Source: Roseomonas sp. (GTDB taxonomy: Bacteria; Pseudomonadota; Alphaproteobacteria; Acetobacterales; Acetobacteraceae). Taken from it: DNA of 64,000 bases. Under the pieces are notes generated by a model. That model was not told the DNA's origin. It worked only from the letters and a program-made list of their open reading frames with translations, and did no database searches. The first letter of the stretch is position 1; the number at the start of each line of letters is the position of its first letter. Positions 1 to 64,000 of this stretch are shown piece after piece. The position numbers were made by a program, and so were the translations under genes. The stretch lies in contig JBPCSO010000080.1 in assembly GCA_051007055.1 (NCBI GenBank), positions 2,702 to 66,701 of the forward strand, given 5' to 3'.

Positions 1-1620
1 ATCAACCTCAATCTTGGGAAGCGTCGCATTATGCACCATGCTGCGCTTGCTGATTCCGCCGCGGCAATTGCGTACCGCCACCAATTCGCGCGAAAGCCCG
101 AAGCGGCCCGCAATATCCGCCTGCAATGAAGCACCACTCACGAAGGTCACGGCAGATAACAGACGGGAACGCCCATAGCTGCCGAACATCGGCCGATAAT
201 GCACCGGCTGCGGCGTGGGGATAGAGGCATTGGGGTCCCCCATCAGCGCCATCGCAATCGTACCGCCCTTCAACACCATATCGGGCTTCACGCCGAAAAA
301 GGCCGGTGTCCACATCACCAGATCGGCGATCTTGCCCACTTCGACGCTGCCAACATGATCAGCAACACCTTGCGCAATCGCCGGATTGATCGTGTATTTC
401 GCGATATAGCGCTTAGCGCGCGCATTGTCGTTGTCGCCCTTTTCTTCCGGCAAGCGCCCGCGCTGCACCTTCATCTTATGCGCGGTCTGCCAGGTGCGGA
501 TGATCACCTCACCCACCCGCCCCATCGCCTGGCTGTCAGATGACATCATGCTGATGGCGCCGATATCATGCAGAATATCTTCGGCCGCGATGGTTTCCTT
601 GCGGATGCGGCTTTCGGCAAAGGCCACATCTTCCGCAATGCGTGGATCAAGATGGTGGCAGACCATGAGCATATCCAAATGCTCATCTACGGTGTTCACC
701 GTGTAAGGCATGGTGGGGTTGGTGGAAGAAGGCAGCACGCCCGCTTCACCGACCAGGCGCAGAATATCCGGCGCATGGCCACCACCCGCACCTTCGGTAT
801 GGAAGGCTTGAATGGTGCGGCCACGAATGGCCTTGATGGTTTCCTCAACAAAACCACTTTCATTCAGCGTGTCGGTGTGGATGGCGATTTGGATATCCAT
901 CTCATCGGCAACCGATAGGCAGTTATCAATCGCCTTGGGTGTGGTGCCCCAATCCTCATGCAGTTTCAGCCCACAGGCGCCCGCGCGGATTTGTTCTTCC
1001 AAGCCCGCTGGCAGCGCAGCATTGCCCTTGCCGAGGAAGCCAAGGTTCATCGGGAAGCCCTCGGCGGCCTGCAACATACGCTCCATATGCCAGGGCCCGG
1101 GCGTGCAGGTGGTAGCCAGCGTGCCATGCGCCGGGCCAGTGCCGCCGCCGAACATGGAGGTAACGCCGGAAGCCAAAGCTTCTTCGATCTGCTGCGGGCA
1201 GATGAAATGGATATGCACATCGAGCCCGCCTGCGGTCAGGATGCGCCCTTCACCCGCGATGATTTCCGTGCCCGGGCCAATGATGATATCCACATTGGGT
1301 TGCGTATCCGGATTGCCCGCCTTGCCGATCGCGGCAATACGCCCACCGCGCAAGCCGATATCCGCCTTCACCACGCCCCAGTGATCCAGGATCAGCGCAT
1401 TGGTGATGACCGTATCCATCGCACCTTTGGCGCGTGTGACTTGCGATTGGCCCATGCCATCGCGGATCACCTTGCCGCCGCCGAATTTCACTTCCTCACC
1501 ATAGGTGGTCAGGTCGCGCTCAACCTCGATAAAAATTTCCGTATCGGCCAGGCGCACACGGTCGCCGACCGTTGGGCCATACATGCCGGCATAGGCGGCG
1601 CGAGAAATTTTCGTTGCCAT
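1..1620 (-). CDS. ureC: Urease subunit alpha (3' end runs off the window)
   Basis: Manual translation from ATG at 1620 gives [58 protein letters not shown], the canonical UreC N-terminus. It lies directly downstream of ureB. It is absent from the ORF track because there is no stop in the window. Confidence 0.97.
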
Positions 1621-1623
1621 GGG

Positions 1624-1929
1624 TCAGACCGCCCCTTCCGTTTCGCCGCGAAAGCCATGGATGATGCGCGCGCCTGAAAGCGGGATCAGGCGCACCTTGC
1701 GCGTCTGCCCCGGTTCAAAACGCACTGCCGTGCCGGCTGCGATATCCAGGCGGCAGCCGCGCGCCTTGGCGCGATCAAAATCGAGCAGCGGATTGGTTTC
1801 CGCGAAATGGTAATGGCTGCCCACTTGCACCGGGCGGTCGCCCTTATTCGCCACCGTGATTTCAACCGCGTCGCGGGAAGCGTTCAGCGTAATCTCGCCA
1901 GGGGCGGTGATGATTTCGCCGGGGATCAT
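1624..1929 (-). CDS. ureB: Urease subunit beta
   Basis: MIPGE...[18 protein letters not shown]...[14 protein letters not shown] motifs; ATGA overlap with the ureA stop. Confidence 0.97.
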
Positions 1930-2390
1930 TTGCGGGCTCCCTTCTTCCGGGCGGGTTTGGCCTTTGGCTTAGCCTTCGCGGCTTTCGCCTTCGGCTTAGT
2001 AGCGACTTTGGTTTTGGCTTTTGGTGCGGCTTTCACCTTTACCTTCGCCGCAGGCTTTGCCTTGGCGCCGGGCTTCTTCGCTACCGCCGCACGAATGGGC
2101 TGATGCACCGTCACCAGCTTGGTGCCATCCGGGAAGGTCGCTTCCACCTGGATTTCATGGAGCATCTCGGCGATGCCTTCCATCACCTGGTCACGCGTCA
2201 GCACGGTGGCGCCATCGCGCATCAATTCTGCAACGCTGCGGCCATCGCGCGCCCCTTCCACCACGAAATCCGTGATCAGCGCCACGGCTTCGGGGAAGTT
2301 CATTTTCAGGCCGCGTTCCAGGCGCCGTCGCGCCACGACAGCAGCCATCGCAATCATCAGCTTGTCTTTTTCACGCGGGGTCAGGTTCAT
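1926..2390 (-). CDS. ureA: Urease subunit gamma with a 54-aa Lys/Ala/Pro-rich C-terminal extension
   Basis: Residues 1-100 are canonical UreA ([11 protein letters not shown]...[18 protein letters not shown]). Residues 101-154 are a basic low-complexity tail. Confidence 0.96.
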
Positions 2391-2438
2391 GGCGTTGGGT
2401 TCCGCATTCGCTGTGCCATCATCATGGGATCTTATGCT

Positions 2439-3269
2439 TCATGTCGTCCATAGGCGCGGCAGCCGCGCCGGCAGGCCAAGCGCCGGGCGCAGCCGGCAAA
2501 TCGCCGCCCCCAGCCCTTCGCGCACCGGAACGGCACCGCCGAGCCAGCGCGTGACCAAAAGCCCAGGCCGCACAAGGCTCGCCAGCGCGCCATCTTCGCG
2601 CAACGCATCACGCAAATCGGGCGAGGCCAGCGGGCCGGCCAGCACCAGGCTGCCCAGCGCTTCGGCACCCGCAAAACCAAAGGGGTCGGCGAAATCGGCG
2701 GCGATATCCTCAGTAAGGCTGAGCCCATCCACCCAAAGCAGCCTGCCACCGCGTTGGATGCGCCAGGAATCCTGAAGCGCGCCGCGCCGCCAGGTCTCGC
2801 CCCGCGCGGCACGGCCAAAGACCAGCGCCTCCGCCATAAGCAAGGTGGCGTTCTCGGCGATATCGGCATTCAGGCGCCGTTCAAGCCGCGCCCCTTCAAA
2901 CAGGATGGTTTCCTGCGGAATCCATTCGAAGACAGCACCAGGGCCGGCTTCAAGCGTCACGGAAATCTCGGTAGCAGGGCCAAGACTGCGATAGATTTTC
3001 TCAGCCGCCGGGGTGGAGAAACTGGCCCGCGCCCCGGCTCCAAGACTAAGCACGATTTCCACCTTATCGCCGCCAGCAAGGCCGCCCGCGGTATTTACCA
3101 GCGCGCAGATAGGTGCCTCATCAGCCTCGGGGTCGGGAAACAGGGCGCGCATGGGAGGCGATTGATAAAGCCCGCCCAGCACCGTGCGCCCTTCATGCAG
3201 ATGGTAATCCAATTCCAACCGCCCGCGAGAGCGCTGATGGCTAGGCTGGGGCATGGAAGCAGCATTCAT
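2439..3269 (-). CDS. ureD: Urease accessory protein UreD/UreH
   Basis: LYQSPP...LVNTAGGLAGGD...STPAAEKIYRS...EWIPQETILF motifs; upstream of ureA. Confidence 0.93.
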   Translation of the reverse strand: MNAASMPQPSHQRSRGRLELDYHLHEGRTVLGGLYQSPPMRALFPDPEADEAPICALVNTAGGLAGGDKVEIVLSLGAGARASFSTPAAEKIYRSLGPATEISVTLEAGPGAVFEWIPQETILFEGARLERRLNADIAENATLLMAEALVFGRAARGETWRRGALQDSWRIQRGGRLLWVDGLSLTEDIAADFADPFGFAGAEALGSLVLAGPLASPDLRDALREDGALASLVRPGLLVTRWLGGAVPVREGLGAAICRLRPALGLPARLPRLWTT

Positions 3270-3412
3270 GGCGCGAGATTAACCACGCCCAGCGCCCGCC
3301 ACCAAATGGCGCGGCTGAGGGCAAATTCTGCGCAAAATACAGGCAGGGAAACGGGCTGGACAGGCGGGCGCGGCGCGGCTTTGGTGGCGCAGACCAAACC
3401 GGAGGCCACCCC

Positions 3413-3886
3413 ATGCGCCGCATCACCACAGAACCGCTCACCGCCGAAGCCTTCGCCCCCTTCGGGGAGGTGCTGGAAAGCCCCGCCTCGCCGGGCCGCT
3501 CCTACATAGACAAGTTTTTGGAAAACCGCCGTGGCGGGGCGGCGCCCAGCCTTTCCTTCACCCGCGCCCTGCCGAAATCAGCGCCTTTCGTGTCCACTAC
3601 TATGGAAAGGCATGAATTCTCCTCGCAATCCTTCATTCCCATGGAAGCGGGGCGCTGGCTGGCGCTGGTGGCGCCGCATGGGGCGGATGGCTTGCCAGAT
3701 ATGGCAAAGGCGCGCGCCTTTCTGGTGCGGCCCGATCAAGGGGTCACTTATGGCGCCAATGTCTGGCACCACCCTTCGACTGTCTTCGACCGCGAAGCGC
3801 GCTTCGCGGTCTTTATGTGGAAGGACGGCACTTCAGCCGATGATGAATTTGTCGAGGTCGCCCCCTTCGAATTACATCTCGGCTGA
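3413..3886 (+). CDS. allA: Ureidoglycolate lyase (AllA family)
   Basis: EPLTAEAFAPFG, MERHEFSSQSFIP and GVTYGANVWHHP motifs; GGAG RBS upstream. Confidence 0.85.
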   Translation: MRRITTEPLTAEAFAPFGEVLESPASPGRSYIDKFLENRRGGAAPSLSFTRALPKSAPFVSTTMERHEFSSQSFIPMEAGRWLALVAPHGADGLPDMAKARAFLVRPDQGVTYGANVWHHPSTVFDREARFAVFMWKDGTSADDEFVEVAPFELHLG

Positions 3887-3894
3887 AGCATGAT

Positions 3895-4896
3895 TCACGA
3901 GCCCTGAGGCTGCTGACCGCGGGTTTTCCAGAGCGACCAGAAAATCCCGCCCGCAATGATTGCCGCCGTCACGCCAAGCGAAATGGCTGGGTCAAGCTTG
4001 CCGACCATCTGGTTCCAGAAGATCTTGCCGCCGATAAAAACCAGCACCAGCGCCAGCGCATATTTCAGGTAGTGGAAGCGATGCACCATGGCGGCGAGTG
4101 CGAAGTACAGCGCGCGCAGCCCCAGGATCGCCATGATATTCGCGGTATAGACAATGAAGGTATCGGTCGTGATGGCGAAGATCGCCGGCACGCTATCCAC
4201 CGCGAAAATCAGATCGGCGATATTGATCACGACAAGCGCTAGGAAGAGCGGCGTGGCAAAGGCCAGCTTCTTGCCCGTCGCCGGATCCATCTGGCGGACG
4301 AAGAATTTCTGGCCATGCAGCTCATCCGTCACGCGCATGTGCTTGCGCATGAAACGCACCACGGGATTCTTGGAGATATCCTGCTCCCCTTCCGGCACCA
4401 CCAGCATCTTGATGCCGGTCGCAATCAGGAAGGCGCCAAAAATATAGAGTACCCAGCTATACTGCTGTACCAGCGCCGCACCCGCCGCAATCATGATGCC
4501 GCGCAGCACAATCACGCCAATGATGCCCCAGACCAAAGCGCGGTACTGGTAGCGCGCAGGAATGGCGAAATAGCCAAAGATCAGGCTGATCACGAAGACA
4601 TTGTCTATGGACAACGCCTTTTCGATGAAAAAGCCGGTGAAAAAGGCAATGCCCGCATGGGTGCCATCTGATGTGGTAATTTCGCCATTGTCATAGGCCC
4701 ACCAGATGCCCGCGCCATAGAGCATGGCAAAGGCGATATAGAAGGCGGAAAGCCAAAGGCTTTGCGCCACGCCCATTTCCTTGTCCTTACGATTCAAAAC
4801 GCCAAGGTCAAAGGCCAGCAATAGCATGACAATAAGCAGGAAGCCTTTCCACATCCAGAAAGGCTTGCCCATCCATTCAGCAGCAAGGAATTCCAT
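3895..4896 (-). CDS. TerC/Alx family integral membrane protein (putative Mn2+/metal homeostasis)
   Basis: EKALSIDNVFV, DLIFAVDSVPAIFAIT and NIMAILGLRALYF motifs. ATG at 4896 with GAGG upstream is preferred over the TTG at 4902. Confidence 0.92.
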   Translation of the reverse strand: MEFLAAEWMGKPFWMWKGFLLIVMLLLAFDLGVLNRKDKEMGVAQSLWLSAFYIAFAMLYGAGIWWAYDNGEITTSDGTHAGIAFFTGFFIEKALSIDNVFVISLIFGYFAIPARYQYRALVWGIIGVIVLRGIMIAAGAALVQQYSWVLYIFGAFLIATGIKMLVVPEGEQDISKNPVVRFMRKHMRVTDELHGQKFFVRQMDPATGKKLAFATPLFLALVVINIADLIFAVDSVPAIFAITTDTFIVYTANIMAILGLRALYFALAAMVHRFHYLKYALALVLVFIGGKIFWNQMVGKLDPAISLGVTAAIIAGGIFWSLWKTRGQQPQGS

Positions 4897-4904
4897 CCCC
4901 AAAC

Positions 4905-5025
4905 CTCATCCAATGGCGCGGATCAGCCATAGCGGGCCGAGACCGCGCAGTGTTGCACGATCCGACATCGCGATGGGTCGCCATAGAAGCGCGACTCCCG
5001 CCAGAGGGGCCCGGATTGGACAGGA
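4905..5025 (-). promoter_or_regulatory. Structured 5' leader of terC, candidate cis-regulatory RNA (terC-motif-like)
   Basis: Nested stems read by eye on the minus strand. TCCAAT/ATTGGA closes the element next to the RBS; other stems are GTCGC/GCGAC and GCGCGG..TCGGCC/GGCTGA..CCGCGC, with a CGTGCAACAC linker. Confidence 0.45.
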
Positions 5026-5188
5026 TGTGGTGAAGGCCGGAATGCTTTTCAAGCCCCATTGCGGCGGCGCCTTCAAGGAACCATTTGGGGGTTTGTGCGG
5101 TGACCCCTTGGCTAATAGGTTGCCGCCATGTCATAGGGTCCGAAGAACCGCTCCGGCGGGACTTCCAACTGGGAATTGAGGCGTCGCA

Positions 5189-5461
5189 ATGGGTTCCTTC
5201 AGCATCTGGCATTGGCTTGTGGTTCTGCTGGTCGTCCTTCTGCTTTTCGGCAGCGGCAAGATCAGCGGGCTGATGGGCGATCTCGCCAAGGGCATCAAGT
5301 CCTTCAAGCAAAATATCAAGGAAGATCAGGCCGATGCCTCCATGGAGGCGCAGGCCCAGGGGCAGTCCCAGCCGGCTGGCAGCCTTCAAGGCCCCGCCGC
5401 GGCTTCTTCCACAGCGCAGGCCGCGTCCGCGCAAACTACGCCGCCCCGCCCGGGCGCCTGA
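5189..5461 (+). CDS. tatA: Twin-arginine translocase subunit TatA
   Basis: [33 protein letters not shown] signature. Confidence 0.95.
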
Positions 5462-5614
5462 CTGACTTGCCCGCCCTCGCGCCATTTTGGCGGGGGCGGC
5501 TTCATCCCCATCCCCGGGCATTCCAGCCTGGGCTTGGGGCCAGTGATACTATCCAGGCTGCCGGGCCAAGGTTAGAACAGTTTCGCGCTTTTTTCCGCGT
5601 GGAGGGCCCGCGCC

Positions 5615-6655
5615 ATGCTCACAACCTGGACCGTTGAGGATGGCCGCTGCCGCCTGCGTGAAGGTGCAATTTCGGACATCACCGCAGCGCTGCCTGAACC
5701 CGCCCGGGAAGTCGCCGGTGAGGTGGCTGAAGCCCAAAATCTGCGCCGCGCTGTCTGGATAGATTTGCTGAACCCAACGCCGGCGGAAGAACGCGCGGTG
5801 CAAAATGCCCTCTCGCTCGAAATCCCAACGCGCGAGGAAATGCAGGAAATCGAAAGCTCCTCCCGGCTATATCGCGAAGATGAGGCGCTGTTTCTCACCG
5901 CCAATTTTCTTTATGGCGTGGATTCGGGTGAATATGGTTCCACCCCAATCAGCTTTGTGCTGACCAATAGCACCCTGGTCACGGTACGTTATGCAACCCC
6001 GCGCGCCTTCACCGCCTTTGGCGCCAGGGCGCAGCGCCAACCCGCCTTACTGCAATCGGCCGATGCAGTGATGTTGCACCTATTTGAACAGGTCGTGGAC
6101 CGGCTGGCCGATATTCTGGAAAAAGTCGGCGCGGATATGGATAAGGCGAGCCAATCCACCTTCCGTGCGTCCCAAGCTGATTTCAAGATGCATCGGCGCA
6201 ATGACAAGCTGAAAGAAGCGCTGTTCACGCTTGGCCAGGTCGGCGAAGTGACGACACGCGCATCCGAAACCCTGCTTGGCCTTTCACGGATTCTGACCTT
6301 TGTCGGGGCCGAAAAGGCAACTGCCGTGCGCAAGGAAAACCAGGCGCTGATCAAGACGCTGGTGCGCGATGTAAGGTCCTTGGTGGAACATGCGAGTTTC
6401 CTGAATTCAAAGGCGCAGTTTCTGCTGGATGCCGTGCTTGGCGTGTTGAATGTCGAACAGAACGCCATCATCAAGACCTTTACGGTCGCCTCAGTCGCGC
6501 TTATGCCGCCCACGCTGATTGCGAGCATTTACGGCATGAATTTCGAATTCATGCCAGAACTTAAGCTGGCCCTTGGTTATCCCTTGGCGCTGGTGCTCAT
6601 GATCGTTTCAGCCATTCTGCCCATTCTCTATTTCCGGCGGAAAGGCTGGCTCTAA
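5615..6655 (+). CDS. corA: CorA-family Mg2+/Co2+ transporter
   Basis: PPTLIASIYGMNF (GMN motif) and two C-terminal TM helices. Confidence 0.93.
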   Translation: MLTTWTVEDGRCRLREGAISDITAALPEPAREVAGEVAEAQNLRRAVWIDLLNPTPAEERAVQNALSLEIPTREEMQEIESSSRLYREDEALFLTANFLYGVDSGEYGSTPISFVLTNSTLVTVRYATPRAFTAFGARAQRQPALLQSADAVMLHLFEQVVDRLADILEKVGADMDKASQSTFRASQADFKMHRRNDKLKEALFTLGQVGEVTTRASETLLGLSRILTFVGAEKATAVRKENQALIKTLVRDVRSLVEHASFLNSKAQFLLDAVLGVLNVEQNAIIKTFTVASVALMPPTLIASIYGMNFEFMPELKLALGYPLALVLMIVSAILPILYFRRKGWL

Positions 6656-6671
6656 CAAAAGAGGATTTTCG

Positions 6672-7643
6672 ATGTCGCAAGCAACCCGTATCCCCGCTTC
6701 TGTCGCTACCTGCCGTTGGGGCGGGTTCGACGCTTCCTTCCCGCCGGTGGCGAGCATCGCATCAGGCGAGACCGTCATTCTGGAATGCGTCTCGGGCGGG
6801 CCGGAAGTGATGCCTGCGCCGGAGAAGGGCTTGCCGCTGCACCCCGCCATTTCGGAAATCCATACCAAGCTGCCACGGCTCGGCGCACATATCATCACCG
6901 GCCCGGTTGAGGTGCGCGGCGCCGAGCCAGGTGACGCGCTGCGCGTGGATATCGAGAAAATCGAACTCGGCGCGGATTGGGGCTTTTGCGGCTTCCGCCC
7001 GCTTTTCGGCACGCTGCCGGAAGATTTCCCCTATCGCCGCACGCTGCATATTCCGGTGAACAAGCAAGCCATGACCTGCCGCCTGCCCTTCGGGCCGCAG
7101 GATGGCGGGCTTGATCTGCCATTGGCACCCTTCTTTGGCGTGATGGGCGTGGCGCCACCGCCCGATTGGGGAATGGTGAATACCAAGGAACCGCGCGCCA
7201 TTGGCGGCAACCTCGACAATAAGGAATTGACCGAGGGCACTACGCTATTCTTGCCCATTTTCAATAAGGGCGCGCTGTTTTCCGCAGGTGATGGCCACGG
7301 CGTGCAAGGCGATGGTGAGGTCTGCATCAATGCCCTCGAAATCTGCCTAACCGGCCATTTCAAGCTTTCGGTGGTGAAGGGCGGCGGCGCCAAGGACCCC
7401 GTGCTGAAATTCCCCCGCGCGGAGACCAAAACCCATTTTATCACCATGGGGATGAATGAGGATCTGGATTTGGCGATGAAGCAGGCGCTGCGTGAGATGA
7501 TCGCCTTCATCTGTTCGCGCACCAATCTTTCGGATGCCGACGCATATCAATTCTGCTCACTGGCCGTTGATTTCCGCGTAACGCAGACGGTGAATGGCGA
7601 AAAGGGCGTGCACGGCATGTTGAAGAAGGGGTTGTTGTTCTGA
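6672..7643 (+). CDS. Acetamidase/formamidase family protein
   Basis: TGPVEVRGAEPGD, GGNLDNKEL and FSAGDGHGVQGDGEVC motifs. Confidence 0.88.
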   Translation: MSQATRIPASVATCRWGGFDASFPPVASIASGETVILECVSGGPEVMPAPEKGLPLHPAISEIHTKLPRLGAHIITGPVEVRGAEPGDALRVDIEKIELGADWGFCGFRPLFGTLPEDFPYRRTLHIPVNKQAMTCRLPFGPQDGGLDLPLAPFFGVMGVAPPPDWGMVNTKEPRAIGGNLDNKELTEGTTLFLPIFNKGALFSAGDGHGVQGDGEVCINALEICLTGHFKLSVVKGGGAKDPVLKFPRAETKTHFITMGMNEDLDLAMKQALREMIAFICSRTNLSDADAYQFCSLAVDFRVTQTVNGEKGVHGMLKKGLLF

Positions 7644-7696
7644 AAATGCGCAACGCATCCTGCGCCCCAAAGGCTCCAGAAGGGTAGCAATTCATC

Positions 7697-8776
7697 ATGG
7701 CGTCTGGCGCAAGGGATCGCATTCCACCGCTATTCATTCTGGCGCCCTTGGCAGGCATCGGTGTTTGGCTTGGCATTGGTAAGGTCGGGGTTGAGCTTCT
7801 GGCCTTGCTGACCCTTGTGACATTGCTCTGCAATGTGGTGGCGGCGGTGCATCACGCCGAAGTGGTGGCGCTGCGTGTTGGGGAGCCCTTCGGCGGCTTG
7901 ATACTGGCGCTTTCTGTCACGGTCATCGAAGCCGGGCTTATCATCTCCCTGATGCTGACTGGGGATGAGAACCCGAATCTGATGCGCGATACCTTACTCG
8001 CCACCGTCATGCTTGTGCTGCATGGCATTGCTGGGCTGGCCATTCTGGTGGGCGGCATTGTGCATCGGGAAAACCAGTTCCGGGTCGCTGGCGCCAATGC
8101 GCTTCTGGCGGTGCTGATGCCCATGGCGGTGCTGGTGCTGATCGTGCCCAATCATGTGGTATCCGCCCCAGGCCCTTATTACAGCACGGCCCAATTGGCC
8201 TTTGTTTCATTTGTTTGTCTCGCGCTCTATGGCGCCTTCCTGTTTGTGCAGACCAATCGCCACCGGGAATATTTCCTGCCGGAAGAAAGCGCTGCGGGTG
8301 AAGGGCATGCCCGCCCAAGCGGGCGCTTGGCGCTGCTGTCCTTCGCTTTGCTATGTCTTTGCCTGCTTTCGGTGGTGATGCTCGCCAAATGCCTGGCCCC
8401 AGCACTTGAAGATGGCGTCGCGGCGGCCGGTGCGCCGGTGGCAATTGTCGGCGTCATTGTCGCGGCCATTGTGCTGCTGCCAGAATCGGGGGCGGCGTTC
8501 CGCGCCGCGGCACATAACCGCATGCAGTCAGCGATCAATCTCGCGCTTGGCAGCGGTGTTGCCTCGATTGGTCTGACCGTGCCAACCGTCGCCCTGGTGA
8601 CATGGTGGTATGGTCAACCCCTGGCCCTTGGCGTTTCGCCAGGGCATTCCGTGCTCCTGGCCCTTGGCTTCGCCGTGGCCATGCTGACTTACGGAACCGG
8701 CAGAACCAATATCCTTTCCGGCATTGTGCATCTGATCTTGGCGGCGACCTTCGTTTTCACGATTTTTGCGCCGTGA
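7697..8776 (+). CDS. chaA: Ca2+(Na+)/H+ antiporter, ChaA/CAX family
   Basis: HHAEVVALRVGEPFG..ILALSVTVIE and VLLPE..AA..AA..NRMQ..INLALGS motifs; very hydrophobic. Confidence 0.85.
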   Translation: MASGARDRIPPLFILAPLAGIGVWLGIGKVGVELLALLTLVTLLCNVVAAVHHAEVVALRVGEPFGGLILALSVTVIEAGLIISLMLTGDENPNLMRDTLLATVMLVLHGIAGLAILVGGIVHRENQFRVAGANALLAVLMPMAVLVLIVPNHVVSAPGPYYSTAQLAFVSFVCLALYGAFLFVQTNRHREYFLPEESAAGEGHARPSGRLALLSFALLCLCLLSVVMLAKCLAPALEDGVAAAGAPVAIVGVIVAAIVLLPESGAAFRAAAHNRMQSAINLALGSGVASIGLTVPTVALVTWWYGQPLALGVSPGHSVLLALGFAVAMLTYGTGRTNILSGIVHLILAATFVFTIFAP

Positions 8777-8881
8777 GCCACGGCGGCAAGCCATCCTACA
8801 GCCAAGCTACCGGTTGCCCGAAGCGGCCCCGCGCCCTATAGCGCCCAGGGTCCAGAAACAGCCATTAAGGTTCCCCAACAC

Positions 8882-10921
8882 GTGGCCACCATCGCCGCCC
8901 CCGACGCGCCCAACCCCGCGCTCGCCGCCCAGGCGGCTATCCTCGCCCGTCCGCTCGATGATCCCCGCCGCATGGCCAATGCCATCCGGGCATTGGCGAT
9001 TGACGCGGTGGAGCAAGCCAAGTCGGGCCATCCCGGCATGCCCATGGGCATGGCCGATGCCGCAACCGCGCTTTTTACCGGCTTCCTGAAATATGACGCT
9101 GCCGACCCGCGCTGGCCGGACAGGGACCGCTTTGTCCTTTCCGCCGGCCATGGGTCCATGCTGCTCTATGCCCTGCTCCATCTGACGGGGCATGATGGGA
9201 TGGGGGCGGATGAGCTGAGGCGCTTCCGCCAGCTTCACTCCCCCGCCGCCGGCCATCCGGAATTCGGCGAACATCCGGCGATTGAAACCACCACCGGCCC
9301 GCTCGGCCAGGGGATTTCGACAGCCGTCGGTATGGCCATGGCGGAACGCATGATGGCGGCACGCTTTGGTACTTCCTTGGTGGATCACCGCACCTGGGTC
9401 ATCGCTTCCGATGGAGACCTTCAGGAAGGCATCGCGCATGAAGCCGCTGCCCTTGCCGGCCATTACGGGCTTTCCAAGCTGACGGTGCTTTGGGACGACA
9501 ACCACATCTCAATTGATGGCGACACCGCGCTGTCATTCTCTGAAGATGTGCTGAAGCGCTTCCAGGCTTATGGCTGGGCTGTGCGGCGCGTGGATGGGCA
9601 TGATGCGGGCGAATTGGCCGGCGCCATGTCCTGGGCCATGCGTAACCGCAAGCCCACGCTGATCGCCTGCCGGACCATCATCGGCCTTGGCGCGCCGACT
9701 AAGGCGGGCACGGCGGGCAGCCATGGCGCGCCTTTGGGCGCCGCTGAAGCTGCCGCTGCCAAACAGGCCTTGGGTTGGACCGCAGCGCCTTTTGAAGTGC
9801 CTGCGGATATCAAGGCGCTTTGGGAGGCTGCCGGGCGGCGCGGCGCGGGGGCGCGGCGTTCCTGGCTGAAGCGCATCGCCAAGCACCCGCAACGCGCCGA
9901 ATTCGAACGCGCCATGGCGGGCCGCCTGCCGGAAGCCTGGAATGAGGCGCTTTCCGCGCTCCGCACCCAAATCGCGGCTGATAAGCCGAAGTTGGCAACC
10001 CGTGTTTCCAGCCAGAAGGCGCTGGAAGCCCTGGTGCCATCCGTGCCGGAAATGGTTGGCGGTTCGGCGGATTTGACCGGTTCGAACAATACCAATGTGA
10101 AGGGCGTGCTGGCGATTACGCCGGGCAATTTCAGCGGTCGCTTTGTTCATTGGGGTGTGCGTGAACACGGCATGGCAGCCGCCATGAATGGCATGGCGCT
10201 GCATGGCGGCATAATTCCCTATAGCGGCACCTTCCTGGTATTCAGCGATTACCTGCGGCCCGCCGTGCGGCTGGCCGCGCTGATGCGCCAGCGCGTCATT
10301 CATGTGCTGACACATGATTCGATTGGCCTTGGCGAAGATGGACCGACGCACCAGCCGGTAGAACATATCGCTTCCTTCCGCGCCATGCCTAATGTGCATG
10401 TGTTCCGCCCAGCGGATGCGATGGAAACCGCCGAATGCTGGGAATTGGCGCTGCGCCGGGCCGATGGGCCATCCTTGCTCGCGCTGTCGCGCCAAAACCT
10501 GCCGACGCTCCGCACCGATACGGCAGAAAATCGCTCAGCCCGCGGTGGCTATGTGCTGGCGGAAGCCGATGGCGCGCGGCAGGCGACATTGATCGCAACC
10601 GGCAGCGAGGTCTCGCTCGCCATGACGGCGCGGGATACCTTGCAGGCCGCAGGTATTCCAACCGCCGTGGTGTCTTTGCCGTGCTGGGAGATCTTCGCCG
10701 CACAAGATGACGCCTATCGCGCCAGCGTGCTGGGCAGCGCGCCGCGCTTTGGCATTGAAGCCGCCATTGGCTTTGGCTGGGAACGCTGGCTTGGCGCCGA
10801 TGGCGTATTCATTGGCATGGCGGGCTTCGGCGCCTCGGCGCCCGCCGATGATTTGTTCAAGCATTTCGGCATCACGCCGGATGCGGTGGTTGAAGCCGTA
10901 CGCAAGCGGCTTGGGGTTTGA
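8882..10921 (+). CDS. tkt: Transketolase
   Basis: [35 protein letters not shown] and [16 protein letters not shown] motifs; GTG start is uncertain. Confidence 0.97.
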
Positions 10922-10950
10922 TTTCAGTTTCTTTGGGGAAGGAAAAGATT

Positions 10951-11967
10951 ATGGCCGTCAAGGTTGCCATCAATGGGTTCGGGCGCATCGGGCGCCTGGT
11001 GCTGCGCGCGATGATTGAAAGCAATCGCCGCGATGTGGAATGCGTCGCCATCAATGACCTCGGCAGCGTGGAAGCCAATGCGCATCTGTTCCGGTATGAC
11101 AGTGTGCATGGCCGCTTCCCCGGTGAGGTTGCTGTGGATGGCAACAAGATCATCATCACCGCCAATGGCCGCACCTATGCACCGATCACCGTGAGCGCCG
11201 AGCGTGACCCGACCAAGGTGCCCTTCCAAGGTGTTGATGTCGCCATGGAATGCACCGGCATTTTCACCAGCAAGGAAAAGGCCTCCGCGCTGATCACGGC
11301 AGGTGCGCGCAAGGTGGTGATTTCCGCCCCCGGCGATAATGCGGATGCGACCATTGTCTATGGCGTCAATCACAAGACGCTGACGAAAGACATGACGGTG
11401 ATTTCCAACGCGTCTTGCACCACCAATTGCCTGGCGCCCGTGGCCAAGGTGCTGCATGAGAATTTTGGTATTCTGCGCGGCTATATGGTGACGATCCACG
11501 CCTACACGGGCGATCAGAACACCGTGGATACGCTACATAAGGATCTGCACCGCGCCCGCGCGGCGGCGGTTTCCGCAATCCCGACCTCGACCGGTGCGGC
11601 CAAGGCCGTTGGCCTCGTGATGCCGGAATTGAAGGGCAAGCTAGATGGCACGGCCATTCGCATCCCAACGCCCAATGTATCGCTCGTGTCGCTCGATTTC
11701 GTGCCCGCCAAGGAAGGTGTGACGAAGGAGGCTGTGAATGCCGCGATGAAGGCGGCGGCTGAAGGCGAATTGAAGGGCATTCTGGGTTACAATACCGAAC
11801 CGCTGGTCAGCATTGATTTCAACCACAACCCGGCTTCTTCCACCTTTGATGCGACGCAGACGCAGGTGGTGGATGGCGGGCTGGTGCGCGTGCTGTCCTG
11901 GTATGACAATGAATGGGGTTTTTCGAACCGCATGAGCGATACTGCGGCCTTGTTCGGTTCACTTTGA
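10951..11967 (+). CDS. gap: Type I glyceraldehyde-3-phosphate dehydrogenase
   Basis: [18 protein letters not shown] and WYDNEWGFS motifs; ATG at 10951 after GGAAGGA. Confidence 0.98.
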
Positions 11968-12025
11968 ATTAGTTTTACGGGGCAGCGCGCCACGTGCTGC
12001 CCCACCACTGCCCGAGGGTTCCATC

Positions 12026-13213
12026 ATGGCTTTCAAGACAATTGATGCGCTTCCCCCCAAGGGTCAGCGCGTATTGCTGCGCGCAGATTTGAATGTGCCG
12101 GTCAAGGATGGCCGCATCACGGATAGCACCCGCATCGAACGGCTGTGCCCGACCATCGCGGAATTGGCGCAGAAGGGTGCGCGCGTTGTGGTACTGAGCC
12201 ATTTTGATCGGCCCAAAGGCAAGCGCGTGCCGGAAATGTCCTTGAAGCCCATGCGGGAAGCGCTGGCGGCGGCGCTGAACCGTCCCGTCGCTTGGTGCGA
12301 TGATTGCGTGGGTGAAGCCGCCGAAGCGGCTGTGGCAGCGCTGGCAGATGGCGGTGTGTTGCTGCTGGAAAACACGCGCTTTCATGCCGGTGAGGAAAAG
12401 AATGACCCCGCCATGGCGGCAGCGCTGGCCAAGCTCGGCGATGCTTTTGTGAATGATGCGTTTTCGGCAGCGCATCGCGCCCATGCCAGCACGGAAGGGG
12501 TGGCGCGCCTGCTGCCCGCCTATGCCGGGCGGTTGATGGAAGCGGAATTGAAGGCGCTGGATGCGGCGCTCGGCAATCCCGCACGGCCCGTTGTGGCCAT
12601 TGTGGGGGGTGCGAAGGTTTCGACCAAACTTGAATTGCTCGGCAATCTTTGCAACAAGGTGGATGTGTTGGTGATTGGCGGCGCCATGGCCAATACCTTC
12701 CTGGCGGCGCAGGGCCATGGAATGGGCAAATCCCTGCAAGAAGCCGAAATGCACGAAACCGCACGCCAGATCATGGAGCAGGCGAAGGCCGCGAAGTGCG
12801 AAATCCTGCTGCCGGGTGACCTGGTGGTGGCCGAGGAATTCCGCGCCAATCCGCCAACGCGCACCGTTGGCGTCAATGCCGTGCCGGCAACTATGATGGC
12901 TTTGGATGTCGGGCCGCAAAGCGTTGCCTCCTTGGAAGCGCGGCTCCGCACCGCTTCCACCCTGGTCTGGAATGGCCCGCTTGGCGCGTTCGAGACGGCA
13001 CCCTTTGATGCGGCGACAGTGGCGGCGGCGCAAACGGTTGCGGCGCTCACGCAATCCGGCGCGCTGAAATCCATCGCGGGCGGGGGTGATACCGTCGCCG
13101 CACTCCGCCATGCCGGCGTGCTGGAACGCATGAGCTATGTCTCGACCGCCGGCGGCGCCTTCCTGGAATGGCTGGAAGGCAAGGAATTGCCGGGGGTCGC
13201 TGCGCTGGGGTGA
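12026..13213 (+). CDS. pgk: Phosphoglycerate kinase
   Basis: [28 protein letters not shown] and [14 protein letters not shown] motifs. Confidence 0.98.
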
Positions 13214-13267
13214 TGGCCAAGGCCACGCAACGCGCCTCATTGCACCCATATGCGCGCCCAGCGGCGC

Positions 13268-14560
13268 CTAAGCTGCGTCGGCCCGAATGGCGATCAATGC
13301 GGTGATGGTGGCGCGGATATCGGCCTCGGCATGTTCGCTGGAAAGAAAAAAGCGCAGCCGCGCGGCCTTTTCAGCAACCGCCGGGTAGATGATGGGCTGC
13401 ACATTGATCCCGCGCGCGAAAAGTAACTGCGCGTAACGCGCCGCCGCGATTGAAGACCCTAATATCACCGGAATAATCGCATGGGCTCTGGCGCTGCCTG
13501 TATCAAACCCAGCCTCTCGCGCCAGCCCTAGGAAAAGCGCTGCATTGGCTTGCAGCCGCGCCACACGCTCTGGTTCCGCCTGCACTATGGCAAGGCTTTC
13601 CAAAGCCGCCGCCGCCAGCGCGGGTGCCAGACCAACAGAATAGACAAAGCCCGGCGCGGAATGGCGCAGCCATTCAATCAGGCTGGCATTACCGGCGATA
13701 TAACCACCGCAAGCCGACAGTGTTTTGGAAAGCGTGCCCATCCAGATATCAACCTCATTCGGGTCAATACCGAAATGCTCATGCAGGCCATGGCCGCGCG
13801 CGCCAACCACGCCAAGCGCATGCGCTTCATCCACCATCAGCCAGGCGTCATGGCGTCGCGCCATTTCAATGAAGCGGGGCAAGTCGGGGATATCGCCATC
13901 CATGGAATAATGGCCTTCAATCACCAAAAGCGCGCGCCGCGCACTGCGCCGCGCTTCGGCAAGCGCTGCCTCTGCCGCGCGCCAATCATTATGCGCGAAG
14001 GAAAGCCGCTTGGCGCCAGAAAGCCTGGCCCCTTCGGTGCAGGAATTATGAATGGCCGCGTCATGCACAATCAAATCGCGCGGCCCAAGCATATGCCCAA
14101 TCACCGTGACATTCGTGGCGTGGCCTGAAACAAAAACAAGCGCTGCCTGAGCCTGATAATGCGCGGCCAAAGCAGCTTCCAAAGCGCCATGCAGCGGCCT
14201 TTCGCCGGAAACCATGCGTGATGCTGAAGCGGAAACGCCATACTGGTCTATCGCCGCCTTGGCTGCCGCCTGCACGCGGGCGTCACCATTCAGGCCAAGG
14301 TAGTTGTAGGACCCGAAATTGATCACCTCCCGCCCGGCAATGACACTATGGGCAGAGGCTATCCCCTCATGCGCGCGGAAGAAGGGGTTTTCCAATTCAA
14401 GGCTGGCCGCGGCATCACGGATCAGCGCCATTTCACGCTGGCCCGGCAATTCACGAAAACCGCGCGGCGCTTCCGGTGCCGGCGCATCCTCTCGCCGGCG
14501 CGTCAGGCGGGCCAGCAGCGCCGCGCGCGCGGCAGCGGAAAGGCCAAAGCCGCTATTCAT
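13268..14560 (-). CDS. PLP-dependent alpha-oxoamine synthase (AONS/SPT class II aminotransferase fold; WcbT/RkpG-like)
   Basis: NFGSYNYLGL, HNS, VDEAH and GTLSK (PLP lysine) motifs; ATGA overlap with the PKS stop codon. Confidence 0.9.
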   Translation of the reverse strand: MNSGFGLSAAARAALLARLTRRREDAPAPEAPRGFRELPGQREMALIRDAAASLELENPFFRAHEGIASAHSVIAGREVINFGSYNYLGLNGDARVQAAAKAAIDQYGVSASASRMVSGERPLHGALEAALAAHYQAQAALVFVSGHATNVTVIGHMLGPRDLIVHDAAIHNSCTEGARLSGAKRLSFAHNDWRAAEAALAEARRSARRALLVIEGHYSMDGDIPDLPRFIEMARRHDAWLMVDEAHALGVVGARGHGLHEHFGIDPNEVDIWMGTLSKTLSACGGYIAGNASLIEWLRHSAPGFVYSVGLAPALAAAALESLAIVQAEPERVARLQANAALFLGLAREAGFDTGSARAHAIIPVILGSSIAAARYAQLLFARGINVQPIIYPAVAEKAARLRFFLSSEHAEADIRATITALIAIRADAA

Positions 14561-17500
14561 GGCGCTGCCGCAGGTTCATGGGTTTCCATCAGCGCTTCGA
14601 CCGTTGCGCCCTCGGTATCATCCTTGAACAGCACGCCCGCCACACGCTGCACCAATAACGCCAAGGTCAAATCCTCGGTCACCGCAGTTAACGGCACACT
14701 GATCCCAAGGCGGCGTTCCAAAGCCATGCGCAATTCAATGCCGCCAAGCGAATCAAGCCCAAGCCCAGGAAGTGGCTGATCCACGCGCACCGCTTCGGGC
14801 GGCAGGCGCAGGATGCGCGCCATTTCTTCCCGCGCGAGCGCCAGCAATTCCGCCCGCGCTGCCTCTGGCGCCATGGCCAAAAGCCGTGCGCGCAAAGCCG
14901 CGCCATCTGTTTCCTGCGATGCCATGCGCGTGCCCAGTGCCGCATAGGCGGGCTCGGCCAAAATCGGCAGCGCCGCCTGCATCCCGCCCCAATTCATGCG
15001 CGCCAGATGAATCACGGGCGCGCCAGCGCCGATCAGCACCGGAAGGGTGGCAAGGGCTTCCTGCGCGACGATAGGCTTGGCGCCGCTCAAGCGTTCAAGT
15101 TTTTCCGCGGCGGCAGCTTCGCGCGTCAGCACGCCAGCATCAGCGATTGGCCCCCACCCGACTGCAAGCGCGGGCTTGCCTTGCGCGTGGCGCCGCCGCG
15201 CCAAGCCTTCCAAGGCGGCATTGGCGGCGACGTAATTCGCCTGGCCCGGATTACCGAAGGCCGTGGTTGCTGAAGAAAACAGCAGGAACAAATGCAAGGG
15301 ATCATCAGCCGTCAGCGCTTCCAAAGCCTCGGCCACCGCAAGCTTTGGCGCCAGCACGCGCGCGAAGCTTGCGCCATCCTGCCGCGCCGCCGCGCCATCA
15401 GCGAAGGCCGCCGCCGCTTGCACCACACCGCGCAAGGGCGCGCCTTCAGTGCGGAGCGCGGCCAGAACGCCGCCGAGTGCCACGCGGTCCGTCGCATCAC
15501 AGGCATGGGCGCTGGCGCGTGCGCCAAGGGCGGCCAAAACGCGCAAGGCTGCATCCATGCCCGGTGTGGCCGCACCGCGACGGGACAGAAGGGCAATGCG
15601 CCTTGCCCCCACCGCCGCCAGCCATTTGGCGCATTCCAAGCCAAAGCCCTGTGTGCCGCCCAGCACCACATAGGCCCCAGCTTCATCCGGTTGCCAGGAC
15701 GCGGCGCTTTTCGCGCTTGGTTCGGGTGGCCTGATCACCAGCTTGCCGATATGGGAAGATGCCTGAAGCTGACGGAAAGCAGCTTCCGCTTCACGCGCCG
15801 GGAAGGCGCGATAGGGCAAGGGCGTCAGCGCGCCATCCGCCAGCCGCGCGGCAATATCGCGCAGCAATGCCTCAGCCAGTGCAGGCCGCGCGCGCGGTAG
15901 CGCATCCGCATCCACGGCGAAATAACTGATATTGCAGCGGAAGGCGCCAAGCCCTGCGCGCCGGCCCTCGGCGAAGTCGCGCTTGCCCAATTCAATGAAG
16001 CGCCCAAACGGGGTTAGCAACGCCAGGCTTCTTTCCATGGCAAGGCCGGCCAAGGAATTCAGCACCACCTCCACCCCATCCGGCCAGACAGCACGCAGCG
16101 CATCGGCAAAGCCAGCATCGCGGCTATCCAGCACCAAATTGGCACCAAGCTGGCGCAGAAAGGCGCGCTTTTCTGGGCTGCCGGCGGTAGCCGCCACAAG
16201 GGCGCCAGCCGCCTTGGCGATTTGTAGCGCGGCCAAACCAACGCCACCCGCCCCGCCATGAATCAACACCCGTTCACCTGGGCGTAGCCGGGCGAGGGTT
16301 TCCAGCGAATAGGCAGCCGTGATGAAGGCAACCGGGATGGTCGCCGCCGCTTCCGCGCTCATGCCCGGCGGCAAGGGCTGCAGCGCCTCGGCCCGCGTCA
16401 GCGCATGCGTCGCAAAGGCCGCTGGCGCAAAGCCAAAAACCTGCGCACCGGGGGCAAGCCCAACACCCGGCCCGACTTCTTCCACAATGCCGGCGCATTC
16501 CATGCCGAGGCTCGGCCCCGCAAAGCCATCCATCAGCATGTCTTCCGGCAGCAGCCCCTGCGCCCACATCACATCGCGGAAATTCAGCCCCGTCGCGCTC
16601 ACGCGCAGCCGTACCTCGCCCGGGCCGGGTTTGGGCAAGGCGCTGATGCCGCTCCAGCCGAGGCTCGCCAATTGCCCAGGCTGGCCAATAGCCAATTGTG
16701 CCGGAAAGGCGGGCGCTGCCACGGGCAAGCCAGACCGCAGGACCGGCGTGAAACGCCCGCGCGCGGTAAGGCTGATCTCCGGCGCGTCACCGTCCCATTC
16801 GGCCAGAATGCTGAGCGCGGCTGCCTCAGGCGCCAAGCCCTGCGCAATCATCACTCGGCGCGGCTTCAGCCCGGGCATTTCATTGGTGAGCACCCGGCCA
16901 AGCCCAATCAGCCCCGCCGCGCGGGCTTCCTCGGCCTCAGCGACCATCATCAGGCTCCGGGCCACGCCATCCGCCGCCGCTGCCAGCGCGGTCATGGCCG
17001 CCAGCGCCCTGGCCGCGTCCGCCATGCCCGTCAGAGCCAGCACATCTGCGCCGCGCAAGGCTTTCGGGGGCGGGATTTCGCCCAGGTGCAAGATGGCGGG
17101 CCGCTGACCCGGCGCGTGCCGCGCGGCCAAGGCTTCCGCCAAGGGCATGGTCTCGGCATCGGTAAAGATCACACTTGGCCCAGCGCCATCCCGGGCGACC
17201 TCCGTGGGCTTCACTGAGGGGTTCTGGCCAGAGATCAACAGTGCCGGCCAGGGGGCGGATTGCAGCGCCTGAACCTCCGCACCCTGCCAGACCGCGACAC
17301 CAAGCGCGGCGCGCCAAGCGGCGGCATCGGGCAGCGCGCCATCCGGATTATCCCGCCACCAGGCGGCGTCCTGCCCTAGCGTGAAGCCCCAAAGCGCCCC
17401 AGGCGCAGGTTCGGCCAGCAGCAGCACCGCGCCTGGCGCGGCCTGGGCAGTGAGCCCTTCCAGCAGCGCCACCCCATGCCGCCCTAGCGCCGCCGGCGCC

Positions 17501-20500
17501 AAGCCCAGGATCACATCGGCCTTGTCCGCCTGGGCAGCGGTGGCGTTCAGGCTTTCCCAGCCATCCCAGCGCATGGCCACAGCTTCCGGCATCGTACCCG
17601 CAAAGCCGGCCAGGGCCTCACCAATCGCCCGATACTGGATGCGCCGACCGCTTGCGCCAAGCAGCGCCAAGGCGCCACGCGTCAGAGCCCCGCCCGCACC
17701 AAGTTCCAATACCCTGAGCGGCCTATCCTGCGGCCAAGACCCCGCCAAAGCACCAAGCCCAGCCAAGATTGGTTGAGCCAAACCCTGCATCGCCCCACCC
17801 ATGGCGGGCGGCGGTGGCGCCACAAGCGCCTCACCACGCAAGGCCGGGATCACTTGCTCGCCCGCCCGCGCCAGCCACGCCAGATCAAGCGCAAGCCCTG
17901 GTTGTTCCGCCAGCACAGCGCGCCAGATCGCTTCGGGCGGCGGCAGGGGCTGGTCTTCAATAATGCGCCAACCCTCAGCCAGGGGTTCCGCAGCGCCGGC
18001 CAGCGCCAGCATGCGCCATAGCGCAGCGCGATAGGGGCTTGGCGGCGCCGCGTTATCGCGCAGCGCCGGCAGCGCCAGGGCAGCCAGAAAGGCTTCCAAC
18101 AGCAGCGCGGCCTCGCTCAATGGTGCGGTCTGATCCTGCTTCAGAATTGCTGCAATGATGGGCTCAAGATCAAGCGATGCGGGCGCGCCGTGCAGCGGCA
18201 GGCTCGGCACCGGGTCAAGCCGGAAAGCCAAGTTTTCCAGCTTTTCCCGCCCTGGGCGCGGGACGCGCTGAAACCAGATATCCTCGATCCTGGCCACCAT
18301 GGCGCCAGCGGCATCGCGCAGCGTCAGGCTGGCGGCGAAAAGCCTGGCGCCGCGCCGACCGGGGGTGATTTCGGCGGAAGCGATGGGGGCCGCATCGCGC
18401 CGGGCGCAAAGCCGGCCAATGCGCACGGGAATAATCGCCTCATCAGCGCCCAAGCCTTGCCCGAGCATCAGGGCGAAAAGCCCCTGCAAGGCGCCATCCA
18501 GCAGGGCGGGGTGGAGCATGAAGCCGGCATGATCCGGCGCGGCTTCCGGCAGGCGCAGCCGCGCAAGTGCCACCCCGGCGGCGCCATCCACCTCGACCTG
18601 CTCCAGACTTTGAAAGGCCGGGCCGTAATCAAGGCCATGGCGCGCGGCGAAGGCCAAAACCTCGGCCCCCGGCACCTTCCGTGTCTTGGTCAGCGCGCAT
18701 GCCGGCGCGGCAGGCAGGCGCAGCAGGGCGGCCAGCCTTGCGCGGGCACAAAGGGCGAAATCATCCTCGGCCAGGCGCGGGCGGGCTTCCAGGGTGAAGC
18801 CGCCTTCGCCATCCGCCGCGAAGCGCAATTCCGCCATGCTGTCCTTGGCGAGCGAAACGGGGCGGAGAATGGCAAGATCACTGACTTCCAGAACCGGCGC
18901 ATCCGGATGGAAAAGCGCCGCGGCGGCCAAGGCGGCTTCGGCCATGGCGGCGGCGGGCAGCACGGCATCACCAAACAGCCTGTGATCGCCAAGCCAGGGC
19001 ATGGCGGTGGTATCCAGCCATTGCGTCCAGAGCCCAGGCACCGCGCCGCGCCGGAAACCCAGCAATGGATGATCCTGCGCCAAATCAGTCAGCCGCGCGC
19101 TTTCCACCGTGCGCTGGAACCAGATGGATCGGCGCGCAAACGGCGTGCGCGGCAGTGCTTTACGCTCGGCCACGCCCCGAAAGCCAGGGGCTGAACGCGG
19201 ATCAGCACCTGCGGCAATGGCGCGATCCGCAATGAGCGGAAAGGGATCGCCCGGCGGATCTTGGCGCTTCAGGCTGGAAAGTATTGCCGCTTCCACGGCT
19301 TCGGCGCGCAGCGTCTCTCGCAGATAATTCTGCAAAACCGGCGCAGGGCCGATTTCCAGGAAAAGCCGCGCACCCTGCCGCGCCGCTTCTGCCACCGCGT
19401 CCTGAAAACACACGGGTTCGCGCAGATTGCGCCACCAATACTGGCCCCCTGCTTCCGCCCCTACCAAGGGCTTGCCAGTGACCGAGGAAATCATCGGGCA
19501 AGTCCCTGGCTGCGTGACCATGCCTGCCAGATCATCCAATAGCCCAGCCCGCACCTGGTCCATCGCCGCGCTATGGAAGGCGTAGTCCAGATCAAGCGGA
19601 ATCGCGACCAGCCGCGCCGCTTCCGCTGCCTGGCACAGCCGTGCAATCGCCATCGCCGGGCCCGCGATAGTGAGCGCCGCCGGCGCATTGATTGCTGCGA
19701 TTTCAAGCCCCGGGCCGCATTCTTCCAGCATTGGCGCAATGGCTTCCGGCGTTGCGCCAATCGCCGCCATGCGCCCTGTGCCGCGCGTGGCATGCTGATG
19801 GCGGCTGCGCGCCACAATCAGCGCCGCCGCCTGATCAAGCGAGAGTATCCCCGCCGCCTGTGCCGCCGCCACTTCGCCGACCGAATGGCCGATCACCACA
19901 TCAGGCGTGATGCCTTGTTCGGCCAGCGCCGCCAAAACACCGATCTGCACCGCGAAAAGCAAAGGCTGGGCAAGATCTGTCCCCGCAAGTTGCGCTTCGC
20001 TTATACCTGCCTTGATCAGCGCGGCGGGTGAAACGCCAAGCTGTGGCGCCAGCGCGGCATCGGCGGCGAGTACACCACGGCGAAAGGCGGATGAAGCGCG
20101 AAAGGCTTCCCGCGCCATGCCCAAATGCTGGGCGCCATTACCGCTGAAGACAAATGCAGTGCCGCCGCTGACCGCGACCCCTTGCGCCGCACTCGTCTCA
20201 CGCTCCCCTGCCCCCCAGGCAGCCAGGCGCTGGGCTAGCGCCGCGCCATCGGCCCCGCGTAGCACAAGCCGATGCGGCGCCAGGTCCCGATACCGCGCCT
20301 GACCGCGCGCGAGTGCCGCAGTGCGCGCGGCATCGGCGCCCGCCAGCGCATCGCGCCATGATGCCACCGCAAGCCTGAGCGCTTCGGCAGAGCGCGCCGA
20401 GAGAATAAGCGGCGGCGCGCCCTTGGCCGCCGCAGGGCGGAGCGTGCGCGGATTTGGCGCGCGGCCCAAAATGGCTGCGGCATTGGTGCCGCCAAAGCCG

Positions 20501-21777
20501 AAAGCATTGACGCCGATCACCGCATCATCAGCAACGAAAATGCTTTTTGTTGCACGTGGAACACTCAGATTGAGATCGGTGAAATCAATCGCCGGATTGG
20601 GGTTTGCAAAATGCAGCGCCGGCGGCACGAAACCCTGTTCCAGCATCAGCATGGCCTTGACCAAACCAGCCATGCCCGCGCCGGCTTCCAAATGGCCGAT
20701 ATTCGCCTTGGCGGAACCAATCGGCAGTGGCGCGCTGCGATGGCGCGCTATCGCTTGCCCGATCGCCCAGGCCTCAGCCGGGTCACCCGCCTGGGTGCCG
20801 GTGCCATGCGCTTCAAACGCCAGAAAGCGATCCGGCTGCACCGCGGCTTTGTCCATCAGGCCCGCCAGCAATGTCGCCTGCGCATCGCGATTGGGCAGCG
20901 AAATGCCAATGGTGCGCCCGGCTGTATTGGTGCCGGTGCCAAGCAACAGGGCGCGGATTGGCTCCCCAGCGGCCTTGGCATCAGCAAGGCGGCGCAGAAT
21001 GACAACGCCCACACCTTCCGCGCGCACATAGCCATCCGCCGCCGCATCAAACACCTGGCAGCGTCCGCGTGCGGAGAGCATGCCCGCGCGGGAAAAACCG
21101 ATAAAGGCATAGGGCGAGAGCAGCAGATTGACACCCCCCACCACCGCGGCTTCCAAACCCGGATCATACGCCAAGGCGCGCGCGGCCAGATGCAGCGCGA
21201 CAAGGGAAGACGAGCAGGCAGTATCAATCGTCTGCGCACCGCCGCGCAAATCAAACACATGGCCAATGCGGTTGGACAGGATGGAAAGCGCATTGCCGGT
21301 CATGTGAAAACGATCGGCAGCCGCGGGATCATCCAAGCGCAGCTCAGCGAAATCCGTGGAAGACCCGCCGATGAAGACCGCGATATTGCGCCCAGCCAAG
21401 GCTTCCGGCCTCAGCCCCGCATCTTCAAAGGCATCGCGCGTTACTTCCAGTAGAAGGCGCTGCTGAGGATCGGCTTCCGCAACCTCACGCGGGGAAAGGC
21501 CGAAGGCTTCCGCGTCAAAGCCTTTGATATCGCCAATTGTGCCGGCAGCGAAACTATAACTCCGCCCCGCTTCGCCTGGGCGCGGATGATGCCAGCGCGC
21601 CTTTTCGAACCGGTCATCGGGCACTTCCGTCACCGCATCCACGCCTTGGCGCAGCACATCGGCAAAGCGCGCAAGATCAGGCGCACCAGGCAGCCTGGCC
21701 GCCGCCCCGATAATGGCAATCGGCTCCGGCGCAGTGGCTTTCGGGCGATAGGGGGCGCGGCGCATGGGTTCAGCCAC
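14557..21777 (-). CDS. Highly reducing type I polyketide synthase, KS-AT-DH-(degenerate MT)-ER-KR-ACP (WcbR/RkpA-like)
   Basis: KS: DTACSSS, HGTGT, HLEAG. AT: GHSVG, YAFH. DH: HRLFGDAVLP. MT remnant: VLELGAG. ER: HGGAGGVG. KR: GGTQGFG, ANYVAAN. ACP: GLDSLG. No TE domain. Start is GTG 21777 (overlapping the upstream stop) or ATG 21765. Confidence 0.93.
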   Translation of the reverse strand: MAEPMRRAPYRPKATAPEPIAIIGAAARLPGAPDLARFADVLRQGVDAVTEVPDDRFEKARWHHPRPGEAGRSYSFAAGTIGDIKGFDAEAFGLSPREVAEADPQQRLLLEVTRDAFEDAGLRPEALAGRNIAVFIGGSSTDFAELRLDDPAAADRFHMTGNALSILSNRIGHVFDLRGGAQTIDTACSSSLVALHLAARALAYDPGLEAAVVGGVNLLLSPYAFIGFSRAGMLSARGRCQVFDAAADGYVRAEGVGVVILRRLADAKAAGEPIRALLLGTGTNTAGRTIGISLPNRDAQATLLAGLMDKAAVQPDRFLAFEAHGTGTQAGDPAEAWAIGQAIARHRSAPLPIGSAKANIGHLEAGAGMAGLVKAMLMLEQGFVPPALHFANPNPAIDFTDLNLSVPRATKSIFVADDAVIGVNAFGFGGTNAAAILGRAPNPRTLRPAAAKGAPPLILSARSAEALRLAVASWRDALAGADAARTAALARGQARYRDLAPHRLVLRGADGAALAQRLAAWGAGERETSAAQGVAVSGGTAFVFSGNGAQHLGMAREAFRASSAFRRGVLAADAALAPQLGVSPAALIKAGISEAQLAGTDLAQPLLFAVQIGVLAALAEQGITPDVVIGHSVGEVAAAQAAGILSLDQAAALIVARSRHQHATRGTGRMAAIGATPEAIAPMLEECGPGLEIAAINAPAALTIAGPAMAIARLCQAAEAARLVAIPLDLDYAFHSAAMDQVRAGLLDDLAGMVTQPGTCPMISSVTGKPLVGAEAGGQYWWRNLREPVCFQDAVAEAARQGARLFLEIGPAPVLQNYLRETLRAEAVEAAILSSLKRQDPPGDPFPLIADRAIAAGADPRSAPGFRGVAERKALPRTPFARRSIWFQRTVESARLTDLAQDHPLLGFRRGAVPGLWTQWLDTTAMPWLGDHRLFGDAVLPAAAMAEAALAAAALFHPDAPVLEVSDLAILRPVSLAKDSMAELRFAADGEGGFTLEARPRLAEDDFALCARARLAALLRLPAAPACALTKTRKVPGAEVLAFAARHGLDYGPAFQSLEQVEVDGAAGVALARLRLPEAAPDHAGFMLHPALLDGALQGLFALMLGQGLGADEAIIPVRIGRLCARRDAAPIASAEITPGRRGARLFAASLTLRDAAGAMVARIEDIWFQRVPRPGREKLENLAFRLDPVPSLPLHGAPASLDLEPIIAAILKQDQTAPLSEAALLLEAFLAALALPALRDNAAPPSPYRAALWRMLALAGAAEPLAEGWRIIEDQPLPPPEAIWRAVLAEQPGLALDLAWLARAGEQVIPALRGEALVAPPPPAMGGAMQGLAQPILAGLGALAGSWPQDRPLRVLELGAGGALTRGALALLGASGRRIQYRAIGEALAGFAGTMPEAVAMRWDGWESLNATAAQADKADVILGLAPAALGRHGVALLEGLTAQAAPGAVLLLAEPAPGALWGFTLGQDAAWWRDNPDGALPDAAAWRAALGVAVWQGAEVQALQSAPWPALLISGQNPSVKPTEVARDGAGPSVIFTDAETMPLAEALAARHAPGQRPAILHLGEIPPPKALRGADVLALTGMADAARALAAMTALAAAADGVARSLMMVAEAEEARAAGLIGLGRVLTNEMPGLKPRRVMIAQGLAPEAAALSILAEWDGDAPEISLTARGRFTPVLRSGLPVAAPAFPAQLAIGQPGQLASLGWSGISALPKPGPGEVRLRVSATGLNFRDVMWAQGLLPEDMLMDGFAGPSLGMECAGIVEEVGPGVGLAPGAQVFGFAPAAFATHALTRAEALQPLPPGMSAEAAATIPVAFITAAYSLETLARLRPGERVLIHGGAGGVGLAALQIAKAAGALVAATAGSPEKRAFLRQLGANLVLDSRDAGFADALRAVWPDGVEVVLNSLAGLAMERSLALLTPFGRFIELGKRDFAEGRRAGLGAFRCNISYFAVDADALPRARPALAEALLRDIAARLADGALTPLPYRAFPAREAEAAFRQLQASSHIGKLVIRPPEPSAKSAASWQPDEAGAYVVLGGTQGFGLECAKWLAAVGARRIALLSRRGAATPGMDAALRVLAALGARASAHACDATDRVALGGVLAALRTEGAPLRGVVQAAAAFADGAAARQDGASFARVLAPKLAVAEALEALTADDPLHLFLLFSSATTAFGNPGQANYVAANAALEGLARRRHAQGKPALAVGWGPIADAGVLTREAAAAEKLERLSGAKPIVAQEALATLPVLIGAGAPVIHLARMNWGGMQAALPILAEPAYAALGTRMASQETDGAALRARLLAMAPEAARAELLALAREEMARILRLPPEAVRVDQPLPGLGLDSLGGIELRMALERRLGISVPLTAVTEDLTLALLVQRVAGVLFKDDTEGATVEALMETHEPAAAP

Positions 21778-23077
21778 GCGGCAGGCTTTGCGGCGTGAGC
21801 GCCGCCGGCACACCCCGATCAGCATGGGCAAGGGCCTGATCGGCCAAAGCGCGCGGTGCGGCGCGGGCGCAAGCTTCCAGCCAGGGGTCCACCCGCGCGA
21901 AATGGTCTTCCCAGCTTGGCACCGCCCAGGCGGAAAGCCGCGCCATTTGCGCCTGCCTCATGGGGCTTTCTGATGGTGCGTAATCCAGGATCAGGCGACG
22001 CCAGCCTGGGCCATCCAGCGGGTCCAGATATTCCGGCACAGCGCCACCTACCTCACGCAGGGCGGGCAAATCCGAACAGATCGCGGGCAAGCCAAGCGCC
22101 AGCGCCTCTGCAAGCGGCAGCCCGTAGCCTTCCGCGAAGGATGGGAACAGCAGCGCCCTGGCCCCTTGCAGCAAGCCCGCTACGGCCGCATCCGGCAGGC
22201 CCGCATATTCCACCACCTTGCCGGAAAGCGCCGGGCAGCGTTCCAACATGTCAAGGATATTCTCATTCTCCCAGCCGCGCCGGCCGATCAGGATGAGCTG
22301 CGGCGCGGCATCACCCATGGTTTCGGCCAAATCACGCCAAATATGCAAAAGCAGCAGGTGATTTTTGCGCGGTTCAATGGTGCCGAGGCAAATGAAGTAA
22401 CGCCCTGCTGGGCGCGGATAGCCGACATCAGGCGCCACGGGGTCAATGCCAAGCGGCGCGGGCAATACGGGGATCGGACCGCGCGTGCCTTCATGCGCCA
22501 GATAGGGCGCCAAGCTTGCCGCGGTGGCGGCGGAATTGACGATGATGCCATCCGCCAAACTCGTGAAGGTCTCAAGCCGGCTGAGATGCTGCCGGGTGCT
22601 GCGCGGCGGGGCATATTCCGGATGGGTGATCGGGATCAGATCATGCACCAGAGGAATGAAGCGGGCGCCTTGGCGCTTCAGCGCCAGAATGGCGCCAGGC
22701 CGATCCGCCCCGCGATGGGACACCAGTAGGTGCAGCACGGGTTCGCGGGCCGCCAGCGCCTCGCGCAATGCGCCGCGACCCAGCCCGAGCCATTGCCGAA
22801 GCTGCGCTTGCCGCGCGCGCCGCCGTGCCTCTGCCCACGCAGTGTACGCCCCCGCGGCGCCCAGCCAAAGCGTTTGAAGTGCCGCGAGCAGCGCCGCCAC
22901 AAGCCCCTGCGGCAGCGCCACCGGGGGCCGGAAAGGCCCGCTCATCACAAACGTCACGCGCGCGGGGTCCCGGGCGAGAAAATGGCGCGCATAGGCGTGC
23001 TCCACGCGATCAATACCAGTCGGCACAGGGCGCCCCGTGCCGGAAATCAGTCGCGAAATATCGAGCAAAATGTGCAA
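21770..23077 (-). CDS. Family 4 (GT-B) glycosyltransferase
   Basis: LDISRL..TGIDRVE.AY, LVHDLIP, GTIEPRKNH and PSFAEGYGLPLAEA motifs. Start TTG 23077 (AAGG upstream) is preferred; the ORF-track start at 23158 is a TTG next to a TATAAT box. Confidence 0.88.
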   Translation of the reverse strand: MHILLDISRLISGTGRPVPTGIDRVEHAYARHFLARDPARVTFVMSGPFRPPVALPQGLVAALLAALQTLWLGAAGAYTAWAEARRRARQAQLRQWLGLGRGALREALAAREPVLHLLVSHRGADRPGAILALKRQGARFIPLVHDLIPITHPEYAPPRSTRQHLSRLETFTSLADGIIVNSAATAASLAPYLAHEGTRGPIPVLPAPLGIDPVAPDVGYPRPAGRYFICLGTIEPRKNHLLLLHIWRDLAETMGDAAPQLILIGRRGWENENILDMLERCPALSGKVVEYAGLPDAAVAGLLQGARALLFPSFAEGYGLPLAEALALGLPAICSDLPALREVGGAVPEYLDPLDGPGWRRLILDYAPSESPMRQAQMARLSAWAVPSWEDHFARVDPWLEACARAAPRALADQALAHADRGVPAALTPQSLPRG

Positions 23078-23146
23078 GCGCCCGCCTTTGGCTTCGCGGG
23101 CATTCTGACGCGCAAAACCTGCGCCGAGCCCGGTGGAGAGGAAGTA

Positions 23147-23175
23147 ATTATATGACAATACAGGAAAGTTTGAAA
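23147..23175 (-). promoter_or_regulatory. Possible sigma70 promoter of the GT4-PKS-AOS operon
   Basis: Perfect TATAAT at 23152-23147 (minus strand) in an AT-rich patch; weak -35 (TTTCAA) 17 bp upstream. Confidence 0.35.
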
Positions 23176-23266
23176 CGCGGAAATAACAGGGCAGCCCGCG
23201 CGACTTTCCTTTCCGGCTTCGGGCTGCGAGAAACCAAGCCTGAGAGGCCCAGGAGAAAGATCAGCC

Positions 23267-23698
23267 ATGAGCATCTGGAAACGCCCGGCGACGCCCGAAG
23301 CCATTGAAGCACGCATGGCCAATAGCCTGCCCGGCGCCTTCGGTATCCGTATCCTGGAAGTCGGCGCCGATTTCATCCGCGCCGAAATGCCGGTGGATCG
23401 GCGCCATGTGCAGCCCTATGGCATATTGCACGGCGGCGCTTCCGTGGTGCTGGCCGAGACACTTGGCAGCCTGGCCACCACCCTGACCCTGCCCGAGGGC
23501 CAGCAGGCCGTGGGGTTGGAGGTGAATGCCAACCATGTCTCCGCCGTGCCGGAGGGCGAGACTGTGACCGCGATCTGCCGCCCGCTTCATCTGGGCCGCC
23601 GCACCCAGGTATGGCAGACGGAAATCCACCGGCCCAATGGCAAGCTTGCCTGCGTGTCGCGCCTGACCACGGCAGTGCTGGACCGGAAGACATCATAA
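23267..23698 (+). CDS. Hotdog-fold thioesterase (PaaI/MenI/EntH family)
   Basis: QPYGILHGGASVVLAETLGS and GLEVNANHV motifs; AGGAG RBS. Confidence 0.92.
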   Translation: MSIWKRPATPEAIEARMANSLPGAFGIRILEVGADFIRAEMPVDRRHVQPYGILHGGASVVLAETLGSLATTLTLPEGQQAVGLEVNANHVSAVPEGETVTAICRPLHLGRRTQVWQTEIHRPNGKLACVSRLTTAVLDRKTS

Positions 23699-23705
23699 GC
23701 GGGGC

Positions 23706-23724
23706 GGCAGGCCGCGGGCCTGCC
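23706..23724 (+). terminator. GC-rich hairpin after the thioesterase stop (no clear U-tract)
   Basis: GGCAGGCC-gcg-GGCCTGCC, a perfect 8-bp stem 7 nt after the stop. Confidence 0.35.
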
Positions 23725-23903
23725 TTGCGCCCAGGACCATCAGGCCATGGCGCGATTCGGCAAAACGAGTCAGGTTAAGCCCGCAAATTGCGGTTAAGGC
23801 ACTTGGGATATGCGCCGCGCCGCCTTCTGAAATGTTTTGGAGATGTCATGACCGTGGATCAAGTGATTGAAAGACGAAGCGCCGCAGCACCAGGGGTAGC
23901 AGC

Positions 23904-24899
23904 ATGAAGCCGCGCGTCGCCGTGATTGGCACGGGGGGCACCATTTCCTCGATGGGGACGGGCCCGCTCGATATCCTTGATTACCTGGCTAATGGCTCAG
24001 TGCTGGATGTGAATGGGTTGCTGGCGCGCATCCCTGAGGCAGCATTGGTGGCCGAGATTGTGCCGGTGCCCTTCCGTGCCATTCCCTCCACGCAATTGGC
24101 CTGGCCGGAATGGAAGGAACTGCTCGGGCTTTGTCACAAGCTTGCAGGGGAAGACCCGAAGCTTGCCGGCATTGTCATCACGCATGGCACGGCAAGCCTG
24201 GAAGAAACGGCGTATTTCCTTTCGCTCACGCTCAAGATTTCCATCCCTGTGGTCTTGGTCGGCGCGCAGCGCCCGGCTTCCGCGCTTTCGGGCGATGGGC
24301 CCATGAATATTGTCAATGCCATTCGGGTCGCGGCTGATCCCGGCGCGCGGGGCTTGGGCGCGCTGGTGCTGCTGAATGACGAGATTCAGGCGGCGCGCGA
24401 TGTGACGAAAACCTCCACACTGCGGATGCAAACCTTCCGCACGGCGGATTTCGGTGTGCTTGGCCATGCGGATGGCGATATGATCGCCTGGTATCGCAAG
24501 CCCATTCGCAAGATCGCGCCTGATACGGAATTTGATGTGCGCGGGTTGGATGCGCTGCCGCGCGTGGATATTGCCTATTGCTATGCAGGGGCGGATGGCG
24601 CGGCGATTGATGCCTTTGTCGCTGCCGGCGCCAAGGGAATTGTCACGGCGGGCTTCGCGCCCGGCTATGTGACACCGGCCATGGTGAAGGCGGGTGAAGC
24701 TGCGGTCGCTGCCGGTGTGAAGGTGGTACTTTCCAGCCGCGCAGGATCGGGGCGCACTTTCCGCACACAGCGCGGTGATAGATCGGGCTTCATCAGTGCC
24801 GATAATTTGACGCCGCAAAAGGCACGCATCCTGCTATCGCTTGCCCTTGTTCAGGGGTTAGATGATGACGGACTCCGGCGCGTTTTTGCGACCTATTGA
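23904..24899 (+). CDS. Asparaginase/glutaminase family amidohydrolase with variant HGTAS motif
   Basis: GTGGTIS, THGTASLEET, VGAQRP and RDVTKT motifs. Confidence 0.88.
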   Translation: MKPRVAVIGTGGTISSMGTGPLDILDYLANGSVLDVNGLLARIPEAALVAEIVPVPFRAIPSTQLAWPEWKELLGLCHKLAGEDPKLAGIVITHGTASLEETAYFLSLTLKISIPVVLVGAQRPASALSGDGPMNIVNAIRVAADPGARGLGALVLLNDEIQAARDVTKTSTLRMQTFRTADFGVLGHADGDMIAWYRKPIRKIAPDTEFDVRGLDALPRVDIAYCYAGADGAAIDAFVAAGAKGIVTAGFAPGYVTPAMVKAGEAAVAAGVKVVLSSRAGSGRTFRTQRGDRSGFISADNLTPQKARILLSLALVQGLDDDGLRRVFATY

Positions 24900-24901
24900 C
24901 C

Positions 24902-25540
24902 ATGCCGCCGCATAAGGCCGCCGCCCCCGAACGCGCCTGGGTGCGGTTGCCTTCCGGGCGGCGGCTGGATTTGCTTTCGCCCACACCCTTCGATTGGACG
25001 GATGAGGATTTGGCCACGGGGCTTGCGCGCACCTTTCGCTGGGGCGGGCATTCCATCTGGCCAGAACCACTTTCTGTCGCGCAGCACGCGCTTTTCGTGC
25101 TGCAAATCCGCCGCCAGCGTACACGCCATTGGCTGAAACCGCCTGAAGAATTGCGCGAATTGCTGCATGATGCAGATGAGGGTTTGATCAATTTCGATTG
25201 CATCTCTCCGCTCAAGCCCTTTTTGGGGGAGCGTTTCGCGGCTTTGCAGGCAAGCCTCTCGGCTGCGGTGGCGCTCAGGTACCAACTGCCGGCTTGGGGG
25301 GTGGAAGATAAGCGCGCGCATAAGGCGGCTGATATCGCGGCAGCGGCGGCGGAAGCCGTGCATGTCGCCGGTTGGACAGAGGCGGAAATGCGCGAGACCC
25401 TCGGCATTCGCGCAACGGTTTTAGCGCGGGACCCACTTGTGGCGCGTTATGGTGGGGAGCCCTGGCGCCCCTGGCCGCCCGCGCTGGCGGCGCAACGTTT
25501 TCTGGCGGAACTCGCAGAGCTACAGGCGAAAGCAGGCTGA
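24902..25540 (+). CDS. HD-domain phosphohydrolase (YfbR/YfdR-like)
   Basis: RWGGH..LSVAQH...LLHDADEG..D..SPLK pattern; ATG 2 nt after the upstream stop. Confidence 0.72.
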   Translation: MPPHKAAAPERAWVRLPSGRRLDLLSPTPFDWTDEDLATGLARTFRWGGHSIWPEPLSVAQHALFVLQIRRQRTRHWLKPPEELRELLHDADEGLINFDCISPLKPFLGERFAALQASLSAAVALRYQLPAWGVEDKRAHKAADIAAAAAEAVHVAGWTEAEMRETLGIRATVLARDPLVARYGGEPWRPWPPALAAQRFLAELAELQAKAG

Positions 25541-25542
25541 GA

Positions 25543-26529
25543 TTACTCCCGCGGGATCCCCGCTTTTTCTATCACATCGCGCCAAAGCGGCACTTCGCGC
25601 GCAATGCGTTGTGCAAGCTCTTCGGGACCTTTCGGATTGAGCGTGAAGCCAGCATTCAGTAAGCGATTTTTCGTCTCAGCTTCGTTCAACAAGGCGATGG
25701 TAACCTGCGCCAGACGATCCAAAATGGCTTGCGATGTGCCGGCAGGGGCGAGCAAGCCCTGGAACGTTTCCGAGACAAAACCAACATAGCCAAGCTCTAC
25801 CATCGTCGGCAGATCGGGCAAATCATGCCAGCGCTGTTCGCCGGTGATGGCCAAGGCGCGCAAGGTACCAGCCTTGATCAGCGCATGCGCCGGCGGCAGG
25901 GCGGCAACGCCAATCGGCGTGGTGCCGGCCAGCACCGCTTGCACCGCCTGCGCCGCGCTTTGATGTGTGACCTGCACCAATTCAATGCCCGTCCGCAGCC
26001 GAAGCAATTCTGCCGTCAGATGCGGCGTGGAACCCAAGCCCGGATTGGCGATATTGAGTCCGCCCGGTGTTGCCTTGGCGCGCGCCACAAGATCAGTGAC
26101 CGAAGTGATGCCGCTATCGGGTTTGGTCAGAATGGTATTGGGCGAAGCCCCCAATTCCGTGATCGGCGCAAAATCCTTAGTGATGTCATAGCCGGCGTTA
26201 CGAAACAGCGTCGGGTTCACGACGAAACCGGTGGAAGTCACCAGCAACGTATAGCCATCGGGCGCGCTCCGCGCCGCATGCGCGATGCCGACATTGCCAC
26301 TGGCACCAGGGCGGTTTTCCACCACCACAGGTTTGCCAAGCGCCGAGGATAATACGGGCGCTATCACCCGCGCCATGACATCAGTGGGCCCGCCTGGGCC
26401 GAAGGGCACCACTAGGCGAATGCTCCGCGATGGCCAAACATCAGCGCTTTGCGCGCGTGCCAAGGCAGGTGCGGCCAGAAACCCCAAAGCGGCGCGGCGT
26501 GTCAGGCACAAATCGGCCATGGCAGTCAT
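25543..26529 (-). CDS. Tripartite tricarboxylate transporter substrate-binding protein (Bug/TctC family)
   Basis: RLVVPFGPGGPTD..AR, VVVENRPGASG and PDLPTM.E.G motifs; RR-type leader. Start may be 26520. Confidence 0.92.
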   Translation of the reverse strand: MTAMADLCLTRRAALGFLAAPALARAQSADVWPSRSIRLVVPFGPGGPTDVMARVIAPVLSSALGKPVVVENRPGASGNVGIAHAARSAPDGYTLLVTSTGFVVNPTLFRNAGYDITKDFAPITELGASPNTILTKPDSGITSVTDLVARAKATPGGLNIANPGLGSTPHLTAELLRLRTGIELVQVTHQSAAQAVQAVLAGTTPIGVAALPPAHALIKAGTLRALAITGEQRWHDLPDLPTMVELGYVGFVSETFQGLLAPAGTSQAILDRLAQVTIALLNEAETKNRLLNAGFTLNPKGPEELAQRIAREVPLWRDVIEKAGIPRE

Positions 26530-26611
26530 CTCCCCCTTTTGCCACGCTTGTCCGTGTGGCCTTGGGGAAAGGCTGAAACCGGATCAGGCCAAGGTCAAGC
26601 GCGTTACGGGA

Positions 26612-27478
26612 TCATCCCGCCAAATGCCCCCGGCGAATGACACGTTGCGCGAGCCCATCCACTGGGCCGAACAGCACGGATATCGCCCAAGCCGCGCCCG
26701 CCATCAACACAATAGCGGGGCCGGTTGGCAGATCAGCGTGATAGGACAGCAGCAGGCCAATCACGCTGGCAAACACTGCAATGGCGGAAGCCGCATAGAC
26801 CATGCCGCTGATTTCTGCGGCCCAATGCCGCGCGGCAATGGCGGGCAGCATCATCAACCCAACGGCCATCAATGTGCCCAGCGCCAAAAAGGCGGAGAGC
26901 ATGTTCAACACCACAAGCCCCATGAACACCAAATGCCAAAATCCGCCATGCGCGCCGGTGGCCGCTGCAAAAGCCGGGTCAAAACATTCCAGCACCAAGG
27001 GCCGCCAACCGATGGCAAGGCTCACCAGCGTCAGCGTCGCCACGCCGGCCATCAGCAGTAGCGCCGCATCATCCACGCCAAGCACGCTGCCGAACAGGAT
27101 ATGCTTCAAATCCCCGGCACCACCGCCCATTGAAATCAGCGCAACACCCAACCCAAGTGCCAACAAATAAAGTGCGGCCAATGTCGCATCTTCCCGCCCG
27201 CCAGTGATGCGCGCGAGCGCGCCGGCACCCACCGCCACCAAAAGCCCGGCCACCAAGCCACCAAACCAAAGCGCCGGCACGGATAGCCCCGCGATCAGGA
27301 AGGCGACTGCGACACCCGGCAAGGCGCCGTGGGAAAGCACATCCGCCGTCAGGCTCATGCGCCGCAGCATCAGGAAAACGCCAAGCGGCGGGGCGGCTAT
27401 GGCAAGGGCGAGTGACCCCACCAAGGCGCGGCGCATGAAGCCGAATTCAACGAAGAGGCCGAAAAGCGCCTCAATCAT
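26612..27478 (-). CDS. znuB: Zn/Mn ABC transporter permease (ZnuB/AztB-like)
   Basis: FMRRAL, LGVFLMLRRMSL..D.LSHGALPG, LFGSVL and GLLLSYH.DLPTGPAI motifs. An alternative in-frame ATG at 27493 comes from the repeat element. Confidence 0.88.
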   Translation of the reverse strand: MIEALFGLFVEFGFMRRALVGSLALAIAAPPLGVFLMLRRMSLTADVLSHGALPGVAVAFLIAGLSVPALWFGGLVAGLLVAVGAGALARITGGREDATLAALYLLALGLGVALISMGGGAGDLKHILFGSVLGVDDAALLLMAGVATLTLVSLAIGWRPLVLECFDPAFAAATGAHGGFWHLVFMGLVVLNMLSAFLALGTLMAVGLMMLPAIAARHWAAEISGMVYAASAIAVFASVIGLLLSYHADLPTGPAIVLMAGAAWAISVLFGPVDGLAQRVIRRGHLAG

Positions 27479-27488
27479 GGTGGGCCGG

Positions 27489-27650
27489 AGCATTTTCAAG
27501 CCAAGTGGCATACTTGGCGGCTCGGAAAATGCGACCTAGGCGATAAGCATTTTCAAGCCAAGTGGCATACTTGGCAGCTCGGAAAATGCGACCTAGGCGA
27601 TAAACATTTTCAAGCCAAGTGGCATACTTGGCGGCTCGGAAAAGGCGACC
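27489..27650. repeat. 57-bp tandem repeat (2 full copies + 48-bp partial), each unit an imperfect palindrome
   Basis: Units start at 27489, 27546 and 27603. Unit: AGCATTTTCAAGCCAAGTGGCATACTTGGCGGCTCGGAAAATGCGACCTAGGCGATA. Internal inverted repeats are GCCAAGT/ACTTGGC and CATTTTC/GAAAATG. Confidence 0.95.
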
Positions 27651-27704
27651 AAACAATAATCTAGAGCGGTTGCCGTGAACGAAGGTGAACGGAAACCGCT
27701 CTAG
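27651..27704. repeat. AAACAATAAT linker plus CTAG-bounded hairpin, distal module of the palindromic element
   Basis: CTAGAGCGGTT (27661-27671) ... AACCGCTCTAG (27694-27704), a perfect 11-bp inverted repeat. Confidence 0.85.
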
Positions 27705-27705
27705 T

Positions 27706-28443
27706 TCAGGCCGCGCGCTCACAAGCCTCAGCCTCTTCCGACCAGCCTTCGGCCATTTGCCGCGCCTTGAGGCGATTGGCGGGCGACAGCGCCTGCGCCG
27801 TCGGCCCCCAGGCGATCAGATCGCGCGCGAGCAAAAGGGTTTCCGGAAACTCCCGCGCCACAAGATCAAGGTCATGCAATACCGCAATCACGGTGCGGCC
27901 TTCGCCATGCCATTGGCGGATCAGCCGCAGCAGATCGGCGGCGGTTTTCGCATCCACTGCATTGAAGGGCTCATCCAACAGCAGGATATCGGCATCCTGC
28001 ACCAGAAGCCGCGCGAAAAGCAGGCGCTGCAATTGCCCGGCTGAAAGGCTGCCCACCGGGCGCCGCGCCAGACCCGCCAGGCCAACGGCGGCGAGTGCCT
28101 GGTCAACGCGGGTATGCTCAGCGGTGGGTACGGCGCGGAAGGCACCGATGCGCGGCCAAAGCCCCTGCATCACCACATCGCGGCAGGCAATCGGGAAGGC
28201 ACGATCCAAAGCAGCCAATTGCGGCAGCAGGCCGATGCGTGCCTCACCTTCATGCGCGATGCGCCCGGATTCAGGCTTATGCAGCCCAGCAAGCGCGCGC
28301 AGCAGCGTGGTCTTGCCCGCACCATTCGGCCCGACAATCGCAGTCAGGCTGCCCGGCGCGAAGCGCCCCGAGAGATGATGCACCGCCGGGCGGCGGCCAT
28401 GGCAGATCGTAAGATCAGCCAATTCCAGCGCGGCGGGTGTCAT
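27706..28443 (-). CDS. znuC: Metal ABC transporter ATP-binding subunit (ZnuC/AztA-like)
   Basis: Walker A GPNGAGKT, signature LSAGQ, Walker B LLLDEP, H-loop VLHD. Start ATG 28443 (MTPAALEL) overlaps the upstream small ORF stop. Confidence 0.9.
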   Translation of the reverse strand: MTPAALELADLTICHGRRPAVHHLSGRFAPGSLTAIVGPNGAGKTTLLRALAGLHKPESGRIAHEGEARIGLLPQLAALDRAFPIACRDVVMQGLWPRIGAFRAVPTAEHTRVDQALAAVGLAGLARRPVGSLSAGQLQRLLFARLLVQDADILLLDEPFNAVDAKTAADLLRLIRQWHGEGRTVIAVLHDLDLVAREFPETLLLARDLIAWGPTAQALSPANRLKARQMAEGWSEEAEACERAA

Positions 28444-28553
28444 GCCGAAAGTGCCCAGGCAACCCCGGCCCACAGCAAGGCGGCGAGCATGGCGGAAAGG
28501 CCAAGCCGAGCGGCGATGCCGCCCGAAAGGGCAAGGGGGTTCGGGAAACTCAT
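28440..28553 (-). CDS. 37-aa hydrophobic small protein heading the metal ABC operon
   Basis: MSFPNPLALSGGIAARLGLSAMLAALLWAGVAWALSA; its TGA overlaps the znuC ATG (ATGA); one TM-like helix. Confidence 0.6.
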   Translation of the reverse strand: MSFPNPLALSGGIAARLGLSAMLAALLWAGVAWALSA

Positions 28554-28559
28554 ATGCTT

Positions 28560-28574
28560 TGATATAACATAACA
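28560..28574. promoter_or_regulatory. Zur-type operator
   Basis: TGATAT-AAC-ATAACA, one mismatch to the palindrome TGTTAT-N3-ATAACA, immediately upstream of the small ORF-znuC-znuB unit. Confidence 0.7.
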
Positions 28575-28728
28575 TCGGCCGCTGCCAAGCGCCGTCATCG
28601 GGTTGGCTGCCTGCTCCGGCACCCAAGGGGATCAATTTACAGGCATTTCGGGCGGAATGCCCCTGCTTTCACGCAATCGTCGCCAAAGCGTCATTGCGGC
28701 GCCATGGGCCTCGCGCTAACCCGCGCTT

Positions 28729-29652
28729 ATGGAAGCCATTGCGCGAAATCCGGAAGAAGCGCTGAAGCCGCGTCGCCAGATGCGGATCAAGCCGCTGAGT
28801 TTCAAACCCTTTCTGCCCGGCGATGCCTGGGGCGATATCATGGAACCGCGCCCCCTTGGCGGGCGTTTCCGCGCCATTCGCCGTATTATCAGCGCCCTGA
28901 TCTGGACACTGATCGCCATTCCGATCCAATCCGTGCTGATGCTGCTGCCAGGCCAGGCCAAGATCAGCTTTGGCTGCTTCTATCATCGGGTGCTCTGCTG
29001 GCTGATCGGGCTTAAGGTGCAGGTTGTAGGCAAGGTTTCTGACAAGCCGGCGACTCTGTTCCTGCCCAATCACTCATCATGGCTTGATATTCTGGTGTTG
29101 GGTTCGGTGCTGCGCGCCAGTTTCGTTTCCAAGTCGGAAGTGGGTGAATGGCCGGTGGTCGGCATCATCGCCAAATTCGGTCGCACGGTCTTTGTCAGCC
29201 GCAAGCGTAATTCCACCGTGCTGCGGGAAGCGGACACCATGCGCGAAAGGCTCCAGGCAGGTGATAGCCTGATCCTGTTTGCCGAGGGCACCAGCAATGA
29301 CGGCACACGGGTGCTGCCTTTCCGCTCAGCTTTCCTGGCGGCGGCGGCGGATGCCAAAGCGGTGCAGCCGGTGTCTTTAGTCTATGATCGCCTTGGCGGC
29401 TTGCCGGCCTGCCGGCGGGATAGGCCGCTTTTCGCCTGGTATGGCGATATGGATATCGCTTCCCATTTCTGGCGCATCGCGCGCCGGTCCGGGGCGCGGG
29501 CGACGGTACTGCTGCATGAACCCGCCGACCCGGCCACGCTGCCGGATCGTAAGGCCCTGACTGCGGCGGTCAGCGATGTGGTTGCCGCAGGTGCTGCCCA
29601 ATTGCGGCAAAATCGCCCCGCCACACCGCTTTTCCTGAATGCGTCGCACTAA
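28729..29652 (+). CDS. Lysophospholipid acyltransferase (PlsC/OlsA family)
   Basis: NHSSWLD (HX4D) and FAEGTS motifs. Confidence 0.9.
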   Translation: MEAIARNPEEALKPRRQMRIKPLSFKPFLPGDAWGDIMEPRPLGGRFRAIRRIISALIWTLIAIPIQSVLMLLPGQAKISFGCFYHRVLCWLIGLKVQVVGKVSDKPATLFLPNHSSWLDILVLGSVLRASFVSKSEVGEWPVVGIIAKFGRTVFVSRKRNSTVLREADTMRERLQAGDSLILFAEGTSNDGTRVLPFRSAFLAAAADAKAVQPVSLVYDRLGGLPACRRDRPLFAWYGDMDIASHFWRIARRSGARATVLLHEPADPATLPDRKALTAAVSDVVAAGAAQLRQNRPATPLFLNASH

Positions 29653-29807
29653 ATCCTTGACCCGACGCGGCGGGTGCCTCCAGGCTTCATTTATGATCCT
29701 TGGCTCTTTGATTCGCGCTTTCGGGTCTTGACGCGCTTGACCAGCGCAGCCGGCCTGCTCATTTCCCCCGTTCCGCCCCAGGCTGGGGCGACGGAGGCCT
29801 GGATTTC

Positions 29808-31193
29808 ATGACTGAACCCCAAGGCAGCCCAGCAAGGAAGCGGCTTTTGATCCGCACCTGGGGCTGCCAGATGAATGTCTATGACAGCGCGCGCATGGCG
29901 GATGTGCTTGCACCCCTTGGCTATGCACCAACGGAAGTGGCGGAGGAAGCCGATATGGTCATCCTCAATACCTGCCATATCCGCGAAAAGGCGACCGAGA
30001 AGGTATTTTCCGATCTAGGCCGCTTGCGCGAAACCAAGGTGGCGCGCGGTGGGCAGATGATTGTCGCCGTGGCGGGTTGTGTCGCGCAGGCAGAAGGCGC
30101 GGAAATCACCGCCCGCGCGCCCTGGGTGGATATTGTGCTGGGGCCGCAAAGCTATCATCGCCTGCCGGAGATGGTGGCACGCGCTTCCCGCGCCGCCGGT
30201 GCCGTGATCGAAACCGAATTCCCCGTGGATGGTAAATTCGATCATTTGCCGGAACAGGCCGCGCCGCAGGGTGTGACCGCTTTCCTGACCGTGCAGGAAG
30301 GCTGCGACAAATTCTGTTCCTTCTGCGTGGTGCCCTATACGCGTGGCGCGGAGTATTCGCGCCCTGCCGCAGCGGTGATTGCGGAAGCGAAGCGCCTGGT
30401 GGCGCTCGGCGCGCGGGAAATCACACTGCTCGGGCAGAATGTGAATGCCTATCACGGCGAAGGACCGGATGGCAGGGATTGGTCGCTCGCGCGGCTTTTG
30501 CTGGCCTTAGCGGAAATCCCAGGGCTTGATCGCTTGCGCTACACAACCTCCCACCCGCGCGACATGGGCGATGATCTGATCGCCGCGCATCGCGACATCC
30601 CCGCGCTGATGCCGTTTTTGCATCTGCCGGTACAATCCGGTTCAGATCGCATTTTGAAAATGATGAACCGAGGCCATACAGCGGCGGAATATCTGACCCT
30701 GATCGAAAAGCTGCGCGCCGGGCGGCCTGATCTGGCGCTGTCTTCCGATTTCATCGCGGGCCATCCTGGTGAAAGCGATGCGGATCATCGCGCTACCCTC
30801 AAACTGATTGAGGATATCGGCTTCGCTTCCGCCTTTTCCTTCCGCTATTCCGCGCGCCCCGGCACGCCGGCAGCCAGCATGGCTGGGATGGTGGATGAAG
30901 CCATGGCGGATGCGCGACTTCAGGAAATCCAGGCGCTACTGCGTGAGCAGCAACACTGTTTCAATCAAAGCCGCATGGGCATGGATATCCCCGTTCTGGT
31001 AACGGGGCCCGGGCGGCTTCCTGGGCAGATGGCCGGGCGTTCCCCCTGGTTGCAACCGGTGCATTTCCCAGCGCCTGACGACCTGACCGGCCAGACTGTG
31101 ACCGTCCGCGTCACCGCGACCAATCCCAATTCCCTCGGCGGTGAACTCATCGCCGGGTCCAAAACCCGAGCATCGGAGAGAGACGCCGCTTGA
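29808..31193 (+). CDS. miaB: tRNA-2-methylthio-N6-dimethylallyladenosine synthase
   Basis: [20 protein letters not shown], radical-SAM CDKFCSFC and a C-terminal TRAM domain. Confidence 0.97.
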
Positions 31194-32236
31194 ACATCCA
31201 AACCCCTGGCCTCCGCGCTGCGGAACCGCGCCAATCCAGTGACCAGCGTTCGATAACGCTGCAGTTCAACGACAATGCGCTGCTGCCCTTGCTGCATGGC
31301 GAACATGATCGTCATCTGGCGCGGGTGGAACAGGTGCTTGGCGTGCGCGTGGCTTCACGCGGCAATCGCATCGCCATCTCGGGCGGGGCGGCGCGGACGG
31401 AAATGGCGGAGGCGGCCTTGCTTGCGCTATGGAAAAGGCTGGAACGGGGTGAACATGTCGGCACGGCGGAAGTGGAAGCGGCTTTGAGGCTGGCTGAGGG
31501 CGGCGCGGCCCAGGGCGAACCGCGCCTGCCCTTGCAGGACCTGCCGGCGATTCGCACCCGCAAGGGCGCCATTGCGCCACGCAGCGCGGCCCAGGCGGCC
31601 TATATTGATATGCTCTCACGCCACGACATGGTGTTTGGCATCGGGCCCGCCGGCACGGGCAAGACCTATCTGGCCGTGGCGCAAGGGGTTGCCTTGATGC
31701 AATCGGGTCGGGTGGATCGGATTGTGCTGTCCCGGCCCGCGGTGGAGGCGGGCGAAAGGCTTGGCTTCCTGCCGGGAGACATGAAGGAAAAGGTGGACCC
31801 TTATCTCCGCCCGCTTTACGACGCTTTGCATGACATGCTGCCCGCCGATCAAGTGGCACGGCGGATCGCGGCGGGTGAGATTGAAATCGCCCCGCTCGCT
31901 TTCATGCGCGGTCGTACGCTCGCTCATTGCTACGCCATATTGGATGAGGCGCAGAACACCACACCCGCCCAGATGAAGATGTTCCTGACCCGCATGGGGG
32001 AAGGCAGCCGGATGGTAATCACCGGCGACCCCACCCAGATTGACCTGCCGCCCAACCAGCCCTCCGGCCTTGTCGAGGCGCTGGGGATTGTGGCGGGTGT
32101 GGAAGGGATTGGTGTGACGCGCTTTGCGGAACAGGATGTGGTAAGGCATCCTCTGGTTGCCCGGATCGTGGCCGCTTATGGGCGGGCCGATGACCAGAAC
32201 CGGGCGAAGAAGGAGAAGAATGGAACCGGGAAGTAG
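31190..32236 (+). CDS. phoH: PhoH-like ATPase (YbeZ)
   Basis: [32 protein letters not shown] and LDEAQN motifs. Confidence 0.95.
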
Positions 32237-32747
32237 CCGTCCCGGCCAGGGGCGCCCCAAGGGTGCTTCGGCTGGGCTTCGGAGCGGATCGGCGGAGAGG
32301 TTCGATATCTCCGTGATCCTTGCGGCACCAGGCTGGCGCGCGGCCATCAAGCAGCCAGAGGCGCTGGCGCGCCGCGCGGCGGGTGCTGCCCTGCGTGAAG
32401 CAGGCGCGGCGGGGGCGGTGACAGTACTGCTTGCCAGCGATACGGCGGTGAAGCGGCTGAATGGCACGCATCGCGCCAAGGCCAAGCCGACCAATGTGCT
32501 TTCTTTCCCGGGTGGCGTGCCGGGCTATTTGGGCGATGTGGCGCTAGCTCTTGGCGTGGTGCGGCGGGAAGCGCGCGGCGCCGGGCGGCGCGTGGCGGCG
32601 CATTTCGCGCATCTTGTCGCGCATGGCGCACTGCATCTGGCCGGCCATGATCATTTGCAAGCGGGTGAAGCGCGGCGGATGGAACGTGCCGAAGCGCGCG
32701 TCATGCGCCGGCTTGGCCTGCCCAACCCCTGGCGGGGCGCGACATGA
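32220..32747 (+). CDS. ybeY: rRNA maturation endoribonuclease YbeY
   Basis: KPTNVLSF and HGALHLAGHDH metal motif; ATG at 32220 after AGGAG. Confidence 0.9.
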   Translation: MEPGSSRPGQGRPKGASAGLRSGSAERFDISVILAAPGWRAAIKQPEALARRAAGAALREAGAAGAVTVLLASDTAVKRLNGTHRAKAKPTNVLSFPGGVPGYLGDVALALGVVRREARGAGRRVAAHFAHLVAHGALHLAGHDHLQAGEARRMERAEARVMRRLGLPNPWRGAT

Positions 32748-33643
32748 GCGATGCCGGCCAAAGACCCGGCCTGTTCTGGAAAATCCAGGGCATGCTGCGG
32801 CGCAAGGAAGCGGAATCCATTCGCGATCAGGTGGAAGAACTGATCGAACGCCAGGAAGCACCAAATGAGGCCAGCAAGGGTGATGGCCCGGCCTCAGGGC
32901 TTGATGCCGAAGAACGCGCGCTGCTTGGCAATGTGCTCAGGCTGCGTGGCATCACCGCTTATGATGTCATGGTGCCGCGCGCCGATATCATGGCAATCCC
33001 GGAAAGCCATTCGCTGACGGAAGCCATCGCGCTGATCCAGACCGAAGGCCATAGCCGCTACCCGGTTTATCGCGATGGGCTGGATGATATTGTTGGCATG
33101 GTTCATATCAAGGATGTCTTTGCGGCCATCGGCAAGGATGAGAAAGCCTTCGCGCTGGCCGATATTCTGCGCCGGCCACTTTTTGTGGTTCCTTCCATCC
33201 CCGTGCTGGATCTGCTGCTGCAAATGCGTCAGGCACGGGTGCATATGGCGCTGGTGGTGGATGAATATGGCGGCATAGATGGCCTGATCACCATTGAAGA
33301 TCTGGTGGAAACTATTGTCGGTGACATCAGCGACGAACATGATGAGGTTCAGGCGCAACAGATCACCGAACGCCCCGATGGCGCCCTTGATCTTGATGCG
33401 CGCACGCCGATCGCCGCCTTTGAGGATAAGCTTGGCACCGTACTGACCGATGAGGAACGCGCCGCTGATATTGATACGGTGGGCGGGCTGGTCTTCACGC
33501 TAGCGGGGCGCGTGCCGGCAAAGGGGGAATTGGTATCCCATCCCTCGGGGCTTGAATTTCGTATCCTGGAAGCTGATCCGCGCCGAATTCGGCGCTTGCG
33601 TGTGCGCCGCCCAGGTGCCAATCCGCGTGTGGCAGCTGAATAG
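32744..33643 (+). CDS. corC: CBS/CorC-HlyC domain protein
   Basis: DVMVPRADI, HSRYPVY, VVDEYGG.DGL.TIEDL.E.IVG.I.DEHD motifs. Confidence 0.88.
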   Translation: MSDAGQRPGLFWKIQGMLRRKEAESIRDQVEELIERQEAPNEASKGDGPASGLDAEERALLGNVLRLRGITAYDVMVPRADIMAIPESHSLTEAIALIQTEGHSRYPVYRDGLDDIVGMVHIKDVFAAIGKDEKAFALADILRRPLFVVPSIPVLDLLLQMRQARVHMALVVDEYGGIDGLITIEDLVETIVGDISDEHDEVQAQQITERPDGALDLDARTPIAAFEDKLGTVLTDEERAADIDTVGGLVFTLAGRVPAKGELVSHPSGLEFRILEADPRRIRRLRVRRPGANPRVAAE

Positions 33644-33658
33644 GAAAGCGGGGCGTTA

Positions 33659-35188
33659 ATGGGGCGGATGTGGCAAGCGCTGGCGTCGCGACAAGGCTGG
33701 CGCGCCCTGGTGACTGCCTTCGGGCTTGGCGTGCTGGCAGTATTGGCCCTGCCGCCCTTGCATGTTGTGCCCGTGCTGTTCCTGGCCATTCCAGGGCTGA
33801 TTGCGATGATTGGCGGGGCGGCCAGCTGGACCGGCGCCTTTGCGCTGGGGCTTGCCTGGGGCTTCGGTTTCTTTGCCGGTGGGCTTTACTGGATTACCTC
33901 CGCCATTCTGACGGATGTGGCGCGCTATTGGTGGCTGGTGCCGATCGCGGTGCCGGCGCTTGCGCTGCCGCTTGGGATTTTCGTAGCGGTGCCCGCGGCC
34001 ATTGCCTGGGGGGCACAGCCCGGCTTGCCGCGCGTGCTGGTTTTCGCCGGCGGCTTTGTTGGCTTTGAATTGCTGCGCGGCGAAATCCTGACCGGCTTTC
34101 CATGGAATTTGATAGGCACGGTTTGGGCCTTTGATGCGCTACCCATCCAGATGGCGGCGCTGATTGGCGTGCACGGGCTTTCGCTGATTACCCTGTTGGT
34201 GGCGGCAACGCCGCTGTTGAGCTGGCGTGGCTTTCTGGCGGGGGTGGCGACGCTGGCCTTTTGCGGCGTCTTCGGTTTTGTCCGGCTTTTGCCCGCCGAA
34301 CCCAAGCCCCAACCTGTCGGCCTTTTGATTGTGCAGGGCAATATCGCGCAGGAAGTGAAATGGCGCGAACAGGCGCGTGTGCCAATCCTGCGCCGTTATG
34401 TGGAAGCCACACGGGAAGCGGCGCTGGCCGCGCTGCGTGACCTGCCGCCTGGGCATCGGCTGGCAGTGATCTGGCCTGAAACCGCCGTGCCCTTCCTGCT
34501 GCCCAATGATCGGGATGCGCGGCAATTGGTGGCGGGCGCGCTGCCGCAGAACGCCCTGTTGCTAACGGGCACGGTACGCGGCGATTTCACGGCGGAAGGC
34601 TATGCACGCGACCTATTCAATAGCCTGGCGGTCATTGCCCCGGACACCCAAGTGGTCGCGATGGCCGATAAGGTGAATCTGGTTCCCTTTGGCGAATTCA
34701 TGCCCTTTCGGGGCTTATTGCCGATCCGGCTGGTGCAAACCACGCGCGATTTCACCGCGGCTGAAGAAAGGCGTCGGCTGGTGGCGGGCTGGCTGCCGCC
34801 CTTTGTCGCCCTGATTTGTTATGAGGTGATCTTCACCGGGCGGATTACCCCTGCCCGACGGCCCGATTGGATTGTGAATGTAACCAATGACGCCTGGTTT
34901 GGTGCAACAGCTGGCCCGTGGCAGCATCTGGCTGCCGCCCGATTGCGCGCGGTAGAAGAAGGCCTGCCGCTGGCACGTGCAGCGCAGACAGGTGTTTCGG
35001 CTGTGTTTGATTCGCGCGGGCGCTTGGTGGCGCGAAGCCCCTTGGGCGAATCTGCCATTGTCCGGGCACCTTTACCCGCGCCGCGCGCACCGACCTTCTT
35101 CGCAGATCTTGGTTTGATGATCCCCTTTGCGCTGACCATGGTTGTTTTCGCCCTAGGGTGGATTATCCCAGGTCGAAATCGCCAATAA
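33659..35188 (+). CDS. lnt: Apolipoprotein N-acyltransferase
   Basis: GFPWNL, VIWPETA, K..LVPFGE, LICYE and TNDAWFG (E-K-C triad). Confidence 0.95.
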   Translation: MGRMWQALASRQGWRALVTAFGLGVLAVLALPPLHVVPVLFLAIPGLIAMIGGAASWTGAFALGLAWGFGFFAGGLYWITSAILTDVARYWWLVPIAVPALALPLGIFVAVPAAIAWGAQPGLPRVLVFAGGFVGFELLRGEILTGFPWNLIGTVWAFDALPIQMAALIGVHGLSLITLLVAATPLLSWRGFLAGVATLAFCGVFGFVRLLPAEPKPQPVGLLIVQGNIAQEVKWREQARVPILRRYVEATREAALAALRDLPPGHRLAVIWPETAVPFLLPNDRDARQLVAGALPQNALLLTGTVRGDFTAEGYARDLFNSLAVIAPDTQVVAMADKVNLVPFGEFMPFRGLLPIRLVQTTRDFTAAEERRRLVAGWLPPFVALICYEVIFTGRITPARRPDWIVNVTNDAWFGATAGPWQHLAAARLRAVEEGLPLARAAQTGVSAVFDSRGRLVARSPLGESAIVRAPLPAPRAPTFFADLGLMIPFALTMVVFALGWIIPGRNRQ

Positions 35189-35399
35189 AATGCTGAATTT
35201 TGAGAAAAGTGAGGATAATGTTGTTTCTTTTTTGAGAATATGGAAAAACCTATAGACCTTAGCGAGCCAATTAAGGTATTCTCAACTTGTATCAATCGTT
35301 AGTGAAATCCGTGCGGTTTTGATTAATCGCAACCAATATATTCAAATGCGCCCCTGGTTACGCGTTTGAGTTGTTTTGGCGGCAAGGAAAGGGCAGGGC

Positions 35400-35876
35400 A
35401 TGAAATCGGTAGTTGCCATGAATGAGCTGGATGATATCACCCCCAAAGGTGAACGTGAACATCGGGCCAGCCCGATTGACGCCCATGTTGGGGCACGAGT
35501 TCGCCTGCGGCGCACCTTGCTCGGCATGAGCCAGGAAAAGCTCGGCGACGCCCTTGGGCTCACCTTCCAGCAAGTTCAGAAGTATGAGCGCGGGGTTAAC
35601 CGCATCGGCGCCAGCCGGCTTTTTGATCTGGCTCGGGTGCTGGATGTGCCGATTGGCTTCTTTTTCGACGATCTGCCGCCAGAGATGGGCGGCAATGCCG
35701 CAGTCCGCAGCCGCCCGGCGTTGTTCGGCTTCGCCGAAACGTCAGACGGGCTTGAGGATGAGAATATGAACAAGCGTGAGACGCTTGAATTGGTGCGCGC
35801 CTATTACCGCATCAATGAAGCTGGTGTGCGCAAGCGCGTGTTTGACCTGATCAAGAGCCTGGCGCCGACCGAATAG
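35400..35876 (+). CDS. XRE-family helix-turn-helix transcriptional regulator
   Basis: HVGARVRLRR..LGMSQEKLG..LGLTFQQVQKYERGVNRIGASRL; start is 35400 or 35418. Confidence 0.92.
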   Translation: MKSVVAMNELDDITPKGEREHRASPIDAHVGARVRLRRTLLGMSQEKLGDALGLTFQQVQKYERGVNRIGASRLFDLARVLDVPIGFFFDDLPPEMGGNAAVRSRPALFGFAETSDGLEDENMNKRETLELVRAYYRINEAGVRKRVFDLIKSLAPTE

Positions 35877-35894
35877 GCTTTGCCCCGGGCGGGA

Positions 35895-36542
35895 TTACCC
35901 GCCCGGGGCCGCACGGCGCAGCATGAATAGCGCCTGTTCGCCAAACATATTGGCGAGCCTGAGTGAGCGCCGCCACGGCGCCTTCAGCCCCTGTTCATCC
36001 ACCGCGAGCCAGCGTTCCACCTCATACCCATCAAGGGCGCAGAGCTCGGTGAAATCTGTGATGGTGCAGGGGTGGATATTGGGCGTTTCGTACCAGGGCC
36101 GGTTCCAGGTTTCCGTATCTGGCATGCGCCCGCCCCACAGCAGCCGCCAGCGCATCTGCCAATGGCCAAAATTGGGGAAGGACACAATCGCGTGCCGCCC
36201 AATGCGCAGCAATTGCCTCAGCACTTCGCGCGGCTTTTCCACCGCCTGCAATGTGCGTGACAGCACCACGTAATCAAAGGCGCCATCCGGGTAGAAGGCC
36301 AGATCATTATCCGCATCGCCATGGATCACGGCGAGCCCGGCAGAGACCGCCTTGGTCACCTGCGCCATGTCAATTTCAATGCCGCGCGCATCGGCGCGTT
36401 TTTCGCGGGCCAGATATTCAATCAGCGCGCCATCGCCACAACCAATATCAAGCACGCGCGCATCATGGGGAATCATCTCCGCAATCAGGCGGAGATCAAG
36501 CCGCATATTCTTAGCGACATATTGCACGCCATCCATGGTCAC
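35895..36542 (-). CDS. metW: Methionine biosynthesis protein MetW
   Basis: RVLDIGCGDG, DYVVLS.TLQ, IVSFPNFGHW and WYETPNIH motifs; downstream of metX. Confidence 0.93.
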   Translation of the reverse strand: MTMDGVQYVAKNMRLDLRLIAEMIPHDARVLDIGCGDGALIEYLAREKRADARGIEIDMAQVTKAVSAGLAVIHGDADNDLAFYPDGAFDYVVLSRTLQAVEKPREVLRQLLRIGRHAIVSFPNFGHWQMRWRLLWGGRMPDTETWNRPWYETPNIHPCTITDFTELCALDGYEVERWLAVDEQGLKAPWRRSLRLANMFGEQALFMLRRAAPGG

Positions 36543-36545
36543 ACC

Positions 36546-37700
36546 CTAAACCCCAAGGCGTTCAGCGCAACCGGCGAGGAACCCGCCAAGCGCGCGATGG
36601 AAATCGGGTTCTTCCAACAGGAAGGCGTCATGGCCTTTGTCGCTGTCGATCTCGACAAAACTCACATTGGCTGCAGCCATGTTCAGCGCGCGCACCAGGG
36701 TCCGGCTTTCGCTGGTCGGGAATAGCCAATCGCTGTTGAAGGACGCGACGAAAAAGCGCGTGCCGGTACCGCGAAAGGCCTTTGCCAAATCACCTTCATG
36801 ATCGGCGGCAAGGTCAAAAAAATCCATCGCGCGCGTGATGGTCAAATAAGAATTGGCATCAAAGCGGCGCACAAAGGTGGAACCCTGGTGGCGGAGATAA
36901 CTTTCCACCTCAAACACATCTTCCAGGAAAGTCAGCGCGGCGGCACCGCGCAGCCGCCTGCCGAATTTCCGCGTGAGCGCCTTTTCGGACAAGTAAGTGA
37001 TATGCGCCACCATGCGCGCGACAGAAAGGCCCTTGGCCGGGATGATGCCCGCTTCCCAATAGCGCCCGCCCTGCCAATCCGGGTCGGAATGAATCGCGGC
37101 ACGCCCCACTTCGTGAAAGGCGATATTCTGCGCCGAATGATGCGCGGCGGTGGCAATGGGGGCGGCGGCATAAACCGCTTCCGGATAAGTCGCAGCCCAT
37201 TCCAGCACCTGCATGCCGCCCATGGAACCGCCAATCACGGCCAGCCACCGGCTGATCCCAAGCTGTTCCATGAGGCGCTTTTGTGCGCGCACCATGTCGC
37301 GGATCGTCACCGAAGGAAAATCCGTGCCCCAAGGCCGGCCAAGCCCGCGCCCCGACGCATCGGTCATTTCACTGCGCGGCCCGGTGGAGCCCATGCAGCC
37401 GCCAAGCACATTGGCGCAGACCAGGAAGTAACGATCCGTATCGAGCGGCTTGCCCGGACCAATGATGTTTTCCCACCAGCCAGGCTTGCCGGTGATGGGA
37501 TGGTTTTCGGCAACATACTGGTCGCCCGTGAGCGCATGACAGATCAACACTGCATTGCTGGCCGCCGCATTCAGCCGCCCATAGGTGCGGTAGGCGACCG
37601 TGAGCGGTGCGATGACTGCGCCACATTCCAACGCAAGCCCGTCCGGGAATAGGGCAGCCTGATGGTCCACATCGGGCAGCGGGGCGATGGCTTGGCTCAT
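36546..37700 (-). CDS. metX: Homoserine O-acetyltransferase
   Basis: CHALTGD, GGSMGG nucleophile, RRFDANSY and KGHDAFL motifs. Confidence 0.95.
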
Positions 37701-37813
37701 TTAGGGGCTTTTACGCTGGCCCATCCCCCAGGCGCAACCTTGGGGTGTAACTTAAGGGGTGCTTGGCGCGCGGTCATGTGGGGGTTATTGCTGCCGGGAA
37801 GATTTGGTCCCGC

Positions 37814-38650
37814 ATGAACGATAAAGCCCCTGCCCCCCCAACCGCTGACCCAGCCCTTCAGGCGCTGCGCGCCGAGATAGATGCGCTGGATGATGCGATG
37901 CATGATTTGCTGATGCGCCGCGCCGCCGTGGTGGCGCGCATGGCAGCGAGCCGCGCCAAAACAGGCGCGGGATCGCCCCTTAGGCCTGGGCGCGAAGCGG
38001 CGGTGCTGCGGCGCTTGCTCGGGCGGCATTCCGGCGCGCTTTCACGCGGCGCGGTGGTGCGCATCTGGCGACATATCTTCATGGCCCATACGGCGATCCA
38101 GGGTGGTTTCACCGCCGCTGTCTCGGCGCCCGGTGAAGCCGCACCGGCCATGCCCCTGGCGCGAGAGCATTTCGGTAGCGCAACGCCGCTGCATATCTAC
38201 GCATCCCCAGCGCAGGCGCTGGCGGCGGTCAGCGCGGGCAAGGCATCTGTCGCGGTTCTGCCGGCGCCGGCGGGCGAAGGTGATGGCGCCTGGTGGCAAA
38301 CCCTTGAAGCGCCGCGGCTTGCCGTGGTGGCACGCCTGCCCTTTTTGGCCGATGCCGCGCATGCCGATGCAGCGCTGGTCGTCGCCCCTGTGCCGCCCGA
38401 TGCCTCGGGCGAGGATCGCAGCCTGCTCCGCCTGGAAGCGGGCGCTGATGCCTCACGCGAAAGCTTTGCCCGCCTGCTGACTGAAGCGCGGCTTGCCGGG
38501 CGCATCCTATGCCTGGCGCGCCAAGGCGGGCGCAGCCTGGCGCTTGCCGAAATTGATGGGTTTATCGCCGCAGGTGATGCGCGGCTTGATTCCCTTCGCT
38601 GCGTATCGCTGGGCGCCTATGCCGTGCCAGTTACTGGAGATGTGCCATGA
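37814..38650 (+). CDS. Chorismate mutase (AroQ) with C-terminal extension
   Basis: [16 protein letters not shown] and RE..VLRRL motifs; ATGA-coupled to hisC. Confidence 0.8.
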
Positions 38651-39738
38651 CCGTGATGCCGCGCCCTTCGATCCTTTCGGTGGAACCTTATGTCGGCGGA
38701 GAATCGAAAATCCCCGGCGTCAATCGCGTGGTGAAGCTTTCATCCAATGAAGGCGCCTTCGGCCCGCCGCCCGGCGCCATCACCGCCATCCAGAACATGG
38801 CCGCCGAAGCGCATCGCTACCCAGATGGTGGCGTGACCGCCCTGCGGGAGGCGATTGGCGCGCGCTTTGGCCTTGATCCCGCGCGGATTGTCTGCGGCAA
38901 TGGTTCTGATGAATTGCTTGCGCTTCTGATCCTTGCCTATGGCGGCGAGGGGACTGAGCTTGTGATGTCTGCCCATGGCTTCATGATGTATGACATTACC
39001 GGCCGTTGGGCCGGCTGCCGCATCATCAAGGTGCCAGAACGCAATCTGACGGTGGATGTGGATGCTATGCTGGCCGCGGTTGGGCCGCGCACCAAGCTGG
39101 TCTGTCTTGCCAATCCGAATAACCCGACCGGTTCGATCCTGCCGCAATCCGAAATTGTGCGCCTGCGCGCGGGGCTCAGGGATGACATTCTGCTGGTGCT
39201 TGATTCTGCCTATGCCGAATATGTGACGCGCCCCGATTATGATGCGGGCGCGGCGCTGGTGGATGCGGGTGGCGGCAATACGGTGATGACGCGCACCTTT
39301 TCCAAGATATTCGGGTTGGGTGGCATGCGGCTTGGCTGGGCCTATGCGCCGGACGCGGTGGTGGGTGTGCTGGCGCGCGTGCGTGGCCCCTTCAATGTGA
39401 ATGCGGCGGCCATGGCGGCAGGCATTGCTGCGGTGCAGGAACCCGGCTGGATCGAAAAATCCATCGCACACAATACCGAATGGCGCGGCAAGTTGGCGGC
39501 GGCGCTGACGGCAGCGGGTGTGAAGGTCTGGCCGAGTGAGGGTAATTTCCTGCTGGCTGATTTCGGCTCACCAGAAAAGGCCAAGGCGGCCGATGCGGCG
39601 TTGAAATCGCGCGGGCTGATCATGCGCGCCATGGGGGGCTATGGGCTGCCGGCGTGCCTGCGCATCAGCATCGGCACCGGTGAGGAATGCCAGATGGTGG
39701 CGGATGCCATTGCTGCCTTCATGGCGCAACATGGCTGA
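38647..39738 (+). CDS. hisC: Histidinol-phosphate aminotransferase
   Basis: KLSSNE, GNGSDE, NPNNPTG, D.AY.EY and TFSK.FGLGG.R.GW motifs. Confidence 0.93.
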
Positions 39739-40618
39739 ACCGTTGTTCAATCGGCTTTGCCTGGTTGGCATTGGGCTGATCGGGTCTTCCATTGCGCGTG
39801 TCGCGCAAAAGCGCGGCGATATTGCGAAGACCATCGTGGTCACCACACGGCGGGCCGAAACACTCGCGCGCGTGCGTGAATTGGGCCTGGCGGATGTGGT
39901 GGAACCCGATGCCGCGCGCGCCGTTGAAGGCTGCGATGGTGTGATTTTCTGCATTCCTGTTGGTGCCTATCCCGATGCCATGCGCCATATCGCAGCACAT
40001 CTGGCACCGGGCGCGGTGCTGACCGATGTTGGCTCCACCAAGGGCAGCGTGGTGCGTGATCTGTCACCGCTGCTGCCAGCCGGCGTGCATCTGGTGCCAG
40101 CGCATCCCATGGCAGGGACCGAGCATTCCGGCCCCGATGCGGGTTTTCCTGAATTGTTTGAAGGCCGCTATTGCATCGTCACCCCCCTGCCCGACAGCGA
40201 TCCGGCAGCGGTTGAGAAAGTGAGAGAACTGTGGCGGCGTTGCGGTTCCATGATCGAGACCATGGACCCCATCACGCATGACAAGGTTGTCGCCATTGTC
40301 AGCCACCTGCCGCATCTGATTGCCTTCACCATTTGCGGCACGGCGGATGATCTGGCGGAAGAAACCAAGGAAGCGGTGCTGAAATTCGCGGCATCTGGCT
40401 TTCGGGATTTCACGCGCATCGCGGCTTCCGATGTTGATATGTGGCGCGATGTTTTCCTGAATAATCGCGAAGCAGTGCTTGAGATGCTGTCGCGCTTTTC
40501 AGAGGATGCGCATGCCTTTGGCCGCGCCATTCGCCGGGGAGAGGCGGGCTTCATTGAAGACCGGATCAAGCGCGGGCGAAAGATCAGGCGGAGTCTGATT
40601 GAACGGAAGCAGGCGTAA
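39731..40618 (+). CDS. tyrC: Prephenate/arogenate (cyclohexadienyl) dehydrogenase
   Basis: [32 protein letters not shown] and [12 protein letters not shown] motifs. Confidence 0.9.
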
Positions 40619-40759
40619 GCGTGGCGGCGCCAAGCGAAATTGCTTGACTTGCCGGGAATGGCGCCTGGATAGTGTTGTCCTGGAATTAATGTTGTTCTGC
40701 CATCGTGGAGAAGCGCTGGAGACATTTTCCGTGAATTGCTGATCCGGGAGAAGATCGTG

Positions 40760-41770
40760 ATGCCTGCGATACGTCCAAGCTGGCGCAATCTGGCTGCGGT
40801 TTTTGCTACCACCGCATTCCTCGCCACACCCCACTCAGCCTCAGCTCAGCCGAGCCCCGATACGATCGTTGATGCGTTTGAGGCGGTGCTGGGGCCGGTG
40901 CGCACCCATCGCCCAAGCCACCCGAAGGGCGTTTGTGCGTCTGGGTATTTTGTCGCAACCGATGAAGGCCGAAGGCTTTCTGTGGCGCCAGTCTTCAGTG
41001 GCCAACGCAATACGGCTCTGATCCGTTTTGGTGTTGCCGGGGCTAATCCCAACGCATCAGACACCGCGCGCGGCACGCGGGGCCTTTCCATCCGCTTCGA
41101 AGCGCCTTCGGGCGAATTGTTTGAAATGGCAAATATCTCCGTGCCGGTTTTCGGCTCACCCACGCCGCAAGCCCTGGTGGATGGGTTGCTATCGCGCGCC
41201 AATGACCCGGCGACAGGCCGGCCCAATCCGGAACGTGCCGCCGCCTATGCCGCCTTCGTCGCGGCCAATCCTTCTGTCGGCAATCAGGCCCGCTACCTTG
41301 CCGCCAATGCGCCGCCGGCAAGCTTCGCCTCCACACCCTATTGGGGGGTGAATACTTTCATGTTCCGTGGGCAGGATGGGCAGGTGCGCCCGGCACGCTG
41401 GGTGTTTGAACCGCGCGCGGGGGTGGAACGCCTGACAGCGGAGCAAATACAAAGCGCGGGCAACAATTTTCTGGCTGATGAGTTGCGTCGGCGTGTCGCC
41501 ACCGCGCCTGTGGAATTCGACATGGTGCTACAATTCCCGGGGCAGGGCGATGATTTGCTGAACGCGACCATCGCCTGGCCGGATGATCGGCCGCGCGCCA
41601 TTGTGGGCAGGCTGACCATCACTGAAGTTTCCGCGGACCCCGGTGGGCCCTGTGATCCGATCAGCTTCATGATCCTGGATCAGGCACCGGGGATTGAAAT
41701 GAGCGATGATCCGGTCTTGCAGGCACGCGCTGCTGCCTATGCCGTTTCGCACTCGCGGCGGACACAGTAG
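40760..41770 (+). CDS. Secreted catalase-related heme peroxidase (SrpA-like)
   Basis: Signal peptide, RPSHPKG (distal His), SDDPVLQAR..AY..S (proximal Tyr); no NADPH domain. Confidence 0.85.
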   Translation: MPAIRPSWRNLAAVFATTAFLATPHSASAQPSPDTIVDAFEAVLGPVRTHRPSHPKGVCASGYFVATDEGRRLSVAPVFSGQRNTALIRFGVAGANPNASDTARGTRGLSIRFEAPSGELFEMANISVPVFGSPTPQALVDGLLSRANDPATGRPNPERAAAYAAFVAANPSVGNQARYLAANAPPASFASTPYWGVNTFMFRGQDGQVRPARWVFEPRAGVERLTAEQIQSAGNNFLADELRRRVATAPVEFDMVLQFPGQGDDLLNATIAWPDDRPRAIVGRLTITEVSADPGGPCDPISFMILDQAPGIEMSDDPVLQARAAAYAVSHSRRTQ

Positions 41771-41795
41771 GGCGCATTGCGCGAAGGGCTGAGAT

Positions 41796-41843
41796 TTAAC
41801 CAAGATCAGCCTTCAGCACTTCCCCTGCCAGATAGAGGCTGCC
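41796..41843 (-). pseudogene. Displaced duplicate of the folC 3' end (GSLYLAGEVLKADLG*), attachment-site-like
   Basis: 41811-41843 matches 42406-42438 at 27/33 nt. All 6 differences are synonymous and the 11-aa peptide is identical. Confidence 0.85.
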
Positions 41844-42390
41844 AAGCCCGAAGCCTCCTGAAGTCCGCGTCAAACGCGGTCACTGTCAGGGGAATATCGT
41901 AGTTATTCAGCTTTAGAATATGAAAACGGTTGCGCAGTTCAGCGAAGATTAAAATTTACACGCCAGAAAATTTCTCATATCTTTCGTATATGGAATACTT
42001 TTCAAACGTCTGGCCATATTTTTCTGTGCTTTTCGGCTTCGGTCTGGGCTTCTATTCCGCTCCAAAAATTAGAAGGGCAGATCGACACTATACAAATGCA
42101 GCATCCAGACTGGACGTTTTCTCAAGTTATTAGGTCCGAAGCCGGTCGCGAAGCAATGTTTCAATGGTTATTGGCGCACCAGTGGACGGCATTCCGCTTA
42201 GAGTCTCTTCGTCAGGCGAAAGCGGGAGCAAAGGGATTAACGTTGAGCAACTATGCAGAATTAGTCGAGAAAAATGTAGCCCCCGAAGCTATGGGCGTTA
42301 TACTAAATCGGTTCATAGACCAAATGGAACCTTGGCTCGAAAAAAGACTCTCTTGAATACTCATCGCCCTAAAAAGTGGCCAAACCTAAT
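41844..42390. mobile_element. Low-GC islet (about 44% GC by hand count over 41881-42360) inserted at the folC 3' end; no integrase
   Basis: Sharp GC drop between the two folC-end direct repeats; contains one long stop-free frame. Confidence 0.65.
41862..42356 (+). pseudogene. Islet cargo: 164-codon stop-free frame, probably a 5'-truncated gene (first ATG at 42096)
   Basis: Manual reading: the frame of the 42096..42356 ORF stays open back to a TGA at 41859-41861. No recognisable motif. Confidence 0.4.
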
Positions 42391-43662
42391 TCACGCAGCG
42401 TCTACCTTCAATACTTCCCCCGCCAGATAAAGACTTCCCGCAATCAGCACCCGGCCTGGCTTGGCCTTTGCCGCGATTTTGCCAAGTGCTTCCGCAATTG
42501 TGGGGCCGGGTTCGGCGATACCGCCGCTCGCCGTGATGATGTCTTCAACACTCATCGCCAGATGCTGGCCGGGTTCGGCGACGGCGTGGATGCTGGTGGC
42601 GAAGGGCAGCAAGGGGCGGAGGAATTCGGCGCTCGCCTTGCCTTGCTTCATGCCGATGACAAGATGCAATGATTGATCGCGCCATTGCTTGAAATGCTGG
42701 GCCAGCGCCTGCCCTGCCCCGGCATTATGCCCACCATCGAGCCAGAGCGAAAAGCCCGCCGGTAACATCGCAGAAAGCCCGCCCGAAAGGCGCTGCAAGC
42801 GCGCGGGCCAAGATGCCTTGGCAATGCCCTCAGCAATCGCGGCATCACTCAGCCAAGGCAGGCCAGCAGCGCGCATGGCAGTAATGGCAATGCCGGCGTT
42901 ATCCGCCTGATGCGGCCCAATGAGCCCCGGTGGCGGGAGGCTCAGCGCGCCTCTCGCATCGCGGTAATGCAGACCCTCTGGCGTGGCCTCACAAAACCAA
43001 TCCTGCGCGCGGCGCAGCAGCGGTGCGGCGCGTTCGGCTGCCGTGGCACTGATCACGTCCAGCGCTTCCGGCGCCTGTGCACCCGTGGCGCAAGGCACAC
43101 CCGCGCGCATGATGCCGGCTTTCTCACCCGCGATCTTGCCGAGCGTATCGCCCAGAAAATCCATATGATCCATGGAAATGGAAGTAATGGCGCATGCCGC
43201 CGGGTGCGGCACGACATTGGTTGCATCCAGCCGCCCGCCCAGGCCCACTTCCAGAACCAGCAAATCAGCCGGCACGCGGCTGAACAGCACAAAGGCGGCA
43301 GCCGTCGTCACTTCAAACACCGTAATTGGCGCGCCTTCATTCACCGCTTCCACTTCTTCCAGCGTCGCGGTCAGCGCCTCATCCGTCACGTAATCGCCCG
43401 CAAGCCGGATGCGTTCATGAAAGCGCACCAGATGGGGTGACGTATAAACATGCACGCGCTGCCCCGCCGCTTCACCGATGGCGCGCAGAAAGGCGCAGGT
43501 GGAACCCTTGCCATTGGTGCCCGCCACATGGATCACGGGCGGCAGGCGCCGTTCCGGATGGCCGAGCTTGGCGAGCAAAGCCTCCATCCGGCCCAGGCTC
43601 AGATCAATAAGCTTGGGGTGGAGCGCATGGAGACGCTCCACAATCGCTTCAGCGCGGGACAA
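42391..43662 (-). CDS. folC: Folylpolyglutamate synthase/dihydrofolate synthase
   Basis: HVAGTNGKGS, YTSPHL.RF.ERI, LEVGLGGRLDATN, WPARLQ, DGGHN and GSLYLAGE motifs; TTG start. Confidence 0.96.
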   Translation of the reverse strand: MSRAEAIVERLHALHPKLIDLSLGRMEALLAKLGHPERRLPPVIHVAGTNGKGSTCAFLRAIGEAAGQRVHVYTSPHLVRFHERIRLAGDYVTDEALTATLEEVEAVNEGAPITVFEVTTAAAFVLFSRVPADLLVLEVGLGGRLDATNVVPHPAACAITSISMDHMDFLGDTLGKIAGEKAGIMRAGVPCATGAQAPEALDVISATAAERAAPLLRRAQDWFCEATPEGLHYRDARGALSLPPPGLIGPHQADNAGIAITAMRAAGLPWLSDAAIAEGIAKASWPARLQRLSGGLSAMLPAGFSLWLDGGHNAGAGQALAQHFKQWRDQSLHLVIGMKQGKASAEFLRPLLPFATSIHAVAEPGQHLAMSVEDIITASGGIAEPGPTIAEALGKIAAKAKPGRVLIAGSLYLAGEVLKVDAA

Positions 43663-43667
43663 GGGAG

Positions 43668-44561
43668 TTATTCGGCAGGTGCGGTGGCGGCTTCCGCTTC
43701 TTCATCACTGCGTTCAAGCAGCGGCTGACGCAGCAACGAAATCACGCGTGCCAGTGTTTCGCGCATCTCTCCACGCTTCACCACCATGTCCAGAATGCCG
43801 TGTTCCAGCAGGTATTCCGCCCGCTGGAAGCCTTCCGGCAATTTTTCGCGCACGGTTTGTTCAATCACCCGCGCGCCGGCGAACCCGATCATCGCACCTG
43901 GCTCGGCGATTTGAATATCGCCCAGCATGGCGAAGCTGGCGGTCACACCGCCCGTGGTCGGGTCACACAGCACGGTGATGAAGGGCAGGCCCGCTTCCTT
44001 CACCATGCGCGTTGCGATCACCGTGCGCGGCATTTGCATCAGGCTGACCGCACCTTCCTGCATGCGCGCCCCGCCCGAGGCCGTGAAGACAATCAGCGGT
44101 GCATCCTGCAGCACGGCAAGCTTGGCGGCGGTGACAATCGCCTCACCCACGCCAGCACCCATGGACCCGCCCATGAAGGCGAATTCAAAGGCGGCAACAA
44201 CCGCGCGTTGGCCATTGATGGTGCCATGCGCCACGGCCACGGCATCATCCATGCTGGTCTTGGTTTGGCTTTCGCGCAGCCGGTCCGCATAGCGGCGCTG
44301 ATCACGAAAGCGCAGCGGATCAGCGGGCGCCTTGGGCAATTCAATGCGGGAAAAGCCCGCATCCAAAGTGGCTTCCAACCGCTGCGCGGCACCGAGGCGC
44401 ATGTGATGCCCGCAATGGGAGCATACGCGCAGCGCCCGTTCCAGATCCCGATGAAAGATCATCTGCTGGCAGGAAGGGCAATTGTGCCAGAGGTTTTCCG
44501 GCGCTTCCCGCTTGAACAGACCCTGGATCTTCGGCAGGGCCCAATCGCTGATCCAGTTCAT
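43668..44561 (-). CDS. accD: Acetyl-CoA carboxylase carboxyltransferase beta subunit
   Basis: Zn finger CPSC..CSHC, FMGGSMG, SGGARMQEG and PTTGGVTASFAMLGD motifs. Confidence 0.97.
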   Translation of the reverse strand: MNWISDWALPKIQGLFKREAPENLWHNCPSCQQMIFHRDLERALRVCSHCGHHMRLGAAQRLEATLDAGFSRIELPKAPADPLRFRDQRRYADRLRESQTKTSMDDAVAVAHGTINGQRAVVAAFEFAFMGGSMGAGVGEAIVTAAKLAVLQDAPLIVFTASGGARMQEGAVSLMQMPRTVIATRMVKEAGLPFITVLCDPTTGGVTASFAMLGDIQIAEPGAMIGFAGARVIEQTVREKLPEGFQRAEYLLEHGILDMVVKRGEMRETLARVISLLRQPLLERSDEEAEAATAPAE

Positions 44562-44653
44562 GGCATATCCTTAAACTTGCGCGCACCGGGCGCCTTACGG
44601 GGGGGGAATAGCGCAGATGGGTGGCTTGGGGAAAGCCAGCGCCGGTCCTGGCG

Positions 44654-44821
44654 CTATTCCCCTGGCTTTTCCGGGGTGTCTGGCTTGGGGGGCGCTTCCG
44701 CCGCATCGCGCGCCCGGGCCTGAGCCTTGCGCCGGCGGAGATTCTCCCGGAGTGCCGCGGCCAGCCTTTCCTCCCGCAGGGTGGGGGCCGATTTGGGAGG
44801 GGTTTTGCTTTCCTTTTCCAT
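44654..44821 (-). CDS. 55-aa basic small protein (below the ORF-track cutoff)
   Basis: Manual translation: MEKESKTPPKSAPTLREERLAAALRENLRRRKAQARARDAAEAPPKPDTPEKPGE*. The RLAAALRENLRRRKAQAR core resembles, from memory, small hypothetical alphaproteobacterial proteins found near tRNA-Thr. Confidence 0.7.
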   Translation of the reverse strand: MEKESKTPPKSAPTLREERLAAALRENLRRRKAQARARDAAEAPPKPDTPEKPGE

Positions 44822-44914
44822 GCGGGCGTGAAGTGGCAGGGCCAGCGCCCAGCATCAAGGGGTTGCGGGAAGCCCCAGGCTGGGGCTAGAGGATGCCCGT
44901 CCGCCAGGGCCTTG

Positions 44915-44989
<75 letters not shown>

Positions 44990-45023
44990 CCCGCGCCTGC
45001 GACGCGCTGTATTCGGGCGTTGA

Positions 45024-46097
45024 TCACCCACCAGCCGCCTCCGCCTTCCCGCGGAACAAATCAAAAAATCCCGTCACCACATCGGCAATGCTGCGTCCGC
45101 GCCCGGTATCTATCGAAACCGTCGCGGTCACGCCGGCGCGCAAGGGGGGCTCGCCCGCATGGGGTTCAAGGCCGATGCGCACCGGCAGGCGCTGCACCAC
45201 CTTCACCCAATTGCCTGAGGCATTTTGCGGCGGCAGGATCGCGAATTCCGCCCCTGTTGCCGGGCTGATGCTTTCCACCACGCCCTTCCAGGTCACTTTC
45301 GGGTAGATATCCAGCACCACATCCACGCGCTGGCCAATGGCCACATGGGTCAGGGTGGTTTCCTTCAAATTTGCATCCACCCAGGGGCGGCGATCCGAAA
45401 CCAAGGCAAAAATCGGGGTCGCGGCGCGCAATTGCTCACCCACTTGCAGGCGCAGATTCACCACGGTGCCGCTTGTCGGCGCCTTGATTTCCGTGCGCGC
45501 CAGATCAAGCGCGGCGCGGTCGCGTTCGGCGATTTTCTCGCGCACTTGTGGGTGTTCATCCACCGGCAAATCGGCGTCACCCTTCAGCGTGGTCAGCAGG
45601 CGCACAAGTCTTTGGCGCAGCACATTCATCCGGTCCTGCGCCACCTGCGCATCAACCTGGGTTTCTTCCATGCGCGCTGTGGGGGCTATGCCGCGGCTTG
45701 CCAATTCTTCCTGCCGGCGGGCCTGACGCAGAAGGAAAGCAACGCGCTTTTCAAGCTCAGCCATTTCGCCCTGGGTTTCTTGATAGGTGGCGCGGGCAAG
45801 TTCCACCTGTGTGCGCGCGGCGTCCAATTCAGCTTCCGCCTTTTCTAGCGCCAGGCGGAAGGGGGTGGGGTCCAGGCGCAGCAGCACCGCGCCGGCGGCG
45901 ACATGCGCATGGTCGCGCACCAATACTTCTGTCACGCGGCCGGCGACTTCCGGGGCAATCTGCACGATGTCGGCGCGGACATAGGCGTTTTCGGTGGTGA
46001 TGTAGCGCCCGCCGGTCAGCCAAAAAGCGCCTGCCACCAGCAGTGCCAGGGCGGGCACCCCCACCAGTAGCACAAGGCGCAGAAGCCCGCCCCGCAT
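45024..46097 (-). CDS. HlyD/EmrA family membrane fusion protein
   Basis: TENAYV..D...IAPEV.G, lipoyl-like and coiled-coil regions, FAILPPQNASGNWVKVVQR.PVRI. Start is uncertain (46097 or 46208). Confidence 0.92.
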   Translation of the reverse strand: MRGGLLRLVLLVGVPALALLVAGAFWLTGGRYITTENAYVRADIVQIAPEVAGRVTEVLVRDHAHVAAGAVLLRLDPTPFRLALEKAEAELDAARTQVELARATYQETQGEMAELEKRVAFLLRQARRQEELASRGIAPTARMEETQVDAQVAQDRMNVLRQRLVRLLTTLKGDADLPVDEHPQVREKIAERDRAALDLARTEIKAPTSGTVVNLRLQVGEQLRAATPIFALVSDRRPWVDANLKETTLTHVAIGQRVDVVLDIYPKVTWKGVVESISPATGAEFAILPPQNASGNWVKVVQRLPVRIGLEPHAGEPPLRAGVTATVSIDTGRGRSIADVVTGFFDLFRGKAEAAGG

Positions 46098-46280
46098 GGT
46101 CAGTGGCTCTGGAACAGTTTGGCGCGGCGCGAGAAAGGCTCGCCACCAGCGCCAAGACTTGGCAGTATTCGTTTCCTCATCATAGTCAGCTTGGCAGGAA
46201 AATGCCATGTCCGCCATAGGCTTGCGAGTGAATTCTTGGCGAAAACCGGCACCATCAGGCCAGCTTCGGTGGGGTCTTTA

Positions 46281-47795
46281 ATGTCGGAAACCAACCCGAT
46301 CCTGGAATTGTCGCTCACGCGGCGCTGCCTGATTCTGGCGGCGGTGGTCATGGGTGCTACACTTTACGCCACCACGCTGCTGGTTGCTTCCACCCTGCTG
46401 CCGCAGATGCAGGGAAGCCTGGCCGCGACGGCGGATGAAATCGCCTGGACCACCACCTTCAATATTCTGGCGACCGCGATTGTCACACCCATGACAGGCT
46501 GGCTGGTTGCGCGTTCTGGGCGGCGGCAGGTGATGCTGTTCTGCGTGGTGGGCTTCACCATTGCAACCTATCTGGTCGGGCAGGCGGAATCGCTCGAAAC
46601 CGTGGTGCTCTGGCGCATTGTGCAGGGCGGCATTGGCGCGCCAGTCATTCCTTTGGCGAATGCGATTGTGCTGGATGGTTTCCCGCGCAAACAGGCGGGG
46701 TTGGTGAGCTCCATCTTCGGCATGACAGTGGTATTGGGCCCAGTGATTGGTCCCGTATTCGGCGGACAATTGGCTGAGGCTTATGGGTGGCGTTGGGCCT
46801 TTTACATGATTGTGCCGGCGGGCGTGGTCGCAAGCTTCGCACTTTGGGCGACGCTACCAAAGGATGAGCCAGGCAAGCCCATACCGCTTGATTGGACTGG
46901 CTTTCTGGCCCTGACGGTCGCGATTTCCTGCGTGCAATTGGTGCTATCACGCGGGCAGCGGCTTGATTGGTATGAATCGAACGAGATCATCCTTGAAACC
47001 GCGATTGCCGGCTTGGCCTTCTACATCTTCATCGCCCATAGCCTGACCGCCAAGCAGCCCTTTTTGAATCTGCGGCTGTTGCTGGACCGCAACTACGCCA
47101 TCGGGCTTTTGCTGGTGTTCATCTATGGCATGGTGAATTTCACGCCGATTGTGCTGTTGCCATCGCTGCTACAGCAATATGCCGGTTATCCCGATAGCGT
47201 GATTGGTGAAATCGTGGGCTTTCGCGGCATTGGCGGCACCATCGGCTTTGCGCTGACCTTCCTGATCGGGCGCTGGGATCCGCGCATTGGCATGGCGATT
47301 GGCTTTGCCGCCATGGTGGCGGCCGGGCTTTGGCTGATGCAATTCGACTTGAATGTCAGTGAGGAAGCGCTGCTGTGGAACGCCATGCTGCAAGGGGTTT
47401 CGGTTGGCATCATTTGGGTGCCGCTGACGGTGCTGACCTTCAAGACGCTGGATCGGGGGCATTTGCCCGAAGCCATGGCGATGTTTCATCTGCTGCGCAA
47501 TATCGGGTCCAGCCTGTTCATTTCGTTGAGTGTGGCTGAGATCATCCGGTCGGGCGCCATGAATTACAGCCGCATGACGGAAATGATCTCCCCCTTCAAT
47601 CGGACGCTTTATCTGCCGGGCTCCATGGGCGGGTTTGGCATGGAAACCGTGCCGGAATTGGCCAAGCTGAGTGGGGAAATCACGCGCCAGGCGGCGATGA
47701 TCGGCTATGTGAATGGCTTTGGGCTGTTCACGGCGGCTTCGGCGGTGGCGATTGTGCTGGTGCTTTTGGCCGGTGGGCGGGGGCGCAGCGCCTGA
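46281..47795 (+). CDS. DHA2 (EmrB/QacA) family MFS efflux transporter
   Basis: About 14 TMs; W..T.F..A.AI..PMTGWL, GP..GPV.GG.L and F.L.RNIGSS motifs. Confidence 0.88.
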   Translation: MSETNPILELSLTRRCLILAAVVMGATLYATTLLVASTLLPQMQGSLAATADEIAWTTTFNILATAIVTPMTGWLVARSGRRQVMLFCVVGFTIATYLVGQAESLETVVLWRIVQGGIGAPVIPLANAIVLDGFPRKQAGLVSSIFGMTVVLGPVIGPVFGGQLAEAYGWRWAFYMIVPAGVVASFALWATLPKDEPGKPIPLDWTGFLALTVAISCVQLVLSRGQRLDWYESNEIILETAIAGLAFYIFIAHSLTAKQPFLNLRLLLDRNYAIGLLLVFIYGMVNFTPIVLLPSLLQQYAGYPDSVIGEIVGFRGIGGTIGFALTFLIGRWDPRIGMAIGFAAMVAAGLWLMQFDLNVSEEALLWNAMLQGVSVGIIWVPLTVLTFKTLDRGHLPEAMAMFHLLRNIGSSLFISLSVAEIIRSGAMNYSRMTEMISPFNRTLYLPGSMGGFGMETVPELAKLSGEITRQAAMIGYVNGFGLFTAASAVAIVLVLLAGGRGRSA

Positions 47796-47873
47796 GGTCC
47801 TTCAGCTTGTGGCAAGCAATCTGGTTTATGGCGTAAGAATAGTCCTCTTACCCGGTCAGGCAGGGCAAAATTG

Positions 47874-49319
47874 GTGGCGGAAAATCCGACAGACCCGGCG
47901 GGGGCCCCAACCCCCTCCCCGGCTCAGGGCGTTGACATGGCGCGTGCTGCCTTGAATCGCCTTTGGCATGAAAAGCGCTTTAAGGAAGGCGCTGAAGTGG
48001 CCCGGCGTGCCGCAGCGCGCTTTCCGGATGAGCCGGGCTTTGGTGTGGGGCAGGCGAATTTCTGGCTCGCGGCTGGGGAATTGGCGGCGGCTGAGGATGC
48101 GGCGCGAAGCTTCCTTGCAGGCAGCCCCCCCCCAGGCTTGGCGGAAGAAGCCTGGATCATCCTGGCTGATACGCTGACCCGCCAGGAAAGAGCCGCCGAT
48201 ACAAGGCTTGTTTTGCAGGAAGCCTGCCTGGCGTTGCCAGCGAGCATCCCTCTCCAGGCGCGGCGCGGGCGGCAGGCCATGCTGGCCCAGGATTTCGCTG
48301 AAGCCGTGGAAGCCTTGCAGATCGCCTGTGAATTGGCACCGGAGAGAGAGGTGCTGCAAAATTCACTGCTATCGGCGCTTTGGCAGACGCAGCGCTATGC
48401 GGTGGGCAGCAAGATGGCGGCGCGGGCGATTGAAATTTTGCCTGAGTCACCCGGTTTGCGCATGCATTTGGCGAATTTTTTATTCGCTGAAAACCGTGTC
48501 CGCGAAGCGCAAGCAGTTGCCCAGCAAGTGATCACGCTTGACCCCAGCAATACGCGCGCCCATTGGGTCATCGTGGACGCCTTATGGCGCCAGGATCGCT
48601 ATAATGAAAGCTTCCGTACGCTGGAGGCGGCGATTGAACGTTTCCCAACCGATATCTTTTTGTTGCAGCAATTGGCGCGACTTTCATCCGCTGCATCTCG
48701 AGAAGATGCCGTCCCCATCGCCTATCGGCGTGCCATCAGCCTGGCCGAGATGCCGCGTGGTATCTGGGAAGTGCTGATCCAAGCCCTGATAAAGCAGGAA
48801 GAATTCAAGGAAGCGGCAGATACCGCGCGCCGCGCCATGCTGCTTTATCCCGCCACACCTGAATTTGGCGCCTTGCTGGCTGAGATATTACTGCGCAATG
48901 GCACAGGATTGGAAGCAATCACGCAAGATATCGCGGATGTACTCGGGCAGGAAAGCCGCGCCCTGCCGGTGCAGATTGCGCTGATTTCCGGCATGCTCAG
49001 TCAGCAAAAATGGGATGAGGCAACAAGCCTGCTGGAAGAACTACGCGCCGATACAGCGGACCAGCCGGAATTGATGCTGGGCTTTGGGATCGCGCTGACG
49101 GGCAAGGGCGCACATGATGACGCAGTGGCAATACTCTCCGCCTTGGCAGAAAAACAACCTGATAATCTGCAGACGTGGGAAGCGCTATGTGATGCCCATC
49201 GTGAAGCAAAGCAGCTTAAGGGTGCTGTTGCGGCTTACCGTCGGCTGGAAGCGCTGGGCGCGCCCTTGCACATGATGCGTCGCGTGCAGGTCAAGCTGTT
49301 TGGTGAACAGTTTGCCTGA
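47874..49319 (+). CDS. Tetratricopeptide-repeat protein, no catalytic domain recognised
   Basis: Repeated helical A..A...A..L.P patterns throughout. Start is GTG 47874 or ATG 47937. Confidence 0.7.
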   Translation: MAENPTDPAGAPTPSPAQGVDMARAALNRLWHEKRFKEGAEVARRAAARFPDEPGFGVGQANFWLAAGELAAAEDAARSFLAGSPPPGLAEEAWIILADTLTRQERAADTRLVLQEACLALPASIPLQARRGRQAMLAQDFAEAVEALQIACELAPEREVLQNSLLSALWQTQRYAVGSKMAARAIEILPESPGLRMHLANFLFAENRVREAQAVAQQVITLDPSNTRAHWVIVDALWRQDRYNESFRTLEAAIERFPTDIFLLQQLARLSSAASREDAVPIAYRRAISLAEMPRGIWEVLIQALIKQEEFKEAADTARRAMLLYPATPEFGALLAEILLRNGTGLEAITQDIADVLGQESRALPVQIALISGMLSQQKWDEATSLLEELRADTADQPELMLGFGIALTGKGAHDDAVAILSALAEKQPDNLQTWEALCDAHREAKQLKGAVAAYRRLEALGAPLHMMRRVQVKLFGEQFA

Positions 49320-49448
49320 CGAGTGAAACATTAACGTGCCCGAAACGCTGACCACATGACCTAAAGCAAGCCTCTGTGTCACCGGCCTTGGTCATCACAG
49401 CAACCAACCCAGGGCCACCATCCGTTTAGAAATCATCGTCACCCAAGC

Positions 49449-49904
49449 TCACAACCCACAAGCCGCATCCAGAAACGCCCCATCCAGCGTCCCCGGCGCC
49501 GCCGCGCGGAAGCCGCTCCGGCGCGGGCGCTCAGCATGCACGGGTTGTTGCGCATTGCGCCTGGCGAACCATGCCCCTTCCAGCGGGCGCCAGAGCCGTT
49601 CAGCGCAGCGATATTCGCCAATGAAACGCACTGAAAGCGCCCTGCCCCCAGTTTCCGGAATGGGGATGGATTCGCGCAGATTGAGCATGATCCAAGCGCG
49701 GCGCACCGGGCCGGAGATGTTCAATTCGCGTTCCTGAACATAGCCGCTTACAAACAATTCATTGCTGAAGCCAATGGAACGCCAGCCAACAAGACCGGGG
49801 CCGGGTGGTTCAGGAATGGCGGGGGCGGCAGGTTCTGGCGCTTTCTCAGCACAACCCGCCAAGCCCAAAACCAGTAACCCCATCGCCAACCTCCGGCCCA
49901 TCAC
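49449..49904 (-). CDS. Predicted lipoprotein (possible surface-adhesin-E-like domain)
   Basis: Lipobox LAGC after a basic/hydrophobic leader, then a Pro-rich linker; GGGGAG RBS. The domain call is tentative. Confidence 0.65.
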   Translation of the reverse strand: MMGRRLAMGLLVLGLAGCAEKAPEPAAPAIPEPPGPGLVGWRSIGFSNELFVSGYVQERELNISGPVRRAWIMLNLRESIPIPETGGRALSVRFIGEYRCAERLWRPLEGAWFARRNAQQPVHAERPRRSGFRAAAPGTLDGAFLDAACGL

Positions 49905-49913
49905 ACTCTCCCC

Positions 49914-51425
49914 TTAGCCCATATTCACCATAATGGTCTTCTTATGGGTGAAATGTTCCAGCATGGCTTCCAGTGACGCTTCCTTGCCAAGGCCGGATTG
50001 CTTCACGCCACCATAGGAAAGATTGGCCTGCACCACTAGATTTTGGTTGATCTGGACCAAGCCCGCTTCCAGCCGATGCGCCAGATCAAGCCCTACCTTC
50101 AGGTTATTGGTCCAAAGGCTGGCGGCCAAGCCGTAGACGGAATCATTGGCTTCCGCCAGCACCGATTCCGGGTCATCAAAGGGCTGAATCACCGTCACCG
50201 GGCCAAAGATTTCTTCCTGCACAAGGCGGCTTTCGCGCGTCAGGCCAGTGAAGATCACCGGCTGCAAGAACAGGCCCTTCTTCAGCGCAGGGTCTCCCGG
50301 CATGCGGCTGCACACATGCGCGGTGGCGCCGGCGGTGGCCGTGCCCTCCGCAATGAAGCCCTTCACCTTGTCGAATTGCCCCTGGCTGATGATGGTGCCG
50401 ATATCGGTCTTCTCATCCAAAGGATCGCCCATCACCATGCCATTCACCGCATCCTTCATGGCGGTGACGAAGCGGTCAAAAATCGGCCGTTCCACATAAA
50501 TGCGCGATGCCGAAGTGCAGCTTTGCCCCTGGCGCGTGAAGCGCATGGAAGTCAGCGCGCCGGAGACCGTTTTGTCGAAATCGCAATCGGCAAAGACAAT
50601 CATCGGGCTTTTGCCGCCCAATTCCAGCGTAACCGGAATCAGCTTTTCAGCGGCAGCGCGATAGACAATCTTGCCCGTCTCGACCGAACCGGTGAAGGTG
50701 ACTTTCTTGACCAGCGGATGCGCCACCAGCGGCGCGCCGCATTCCGGGCCAAAGCCGCTCACCATATTGAACACACCTGGCGGCAGCACGCGGTTCATGA
50801 TTTCGCAAATGCGCAGCACCGCCAGCGGCGCTTCTTCCGCGCTTTTCACCACAACCGCATTACCCGCCACCAGCGCCGGCGCCACTTTCAGCGCCATCAG
50901 CAGCATCGGCACATTCCAGGGAATGATGGCGCCCACCACGCCAAGTGGTTCGCGCACGGTGACCGACAGCACATTGGGGGCGAAGGGCACGCTTTCGCCC
51001 TTCAATTCACTGCCGAGGCCGCCGAAGAATTCGAACACATCGGCGACAACATTGGCTTCCACGCGGCTTTCCGTGCGCAAAGCCTTGCCGGTTTCAAGCG
51101 CAATCAGCCGGCCCAATTCATCCACATGTTCCTTCAGCAGCGCGGCACATTGATGCACCAAGGCGCCCCGCTTCCTCGCCGGCAGCTTGGCCCATTCCTT
51201 CTGCGCCTTCGCGGCATTGGTCACCGCCGCATCCACATCCACCGCATCGCCTTCCGCCGCGCGCGCCACTTCAATCCCCGTGGCCGGGTTCACCACGGCA
51301 AAGGTCTTGCCACTACGTGCCGGTACATAGGCGCCACCGATGAAATGCAGGCCGGACAGCGCCTTGGCCAGCGCAAAGGGGTCTGCCGAAGGGGCGGAGG
51401 GGGTCGGGTGCGGGCGATCCAGCAT
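49914..51425 (-). CDS. NAD(P)-dependent aldehyde dehydrogenase
   Basis: IIPWNVP, FTGSVETG, LELGGKSP, GQSC (catalytic Cys) and EEIFGPV motifs. Confidence 0.95.
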   Translation of the reverse strand: MLDRPHPTPSAPSADPFALAKALSGLHFIGGAYVPARSGKTFAVVNPATGIEVARAAEGDAVDVDAAVTNAAKAQKEWAKLPARKRGALVHQCAALLKEHVDELGRLIALETGKALRTESRVEANVVADVFEFFGGLGSELKGESVPFAPNVLSVTVREPLGVVGAIIPWNVPMLLMALKVAPALVAGNAVVVKSAEEAPLAVLRICEIMNRVLPPGVFNMVSGFGPECGAPLVAHPLVKKVTFTGSVETGKIVYRAAAEKLIPVTLELGGKSPMIVFADCDFDKTVSGALTSMRFTRQGQSCTSASRIYVERPIFDRFVTAMKDAVNGMVMGDPLDEKTDIGTIISQGQFDKVKGFIAEGTATAGATAHVCSRMPGDPALKKGLFLQPVIFTGLTRESRLVQEEIFGPVTVIQPFDDPESVLAEANDSVYGLAASLWTNNLKVGLDLAHRLEAGLVQINQNLVVQANLSYGGVKQSGLGKEASLEAMLEHFTHKKTIMVNMG

Positions 51426-51500
51426 GGGGGTGGTCCTTTCTCAATTTCCGGCAAGGCATAGCGCCTGGGCGCCCCTTAGGGAACCGTGCCCATGGTGCGC

Positions 51501-52935
<1,435 letters not shown>

Positions 52936-52962
52936 AGCTTCAGGCCGCCCCGCGCGAAAGGC

Positions 52963-53304
52963 TCAGGGTAAATCGAAGCGCACTGCGATGGCGGCTGAGG
53001 CAATCACCGCCTTGTCATGTGCGCCTTCTTCCGGGACATCCAAGCCACCCTTCACAGCGCGTGCCGTGACCACGCCATAAGGCAGGGATTTGCGTACGGC
53101 TTCGATATCCACCTTATCAGGCTGCTGCACGCCGATGGTCACTTCCACCTGCATCGTCTTGATATCGAGCCCAAGCGTGCGGATGAACGCGAGCGACGAA
53201 TGATGCAAGGCGTCCTGCACGGCGCGCAAAGCGGCCTTGGTGTAATCCCCGCCATGCAAATCATTGCCGCTGCCCATTTCAAGGATGATGCGCTTCAAGG
53301 CCAT
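52963..53304 (-). CDS. Lin0512 family protein (copy 2)
   Basis: LEMGSGNDLHGGDYTKAALRAV.DAL.HSSL and GGL motifs. Confidence 0.8.
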   Translation of the reverse strand: MALKRIILEMGSGNDLHGGDYTKAALRAVQDALHHSSLAFIRTLGLDIKTMQVEVTIGVQQPDKVDIEAVRKSLPYGVVTARAVKGGLDVPEEGAHDKAVIASAAIAVRFDLP

Positions 53305-53316
53305 TTTCGGTCTTCC

Positions 53317-53655
53317 TCACACATCCAGGCGCACAATGGCGCAGCAATTGGCAATGACGGTACTGTTGGTGCCCTCATCATTCGGGATTTCAAGCCCACC
53401 TTCCACCAAAGTCACCGTGCCGGTGCCATGGGGCAGAATGGCCAGCACCCGGTCCTTATCCACCAAATCGGGTTTGGGCACGCCGATCAGCACTTCAACC
53501 TGCATCGCATCAACATCCTGGCCGACCGCGGCACCAATGGTCAGTGAATTGTGCCAAAGCGCATCACGCAGCGCGCGCACCGCGGCCTTGGTGTAATCCG
53601 CGCCGCGAATATCGGTGCCCATGCCAATTTCAAGCACCATGCGTTTCAGGGCCAT
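53317..53655 (-). CDS. Lin0512 family protein (copy 1)
   Basis: LEIGMGTDIRGADYTKAAVRAL.DALWHNSL and GGL motifs; ATG 53655 after GAAGGA. Confidence 0.8.
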   Translation of the reverse strand: MALKRMVLEIGMGTDIRGADYTKAAVRALRDALWHNSLTIGAAVGQDVDAMQVEVLIGVPKPDLVDKDRVLAILPHGTGTVTLVEGGLEIPNDEGTNSTVIANCCAIVRLDV

Positions 53656-53720
53656 GATCCCGTCCTTCACTCATCCAACCGAAGCGTGACCCATTTCCAC
53701 CGACTACGCCATAGGCACCA

Positions 53721-54284
53721 TTACCGCCTGATCAGCACGGCAATCGCCTCCAGCCCGCGATCACGCACGCCCATTTCGCCCAAGTGATCCAGCGTATTGA
53801 AAAGATACTCCCGGTTCGATCCCATCTGCCCATGGCCCGCATCAATCGCGCGCGCCAGTACCTCCGCCGGCTGCTTGCCGCAATAAAGCCGGCACGCCCG
53901 GTTCGCGACATAGGCAATGGCTGGAACACGCTGTCCATTATCCAATAGCGTCAAGGGCAAAAGACAGCGGCGATAGACAACTTCTCCGCCATCGGGCAAT
54001 TCGCGCGCATCCAGATAGGCGAGTGTTTCCGCCGCCGCACGCCCAGGCACGCGAAACACTGCCCCGCGGCAAGCGCCGCCGCGATCCAGCCCCAAAACCA
54101 GCCCTGGGCGTTCCGGCGTGCCACGATAACGGTGGCTCCATAAGCAAAAGCGCCGGTGAAAGCCGCGCAGCAGCGCCGGGTGACGCGCAGCATGGTCAAA
54201 GCCTGGCCGCCATATCAGCGATCCATAGGCAAAGACGTAGAAATCCCCATCCGGGGCAAGAAGAGGTGCAATATCGGTTGTCAT
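53721..54284 (-). CDS. chaC: ChaC-family gamma-glutamylcyclotransferase
   Basis: VFAYGSLIWRPGF, HRYRGTPERPGLVLGLD and G.MGSN.EYL motifs. Confidence 0.88.
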   Translation of the reverse strand: MTTDIAPLLAPDGDFYVFAYGSLIWRPGFDHAARHPALLRGFHRRFCLWSHRYRGTPERPGLVLGLDRGGACRGAVFRVPGRAAAETLAYLDARELPDGGEVVYRRCLLPLTLLDNGQRVPAIAYVANRACRLYCGKQPAEVLARAIDAGHGQMGSNREYLFNTLDHLGEMGVRDRGLEAIAVLIRR

Positions 54285-54322
54285 GGCGGGCGCGATCAAT
54301 CATCGCTATATCGGTCACCAGC

Positions 54323-55399
54323 ATGAACGCCAAGCCATCCCCCCTTCCTCGTTCGTCCTTTCCGGGGCGCTTCCTGTTTGGCGCTTTGGTTTTGCTTGCC
54401 GCGCTGGTGGCCGGCCAAAGCCTGCTCTGGCGCTGGAGCACGGGGGCGCTTGCTGAGGGTTTTAGCGATTGGGTGATCAAACACCGCGCTCAGGGCTGGA
54501 GCATCAACCACGATATCCCGGAACGCAGCGGTTGGCCCTTTGCCGCGCGGCTTTCCATCCCGCGCCTTTCCATTGAAAGCCCGGGCGATGAGACATCCGG
54601 CCAGGGCATGGGGTGGGAAGTTCAGACTCTGACACTGACCACCCCGCTCCCCTTGCCGGACGCGCTACGCCTTGAAGCAACCGGCCAGCAGGCGCTCAGG
54701 CTTGGTGCCACCCGAATACCGTTCACCACGGAAAGTGTCATTGCGCTTCTGCCGCTTGAAGCAGGCCAGCCGCCGCGCCGGGCCAATGCCTTACTGCAAG
54801 GCGTGGTGGCGCAAACCCCCGATGGGGTGCTGACCATTCGCCGCCTTGGGGCTGATGCGAATTGGATGCGCACGGGCGAACCCGCGCTGACGCTACAATT
54901 CGCCGCCGAGGATGCTTCCCTGCCCCAGGCTTGGCTTATGGTCCCGACGCTTGCCAGTTTTGGCCCCCGGATTGCGCGGCTTGAATTTGATGGCGCGCTG
55001 CATGGCAATGTGCTGGCAATGCCAAGCCTGCGTGAACAATTGGATGCCTGGCGCGCTTCCGATGGTAAATTGGAACTTCGCCAATTACGGCTCGCCTGGG
55101 GGGATTTGGACGCGGGACTCAGGCTTTCCGCGCGGCTGGATCAAGCATTGCAACCCACCTTGGCGGGCACGCTTTCTGTCACCAATCCCAACGCGGCGCT
55201 CGATTCCCTGGCAAGGTCGGGCCTGATTCAACGGCGCGCGCTGGATGGGACAAAATTCGCGGTGGGGCTACTGACGCGGCGGCCTGAAAATGGTGGACCG
55301 CCAGTCGCGGAAATTCCGATCGCACTGCAAAATGGCGTGGTGAGCGTGGCGCAGATACCTTTGTCGCGCGTGCCACCGATTGCCTGGCCGCAATATTGA
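54323..55399 (+). CDS. DUF2125-like exported/membrane-anchored protein
   Basis: N-terminal TM segment, then W..HRA.GW.I....ERSGWPF and a beta-rich body; divergent from chaC. Family call is from memory. Confidence 0.6.
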   Translation: MNAKPSPLPRSSFPGRFLFGALVLLAALVAGQSLLWRWSTGALAEGFSDWVIKHRAQGWSINHDIPERSGWPFAARLSIPRLSIESPGDETSGQGMGWEVQTLTLTTPLPLPDALRLEATGQQALRLGATRIPFTTESVIALLPLEAGQPPRRANALLQGVVAQTPDGVLTIRRLGADANWMRTGEPALTLQFAAEDASLPQAWLMVPTLASFGPRIARLEFDGALHGNVLAMPSLREQLDAWRASDGKLELRQLRLAWGDLDAGLRLSARLDQALQPTLAGTLSVTNPNAALDSLARSGLIQRRALDGTKFAVGLLTRRPENGGPPVAEIPIALQNGVVSVAQIPLSRVPPIAWPQY

Positions 55400-55409
55400 A
55401 TATCGCTGA

Positions 55410-57191
55410 TTAGACGCGCGCCGCATCCACAATCTGGAACGCGACACTCACCTCGCCATTCCAGCTCTCCGCGCGCAAATGTCCGCAAAGATGCAAGGGT
55501 GTGCGATCGGGTGAGAGCAAAGCCTCGGCCAATGGTCCATCCTTGGCGCGGAAGCAAATGGTCTTGAGCCTTCCACCGCCTTCGCCATCCACAAAGGCGC
55601 GGATTGTCGCCCCTTCCTTGCCGATGCGATCCGCGCGGACAACGCGCGCCCGCGCCAAGGCGAAGATCGGCTCCTCATTGCCCGCACCAAAGGGCGCAAG
55701 TCGCCCGATTTCCTGCGCCAGCGCTGTGGTCGCCGCCGTGACGGTCAGTGCGCCCTCTACCAGTAAATCAGCGGCACTCGGCAGGCGTGCGGCGTGGGAT
55801 AGGCGTTCTTCCAAGAAAGCATGAAAGGCTTCACCCTGAGCCACCTTAAAGGAAAAGCCCGCCGCCATCGGGTGCCCGCCGCCAGTCTCAAGCAATCCCA
55901 CCTCTCGCGCGGCGATGATCGCGGTACCAAGATCAATACCTGTAACAGACCGGCCAGAACCCTTGGCGATACCGCCCGCAATACCAGCAACACAGGCGGG
56001 ACGATTAAATTTTTCCTTGATCCGGCCGGCAACAATGCCAACCACGCCCGGGTGCCAACCCTCTGCCGCCACCAGTAGTACGGCATGGCCCGCCTTCACC
56101 TGCGCTTCCGCCATCGCCAGCGCCGCGCCCAGCATATCGCCTTCCACTTCCTGCCGGCGCTTATTCACCTCATCCAATTTTTCCGCCATCGCGCGCGCTT
56201 CAATCGCATCTTCCGAAAGCAAAAGCCGCAAGCCCAAATCCGCTTCCGCGATGCGGCCAGAGGCATTGATGCGCGGGCCCAGCATGAAGCCAAGCGTATG
56301 CGCGCTTGGCGCATCCTTCTGCCCCGCGACATCCAACAGCGCAGCCAGACCAATACGCCCGCGCTTGCCGAGCACCTTCAAGCCCTGCGCCACCAGGGCG
56401 CGATTAAAACCCGTGAGCGGCATGACATCACACACGGTCGCAAGCGCCACAATATCGAGCAGCGCGAGAAGATCGGGTTCGGCCCGGCGCGTGAACCAAC
56501 CGGCGCGACGCAACACACGAAGCGTTGCCGTGGCCGCCAGGAAAGTCACCGCTGCAGCGCAGATATGCCGCAAGCCCGATGGGCAATCCAAGCGATTGGG
56601 ATTGACGACGGCAAGCACCGCCGGCAGCGCGCCTTCGGCCTTGTGATGATCCAGCACCACAACATCGGCGCGGCCATCAGCAGCAGCCAAAGCGACACCC
56701 GCGGCAATGCCGCAATCCACGCAAATAATGAGCGAAGCGCCCGCATCACAAAGTGCTGCAATCGCCGGCGCATTCGGTCCATAACCTTCCATGATGCGAT
56801 CCGGCACGTAAGGTGTGACTTGGCAGCCTAGATCACGCAAAAACCGTGTCATCAAAGCGCCAGCGCAAGCGCCATCCACATCATAATCGCCGAATACCGC
56901 GACATGCTCGCCACTGCGCACCGCAACCGCAATGCGATCCGCTGCCGCTTCCATATCAGCCAAGCGCGACGGGTCTGGCATCAGCGCGCGGAGCTTCGGT
57001 TCCAGAAAATCCGCCGCATCATCAAGGCCAATGCCGCGCGCGGCGAGCAAGCGCCCCAGCATCTCCGGCAATTCAAGCCGCTGCGCAATGCCAAGGCCAA
57101 TGCGCGCATCGCCGGTGCGCCATTGCCAGCTTCGCCCTGTCAGGCTGCGCGCCACGCCAAAGACAGGCCCCGTCAGCGCGCTATCATCCAT
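55410..57191 (-). CDS. recJ: Single-stranded-DNA exonuclease RecJ
   Basis: FGDYDVDG, DR..EGYGPN, VDCG, LDHH, LGPRINA.GR, GVVGIVAGR and GGHPMAAG motifs. Confidence 0.97.
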   Translation of the reverse strand: MDDSALTGPVFGVARSLTGRSWQWRTGDARIGLGIAQRLELPEMLGRLLAARGIGLDDAADFLEPKLRALMPDPSRLADMEAAADRIAVAVRSGEHVAVFGDYDVDGACAGALMTRFLRDLGCQVTPYVPDRIMEGYGPNAPAIAALCDAGASLIICVDCGIAAGVALAAADGRADVVVLDHHKAEGALPAVLAVVNPNRLDCPSGLRHICAAAVTFLAATATLRVLRRAGWFTRRAEPDLLALLDIVALATVCDVMPLTGFNRALVAQGLKVLGKRGRIGLAALLDVAGQKDAPSAHTLGFMLGPRINASGRIAEADLGLRLLLSEDAIEARAMAEKLDEVNKRRQEVEGDMLGAALAMAEAQVKAGHAVLLVAAEGWHPGVVGIVAGRIKEKFNRPACVAGIAGGIAKGSGRSVTGIDLGTAIIAAREVGLLETGGGHPMAAGFSFKVAQGEAFHAFLEERLSHAARLPSAADLLVEGALTVTAATTALAQEIGRLAPFGAGNEEPIFALARARVVRADRIGKEGATIRAFVDGEGGGRLKTICFRAKDGPLAEALLSPDRTPLHLCGHLRAESWNGEVSVAFQIVDAARV

Positions 57192-57209
57192 GAAATACGC
57201 GCGCCCTGA

Positions 57210-58220
57210 TCAAGCGATGAAGGCGCTGGGCTTGCGCGCGAAATTATGATGCCCTTCCACATAGCGCACCGTGCCGGACTTGGACCGCATGACGATGGAA
57301 TGGGTATAAGCCCCACCCGCAAAACGCCGCACGCCGCGCAGCATGGCGCCACTTGTCACGCCCGTTGCCGCGAACATCACATCGCCCTTGGCCATTTCCT
57401 CGACACTGTATTTGCGATTGGGATCGGTGATGCCCATGGCCCGCGCGCGCGCGATCTGTTCCTCATCTTCAAACATCAGCCGGCCCTGCATCTGCCCGCC
57501 AATGCAGCGCAAGGCCGCCGCCGCCAGCACGCCTTCAGGCGCGCCGCCCGAGCCCATATAGATATCCACGCCCGCTTCCGGCTGGCTGACGGCAATAACG
57601 CCCGAAACATCGCCATCACCCAGCAGCATGATGCGCGCGCCGGCAGCGCGGCAGGCGCGGATCATTTCCTTATGGCGGTCACGATCCAAGGTGCAAACCA
57701 TCAGATCGCCAATGTCGCATTTCTTGGCGCGCGCCAATTCGCGCAAGTTTTCCTCAGGCTTCGCATCCAAATCCACAATGCCTTCCGGCAGGCCAGGCCC
57801 GATCGCGAGCTTGTCCATGTAGATATCCGGCGCGTGCAAAAACCCGCCCTTTTCCGCCAGCGCCACGGTCGCAATCGCATTCGGCCCGCCCTTGGCGGTG
57901 ATGGAGGTCCCCTCCAGCGGGTCCACCGCGATATCCACTTCCGGCCCACCGCCGGCCTTGGCGTAAAGCCCGACCTTTTCGCCGATATAAAGCATCGGCG
58001 CCTCATCCATCTCACCTTCGCCGATTACAACCGTCCCGGTGATGGCGACTGTATCGAAGGCCTTGCGCATGGCTTCCACCGCGGCGCCATCGGCGGCGTT
58101 CTTGTCGCCGCGCCCGATCCAGCGGGAAGCGGCGAGGGCCGCAGCTTCCGTCACGCGCACCAATTCAAGCGCGAGGTTACGGTCAACCACCAGGCCGGGG
58201 GCGGGGGCGGGTTTGGACAT
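57210..58220 (-). CDS. glpX: Class II fructose-1,6-bisphosphatase
   Basis: LELVRVTEAAA, VIGEGE.DEAPML, DIAVDPLEGT and GGAPEGVL motifs. Confidence 0.96.
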   Translation of the reverse strand: MSKPAPAPGLVVDRNLALELVRVTEAAALAASRWIGRGDKNAADGAAVEAMRKAFDTVAITGTVVIGEGEMDEAPMLYIGEKVGLYAKAGGGPEVDIAVDPLEGTSITAKGGPNAIATVALAEKGGFLHAPDIYMDKLAIGPGLPEGIVDLDAKPEENLRELARAKKCDIGDLMVCTLDRDRHKEMIRACRAAGARIMLLGDGDVSGVIAVSQPEAGVDIYMGSGGAPEGVLAAAALRCIGGQMQGRLMFEDEEQIARARAMGITDPNRKYSVEEMAKGDVMFAATGVTSGAMLRGVRRFAGGAYTHSIVMRSKSGTVRYVEGHHNFARKPSAFIA

Positions 58221-58281
58221 GGGCAGGCAGTCTCCGATTCGTTCAGGCAGGATTTAGCATGGTGCGGGGCAAAACGCGGCC

Positions 58282-59325
58282 TTAGGCGGCGGCTTCAACC
58301 AGGAAGCCCTGCACCGCCTGAAACAGCGCGCCGCGATTGCGTTCCATCACAATCGTATGCGTGCCTTCCCCCAGCACCACCAGCCGCTTGCCCGGGCTAT
58401 TCGTCAGCAGCGGGAAAATCGCGAGTGCCATGCTGGGCGGCGTATCGCGGTCCCATTCCGCCACCACCAAAAGCGTGGGCGCAGTGACCTTGGCGGGGTC
58501 CCAATAGGGGCGGCCAGCCTGCCCATATTCCCGGCTATCCAGCAGCACGCCATTCGGCGCCCGCAGCGTCTGCGGATTGCGCCGCATGCCTTCCGGATCG
58601 GTCGCCCAGGTGACGCCGGCCCAATGTTCAAACCAGCCAGGCGGGATCAGGCCAGCGCGCTTGCCTTCCGGCACGCCGGTCATCCAGCGTTCGCGCGCCT
58701 GCGCCTGCGTCACGCTGCGATAGGCGCCAAGCGTCGCAGGTGCGGCACCGGCAGCGAGGCTCGGCCCATCACGCAGCCAGGGTGGGGCGAATAGCACCAG
58801 GCGTTCCACCAGCGCCGGGTTATCGGCGGCGAAGCGGCCCATGAGCGTGCTGCCCCAGGACCAGCCGATATGCACCAGCTTCGCGACATTCCGTCTTTCG
58901 CGAATGAAGGCGGCTGCGGTGGCGATATCCTTCACCGCCGTCTCACCCCGCACGATGGGCGGATTGGCTTCTGGCGGTTGGCTCATTTCCAGAGGGCGCG
59001 TGCTGCGGCCATAGCCGCGAATATCCAGACACCACACGTCAAACCCTTGGCCCGCAATGTAATCCATCCAGGAAAGGCCACCCAAGGGCAGGTCAAAGGC
59101 CGTATGCGCGGGATAGGTCGCGCCATGCACGAACAGAACGGTTCGCGCCGGGGTAAAATTCGTCAGGTTTTCCGGGCGCTTGTTGCGGAGAAACAGCTCA
59201 ATCCCCGCATCGCCGGAGGGGATCATGAATTCCTCGGTCACCAGCGCCACTTGGGCTTGGGCGTTGGTGGCGGTGGCGAGCAAAGGCGCGGCCAAGGGCG
59301 CGGCCAGCATGGTGCGTCTATTCAT
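58282..59325 (-). CDS. Alpha/beta hydrolase with a Tat-type leader
   Basis: NRRTML leader, VHGAT, D.RGYG.S, nucleophile GWSWG and a C-terminal GTH. Confidence 0.85.
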   Translation of the reverse strand: MNRRTMLAAPLAAPLLATATNAQAQVALVTEEFMIPSGDAGIELFLRNKRPENLTNFTPARTVLFVHGATYPAHTAFDLPLGGLSWMDYIAGQGFDVWCLDIRGYGRSTRPLEMSQPPEANPPIVRGETAVKDIATAAAFIRERRNVAKLVHIGWSWGSTLMGRFAADNPALVERLVLFAPPWLRDGPSLAAGAAPATLGAYRSVTQAQARERWMTGVPEGKRAGLIPPGWFEHWAGVTWATDPEGMRRNPQTLRAPNGVLLDSREYGQAGRPYWDPAKVTAPTLLVVAEWDRDTPPSMALAIFPLLTNSPGKRLVVLGEGTHTIVMERNRGALFQAVQGFLVEAAA

Positions 59326-59389
59326 CGGAAACCCCCTGTGTTCTTGGAGCCCTTATAGCGCCGCGCCGAGCGAAAATCAGCCCGCCCTG

Positions 59390-60400
59390 TCAATCAGAGT
59401 CAGGCGGGATGACATTGGTATTCAAGCCTTCCACCAGCACATCGCGCATGGTCTCCGCACTTTTCAGGCGAATATCATCCCAGGCCTGCGGCGTATGGAA
59501 GGCGATATGCGGCGTGATGATCAGCCGGCCCGCGAGCCATTCTTCCTTGTTGCGATAGGCTTGCAGCAGGGTGGGCACGGGTTCCACCGGCGGTTCGACC
59601 GGGATCACATCCAGCCCCGCCGCCGCCACATGCCCATCGCGCAACACACGCTCCAAAGCATCAATATCCAGAATGGGGCCGCGCGCCGTGTTCACCACCA
59701 CGGCATCCTTCGGCAGCAGCCGCAATTCACGCTCCCCAATCAAACCCCGCGTTTTGCGCGTGAGGGGACAATGGATGGAAAGCACATCGGCCTGCGCCAG
59801 CATTTCATCCATGGTGCGGCAGCGCGTGACACCAATGGCGCGGTCTGACCCATTGGGCAAAGCCGGATCATAAAACACCACGCGATAGCCAAGCGCCTTG
59901 GCGCGCAAGGCAGCGGCGGTCCCGATGCGCCCAAGGCCCAGAATGCCGAAGGTCTGCACATCCTGCCGACGCACTGCCGGGTGGGGCATCACCGCCCATT
60001 TCGCGGGCGTCGGGCCGCGTTGCGTATCGTGATACAGCGTCAAACCGCGCCGCAAGCCAAGCGCCATCAGCACCGCGAATTCCGCCACTTCCTGCGTGCC
60101 ATAATCCGGCACATTGCAGACCTTGATGCCGCGCGCCGCGCAGGCCGCGCGATCCACCCTATCATACCCAACCCCCATGCGGATCACGACCTTGAGCTTC
60201 GGGAAACGCGCAATCTGATCCGCCGGCACCGCCATGCGCAGCGTCATCAAGCCTTCCGCCTGTTGGCAGAGCTCATCGGGCAATTCCGCGAGGGATGACT
60301 TGCACGCCCCCTGCAGGATGCGCACGCCTGGCCCCATGATGCGTTGTTCCAAATCCGTCTCGGGATAGAGCCCTTCCGGTTCAAGCACGGTCAATGTCAT
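59390..60400 (-). CDS. D-isomer-specific 2-hydroxyacid dehydrogenase (CtBP-like)
   Basis: R.GVGYD.VD, NVPDYG, GLGRIG, NTARG, DV..VEP and TPHIAF motifs; ATG 60400 after a GGGA RBS. Confidence 0.9.
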   Translation of the reverse strand: MTLTVLEPEGLYPETDLEQRIMGPGVRILQGACKSSLAELPDELCQQAEGLMTLRMAVPADQIARFPKLKVVIRMGVGYDRVDRAACAARGIKVCNVPDYGTQEVAEFAVLMALGLRRGLTLYHDTQRGPTPAKWAVMPHPAVRRQDVQTFGILGLGRIGTAAALRAKALGYRVVFYDPALPNGSDRAIGVTRCRTMDEMLAQADVLSIHCPLTRKTRGLIGERELRLLPKDAVVVNTARGPILDIDALERVLRDGHVAAAGLDVIPVEPPVEPVPTLLQAYRNKEEWLAGRLIITPHIAFHTPQAWDDIRLKSAETMRDVLVEGLNTNVIPPDSD

Positions 60401-60510
60401 CTGGCATTCCCTTGGGAGGTTGATTGCGGAACAGGATGGGGCGGGCGGGCGGGGCTGGCAATGGCGCCGCGCTGGCTTATCCTGTCCCAAAACAGGAAAG
60501 GCGCGGGACC

Positions 60511-61260
60511 ATGGCGGCAAGACGCATTCTGATTACCGGGGCAGCGAGTGGCATTGGCGCAGCCTCTGCCCGCGCCCTGGCCGCACCTGGCGTGGCGCTG
60601 CTGCTGCACACGCGCGCCAATCGTGCAGGCTTGGCGCGGGTTGCCGCCGCAGCACGAGAGAAAGGGGCACACGTCACCGAAGCCTTCGCCGATTTCACCG
60701 AAGCCGAGGCCCCCGCGCGGCTGATCGCGGAAACGATCACCGCGCTTGGTGGCTTGGATGTGGTGGTGGCCAATGCCGGCTTTGCTGATCGCACACCCAT
60801 CGCGGCGCTGACCGATGCCGGCTTCGCCAAAAGCCATGAGGCCATCACCTTCAGCCTGCTGCGCTTGGCGCGCGCTGCCGCGCCGCTTCTCGCCACCGGC
60901 GACGACCCGCGCCTGATCGCGGTTTCTTCCTTTGTCGCGCATCTATTCCGCAATGATGTCACCACCTTCCCCGCCTCGGCCGCCGCCAAGGCAGCCGTGG
61001 AAGCGCTGGTCCGCGCGCTGGCCATTGAATGGGCGCCCAAGGTCACGGTGAATGCGGTGGTGCCTGGCTATACGCAAAAAGACCCCGGTGCCCATGCCGC
61101 GCTTTCGGCGGCGCAATGGGCCGAAATCACCGCACGCATTCCCTTGCAGCGGCTGGGCACGCCTGATGATGTTGCCGCCACCATCGCTTTTTTGGCCTCA
61201 CCGGGCGCGGGGTACATCACCGGGCAATCCATCCATGTCAGCGGCGGTGTGGTGATGTGA
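60511..61260 (+). CDS. SDR family oxidoreductase lacking the canonical catalytic Tyr
   Basis: TGAASGIG and NAG motifs; YxxxK position reads SAAAK; VNAVVPG; ITGQ.I.V.GG. Confidence 0.85.
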   Translation: MAARRILITGAASGIGAASARALAAPGVALLLHTRANRAGLARVAAAAREKGAHVTEAFADFTEAEAPARLIAETITALGGLDVVVANAGFADRTPIAALTDAGFAKSHEAITFSLLRLARAAAPLLATGDDPRLIAVSSFVAHLFRNDVTTFPASAAAKAAVEALVRALAIEWAPKVTVNAVVPGYTQKDPGAHAALSAAQWAEITARIPLQRLGTPDDVAATIAFLASPGAGYITGQSIHVSGGVVM

Positions 61261-62516
61261 TGCGGCGCCTATTTTGGGTGTTCCTGCTGCTGGCTGCGCC
61301 CGCTTTGGCGCAGGATTTATCGGGTCATGGCGGACCGGTGCGCGCCGTTTTGCCCCTGGCCGATGGGCAGCATATTGTCTCTGCCGGCTTTGATCACGCT
61401 GTGATCCTGTGGGATGCGCGCGCCGGTCAGGCTCGTGCGGTCGCACGCTGGCATCGCGGCAGCGTGAATGCGCTGGCGTTGCTGCCCGATGGGCGCATCG
61501 CCAGCGCCGGCGAAGGCGGGCGCATCGCGCTTTGGGCGCCGGGGCTTGGCGCGGCGCCGGCGCAAATCCTGGAAGGGCATAGCGGGCAGATCGTGGGGCT
61601 TGCGGCGCGAGACGGGCTTCTAGCCTCCGCCGCCTGGGATGGCACGGTCAGGCTTTGGAACCTTGCCGATGGCAGCGCGCAAGTCCTGGAAGGCCATCGC
61701 GGCCAGGTGAATGCCGTCGCCTTCCGACCCGATGGCGCGCTGATCAGCGCGGGCTTTGACGGCACCATCCGCCTTTGGGCAGCGGATGGCAGCAACCAGA
61801 TCATCGCCGAAGCCGGCTTGCCCGTGAACGCCCTTGTCGCGCTACCCGATGGCGGCCTCGCTGCCGGCGGCGTGGATGGCATGCTGCGCCTGATCGCGCC
61901 CAATGGCGCGATGCGGGAAGTGGAAGCGGTGGCGCGGCCCATTGTTGCACTCAGCCTTGATGCGGCAGGTGCCCGTTTGGCGGTGGCGTCCCTCGGCGGC
62001 AATGTGACGCTATGGGGCGTTGAGACCATGCGCCTGATGCACACGCTGGAAGGCCCGGGCCTGCCGGTTTGGTCGGTGGCCTTCGCCCCTGATGGGCGCT
62101 TGCTTTGGACCGGCGGCGCGGATCGGCAAGTGCGGCGCTGGAATGCGCTGAGCGGGCGCGCCATCGGCCCCATCGCCGCGCCCGCCACCACGGAATTGCC
62201 CCAGGGCTTGGATGCCCATGGCGCGCAGGTGTTTCGCGCCTGCAGCGCCTGCCATGCACTCACGCCCGATGCCGGCCCCATGGCAGGCCCGCATCTGTAT
62301 GGCGTTTTTGGCCGCCGCATGGGCTCGCTGCCCGGCTATGCCTATTCGGAACGCCTGGCGCGCGGGGATATCATCTGGGATGCGACGACTATCGGCGATC
62401 TATTCACGCGCGGCCCCGATGTGGTGACGCCAGGGACAAAAATGCCGGTGCAGCGCGTGGATAATGCGGAAGATTTGGAGGCGTTGCTGCGGTTTTTGGA
62501 ACAGGCGACGCGATAA
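61260..62516 (+). CDS. Exported WD40 beta-propeller fused to a C-terminal class I cytochrome c
   Basis: Sec signal (LLLAAPALA), repeated GH...V......W repeats, CSACH heme motif, GPHLYG, PGTKMP axial Met; TGATG overlap with the SDR stop. Confidence 0.88.
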   Translation: MRRLFWVFLLLAAPALAQDLSGHGGPVRAVLPLADGQHIVSAGFDHAVILWDARAGQARAVARWHRGSVNALALLPDGRIASAGEGGRIALWAPGLGAAPAQILEGHSGQIVGLAARDGLLASAAWDGTVRLWNLADGSAQVLEGHRGQVNAVAFRPDGALISAGFDGTIRLWAADGSNQIIAEAGLPVNALVALPDGGLAAGGVDGMLRLIAPNGAMREVEAVARPIVALSLDAAGARLAVASLGGNVTLWGVETMRLMHTLEGPGLPVWSVAFAPDGRLLWTGGADRQVRRWNALSGRAIGPIAAPATTELPQGLDAHGAQVFRACSACHALTPDAGPMAGPHLYGVFGRRMGSLPGYAYSERLARGDIIWDATTIGDLFTRGPDVVTPGTKMPVQRVDNAEDLEALLRFLEQATR

Positions 62517-62518
62517 GT

Positions 62519-63394
62519 TCAGCCCACCTCCATCGGTAGGCTTTCATCCTTCGCCCATTCATTCATGGAGGCATCATAAACCGCGATATCCTCATGCCCC
62601 AGCTGATGCAGCAGAAAGGCATCAAGCGTCGCGGCAATGCCGCCACCGCAATAAATCAGCTTACGCTTGCCCTGATCCGCGCCAATCGCGGCAAAGGCCG
62701 CCGCCACCCGATCCGGCGATTTCAGCTTGAAGCTGCCTGATTCAAACAAGGATGCCGCTGGCAGATTGACGCTGCCAGGGATGCGCCCTGGCCGGCCATA
62801 GCGCGGATTCTCGCCGCTATGCAGATCAGGCGCCAGCGCATTGATGGAACAGGTGCCGCCATCACCAATCGCGGCCAGCATGTCATCCCGCCCGACGAAT
62901 AATCCGGGCCGAGGCTTCGCGCGTAAAGTCGCCGGGGCATAACGTGTTTCCGAGGTTGCAATCGCGCGGCCCTCTGCCACCCAGGCATCAATCCCGCCAT
63001 CCAATATCGCGGCATTGTCAAAGCCAATGGCGCGCATCATCCACCAAACCCGCGTCGCCCATTGCGGTGTCTTGCGGGAATAGAGAACAACACGCGTGCC
63101 ATCGCCAATGCCGCGCGCCCCCAGCCGCGCCGCCAGATCATCCGGCGCTGGCATGGTGAAATTGAAACGGTTTGAACGATCGGAAAGCTCACCCTGCAAA
63201 TCAAGGAAACTGGCGCCCGGGATATGCCCGGCATCGTAATCCTCTCGCCCGCTTTTGATGGAATAGGGGCGGCCCGTGCCGGTTTCGTACAAAAGATAGG
63301 TGGTGCAGTCGAAGATACGAAGCTTCGGATCACCCAGATTGGCCGCAAGCCATGCGGTGCTGACAATCGCGTCCGGGTGGGCGTAAGCGGCCAT
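62519..63394 (-). CDS. sseA: Two-domain rhodanese / 3-mercaptopyruvate sulfurtransferase family
   Basis: GHIPGA, ILDGG..AW, GRIPGS, active loop YCGGGIAA and YDASM.EW motifs. Confidence 0.85.
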   Translation of the reverse strand: MAAYAHPDAIVSTAWLAANLGDPKLRIFDCTTYLLYETGTGRPYSIKSGREDYDAGHIPGASFLDLQGELSDRSNRFNFTMPAPDDLAARLGARGIGDGTRVVLYSRKTPQWATRVWWMMRAIGFDNAAILDGGIDAWVAEGRAIATSETRYAPATLRAKPRPGLFVGRDDMLAAIGDGGTCSINALAPDLHSGENPRYGRPGRIPGSVNLPAASLFESGSFKLKSPDRVAAAFAAIGADQGKRKLIYCGGGIAATLDAFLLHQLGHEDIAVYDASMNEWAKDESLPMEVG

Positions 63395-63454
63395 GGGGTC
63401 CTCCTGATCTGTCGCACCAAGCCTGCACTTATCGCGGCGCGCACCGCAAGCGCA

Positions 63455-64000
63455 TCAGGCACGCAAGCGGTGGATGGTGACCTCGCGCAGCTCACGATCT
63501 TCCAATTCGCGCGTGGTCGGCACGCGATAATGCGCGATGGATTCAAGCCCGGCTTTCGGCAAATAGGCGCGGCCCGGATCGGCGATCAGCACTTCTGCCC
63601 CTGCCGAGACAAGACCGCGCAGCCAGGGCAGGATATGCGCGGTCATCGGCGCTTCGTAGCAGACATCGCCCGCGAAAATCACATCCCAACGGCAAGGCGC
63701 GCCGACCACATCGCCGGGCGGGGTTGCCACCACCACACCATTCAAGGCCGCATTCAGGCGCACGGCGGCGAGCGCAAGCGGGTCAATTTCGGCGGCTTCA
63801 ACCTCGGCGGCGCCGGCCTGCATGGCGGCAATGGCGGCAATGCCGCAGCCGGCGGCGAAATCCAGCACGCGCTTGCCGGCGACCAGCTTTGGATCATCCA
63901 GAACCGCCCGCGCCAAAGCCTGCCCGCCGGGCCAGGCAAAAGCCCAGAAGGGCGGTTCGATGTTATGTTGCGCAAGCCAAACCTCAGTCGCTTGCCAGAT
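63455..64000 (-). CDS. Class I SAM-dependent protein methyltransferase (METTL20/ETFB-KMT-like); 5' end outside the window
   Basis: The frame is open to the window edge: IWQATE..EPPFWAFAWPGGQALAR, VLDFAAGCG, GDVCYE and DPGR motifs. Confidence 0.8.
   Translation of the reverse strand: MWQATEVWLAQHNIEPPFWAFAWPGGQALARAVLDDPKLVAGKRVLDFAAGCGIAAIAAMQAGAAEVEAAEIDPLALAAVRLNAALNGVVVATPPGDVVGAPCRWDVIFAGDVCYEAPMTAHILPWLRGLVSAGAEVLIADPGRAYLPKAGLESIAHYRVPTTRELEDRELREVTIHRLRA

Follow-up and report, generated by a model that had tools for sequence, protein, structure and literature searches.

A conserved lysine-, alanine- and proline-rich tail extends the urease gamma subunit in a sub-clade of Acetobacteraceae

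Why should the gamma subunit of a urease end in a long, strongly basic tail? The question is raised by the ureA gene of a freshwater Roseomonas sp., which we analysed within a 64-kb stretch of DNA (hereafter, the window). With its 154 aa, the encoded UreA departs from the typical gamma subunit of ~100 aa ending in P-I-R/G, and solved gamma chains are all 100–104 aa long or fused to beta. The gene lies on the minus strand, a placement left unstated in the first-pass annotation, and is embedded in the following features:

2439..3269, minus strand: ureD, urease accessory protein of 276 aa, upstream of ureA (PF01774).
1926..2390, minus strand: ureA, urease gamma subunit with C-terminal extension, 154 codons plus stop (ORF list; PF00547 over residues 1–99).
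2091..2390, minus strand: canonical gamma domain, codons 1–100, last residues ...VHQPIR (Pfam, NCBIfam; pLDDT 84–95).
1929..2090, minus strand: K/A/P tail, 54 codons; net charge +22, predicted pI 12, 5.5 kDa, predicted to be disordered.
1937..1941, minus strand: GGGAG, the ureB Shine-Dalgarno sequence, 7 nt upstream of the ureB ATG and within tail codons K-G-A.
1926..1929, minus strand: ATGA overlap of the ureA stop (TGA, 1926–1928) and the ureB start (ATG, 1927–1929).
1624..1929, minus strand: ureB, urease beta subunit, 101 aa (PF00699; NF009682).
1..1621, minus strand: ureC, urease alpha subunit, 5' part only; ATG at 1621, running off the window start (synteny with ureDABCEFG in loci L165–L170).

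The additional length of UreA sets it apart in architecture but leaves its family membership intact. PF00547 matched over its full extent (1–99 of 99; 155.2 bits against a cut-off of 23.9, E = 6e-46), and NF009712 (score 169.6, cut-off 123), together with TIGR00193, which likewise exceeded its cut-off, identified residues 1–100 as 'urease subunit gamma'. The first-pass annotation had placed the normal end of the subunit at VHQPIR (residue 100), followed by a 54-aa extension, and the open reading frame and both profile collections agree. The bifunctional gamma/beta model NF009671 scored 160.6, under its cut-off of 243; the protein is not a gamma/beta fusion. The window itself holds ureD, ureA and ureB, and direct reading from the ATG at 1621 yields the beginning of ureC ([27 protein letters not shown]...); the complete ureDABCEFG operon is found in the syntenic MAG loci L165–L170. 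A programmed frameshift joining the gamma-tail to beta was rejected on reading the sequence, there being no slippery heptamer at CGC AAA TGA. Upstream of ureD, matches to a sigma-54 promoter pattern stayed at chance level (141 against 126 expected), with nothing convincing within 3270–3412.

The tail spans residues 101–154 ([54 protein letters not shown]), with positions 1926–2090 comprising its 54 codons and the TGA stop. It is made of 20 K, 18 A, 6 P, 4 V, 2 G, 2 T and 2 R, without any D or E, and our recount reproduced the 20 Lys, 2 Arg and lack of acidic residues reported initially. The claim that the underlying DNA is not a microsatellite was likewise borne out: Tandem Repeats Finder returned no repeat in the tail DNA even at a minimum score of 30, and 19 different codons are in use (AAA seven times, AAG 13 times). 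At the protein level, periodicity is equally scarce, with one KPAA, no PAKKA and irregular K/R gaps of 1 to 4. The tail is thus H1-like in its K/A/P-dominated, acid- and aromatic-poor composition, but lacks regular tandem repeats. Searched alone against Pfam and NCBIfam at E values up to 10, it gave no Pfam and no meaningful NCBIfam match. In a six-frame scan, the tail was the sole K-rich, acid-free segment of the window, and all 16 such segments in 824 kb of fetched loci were UreA tails; a general habit of K/A/P tails among neighbouring genes was therefore dismissed.

The tail exists, is transcribed, stays in frame and is conserved. An assembly error, the objection that the first-pass annotation had raised against itself, was checked: the core/tail junction is identical in independent DNA assemblies (Logan contigs). 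The tail recurs across NCBI, JGI, ENA and Logan in hundreds of assemblies made independently, isolate genomes among them, and metatranscriptome contigs from rivers and lakes cover positions 2007–2380 or beyond, running on into K/A/P-coding sequence. Among nine distinct DNA sequences of relatives, all indels were multiples of three. Together, the assemblies, the junction-spanning transcripts and the whole-codon indels back the initial view of a translated extension as opposed to an accidental readthrough, as does the arrangement at its end, where we confirmed the proposed overlap of the ureA stop with the ureB ATG (1926–1929) and the ureB ribosome-binding site inside the tail (1937–1941). The tail is almost certainly a real, selected coding extension, and the tailed UreA is probably translated to a stable product. 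Since trypsin is predicted to leave tail fragments of at most 6 aa, standard proteomics would overlook the tail, which raises the calculated mass of this UreA from 11.2 to 16.6 kDa.

How widespread is this architecture? K/A/P-type UreA tails of 30–79 aa occur in more than 230 protein clusters, and all of the best 120 clusters (120/120) are 144–160 aa long and carry such tails. The tail is hence not peculiar to this genome: hundreds of database entries bear it, each labelled plainly 'urease subunit gamma'. A literature search found no paper describing a urease with such a tail, in line with the first-pass statement that none was known. The carriers comprise the freshwater 'Roseomonas sp.' MAGs (the lineage of the window), Neoroseomonas, Roseomonas sp. 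PWR1 and relatives, with Neoroseomonas soli, N. lacus and Roseomonas sp. PWR1 as cultured type strains; GCA_020249925.1, GCA_017813355.1, GCA_018129065.1 and GCA_014644535.1 are among the tailed genomes. The group includes freshwater and soil bacteria; its freshwater clade is widespread, with ureA transcribed in rivers and lakes. Paeniroseomonas and Falsiroseomonas, the sister genera, have no such tail, nor do Roseococcus, Acidocella and Acidisphaera. Close tail-less relatives of the cultured tailed strains include Paeniroseomonas aquatica and Falsiroseomonas selenitidurans. Conservation across Acetobacteraceae, for which the first-pass annotation had proposed a search, thus did not hold, the tail being confined to one sub-clade. 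In a neighbour-joining tree of UreB and UreC, all tailed taxa grouped together (bootstrap 80) within a parent clade of 100% support, with tail-less Paeniroseomonas plus Falsiroseomonas as their sister group, and no loss of the tail was seen among the sampled members. Two other estimates were set aside. A figure of one tailed species in 80, obtained with exact peptide patterns from the window's own UreA core, was rejected as a measure of rarity because the matches listed missed Neoroseomonas and relatives; and tblastn matches extending beyond residue 100 in metagenome loci represented stop-codon read-through, not tails.

With respect to its origin, the gene ends at Arg100 in 69 of 80 metagenome relatives and in most of 80 genome relatives. 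In tail-less Paeniroseomonas, Acidocella and Acidisphaera, ATGA directly follows Arg100, which marks the tail as an in-frame 162-nt insertion before a preserved junction. It would have been gained once, through insertion behind Arg100 and ahead of the stop, by the common ancestor of a single Acetobacteraceae sub-clade, after which selection appears to have maintained charge and composition, not sequence. The best conserved part of the tail is its final residues (...KKGARK or ...KGARR), as the ureB Shine-Dalgarno sequence is located there.

An unrelated UreA lineage carries tails of a different kind, 21–44 aa long, rich in K/R/S/G and with a net charge of +9 to +17. Its UreA core is ~71% identical and its UreD 38%; the cores are ~90% identical to cyanobacterial UreA, and neither the neighbourhood nor the 60–64% GC is taxon-diagnostic. 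Genes of a urtABCDE-type ABC transporter directly precede the operon. On this sequence comparison, a polybasic UreA tail evolved independently in a second lineage.

Substitution patterns indicated that selection acts on the encoded peptide. Four independent pairs gave a tail pN/pS of 0.22 (binomial p ~1.9e-12), and dN/dS across the nine distinct DNA sequences was 0.17 in the tail versus 0.05 in the core; dN/dS on low-complexity alignments is prone to bias, which the close independent pairs lessen but do not remove. Synonymous sites in the tail are under no extra constraint (pS 0.41 versus 0.22 in the core), which disfavours a DNA- or RNA-level reason for its maintenance. The initial proposal of selection at the protein level, made from codon variety, is thereby upheld as purifying selection. 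Composition tells a similar story: 174 freshwater-clade tails average 36% K, 35% A and 16% P with 0.11% D+E, and 60 high-GC tails 34% K+R with 2% D+E, whereas one-base mutation of tail codons is expected to yield D/E in ~12% and stops in ~6% of non-synonymous outcomes. Residues F, W, Y, C, I, L and M are nearly missing among 6159 residues. Tails are barely alignable within the clade at a UreC divergence of ~13%. Judging from these alignments, the tail sequence turns over fast while composition and charge appear to be held.

Structure prediction by AlphaFold2 returned pLDDT values below 50 and no secondary structure over residues 104–154, as opposed to 84–95 over residues 1–100, so the tail is predicted to be intrinsically disordered. 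It shifts the calculated charge of the alpha-beta-gamma protomer from −10 to −12 (about −11) for the globular part to +6 to +11, and the pI from ~6 to ~9. Compensation for an unusually acidic urease body was rejected as its purpose: at −10 to −12, the body lies within or above the range of −9 to −21 of globular subunits in tail-less relatives. The canonical bacterial urease is an (alpha-beta-gamma)3 assembly, and each enzyme particle would therefore bear three arms. Gamma-beta fused ureases (Helicobacter UreA, NF009671, plant single-chain ureases) extend past gamma at exactly the same point, implying an exposed and extendable gamma terminus; as their gamma end runs straight into a linker, it must be surface-exposed. 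In those fusions a short linker leads into the beta domain, whereas the basic tail of the present UreA is free and terminates at a stop, with UreB encoded by its own ORF.

The closest counterparts in composition are AlgP and PhaF of Pseudomonas, whose C-terminal domains are likewise Lys/Ala/Pro-rich, acid-free, disordered and histone-H1-like. KPAA-repeat peptides and a C-terminal domain fragment of AlgP bind DNA in vitro, and the protein resides at polyphosphate granules, where, during nitrogen starvation, this domain is required for the granules to be spaced evenly (PMC9239181). UreA tails, too, frequently contain KPAA (145 occurrences in 234 tails). In AlgP, however, KPAA units follow each other in regular tandem over 154 aa with a net charge of +55, as compared to 30–79 irregular residues without a DNA tandem repeat in UreA; the Pseudomonas domains sit on nucleoid or granule proteins, while the UreA tail sits on a catalytic enzyme of metabolism; and the likeness is one of composition, with no homology at the profile level (Pfam/NCBIfam). 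A second parallel is offered by mycobacterial Hlp/HupB and Ku and by Deinococcus HU, which share with UreA a fast-evolving, lineage-specific, Lys-rich low-complexity tail on a conserved globular core. In Ku and Hlp, the PAKKA-type tail interacts with DNA; tails of this kind occur in free-living species and vary in length, as UreA tails do, and their repeated evolution has been proposed (PMC3553676). Yet, those cores bind DNA themselves and the tail modulates that binding, unlike in UreA, and PAKKA is essentially missing from UreA tails (two in 234). Lastly, positively charged GFP variants in Escherichia coli bind ribosomes and diffuse up to 100-fold more slowly (PMC5726854). A urease with three +22 arms is expected to behave in a physically similar manner to +25 GFP, a soluble protein made cationic, although the latter is an engineered, uniformly surface-charged globule and the tailed urease a natural enzyme with localised disordered tails.

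Based on these parallels, the reading that we favour, at roughly even chances, is that the tail tethers urease to polyanions. The three arms of a trimer would bind cellular polyanions non-specifically and multivalently, with nucleoid DNA and polyphosphate embedded in the nucleoid as the likeliest targets and ribosomal or messenger RNA ranked after them; the acidic body of urease itself may be a further partner. As a result, the enzyme would be tethered, slowed or clustered instead of diffusing freely. From the composition and the characterised K/A/P tails we infer that the arms may dock to nucleoid, polyphosphate or membrane, or promote condensation, and polyanion binding as such, the partner in vivo and the physiological benefit are put forward in the same spirit. 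To our knowledge, all characterised K/A/P tails sit on proteins acting on DNA or storage granules and none on a soluble metabolic enzyme, so that transferring their function to urease is analogy only. Tail length and sequence also change quickly, as weakly constrained low-complexity regions would, and among the loci compared no neighbour specific to tailed genomes points to a partner gene. Any benefit must be lineage-specific, since ureases of the tail-less sister clade, like almost all others, function without a tail. More tentatively, and with distinctly lower probability, urease may be spatially organised, its arms docking to a nucleoid/polyphosphate phase or driving an electrostatic condensate; this would be of greatest importance under nitrogen starvation, as polyphosphate granules form and urea scavenging is needed then.

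Polybasic segments are a common electrostatic device for membrane targeting, and the arms could instead bind anionic inner-membrane phospholipids with the avidity of three per trimer, placing urease beside urea uptake so that imported urea is hydrolysed at entry. The transporter genes right before the operon of the second tailed lineage fit this idea, as does a Peripla_BP_5/6 gene adjoining ureD in locus L175. The tail, though, offers no hydrophobic or amphipathic element, being nearly devoid of F, W, Y, C, I, L and M; its composition resembles DNA- and polyphosphate-binding H1-like tails, not known bacterial membrane anchors; and no urt genes adjoin the freshwater-clade operon. We consider such an anchoring unlikely.

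A role without any partner seems similarly doubtful to us. As a solubilising entropic bristle, a pI shifter or a cross-linker of acidic bodies into higher-order assemblies, the tail would draw on its predicted disorder and on selection that seems to act on charge and composition, not sequence. Moreover, three +22 arms on an acidic globule (about −33 per trimer) give the particle the layout of a block polyampholyte, in which contacts between tail and body are favoured. However, the acidity of the globular subunits does not exceed that of tail-less relatives, leaving no compensation to explain, and in the cytoplasm an enzyme of net positive charge and pI 9 should adhere to RNA and DNA regardless (PMC5726854), making a partner-free state in vivo seem improbable.

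Alternatively, the tail might be a tolerated low-complexity expansion, a slippage-prone insertion fixed by chance in which only grossly harmful variants (stops, frameshifts breaking ureB coupling, aggregation-prone residues) are purged. Rapid turnover of length and sequence with many indels would be expected in that case, and the overlap of the best conserved residues with the ureB ribosome-binding site and the lack of a tail in the sister clade and almost all other ureases would also fit. Against it stand the pN/pS of 0.22 across the whole tail, the retention of Lys/Arg and near-exclusion of acidic residues while UreC diverged by ~13%, which extends to genomes of 73% GC despite a mutational bias against Lys codons, the lack of any loss among sampled clade members and the independent gain of a polybasic tail elsewhere, and we judge this explanation to have a small chance, comparable to that of the two preceding ones.

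Far less probable is an element acting at the RNA level, in which the 162-nt insert would adjust ureB translation, for instance by providing a purine-rich spacer or a standby site, and the peptide would be a by-product. The ureB Shine-Dalgarno sequence does lie within the tail, and AAG-GCN codon pairs give rise to many AAGG motifs, but synonymous divergence is not lowered, AAA and AAG are both in use, amino-acid composition and not nucleotide sequence is conserved between lineages, and tail-less relatives couple ureB via the same ATGA without a spacer. An error of assembly or gene calling, or a readthrough limited to this contig, has a practically negligible chance, given the same sequence in independent runs, the hundreds of assemblies including isolate genomes, the transcripts across the junction and a frame maintained over indels of 3 to 39 nt.

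If the tail indeed tethers urease to polyanions, this would be the first central nitrogen-metabolism enzyme known to come with its own polyanion-scaffolding tail, extending the H1-like tail principle from chromatin, repair and storage-granule proteins, in which such tails serve positioning on the nucleoid or polyphosphate, to a soluble catalytic enzyme. Free proteins with a positive charge are essentially lacking from bacterial cytoplasms (PMC5726854), a pattern to which the tailed urease runs counter. The case for such a tail on a metabolic enzyme is strengthened by its retention throughout a multi-genus radiation and its counterpart in another lineage, the latter of which would suggest that immobilising urease is generally advantageous. 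In these freshwater and soil bacteria, the enzyme would thus bear its own electrostatic address label.

The ureA gene of the window encodes a gamma subunit that runs on past its conserved domain into a 54-aa extension rich in Lys, Ala and Pro. The features concerned are as follows.

1926..2390, minus strand: ureA ORF, 154 aa, gamma domain plus tail
Residues 1-99/100 of UreA, minus strand: complete gamma domain (Pfam PF00547, NCBIfam NF009712)
2439..3269: ureD, upstream of ureA
1624..1929: ureB, downstream of ureA
Window start: ureC, truncated, after ureB
1926-1929, minus strand: ATGA overlap of the ureA TGA and the ureB ATG
1937-1941, minus strand: ureB Shine-Dalgarno sequence GGGAG, within the final tail codons

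The domain matches PF00547 with an E-value of 6e-46 and NF009712 with 169.6 bits (cut-off 123). The tail (residues 101-154) comprises 20 Lys, 18 Ala, 6 Pro, 2 Arg and no acidic residue, amounting to a net charge of +22 and a predicted pI of 12; its DNA uses 19 distinct codons and contains no tandem repeats. ORF, profile matches and composition thus agree in every detail with the first-pass annotation, which had described a 54-aa, acid-free tail with 20 Lys and 2 Arg starting after residue 100, and its further claims, that the ureA stop overlaps the ureB start, that the ureB ribosome-binding site lies within the tail and that the codons are too varied for a DNA microsatellite, hold as well. A 98-aa, very hydrophobic antisense ORF opposite the tail (1807-2103, plus strand) mirrors the tail's Lys/Ala codons and is no gene.

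The tailed gene is not an artefact, and it is expressed. All of the best 120 database clusters (from NCBI, JGI, ENA and Logan assemblies, several named ‘MAG: Roseomonas sp.’) are 144-160 aa long, with K/A/P tails ending in ...ARKGARK, and Logan contigs from two independent freshwater-sediment runs show zero differences from the window over the core/tail boundary (2090/2091). River and lake metatranscriptome contigs, which derive from related strains (88-95% identity) in libraries that may hold DNA, span ~2007-2380 and beyond, crossing the boundary into variant K/A/P-coding sequence. The tail thereby withstood the suspicion of an assembly error hiding a stop after PIR. The organism belongs to a widespread freshwater lineage, and gene order around its urease operon equals that of the MAGs GCA_020249925, GCA_020249765 and GCA_020249845.

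In tail-less Paeniroseomonas aquatica, Acidocella and Acidisphaera, the junction reads ...CCG ATC CGA TGA TCC, with the same stop/start overlap directly after Arg100. As 162 in-frame nt separate the Arg100 codon from the retained ATGA in the window, the tail is an insertion, which rules out readthrough into former intergenic DNA. In Falsiroseomonas selenitidurans, from the tail-less sister group, UreA (locus L002, 3001-3345) is extended by 14 non-basic residues (DPVAEPRSEARSGA), and ureB follows after a gap of 14 nt. This extension opens with ‘DP.A’, similar to the ‘DA.P’ with which the high-GC tails begin; it may be a precursor or a remnant, or have no connection with the tails.

Within the freshwater clade (the ‘Roseomonas sp.’ MAG lineage including the window), every indel between nine different DNA sequences spans whole codons (3 to 39 nt). 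By the Nei-Gojobori method, the tail has a dN/dS of 0.17 and the core one of 0.05, and synonymous divergence shows no reduction in the tail (tail, 0.41; core, 0.22). Four phylogenetically independent close pairs differ by 35 non-synonymous and 53 synonymous changes in the tail (pN/pS = 0.22; binomial test against neutrality, p = 1.9e-12). Tails are hardly alignable between lineages, yet their composition is kept: freshwater-clade tails (n=174) have 36% K, 35% A, 16% P and 0.11% D+E, with net charges of +8 to +29, and high-GC tails (n=60) 34% A, 24% K, 10% R, 15% P and 2% D+E, the latter mostly one conserved Asp101. Random single-base changes of tail codons would be expected to yield ~12% D/E and ~6% stops among non-synonymous outcomes. 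Conservation peaks at the C-terminal end of the tail, where the codons also form the ureB ribosome-binding site and so face a double constraint. Together, pN/pS, unreduced synonymous divergence and kept composition indicate, at the level of sequence comparison, that the selected trait is the charge and composition of the peptide, in line with the protein-level selection that the first-pass annotation had suggested; selection on an RNA element or a specific peptide sequence was rejected.

At species level, one of the 80 UreA loci listed in a scan of genomes carries the tail; this figure understates its spread, since the list contains only loci that match peptides of the window's core exactly. 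When a divergent homologue with a tail (P0122; core 88% and UreD 64% identical, 73% GC) served as query, many further tailed UreA of 130-179 aa came up, including the isolates Roseomonas sp. PWR1 (155 aa), Neoroseomonas soli (159 aa) and Neoroseomonas lacus (172 aa) and large assembled contigs of 4.6 and 5.2 Mb; the ureA/ureB overlap is kept in 4/4 fetched operons of this set. GC content is 62% in the window versus 73% in the tailed soil relatives. The protein of the N. lacus type strain (P0294; locus L174, 3501-4019) is labeled ‘hypothetical protein GCM10011320_30270’ in one source, an annotation seemingly misled by the extension. In a neighbour-joining tree of concatenated UreB+UreC (668 ungapped columns, 200 bootstraps), all tailed taxa form one clade (bootstrap 80), sister to tail-less Paeniroseomonas, Falsiroseomonas and one river MAG (parent node 100%), with Roseococcus, Acidocella, Acidisphaera and others lying outside. 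Long UreA homologues (>130 aa) of conserved tail composition, for which the first-pass annotation had suggested looking across Acetobacteraceae, are numerous and fall in one clade of this tree. With a moderate bootstrap in a tree of urease genes only, a single gain, without losses among the sampled taxa, would be the simplest history.

Among the best 150 UreA clusters (1.84 billion cluster representatives searched), basic C-terminal extensions are of only three kinds, the other long entries being either fused gamma-beta subunits or gene calls with a frameshift. The third kind, a second, unrelated lineage (P0187 and ~20 relatives; loci L084 1385-1813 and L171 10001-10417; proteins P0187, P0379-P0407, P0446 and P0452), has cores just 71% identical to the window's (UreD, 38%), ending VH.PIG/A and ~90% identical to cyanobacterial UreA, at 60-64% GC. 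Its K/R/S/G-rich tails (21-44 aa, e.g. AKRVVGKKSLKKSAGKSGAKAGGRTKSKKKRK) carry net charges of +9 to +17 in otherwise ordinary urtABCDE-ureDABCEF operons. Of the computational arguments for a use of the positive charge itself, the strongest is that a polybasic UreA C-terminus was gained here independently. A different type of extension occurs in the 315-aa UreA of Mesorhizobium sp. IMUNJ23232 (L016 3001-3948; P0128, P0131), where a normal gamma domain precedes a ~215-aa non-basic domain (GASEVFEAPMHFEPWVGAGY...LLFLGDSHYGD...) without a Pfam match. Several MAGs, alphaproteobacterial ones among them, have gamma-beta fused subunits of 206-209 aa (loci L025, L129, L146, L148 and L161) where their relatives otherwise have split genes.

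AlphaFold2 (63-sequence alignment) is confident of the gamma fold (pLDDT 84-95) and predicts no structure for the tail, pLDDT being <50 from residue 104. Solved ureases include no such tail; where gamma and beta are fused, the polypeptide runs on from this same point into a linker, so the gamma C-terminus must be exposed. The summed charge of UreA core, UreB and UreC is -10 to -12 in tailed MAGs versus -9 to -21 in tail-less relatives; the body being no more acidic, compensation of its charge was rejected. With the tail, computed protomer charge reverses to +6 to +11 and pI rises from ~6.0 to 8.7-9.0. Given the canonical (alpha-beta-gamma)3 stoichiometry, each particle would be an acidic body with three arms of +16 to +24.

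The AlgP C-terminal domain fragment and KPAA-repeat peptides bind DNA in vitro, and AlgP is found at polyphosphate granules, whose even spacing in nitrogen starvation requires that domain (PMC9239181). In mycobacterial Ku and Hlp, PAKKA tails interact with DNA; the authors proposed that tails of this type arose more than once (PMC3553676). GFP variants with a positive charge attach to ribosomes in E. coli, where their diffusion is slowed as much as 100-fold, and natural cytoplasmic proteomes are essentially without free positive proteins (PMC5726854). By likeness to these cases, the best-supported reading makes the UreA tail a non-specific, multivalent polyanion-binding arm, by which urease would be tethered to, slowed on or clustered at the nucleoid and polyphosphate phase, or RNA. 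To polyanion tethering we give an even chance; its in-vivo partner and the gain to the cell we infer. That the tail instead tethers urease to a membrane or transporter seems unlikely, a partner-free physical or self-assembly role is similarly doubtful, and we hold an equally low expectation that it is a tolerated low-complexity expansion. An RNA-level element is very improbable given the unreduced synonymous divergence, and an artefact is scarcely conceivable with identical junctions in independent contigs.

The urease operon neighbours (window 3413-8776, syntenic MAG loci L165-L170) encode ureidoglycolate lyase, TerC, TatA, CorA, an FmdA/AmdA-type formamidase/acetamidase and a Na/Ca exchanger, functions of nitrogen release or ion handling; the arrangement is conserved through the freshwater clade, and some MAGs have an amidase gene as well. 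Elsewhere, a 57-bp tandem repeat (27489-27650; 2.8 copies, 96% identity), each unit holding the perfect hairpin GCCAAGT-GGCAT-ACTTGGC, lies at the ends of and between ORFs 26612..27511(-) and 27706..28635(-), with a second hairpin following (~27650-27700). It has no Rfam match and looks like a REP-like intergenic repeat.

Neither Pfam nor NCBIfam holds a family matching the tail. Unlike AlgP/PhaF and Hlp/Ku tails, it has no regular KPAA/PAKKA periodicity; a similar function is proposed, with no family membership assignable. Many tailed sequences are public, annotated merely as ‘urease subunit gamma’. In full-text literature searches, no paper turned up on a lysine-rich urease tail, nor any on a link of urease to polyphosphate, nucleoid or condensates; the first-pass annotation likewise knew of no described urease of this kind. 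The tail is real, selected and experimentally tractable, its function being proposed by likeness to known tails; what is new is the class of carrier, here a metabolic enzyme bearing an H1-like polycationic tail.

Follow-up and report, generated by a model that had tools for sequence, protein, structure and literature searches.

A translationally coupled glycosyltransferase, polyketide synthase and alpha-oxoamine synthase operon in a Roseomonas-group bacterium: a probable lipid-and-primer arm of a Kps-type capsule system

Introduction

Lipid-forming modules composed of a polyketide synthase (PKS) and an alpha-oxoamine synthase (AOS) are already known, genetically since the 1990s from the rkp-1 and wcb loci, and biochemically since 2025 from the SgaAB system. 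Mutants in rkp-1 are reported to lose KPS (Kiss 1997, Muller 2009). For the PKS and AOS of the rkp and wcb loci, a role in providing a lipid carrier or anchor has been proposed (PMC3557214). In the poly-Kdo primer pathway, KpsS and KpsC start on (lyso)phosphatidylglycerol (PMC7694667). In Pseudomonas fluorescens MYb115, the iterative PKS PfSgaA and the serine-specific AOS PfSgaB produce C24-C28 sphinganines as well as phosphoglycerol forms thereof that are heavier by 154 Da, and PfSgaB was characterized biochemically as a serine palmitoyltransferase (SPT) (Peters et al., Nat Commun 2025, PMC12134224). These lipids were reported as free lipids and capsules were not mentioned; the homologue survey in the same study counts 28 clusters in Roseomonas, so that the genus is already part of the published record (PMC12134224). 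A link between the rkp-1/wcb capsules and the SgaAB sphingolipids was not found in the literature searched.

Here, we describe an operon of this kind in a window of 64,000 nucleotides, which is the whole stretch of DNA that was analysed. The window belongs to a 67.7-kb contig (C80) of a metagenome-assembled genome, and the source is a freshwater bacterium of the Roseomonas group.

Results

Organization of the operon and features of the encoded proteins

A glycosyltransferase gene (GT), a PKS gene and an AOS gene form one coupled operon on the minus strand, which faces the pgk gene (12026-13213, plus strand) tail to tail across a gap of 54 bp. Analysis of the open reading frames and the sequence bore out the coordinates, strand, gene overlaps and convergence on pgk that had been given in the original prediction. 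The GT reading frame spans positions 21770-23158, and its likely start is the TTG at 23077, which results in a protein of 435 aa (21770-23077, minus strand). Orthologues begin to align at residues 1-4 of this version. The start at 23077 is also favoured because a putative promoter (TTCAAA-16-TATAAT, 23147-23174, minus strand, 10 of 12 matches), which lies about 70 nt upstream of it and was the sole strong promoter-like site that a consensus scan returned upstream of the operon, falls within the longer reading frame starting at TTG 23158.

Pfam matches, a sequence motif and the context of the orthologues identify the GT as a GT4-family (GT-B, retaining-type) glycosyltransferase. Its C-terminal half matches Glycos_transf_1 (E 1.7e-13), Glyco_trans_1_4 and GT4-conflict, and it contains the EX7E motif EGYGLPLAE (aa 316-324), so that both the GT-B C-terminal domain and the EX7E motif of CAZy family GT4 are present. 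Sequence comparison with solved structures yielded nothing beyond weak similarity to PimA and MshA-type enzymes in the C-terminal part (E about 5e-6), which was uninformative as to function. The PimA match is limited to the generic C-terminal nucleotide-sugar domain.

The PKS reading frame covers positions 14557-21831, and the GTG at 21777 overlaps the GT stop codon (GTGGCTGA); an alternative start is the ATG at 21765. The GTG start yields a protein of 2,406 aa (14557-21777, minus strand), which Pfam domains and catalytic motifs characterize as a monomodular, fully reducing type I PKS with the order KS-AT-DH-psiMT-ER-KR-ACP. Pfam detected KS, AT, PS-DH, ER (ADH_zinc_N), KR and PP-binding domains, whereas a thioesterase domain was not found in the same search. 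The motifs DTACSS (C203), HGTGT, NIGH, GHSVG, YAFH, HxxxGxxxxP, GGAGGVG, GGTQGFG, YVAAN and LDSL are intact, and the 1200-1700 gap harbours a degraded SAM-binding motif, VLELGAGGA. The original prediction of intact KS, AT, DH, ER, KR and ACP motifs, a degenerate MT and no thioesterase was therefore upheld. The architecture is that of SgaA-type enzymes, a monomodular KS-AT-DH-ER-KR-ACP PKS without thioesterase, and the protein is of the WcbR/RkpA/SgaA type. It is presumed to act iteratively and to use malonyl units for the assembly of a long, saturated acyl-ACP. A gene for a divergent PaaI/4HBT thioesterase was considered as a source of the missing activity and rejected. Its position beside the GT is conserved in no group other than Roseomonas/Neoroseomonas, and it is probably a mere neighbour because one congener (G005) retains it although the PKS has been deleted.

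The AOS gene (13268-14560, minus strand) encodes a PLP-dependent alpha-oxoamine synthase of 430 aa with an Aminotran_1_2 domain. Its ATG overlaps the PKS stop codon as ATGA, and the PLP lysine that had been noticed in the GTLSK motif was confirmed as K279. The protein is 56% identical to PfSgaB over 392 residues (E 2e-151), with the sequence printed in the supplement of PMC12134224 as reference, and among solved structures in the PDB it is most closely related to bacterial SPTs (E 1e-68). It stays below the NCBIfam equivalog cut-offs for SPTs (NF047599, 274 of 500 bits; NF047600, 304 of 640; NF047603, 211 of 670), and true SPTs from acetic-acid-type relatives reach 614-643 bits on NF047599. 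The AOS is of the WcbT/RkpG/SgaB type and is predicted to off-load the ACP-bound acyl chain onto L-serine. Together, the two enzymes most likely convert an ACP-bound long acyl chain and an amino acid into a sphingoid-type lipid, and the original assignments, a PKS and AOS of the WcbR/WcbT and RkpA/RkpG kind and a sphingoid-type product, both gain support from the similarity to the biochemically characterized PfSgaB.

It was also considered that the AOS could have a housekeeping function as BioF, Kbl or ALA synthase, in which case the PKS would make fatty acids or polyunsaturated lipids and have no relation to it. The top NCBIfam score was indeed obtained with the BioF model (TIGR00858), but its 338 bits do not reach the cut-off of 426, and the scores for Kbl (NF005394, 318 of 460 bits), ALA synthase (TIGR01821, 237 of 339) and other models were also too low. 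Furthermore, the ATGA overlap with the PKS gene, the identity to PfSgaB and the adjacency of PKS and AOS, which was invariant in 80 loci, argue against this view; in all 80, a PKS orthologue (37-96% identity) lies directly upstream of the AOS. A separate ALA synthase gene is present on contig C72, so that we attach almost no weight to the housekeeping alternative. This gene, which is located beside bchI, is the sole other AOS-family gene of the source genome. A canonical SPT was not found in that genome, and the operon is thus its only route to sphingoid bases.

Capsule and accessory genes in the source genome

A tblastn search detected matches for kps genes, the LtaS/sulfatase-family gene and the locus-type SDR on other contigs only and none on C80, so the earlier observation that none of them flanks the operon holds for all 67.7 kb. 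The original prediction had further envisaged a minimal module, perhaps independent of capsule export, and had named kps genes elsewhere in the genome as evidence that would count against it. They were looked for and found: intact kpsS, kpsC, kpsM, kpsT, kpsE and kpsD genes are located on contig C74 (9611-17821), and in relatives the GT-PKS-AOS genes abut kps, so that the idea of independence was not sustained. The capsule gene calls were based on PF05159 (twice), ABC2_membrane, ABC_tran, TIGR01010 (KpsE) and Poly_export, and the tetranucleotide profile of C74 agrees with that of the genome (r 0.993, versus a median of 0.996). The genome therefore encodes the complete KpsS, KpsC, KpsM, KpsT, KpsE and KpsD set that accompanies rkp-1/wcb modules, but the PKS and AOS genes do not adjoin it. 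The operon and kps are on different contigs and lie apart by more than 16 kb in one direction and more than 42 kb in the other, and due to this detachment co-regulation is not evident.

An LtaS/sulfatase-family orthologue, 60% identical to its counterpart in L027, was identified on contig C12. A 'PEP_mutase' Pfam match beside it had suggested a phosphonate head group, but according to NCBIfam the protein is closest to methylisocitrate lyase and the idea was dropped. Searches with the locus-type 3-keto reductase SDRs of three relatives revealed no clear orthologue in the source genome (best match 38-41% identity, C38), and no SDR, and hence no KDSR-like SgaC counterpart, is present in the window. 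An NAD-epimerase-family gene at C74:7607-8620 was rejected as the missing reductase, as it looks like a sugar-nucleotide enzyme and is not kept beside the module in relatives.

Gene order in relatives and association of the glycosyltransferase with kps

The order GT-PKS-AOS was present in about 31 surveyed genomes. Neoroseomonas and Roseomonas relatives, with an AOS that is 75-77% identical, keep the left border between the thioesterase gene and GT-PKS-AOS. Beyond the AOS they contain genes for a formyltransferase-like protein, an LtaS/sulfatase-family protein, an SDR, KpsS, KpsC and KpsMTED. In Sphingomonas the order is SDR-KpsS-PKS-AOS-GT-KpsM-KpsE. In the congener G005, kpsS and kpsC are gone and PKS-AOS is also gone at the syntenic site, leaving a PKS remnant of 52 codons after the GT. 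A simple excision was tested as the origin of the split arrangement and rejected: in congeners with a joined locus, pgk-gap-tkt was not present beyond kpsD within 30 kb (G147) or 11 kb (G234). Together, the operon belongs to the rkp-1/wcb/Sga module and is split from the export genes.

GT orthologues with 44-61% identity either adjoin kpsS or precede the PKS in 64 of 69 kps-containing genomes. Plasmid-borne examples have the orders KpsC-KpsS-GT and KpsC-GT, and the contexts are mixed for plasmid homologues below about 50% identity, so that the association with kps is limited to the orthologue tier. In the survey of Acetobacteraceae, an orthologue was detected in 51 of the 56 genomes with both AOS and kps. 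All 13 tested genomes with kps and without PKS-AOS also had one, 1-2 kb from kpsS, versus a single genome among the 11 with PKS-AOS and without kps. Several AOS-containing genomes (G110, G150, G162, G210) carry the GT beside kpsS and 14-16 kb away from the AOS. GT presence thus follows kps and not the PKS. In both Acetobacteraceae and Sphingomonadaceae, the gene neighbourhoods show the GT to be a conserved partner of KpsS/KpsC, and its distribution in the kps-only and PKS-AOS-only genomes marks it as a capsule-system enzyme.

The original inference that the PKS product is glycosylated by the GT is, as it was worded, not supported by these distributions. The corresponding model, in which three genes suffice for a glycosphingolipid pathway and the GT4 enzyme modifies the aminolipid made by PKS and AOS without any dependence on capsule export, could draw on the translational coupling of the three genes, on the fact that the trio stayed joined after the split from kps and has the same order in so many genomes, and on the PimA-like matches, since the weak top PDB hits are GT4 enzymes with lipid acceptors. 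However, the GT adjoins kpsS in each of the 13 PKS-AOS-less genomes and is missing from 10 of the 11 kps-less ones. It also lies apart from the AOS in the four genomes named above, the PimA similarity does not extend beyond the nucleotide-sugar domain, and the source genome has a complete kps set. We consider a self-contained pathway improbable.

Co-occurrence of sphingoid-base synthesis and kps in Acetobacteraceae

Among 251 Acetobacteraceae genomes, 56 had both AOS and kps, 11 AOS only, 21 kps only and 163 neither, which equals an odds ratio of 39.5 in raw counts that ignore the kinship of the genomes. AOS and kpsS were on one contig in 44 genomes, and less than 15 kb apart in 42 of these. 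PKS-AOS was present in 11 of 174 kps-less genomes and absent from the 21 with kps only. When canonical SPTs were included, a sphingoid-base synthase was found in 72 of 77 kps-containing genomes, versus roughly 17% of those without kps (kinship again ignored), and in 11 of 99 tested genomes with neither kps nor PKS-AOS. The possibility that strong SPT-model matches were in fact Kbl was rejected, since four sampled members pass the NF047599 cut-off and adjoin a fatty acyl-AMP ligase gene. Kps capsules in Acetobacteraceae hence almost always co-occur with some route of sphingoid-base synthesis, and this fits a sphingoid-phosphoglycerol capsule anchor.

The survey also bears on the possibility that the operon makes free, membrane or secreted, very-long-chain sphingolipids like those of PfSgaAB, that its link to kps reflects shared envelope function or ancestry, and that the GT merely shares the transcript. 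The PfSgaAB products were recovered as free lipids (PMC12134224), and the operon is both far from kps and the only sphingoid-base route of the source genome. In addition, KpsS/KpsC are absent from 11 of the 67 AOS-containing genomes, which carry PKS-AOS-SDR alone and thereby indicate that a role of the lipid apart from capsules can exist; this set includes three genera with two genomes each, and in two of the assemblies the locus is on a chromosome-scale contig. Arguments against free lipids as the sole function are an odds ratio near 40 and the close linkage of AOS and kpsS, the joint loss of PKS-AOS and kpsS/C in G005, and the reported loss of KPS in rkp-1 mutants. We therefore regard this alternative as rather unlikely, albeit the most serious one.

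Discussion

The operon is probably the lipid-and-primer arm of a Kps-type (ABC-transporter-dependent, group-2-like) capsule system that was separated from its export genes by a rearrangement in this lineage. According to this proposal, the PKS would iterate as a dedicated fatty-acid-synthase-like enzyme, with a saturated acyl chain of great length growing on the ACP of the PKS itself, and the AOS would free very-long-chain 3-ketosphinganine by decarboxylative Claisen condensation with L-serine. Serine specificity and the C24-C28 sphinganine and phosphoglycerol-sphinganine products have been established for the 56% identical homologue PfSgaB, and from it we infer a similar chain length in the source organism. 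The 3-ketosphinganine would then be reduced, and the LtaS/sulfatase-family transferase, encoded elsewhere in the genome, may attach a phosphoglycerol head group. KpsS and KpsC might then build the beta-Kdo linker on the resulting single-chain phosphoglycerol lipid, which would serve as their acceptor instead of lyso-phosphatidylglycerol. The GT4 enzyme would act within the capsule pathway, most likely by adding the first non-Kdo sugar or sugars to the lipid-linked primer, and the product would be exported by KpsMT and KpsED, encoded on C74.

A very-long-chain sphinganine with phosphoglycerol is a single-chain PG lipid, and could be the true KpsS acceptor. It is possible, though we propose it tentatively, that a sphingoid lipid instead of lyso-phosphatidylglycerol underlies the Kps capsules in Acetobacteraceae, and that the same would extend to capsules of the rkp/wcb type in rhizobia, Burkholderia and many other Proteobacteria. 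If so, PKS-less lineages would draw on bases derived from canonical SPT, the conserved GT4 and LtaS-like proteins would be additional primer enzymes, and the rkp-1/wcbR-T puzzle of the 1990s would be united with the SgaAB sphingolipids of 2025. The locus itself is ordinary. Its value is that of a natural experiment, in which the module was cut from the export genes and the GT stayed with the module. Comparison of split, joined, PKS-less and kps-less relatives assigns the GT4 enzyme to the KpsS/KpsC primer unit and not to the lipid pathway, and makes the question of which lipid carries rkp/wcb-type capsules directly testable.

The comparison with known systems places the operon as follows. The fungal Fum1/Fum8 fumonisin, sphingofungin and myriocin pairs likewise combine a thioesterase-less reducing PKS with a PLP alpha-oxoamine synthase as the off-loading enzyme, but they are evolutionarily distant, make eukaryotic secondary-metabolite toxins or inhibitors with the help of tailoring enzymes and have no capsule or export context. 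Canonical bacterial SPTs with an acyl-AMP ligase and ACP (Sphingomonas, Caulobacter, acetic acid bacteria) use the same PLP chemistry, whereas the acyl donor of the Roseomonas enzyme would be the ACP of a dedicated PKS and not a FAS-derived acyl-ACP or acyl-CoA. PfSgaA/PfSgaB/PfSgaC shares the iterative monomodular type I PKS without thioesterase and the AOS directly after it; its products were measured, whereas the Roseomonas operon is known from its genes. It also differs in that the source genome has no SgaC-type KDSR/SDR and a GT4 gene is co-transcribed upstream, and what chiefly marks the Roseomonas case is its connection with kps. In MYb115, sgaB and sgaC are four genes apart according to their locus tags. 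KpsS, KpsC, KpsM, KpsT, KpsE and KpsD are shared with the E. coli group 2 and Neisseria capsule systems, which lack PKS and AOS and use a glycerolipid acceptor, while the Roseomonas, rkp and wcb loci have a dedicated long-chain-base pathway. The operon also resembles rkp-1 of Sinorhizobium meliloti/fredii (rkpA, rkpG, rkpH, rkpI, rkpJ) and wcbO-wcbT of Burkholderia CPS-I, where PKS and AOS are tied to KpsS/KpsC, KpsMT and KpsED, and relatives of the source genome hold the SDR and the LtaS/sulfatase-family membrane protein (equivalents of RkpH and RkpI) together with KpsS. In contrast to these loci, the source genome has PKS-AOS away from every kps gene, lacks the SDR and carries the LtaS-like gene on yet another, third contig, and the conserved set includes the GT4 gene and, in relatives, the gene for the formyltransferase-like protein.

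Structure of the operon and identity of its oxoamine synthase

The genes for a glycosyltransferase (GT), a type I polyketide synthase (PKS) and a PLP-dependent alpha-oxoamine synthase (AOS) were found at 13268-23077 on the minus strand, and the observations of the original prediction were confirmed in full. The GT gene ends with its stop codon at 21770. Its likely start is TTG 23077, yielding 435 aa, and GT orthologues begin to align at residues 1-4 of this version. A TTCAAA-16-TATAAT site is present upstream of this start (23174-23147). The GTG of the PKS at 21777 overlaps the GT stop codon, with ATG 21765 as an alternative start, and the PKS stop codon overlaps the AOS start codon in the sequence ATGA. 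The operon and pgk are convergent and separated by 54 bp. The GT contains an EX7E motif, and the AOS a GTLSK motif with Lys279. Pfam searches detected KS, AT, DH, ER, KR and ACP domains in the PKS and no thioesterase domain, and all catalytic motifs are intact. The label "degenerate MT" was fair, because the linker 1200-1700 carries the decayed SAM motif VLELGAGGA. At 66.2%, the G+C content of the operon exceeds that of the genome (61.3%) and of the kps region (62.5%), perhaps owing to the amino acid composition of the PKS or to incomplete amelioration in a lineage with GC-richer relatives.

The AOS did not reach the curated cut-off of any model for BioF, Kbl, ALA synthase or SPT (three NCBIfam equivalogs). 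Its best relatives with solved structures are bacterial SPTs. With PfSgaB, whose sequence was taken from the supplement to Peters et al. 2025, the AOS shares 56% identity (E 2e-151). A housekeeping function is thereby excluded for practical purposes. PfSgaB is a serine-specific palmitoyltransferase that, together with the iterative PKS PfSgaA, generates C24, C26 and C28 sphinganines; forms heavier by 154 Da were assigned as phosphoglycerol sphingolipids (Peters et al. 2025, PMC12134224). The cblaster survey of that study comprised 6,101 homologous clusters, including 3,452 from Burkholderia, 241 from Sinorhizobium and 28 from Roseomonas (PMC12134224), and therefore the PKS-AOS pair of this genus was already on record.

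The host is a freshwater Roseomonas-group member of the Acetobacteraceae, and a 99% identical locus is known from a lake metagenome-assembled genome. No canonical SPT was found in this genome, and its only further AOS-family gene is an ALA synthase gene adjoining bchI. This ALA synthase gene lies immediately upstream of a bchI-like Mg-chelatase subunit gene (contig C72, 904-3365), a pairing that suggests that the organism has a photosynthesis gene cluster and is an aerobic anoxygenic phototroph.

Gene order in related genomes

Eighty loci with AOS relatives were mapped by tblastn. In the clade of the window, asparaginase and thioesterase genes precede GT-PKS-AOS, pgk follows in the closest locus, and no kps genes occur within 10 kb. 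The left border is the same in Neoroseomonas and in several Roseomonas species, whose AOS is 75-77% identical; there, the AOS gene is followed by genes for a formyltransferase-like protein, an LtaS/sulfatase-family protein, an SDR, KpsS, KpsC, KpsM, KpsT, KpsE and KpsD. The order is GT-PKS-AOS-KpsS-KpsC-KpsMTED in the R. mucosa group and SDR-KpsS-PKS-AOS-GT-KpsM-KpsE, followed by heptose genes, in Sphingomonas; in many Betaproteobacteria, PKS-AOS is followed by KpsT/E/D or KpsE/M/T. As GT-PKS-AOS is joined to kps genes in relatives, the trio of the window is thus, judged from gene order, a fragment of a conserved supercluster.

The original prediction had also proposed that the operon might act independently of capsule export. 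This was not supported: while no kps, sulfatase-family or locus-type SDR genes are present anywhere on the 67.7-kb contig, contig C74 of the same genome carries intact KpsS, KpsC, KpsM, KpsT, KpsE and KpsD genes, the result named beforehand as refuting independence. The tetranucleotide profile of C74 matches the genome (r 0.993 versus a median of 0.996). Its KpsS (9611-10873) shares no more than 41-43% identity with the KpsS proteins of congeners, although KpsT and KpsD reach 73-75%. R. mucosa-type loci, in which KpsS has the same orientation, encode a more similar protein (47-50%). The KpsS of C74 may have been replaced or represent a different KpsS type, gained with the rearrangement.

Several neighboring genes were also inspected. 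A PaaI/4HBT hotdog thioesterase gene (23267-23698, plus strand) diverges from the GT gene. All Roseomonas and Neoroseomonas loci have it at this position (72-99% identical), and congener G005 retains it despite its PKS deletion; Sphingomonas and R. mucosa-type loci lack it. This thioesterase gene is probably a neighbor and does not encode the missing release or editing enzyme of the PKS. The formyltransferase-like gene (Formyl_trans_N, 244 aa; 11386-12120 of locus L027) directly follows the AOS gene in Neoroseomonas-type loci, and weaker homologues lie behind the AOS gene in other Acetobacteraceae and Burkholderiales. In the genome studied here, a 42% identical homologue is on contig C23, where neighboring genes encode an SDR and a DUF6311 protein. 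The formyltransferase-like enzyme might, for example, N-formylate or N-acylate the amino lipid. A PlsC-type acyltransferase gene (28729-29652, plus strand), 5.6 kb upstream of the operon and ahead of miaB, showed no connection to the operon.

The glycosyltransferase belongs with KpsS/KpsC

GT orthologues (44-61% full-length identity) were present in 51 of 56 genomes with both AOS and KpsS/C, the five others being fragmented assemblies (260-970 contigs). The GT had been taken as part of a self-contained glycosphingolipid pathway, a reading that is disfavored by its phyletic pattern: it occurs in 13/13 tested genomes with kps and without AOS, mostly 1-2 kb from kpsS in the order KpsC-KpsS-GT (e.g. 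locus L093), versus only 1/11 genomes with AOS and without kps. That one is G005, where the syntenic asparaginase-thioesterase genes and the GT gene (68% identical) (8985-10605 of locus L092, contig C34) are followed by PKS codons 57-108 alone, a 52-codon remnant. No KpsS/KpsC was found in the G005 genome, from which the capsule kps genes and the PKS-AOS lipid module seem to have been lost together. A second PKS-AOS pair, 50% identical, lies elsewhere in G005.

Annotated plasmids gave the same picture. The Acidisoma plasmid NZ_CP126995 (8901-18883 of locus L096) encodes KpsD, T, M, E, an "LTA synthase family" protein, KpsC and KpsS, followed by two GTs, a sterol-desaturase-family protein, AOS and SDR. 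No PKS is present in this kps locus, and the acyl chain of its capsule-linked long-chain-base module presumably comes from ordinary fatty acid synthesis. A Novosphingobium plasmid has the order kdsA, kpsF, kdsB, KpsC, GT. Because GT presence tracks kps and not PKS-AOS across genomes and plasmids, we assign the GT to the KpsS/KpsC unit, where its acceptor would be either a Kdo-primed glycolipid or the lipid itself.

Sphingoid-base routes and capsule genes across the family

Among 251 Acetobacteraceae genomes, 56 contained an AOS orthologue and KpsS/C, 11 AOS only, 21 KpsS/C only, and 163 neither (odds ratio 39.5, raw and uncorrected for phylogeny). The two loci were less than 15 kb apart in 42 of 44 genomes carrying both on one contig; split arrangements were found in the genome studied here, G187 (180 kb) and G014 (1.2 Mb). 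In congener G234, kpsS (3056-3727 of locus L100, contig C3) is truncated and contains an in-frame TAA, and kpsC gave no match, while PKS, AOS and KpsMTED are still there; this suggests that the capsule primer unit of G234 is in decay.

It is plausible that the PKS-AOS product instead serves as a free lipid, as in MYb115. Among the 11 AOS-only genomes, three genera are represented twice, and two of these assemblies place the locus on a contig of chromosome scale. The AOS-only genomes inspected carry PKS-AOS-SDR without GT and kps, showing that the lipid is able to stand alone.

If the capsule anchor is a sphingoid lipid, kps-containing genomes without PKS-AOS should possess another source of long-chain bases. 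A canonical SPT was detected in 16 of these 21 genomes, three of the five exceptions being incomplete assemblies, versus 11 of 99 genomes with neither kps nor PKS-AOS. Four SPT members were checked; they scored 614-643 bits on NF047599 (cut-off 500), and each adjoins a fatty acyl-AMP ligase gene. Together with the 56 PKS-AOS genomes, 72/77 kps-containing genomes are thus predicted to make a sphingoid base, and such a route is present in about 17% of genomes without kps. Because the PKS-AOS and SPT routes occur in separate parts of the family, the phylogenetic confound is weakened, though not removed. The co-occurrence of capsule and sphingolipid genes is a general pattern that extends beyond this window. 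A literature search found no paper connecting SgaAB-type sphingolipids with capsule anchors.

Proposed role and comparison with known systems

The proposed capsule-anchor role builds on a reducing PKS that is intact and has no release domain, its coupling to an SgaB-type AOS, the complete Kps system of the genome, and the conserved adjacency with SDR and LtaS-family genes in relatives. The homologous PfSgaAB condenses serine and yields very-long-chain sphinganine and phosphoglycerol-sphinganine products (PMC12134224), and in E. coli and Neisseria (lyso)PG is the lipid on which KpsS and KpsC begin (PMC7694667). We infer that sphinganine-1-phosphoglycerol resembles lyso-PG, both having a PG head group and a single hydrocarbon chain. 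An LtaS-family enzyme would transfer glycerol phosphate onto the sphingoid base, KpsS would prime the resulting sphinganine-1-phosphoglycerol, and KpsC would then extend it. The GT4 enzyme would add the next sugar, and KpsMT/ED would export the finished product.

Peters et al. 2025 (PMC12134224) do not mention capsules. The SgaABC-like stand-alone form, PKS-AOS-SDR of kps-less genomes, differs from the operon of the window in that it contains an SDR and lacks the GT. In summary, the operon is real and was correctly annotated, yet it is not a new pathway but a further copy of the rkp-1/wcb/Sga module, set apart only by its separation from the export genes and by the lack of a recognizable keto-reductase.

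Follow-up and report, generated by a model that had tools for sequence, protein, structure and literature searches.

The essential gene folC, in the 64-kb stretch of DNA analysed here (the window), has received an insertion that replaced its 3' end, as alignment with relatives shows. The folC end now in use came with the insert, and the original end was displaced to the far side of a low-GC islet. An essential gene can tolerate an insertion in its coding end if, as here, a substitute end arrives with the foreign DNA. The usual interpretation of a duplicated gene end next to a low-GC insert is that an integrase-bearing element left it as a scar. Caution is needed with that reading here, as strain-to-strain recombination at short homology fits the data at least as well. 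The islet is small, decayed and one-off, and it is of a familiar kind. A literature search for folC as an attachment site returned no relevant report, so the gene is apparently not a described integration target.

The duplicated 3' end of folC

The folC gene (dihydrofolate synthase / folylpolyglutamate synthase, positions 42391–43662, minus strand) is intact and encodes a 423-residue protein with the Pfam domains Mur_ligase_M and Mur_ligase_C, the same length as in relatives at 88–94% FolC identity. Its C-terminus reads GSLYLAGEVLKVDAA before the stop codon (shown also as ...IAGSLYLAGEVLKVDAA and ...RVLIAGSLYLAGEVLKVDAA). The last 48 nt of the gene (copy A, 42391–42438, minus strand) consist of a 33-nt core, which encodes GSLYLAGEVLK, and a tail, which encodes VDAA and the stop. 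Copy B (41797–41844, minus strand), the displaced and non-functional original end, lies exactly 595 nt downstream on the same strand, is in frame and reads GSLYLAGEVLKADLG up to its stop. Each core is followed by four codons and a stop, so that the two tails are equal in length.

The two cores are identical at 27 of 33 nt, and all six differences are synonymous. In a repeat search, no direct repeat of the region scored higher than this pair (34 nt, 82% identity). The longest identical blocks that the copies share are only 8 nt. In 100 dinucleotide-preserving shuffles of positions 40500–44000, the best 33-mer direct match within 1.5 kb had a mean of 22.3 (sd 0.67) and a maximum of 24. The duplicated folC end described in an earlier reading of the window, made from the sequence alone, is thus borne out. 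The same sequence-only reading put the GC content of the DNA between the copies at ~44%, close to the measured 45.1%. This islet (41845–42390, 546 bp, no strand assigned) is absent from relatives with an empty site and is flanked by folC (63.7% GC) and a catalase-like gene (62.3% GC). It is one of only two patches below 50% GC in the window; the other (35051–35475) proved to be an ordinary AT-rich intergenic region.

The sequence-only reading had also described copy A as a recoded replacement and copy B as carrying host-like codons. That distinction is not diagnostic. The AT-shifted codons (GGA AGT CTT ... GTA TTG) are found in the single folC end of the islet-free relatives L092, L090 and L094, and the copy A core is identical at 31–32 of 33 nt to the single end of L092 and L090. 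The alternative codons (GGC AGC ... GTG CTG) are present in other relatives. At each of the six sites where the copies differ, the clade is polymorphic for the same synonymous variants, which are seen in relatives with one folC end. Copies A and B, judged by these codons, are two natural folC-end alleles of the clade with nothing "recoded" about either, and this would be why every difference between them is synonymous. Divergence that is wholly synonymous implies that each copy evolved in a separate genome while serving as a functional folC end. The VDAA tail of copy A is homologous to the ADEA tail of folC in L096, which also ends folC in L085. Variable four-residue tails were considered as a sign of many integrations, and this was rejected: the tails are homologous and simply evolve fast.

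These differences bear on the simplest origin of a repeat, an in-situ tandem duplication of the folC end in which the intervening DNA arose or arrived later with no exchange between genomes. Such an event would give two same-strand copies of the same 48 nt, but six all-synonymous differences, each of them a known allele, are unexpected for a copy that lost its function as soon as it was duplicated. The intervening DNA, at 45% GC, encodes a gene with homologues elsewhere, and no relative among the examined loci has a bare duplication. In-situ duplication is thus very improbable.

The islet and its cargo gene

The islet is found a second time in L096 (JGI contig Ga0315899_10075826), where it is ~94% identical and longer by 98 nt. 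In L096, folC ends in ADEA, a second folC end lies 693 nt downstream, and the stop codon of copy B has decayed from TAA to GAA. The same ~94% identical islet is present in metagenome runs X3, X5, X6 and X24. The window and L096 have a single flank haplotype in common, and the divergence between them changes sharply at both borders of the islet, with dS of 0.14 in the islet and 0.42 in the flanks. Among ~170 related folC loci (including 80 genome and 80 metagenome loci), a second folC end was found only in L096, with the same islet.

The islet contains one gene, with ~145 nt upstream of its ORF and 34 nt downstream. The gene is intact in L096 (L096:1319–1783), where it encodes 154 residues with an N-terminal hydrophobic anchor. 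In the window it is split into an N-terminal fragment (41990–42133, plus strand), in which MEYFSNVWPYFSVLFGFGLGFYSA is a predicted membrane anchor and the frame shifts after ~42057, and a C-terminal fragment (42096–42356, plus strand), an 86-residue ORF with the conserved domain of a small uncharacterised family. Alignment to L096 places the frameshifting loss of 98 nt at 42054–42062 (no strand), and the 98 nt of L096 join the window ORFs 41930–42133 and 42096–42356 into one ORF of 154 residues. Contigs of X3, X5, X6 and X24 have the long form with the extra ~98 nt. The deleted form is confirmed by contigs of X1 and X2, which represent the window's own strain (99–100% identity) and span it, so the gene is a pseudogene in the window. 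Directly before the cargo ATG lies a promoter-like site, TTTACA-17-TATCTT (41955–41983, plus strand), supported only by its match to the consensus, with no enrichment over shuffles.

A word-indexed search with the 86-residue ORF found no homologues; a full HMMER scan recovered a small family, in which P0136 is the intact islet form and P0121 and P0137 are 60% identical. Further members, 27–40% identical, come from Vibrio parahaemolyticus, Photobacterium and low-GC metagenome contigs, and one distant homologue is flanked by Gabija and Tmn defence genes. Pfam, PHROG and PADLOC returned no match for the protein, and tblastn against phages and plasmids found nothing. Its AlphaFold model is all-helical and of low confidence (pLDDT of 62.6). 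The dN/dS ratio of ~0.2 between the window and L096, together with a dN of 0.27 at saturated dS between L096 and L178 (for folC, dS is 0.53), indicates that the cargo is a real gene under purifying selection.

The more distant alleles of the cargo gene belong to L178 and L179, a sister lineage to the window (FolC 90%, PDH and HisC 95% identical). Here, a 60% identical cargo gene lies between folC and PDH, without the catalase gene. There is no duplicated folC end and no dispersed repeat of the kind found at the islet edge (described below), and folC ends in ADTVERADA and a stop.

The sequence-only reading took the islet for a reduced remnant. It is right that the ~0.55 kb contain no integrase, but what they do contain, a whole gene together with the region upstream of it, is unlike a stump left by chance. 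Judging from this content, the islet is a complete one-gene unit and not the stump of something larger. The whole exchanged segment would amount to 0.55–0.65 kb and, by alignment, consists of a folC end, the convergent gene for the 154-residue membrane protein, the region upstream of that gene, and ~63 nt from the beginning of a dispersed repeat.

Empty sites in relatives

The window comes from an uncultured freshwater member of the Acetobacteraceae. Among species-representative genomes, the FolC of Roseomonas sp. HF4 matches best (76% identity); metagenomes contain a clade of relatives at 88–94%. The metagenome runs with the window's sequence come from lake, freshwater and sediment. The gene order accD, folC, catalase-like gene (convergent), PDH, hisC is common to the window and to islet-free relatives (L081–L084, L092, L093, L094, L104, L105, L108 and others). 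The catalase-related gene (40736–41770, plus strand, Pfam Catalase), which is convergent with folC, forms the host flank of the empty site. Islet-free relatives have one folC end, ...LKADLG and a stop (or SDLG, DDLG, GDLG in place of ADLG), and the distance between the stop of folC and that of the catalase gene is 25–55 bp.

Empty sites had been predicted to end in ...LKADLG, not in VDAA, and to run directly into the flank. This is what L081, L092, L093, L094, L104, L105 and L108 display. In a BLAST comparison of the window with L093 (94% nucleotide identity), the single L093 end (nt 2535–2568) aligns to both copies; from there the alignment extends through folC on the upstream side and through the catalase gene on the downstream side. 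Copy B together with its downstream flank aligns to the empty sites of L081 and L093. The empty sites and the double alignment of L093 support the earlier proposal that DNA was inserted into the 3' end of folC with a substitute end, and that the original end was displaced.

Islet-free and islet-bearing forms co-occur in runs X3 and X25. A joint that "goes back" over the islet, as excision to a circle would produce, is absent from X1–X4, X24 and X25 at the level of assembled contigs, which drop rare forms, and the empty-site joints in these runs belong to other strains.

The polarity of the event could also be reversed: the recipient would have had folC and the cargo gene, and the catalase-like gene would have been imported with a 48-nt stub of the donor's folC. 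Such an import is conceivable in this clade, where the presence of the catalase-like gene between folC and PDH is polymorphic and L178 represents a cargo-bearing, catalase-less haplotype. However, the window's genes on both sides of the islet are closest not to L178 but to the catalase-bearing, islet-free L092 and L093 (amino-acid identity of 99% for accD, 99% for hisC, 96% for PDH and 93–96% for catalase), and these nearest relatives have the catalase gene without the islet. Their position suggests that the islet-bearing strains belong inside a catalase-bearing, islet-free clade, contrary to the reversed order of events, which we regard as improbable.

The distal junction and the dispersed repeat

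The distal end of the islet carries a truncated copy of a dispersed, ~100-nt repeat (41839–41902, no strand), which overlaps the first 5–6 nt of copy B and corresponds to L096:1871–1935. This ~63-nt segment, whose boundary at 41902 is sharp, recurs at 85–95% identity in several other contigs from nine metagenome runs. Its copies reach a depth up to 8–11 times that of the islet and are often found in short high-depth unitigs with varied flanks on both sides. The repeat is non-coding, its copies differ by indels, and it has no match in Rfam, phages, plasmids or viral contigs. A blastn search of the islet's distal end against plasmids and phages found nothing, and an Rfam scan of 40500–45500 returned tRNA-Thr only. 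The repeat at the islet edge is an uncharacterised element.

Read in the folC sense, full copies of the repeat continue after TTGGCAG with TTTTTGTCTGGCTGGTCACC (also written TTTTTGTCTGGCTGGTCACCTCCGTGTTGC after the same TTGGCAG). The copy in the window and in L096 breaks off at GGCAG, where the core of the displaced folC end begins instead (GGCAG followed by CCTCTATCTGGCAGG). From the shared GGCAG, the continuation of the repeat and the folC core are identical at 15 of 20 positions, the continuation being known from 30-nt loose-end consensus sequences only. The islet therefore ends in a truncated repeat, which looks to have been fused to folC where the two sequences are briefly alike.

Two other observations on this region were set aside. 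A hairpin in the distal end (z = -4 in the window) is not conserved and is absent in L096. The folC-like sequence beside other copies of the repeat was considered as the displaced folC end of another taxon; this was rejected, as the copies differ by indels and the sequence recurs as part of the repeat. When the islet end was compared with the 57-nt folC–PDH spacer and the PDH stop found in relatives that lack the catalase gene, only one of eight comparisons reached significance, and a derivation of the islet end from that spacer and stop may be kept as a weak lead.

Origin of the islet

The sequence-only reading attributed the islet to an integrase-bearing element that used folC as attB, and suggested looking for larger islands or prophages with an integrase at this gene. 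The searches give no support to the attribution and brought up no such island or prophage. Pfam, PHROG and PADLOC detect no recombinase in the islet, and there is no transposase. The 20 largest ORFs in the 23.9–60.5 kb part of the window are all housekeeping genes, with no recombinase among them. No integrase, ICE, IME or prophage was found at folC in the ~170 related loci or in viral contigs, phages and plasmids. Viral contigs scanned for the stretch encoding GSLYLAGEVLK and for three parts of the dispersed repeat yielded nothing.

We tentatively favour recombination with DNA of a sister strain at short homology over integrase-mediated integration, while giving it somewhat less than an even chance of being correct. 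On this view, recombination brought a foreign low-GC segment into the final 16 codons of folC, in a single lineage of a clade of freshwater Acetobacteraceae. The donor would have been a sister strain with the cargo gene already directly behind folC, as in L178, and the recipient a catalase-type chromosome. The proximal crossover would have fallen within ordinary folC homology, and the distal join where the dispersed repeat (GGCAGTTTTTGTCTGGCTGG) resembles the folC core (GGCAGCCTCTATCTGGCAGG). The distal join would have truncated the repeat and kept the recipient's own folC end, and no dedicated integrase would have been needed. As the alignments show, the incoming end now terminates folC, and the resident ...LKADLG end survives 595 bp downstream, next to the catalase-like gene, as a non-functional fragment. 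Later, the 98-bp deletion broke the window's cargo gene, and in L096 the displaced stop codon decayed.

Recombination with a sister strain is supported because L178 and L179 have a donor-like order of folC, cargo gene and PDH without the duplication; as donors they are imperfect, their cargo allele being only 60% identical and the repeat missing. The complete donor haplotype (folC ending in VDAA or ADEA, the cargo allele and a full repeat) is absent from the examined loci. The short-homology join is supported because the missing continuation of the repeat matches the folC core at 15 of 20 positions from GGCAG, and the polarity because the backbone on both sides of the islet matches L092 and L093. 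The integrase-free character is supported because no recombinase is found in the islet, nearby or at the ~170 folC loci.

This combination of one homologous anchor and one microhomology join is known as homology-facilitated illegitimate recombination; it accompanies the uptake of foreign DNA and has been described for Acinetobacter and pneumococcus. Like its products, the islet has long folC homology on one side and a short join on the other (GGCAG, 15 of 20), keeps a stub of the recipient's gene and has no recombinase gene. The distal join has the form of a microhomology junction, with the repeat truncated at GGCAG, where its continuation is read from the 30-nt loose-end consensus only.

The structure of the locus is nevertheless exactly what a site-specific element leaves in the 3' end of a gene. 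An element with an attP mimicking the folC 3' end could have been integrated by a tyrosine or serine recombinase, and the present islet would be either what deletions have left of it (CIME-like) or a cassette that was never autonomous and depends for its movement on a recombinase from another locus. The insert does lie between imperfect direct repeats of the target's 3' end, the reading frame and length of folC are preserved, and relatives have empty sites. On the other hand, the longest identical blocks between the repeats are short for this (8 nt), and hosts without the islet normally carry the allele that forms the "replacement" core. Sister lineages have two deeply diverged cargo alleles at the same site, and these 60% identical alleles could equally reflect repeated targeted integration, but the cargo gene of L178 comes without a duplicated end. 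The lower divergence of the islet than of its flanks between the window and L096 would fit a mobile unit, but it can also result from recombination of the flanks, and not of the islet, with the islet-free majority. The distal copy of the folC end is adjoined by a conserved multi-copy sequence, the dispersed repeat, which could be a recombination site, but full copies of the dispersed repeat are non-coding and the sequences on either side of them vary, which would not be the case for att sites at one target. The lack of an integrase in the islet, in the 36 kb around it and beside folC in the ~170 loci, and of any relative among phages, plasmids or viral contigs, also weighs against a site-specific element. 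Its probability is appreciable, yet lower than that of recombination at short homology.

A more specific form of a targeted mechanism would be a non-autonomous one-gene cassette belonging to a system not yet described. A recombinase encoded elsewhere would recognise the dispersed repeat, which resembles the folC core in its second half, and repeatedly place small accessory genes in the folC 3' end, and perhaps at other sites, in freshwater Acetobacteraceae. We consider such a cassette system unlikely.

Comparison with known mobile elements

Integration into the 3' end of a gene with a substitute end is known for e14 and phage 21 in icd of E. coli, for ICESt1 and ICESt3 in fda, and for ICEs and IMEs in rpsI, rpmG and rplL of streptococci (PMC7563491). 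Similar to the e14/icd and ICESt3/fda type, the islet lies in the last codons of a housekeeping gene that the incoming sequence completes, the original end is displaced to the far side, and relatives have empty sites. Unlike that type, it lacks genes for an integrase, an excisionase or transfer, the searches at folC brought up no full-length relative, its repeats are only 82% identical, and the insert is 0.55–0.65 kb long with one gene. In its layout the islet appears to work like a gene-3'-end element; membership of that class fails, by the searches described above, on the recombinase or full-length relative, the sole defining feature that can be tested.

CIMEs and microCIMEs are decayed derivatives of ICEs and IMEs that keep attL and attR but have lost recombination and transfer genes; microCIMEs measure 130–220 bp and classical CIMEs 1.2–13 kb (PMC6323972, PMC7563491). 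The islet resembles them in being flanked by repeats of the target's 3' end and in carrying cargo without mobility genes, and its size falls between the two groups. It differs in that no partner element is present at its site, no ICE, IME or prophage was found at folC in the examined loci or in viral contigs, and its content is a complete gene instead of a fragment of one; its repeats are candidate att sites.

Two further classes were rejected. Inspection by eye found no R'' (RYYYAAC) or R' (GTTRRRY) attC cores of an integron gene cassette at the islet ends or in the repeat. An IS, MITE or transposon would have to do without terminal inverted repeats at the islet ends and without a transposase, and the repeat is 33–48 nt long and imperfect.

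The locus as a whole is reminiscent of flexible or replacement genomic islets at a fixed position, given the many states of the folC–PDH interval and the deep divergence of the cargo alleles. Unlike in such islets, the exchange here cut the coding end of folC and left a duplicated stub. The interval has at least six states in the clade: 1 nt, the 57-nt hairpin spacer, ~100 nt, the catalase-like gene, the cargo gene and an IS. In this abundant freshwater clade, the interval is a minor hotspot where genes are gained and lost.

A hotspot of gain and loss behind folC

The interval from folC to the prephenate-dehydrogenase gene (40619-42390 in the window, with counterparts in the related loci L081, L085, L086, L089, L090, L091, L097, L107 and L178) is a gain/loss hotspot in this clade. 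In its short states, the interval consists of a single nucleotide (1 nt), a 57-nt hairpin spacer or about 100 nt, while its gene-bearing states contain the catalase-related gene, the cargo gene (which encodes the membrane-anchored protein of the islet), the cargo gene together with the catalase-related gene, or an insertion sequence (IS). The latter is found in L085, where an IS with an IS5/IS1182-like transposase N-terminus directly follows folC.

Evolution is very fast in the four final folC codons (42391-42405 in the window, and the corresponding positions in relatives). Among relatives with 88-94% identity, there are at least 15 different four-residue tails (ADLG, SDLG, DDLG, GDLG, ADLV, AELA, ADTP, VDTP, ANTP, EYAP, ADAL, ANAL, ANAR, ADEA and VDAA), whereas the GSLYLAGEVLK segment is invariant across the same relatives. 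In the catalase-bearing relatives (the folC stop regions of L081-L108), an inverted repeat, GCTGATC TCGGTTAGG GATCAGC, pairs the tail and stop of folC with the bases that follow, and the resulting hairpin overlaps the stop codon. This hairpin is degraded in the window's displaced folC copy.

A dispersed repeat at the islet edge

The islet edge carries a truncated copy (window 41839-41902; 1871-1935 in L096, the second locus with this islet) of a non-coding dispersed repeat of ~100 nt. The repeat contains two conserved blocks, …TACGATATTCCCCTGACAGTGACCGCG… and …TTGGCAGTTTTTGTCTGGCTGGTCACCTCCGTGTTGC. It recurs in many contexts across lake and sediment metagenomes, at a depth of up to 8-11x that of the islet, and has no match in Rfam or among phages, plasmids and viral contigs.

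Distant homologues of the cargo protein

In L180 (positions 1-5856; IMG/VR UViG 2681812989_000001), a homologue with 38% identity to the cargo protein is flanked on one side by a Gabija GajA gene and on the other by the defence gene Tmn (KAP NTPase). This gives the cargo family a defence-island-like setting in a gammaproteobacterium. In two low-GC (36%) metagenome contigs (L176:1-4170 and L177:1-3631), a distant homologue heads a series of small genes, unrelated and all on the same strand, which include an HNH-like gene (two copies in L177), GFA and an acetyltransferase. The arrangement is similar to that of a cassette array, but these series showed no clear attC sites.

Elsewhere in the window, ARAGORN reports an unusual 'tRNA-???' with a four-base anticodon at 17574-17666. 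The call is probably a false positive, because it lies inside a 2424-aa ORF (14557-21831) on the same strand.
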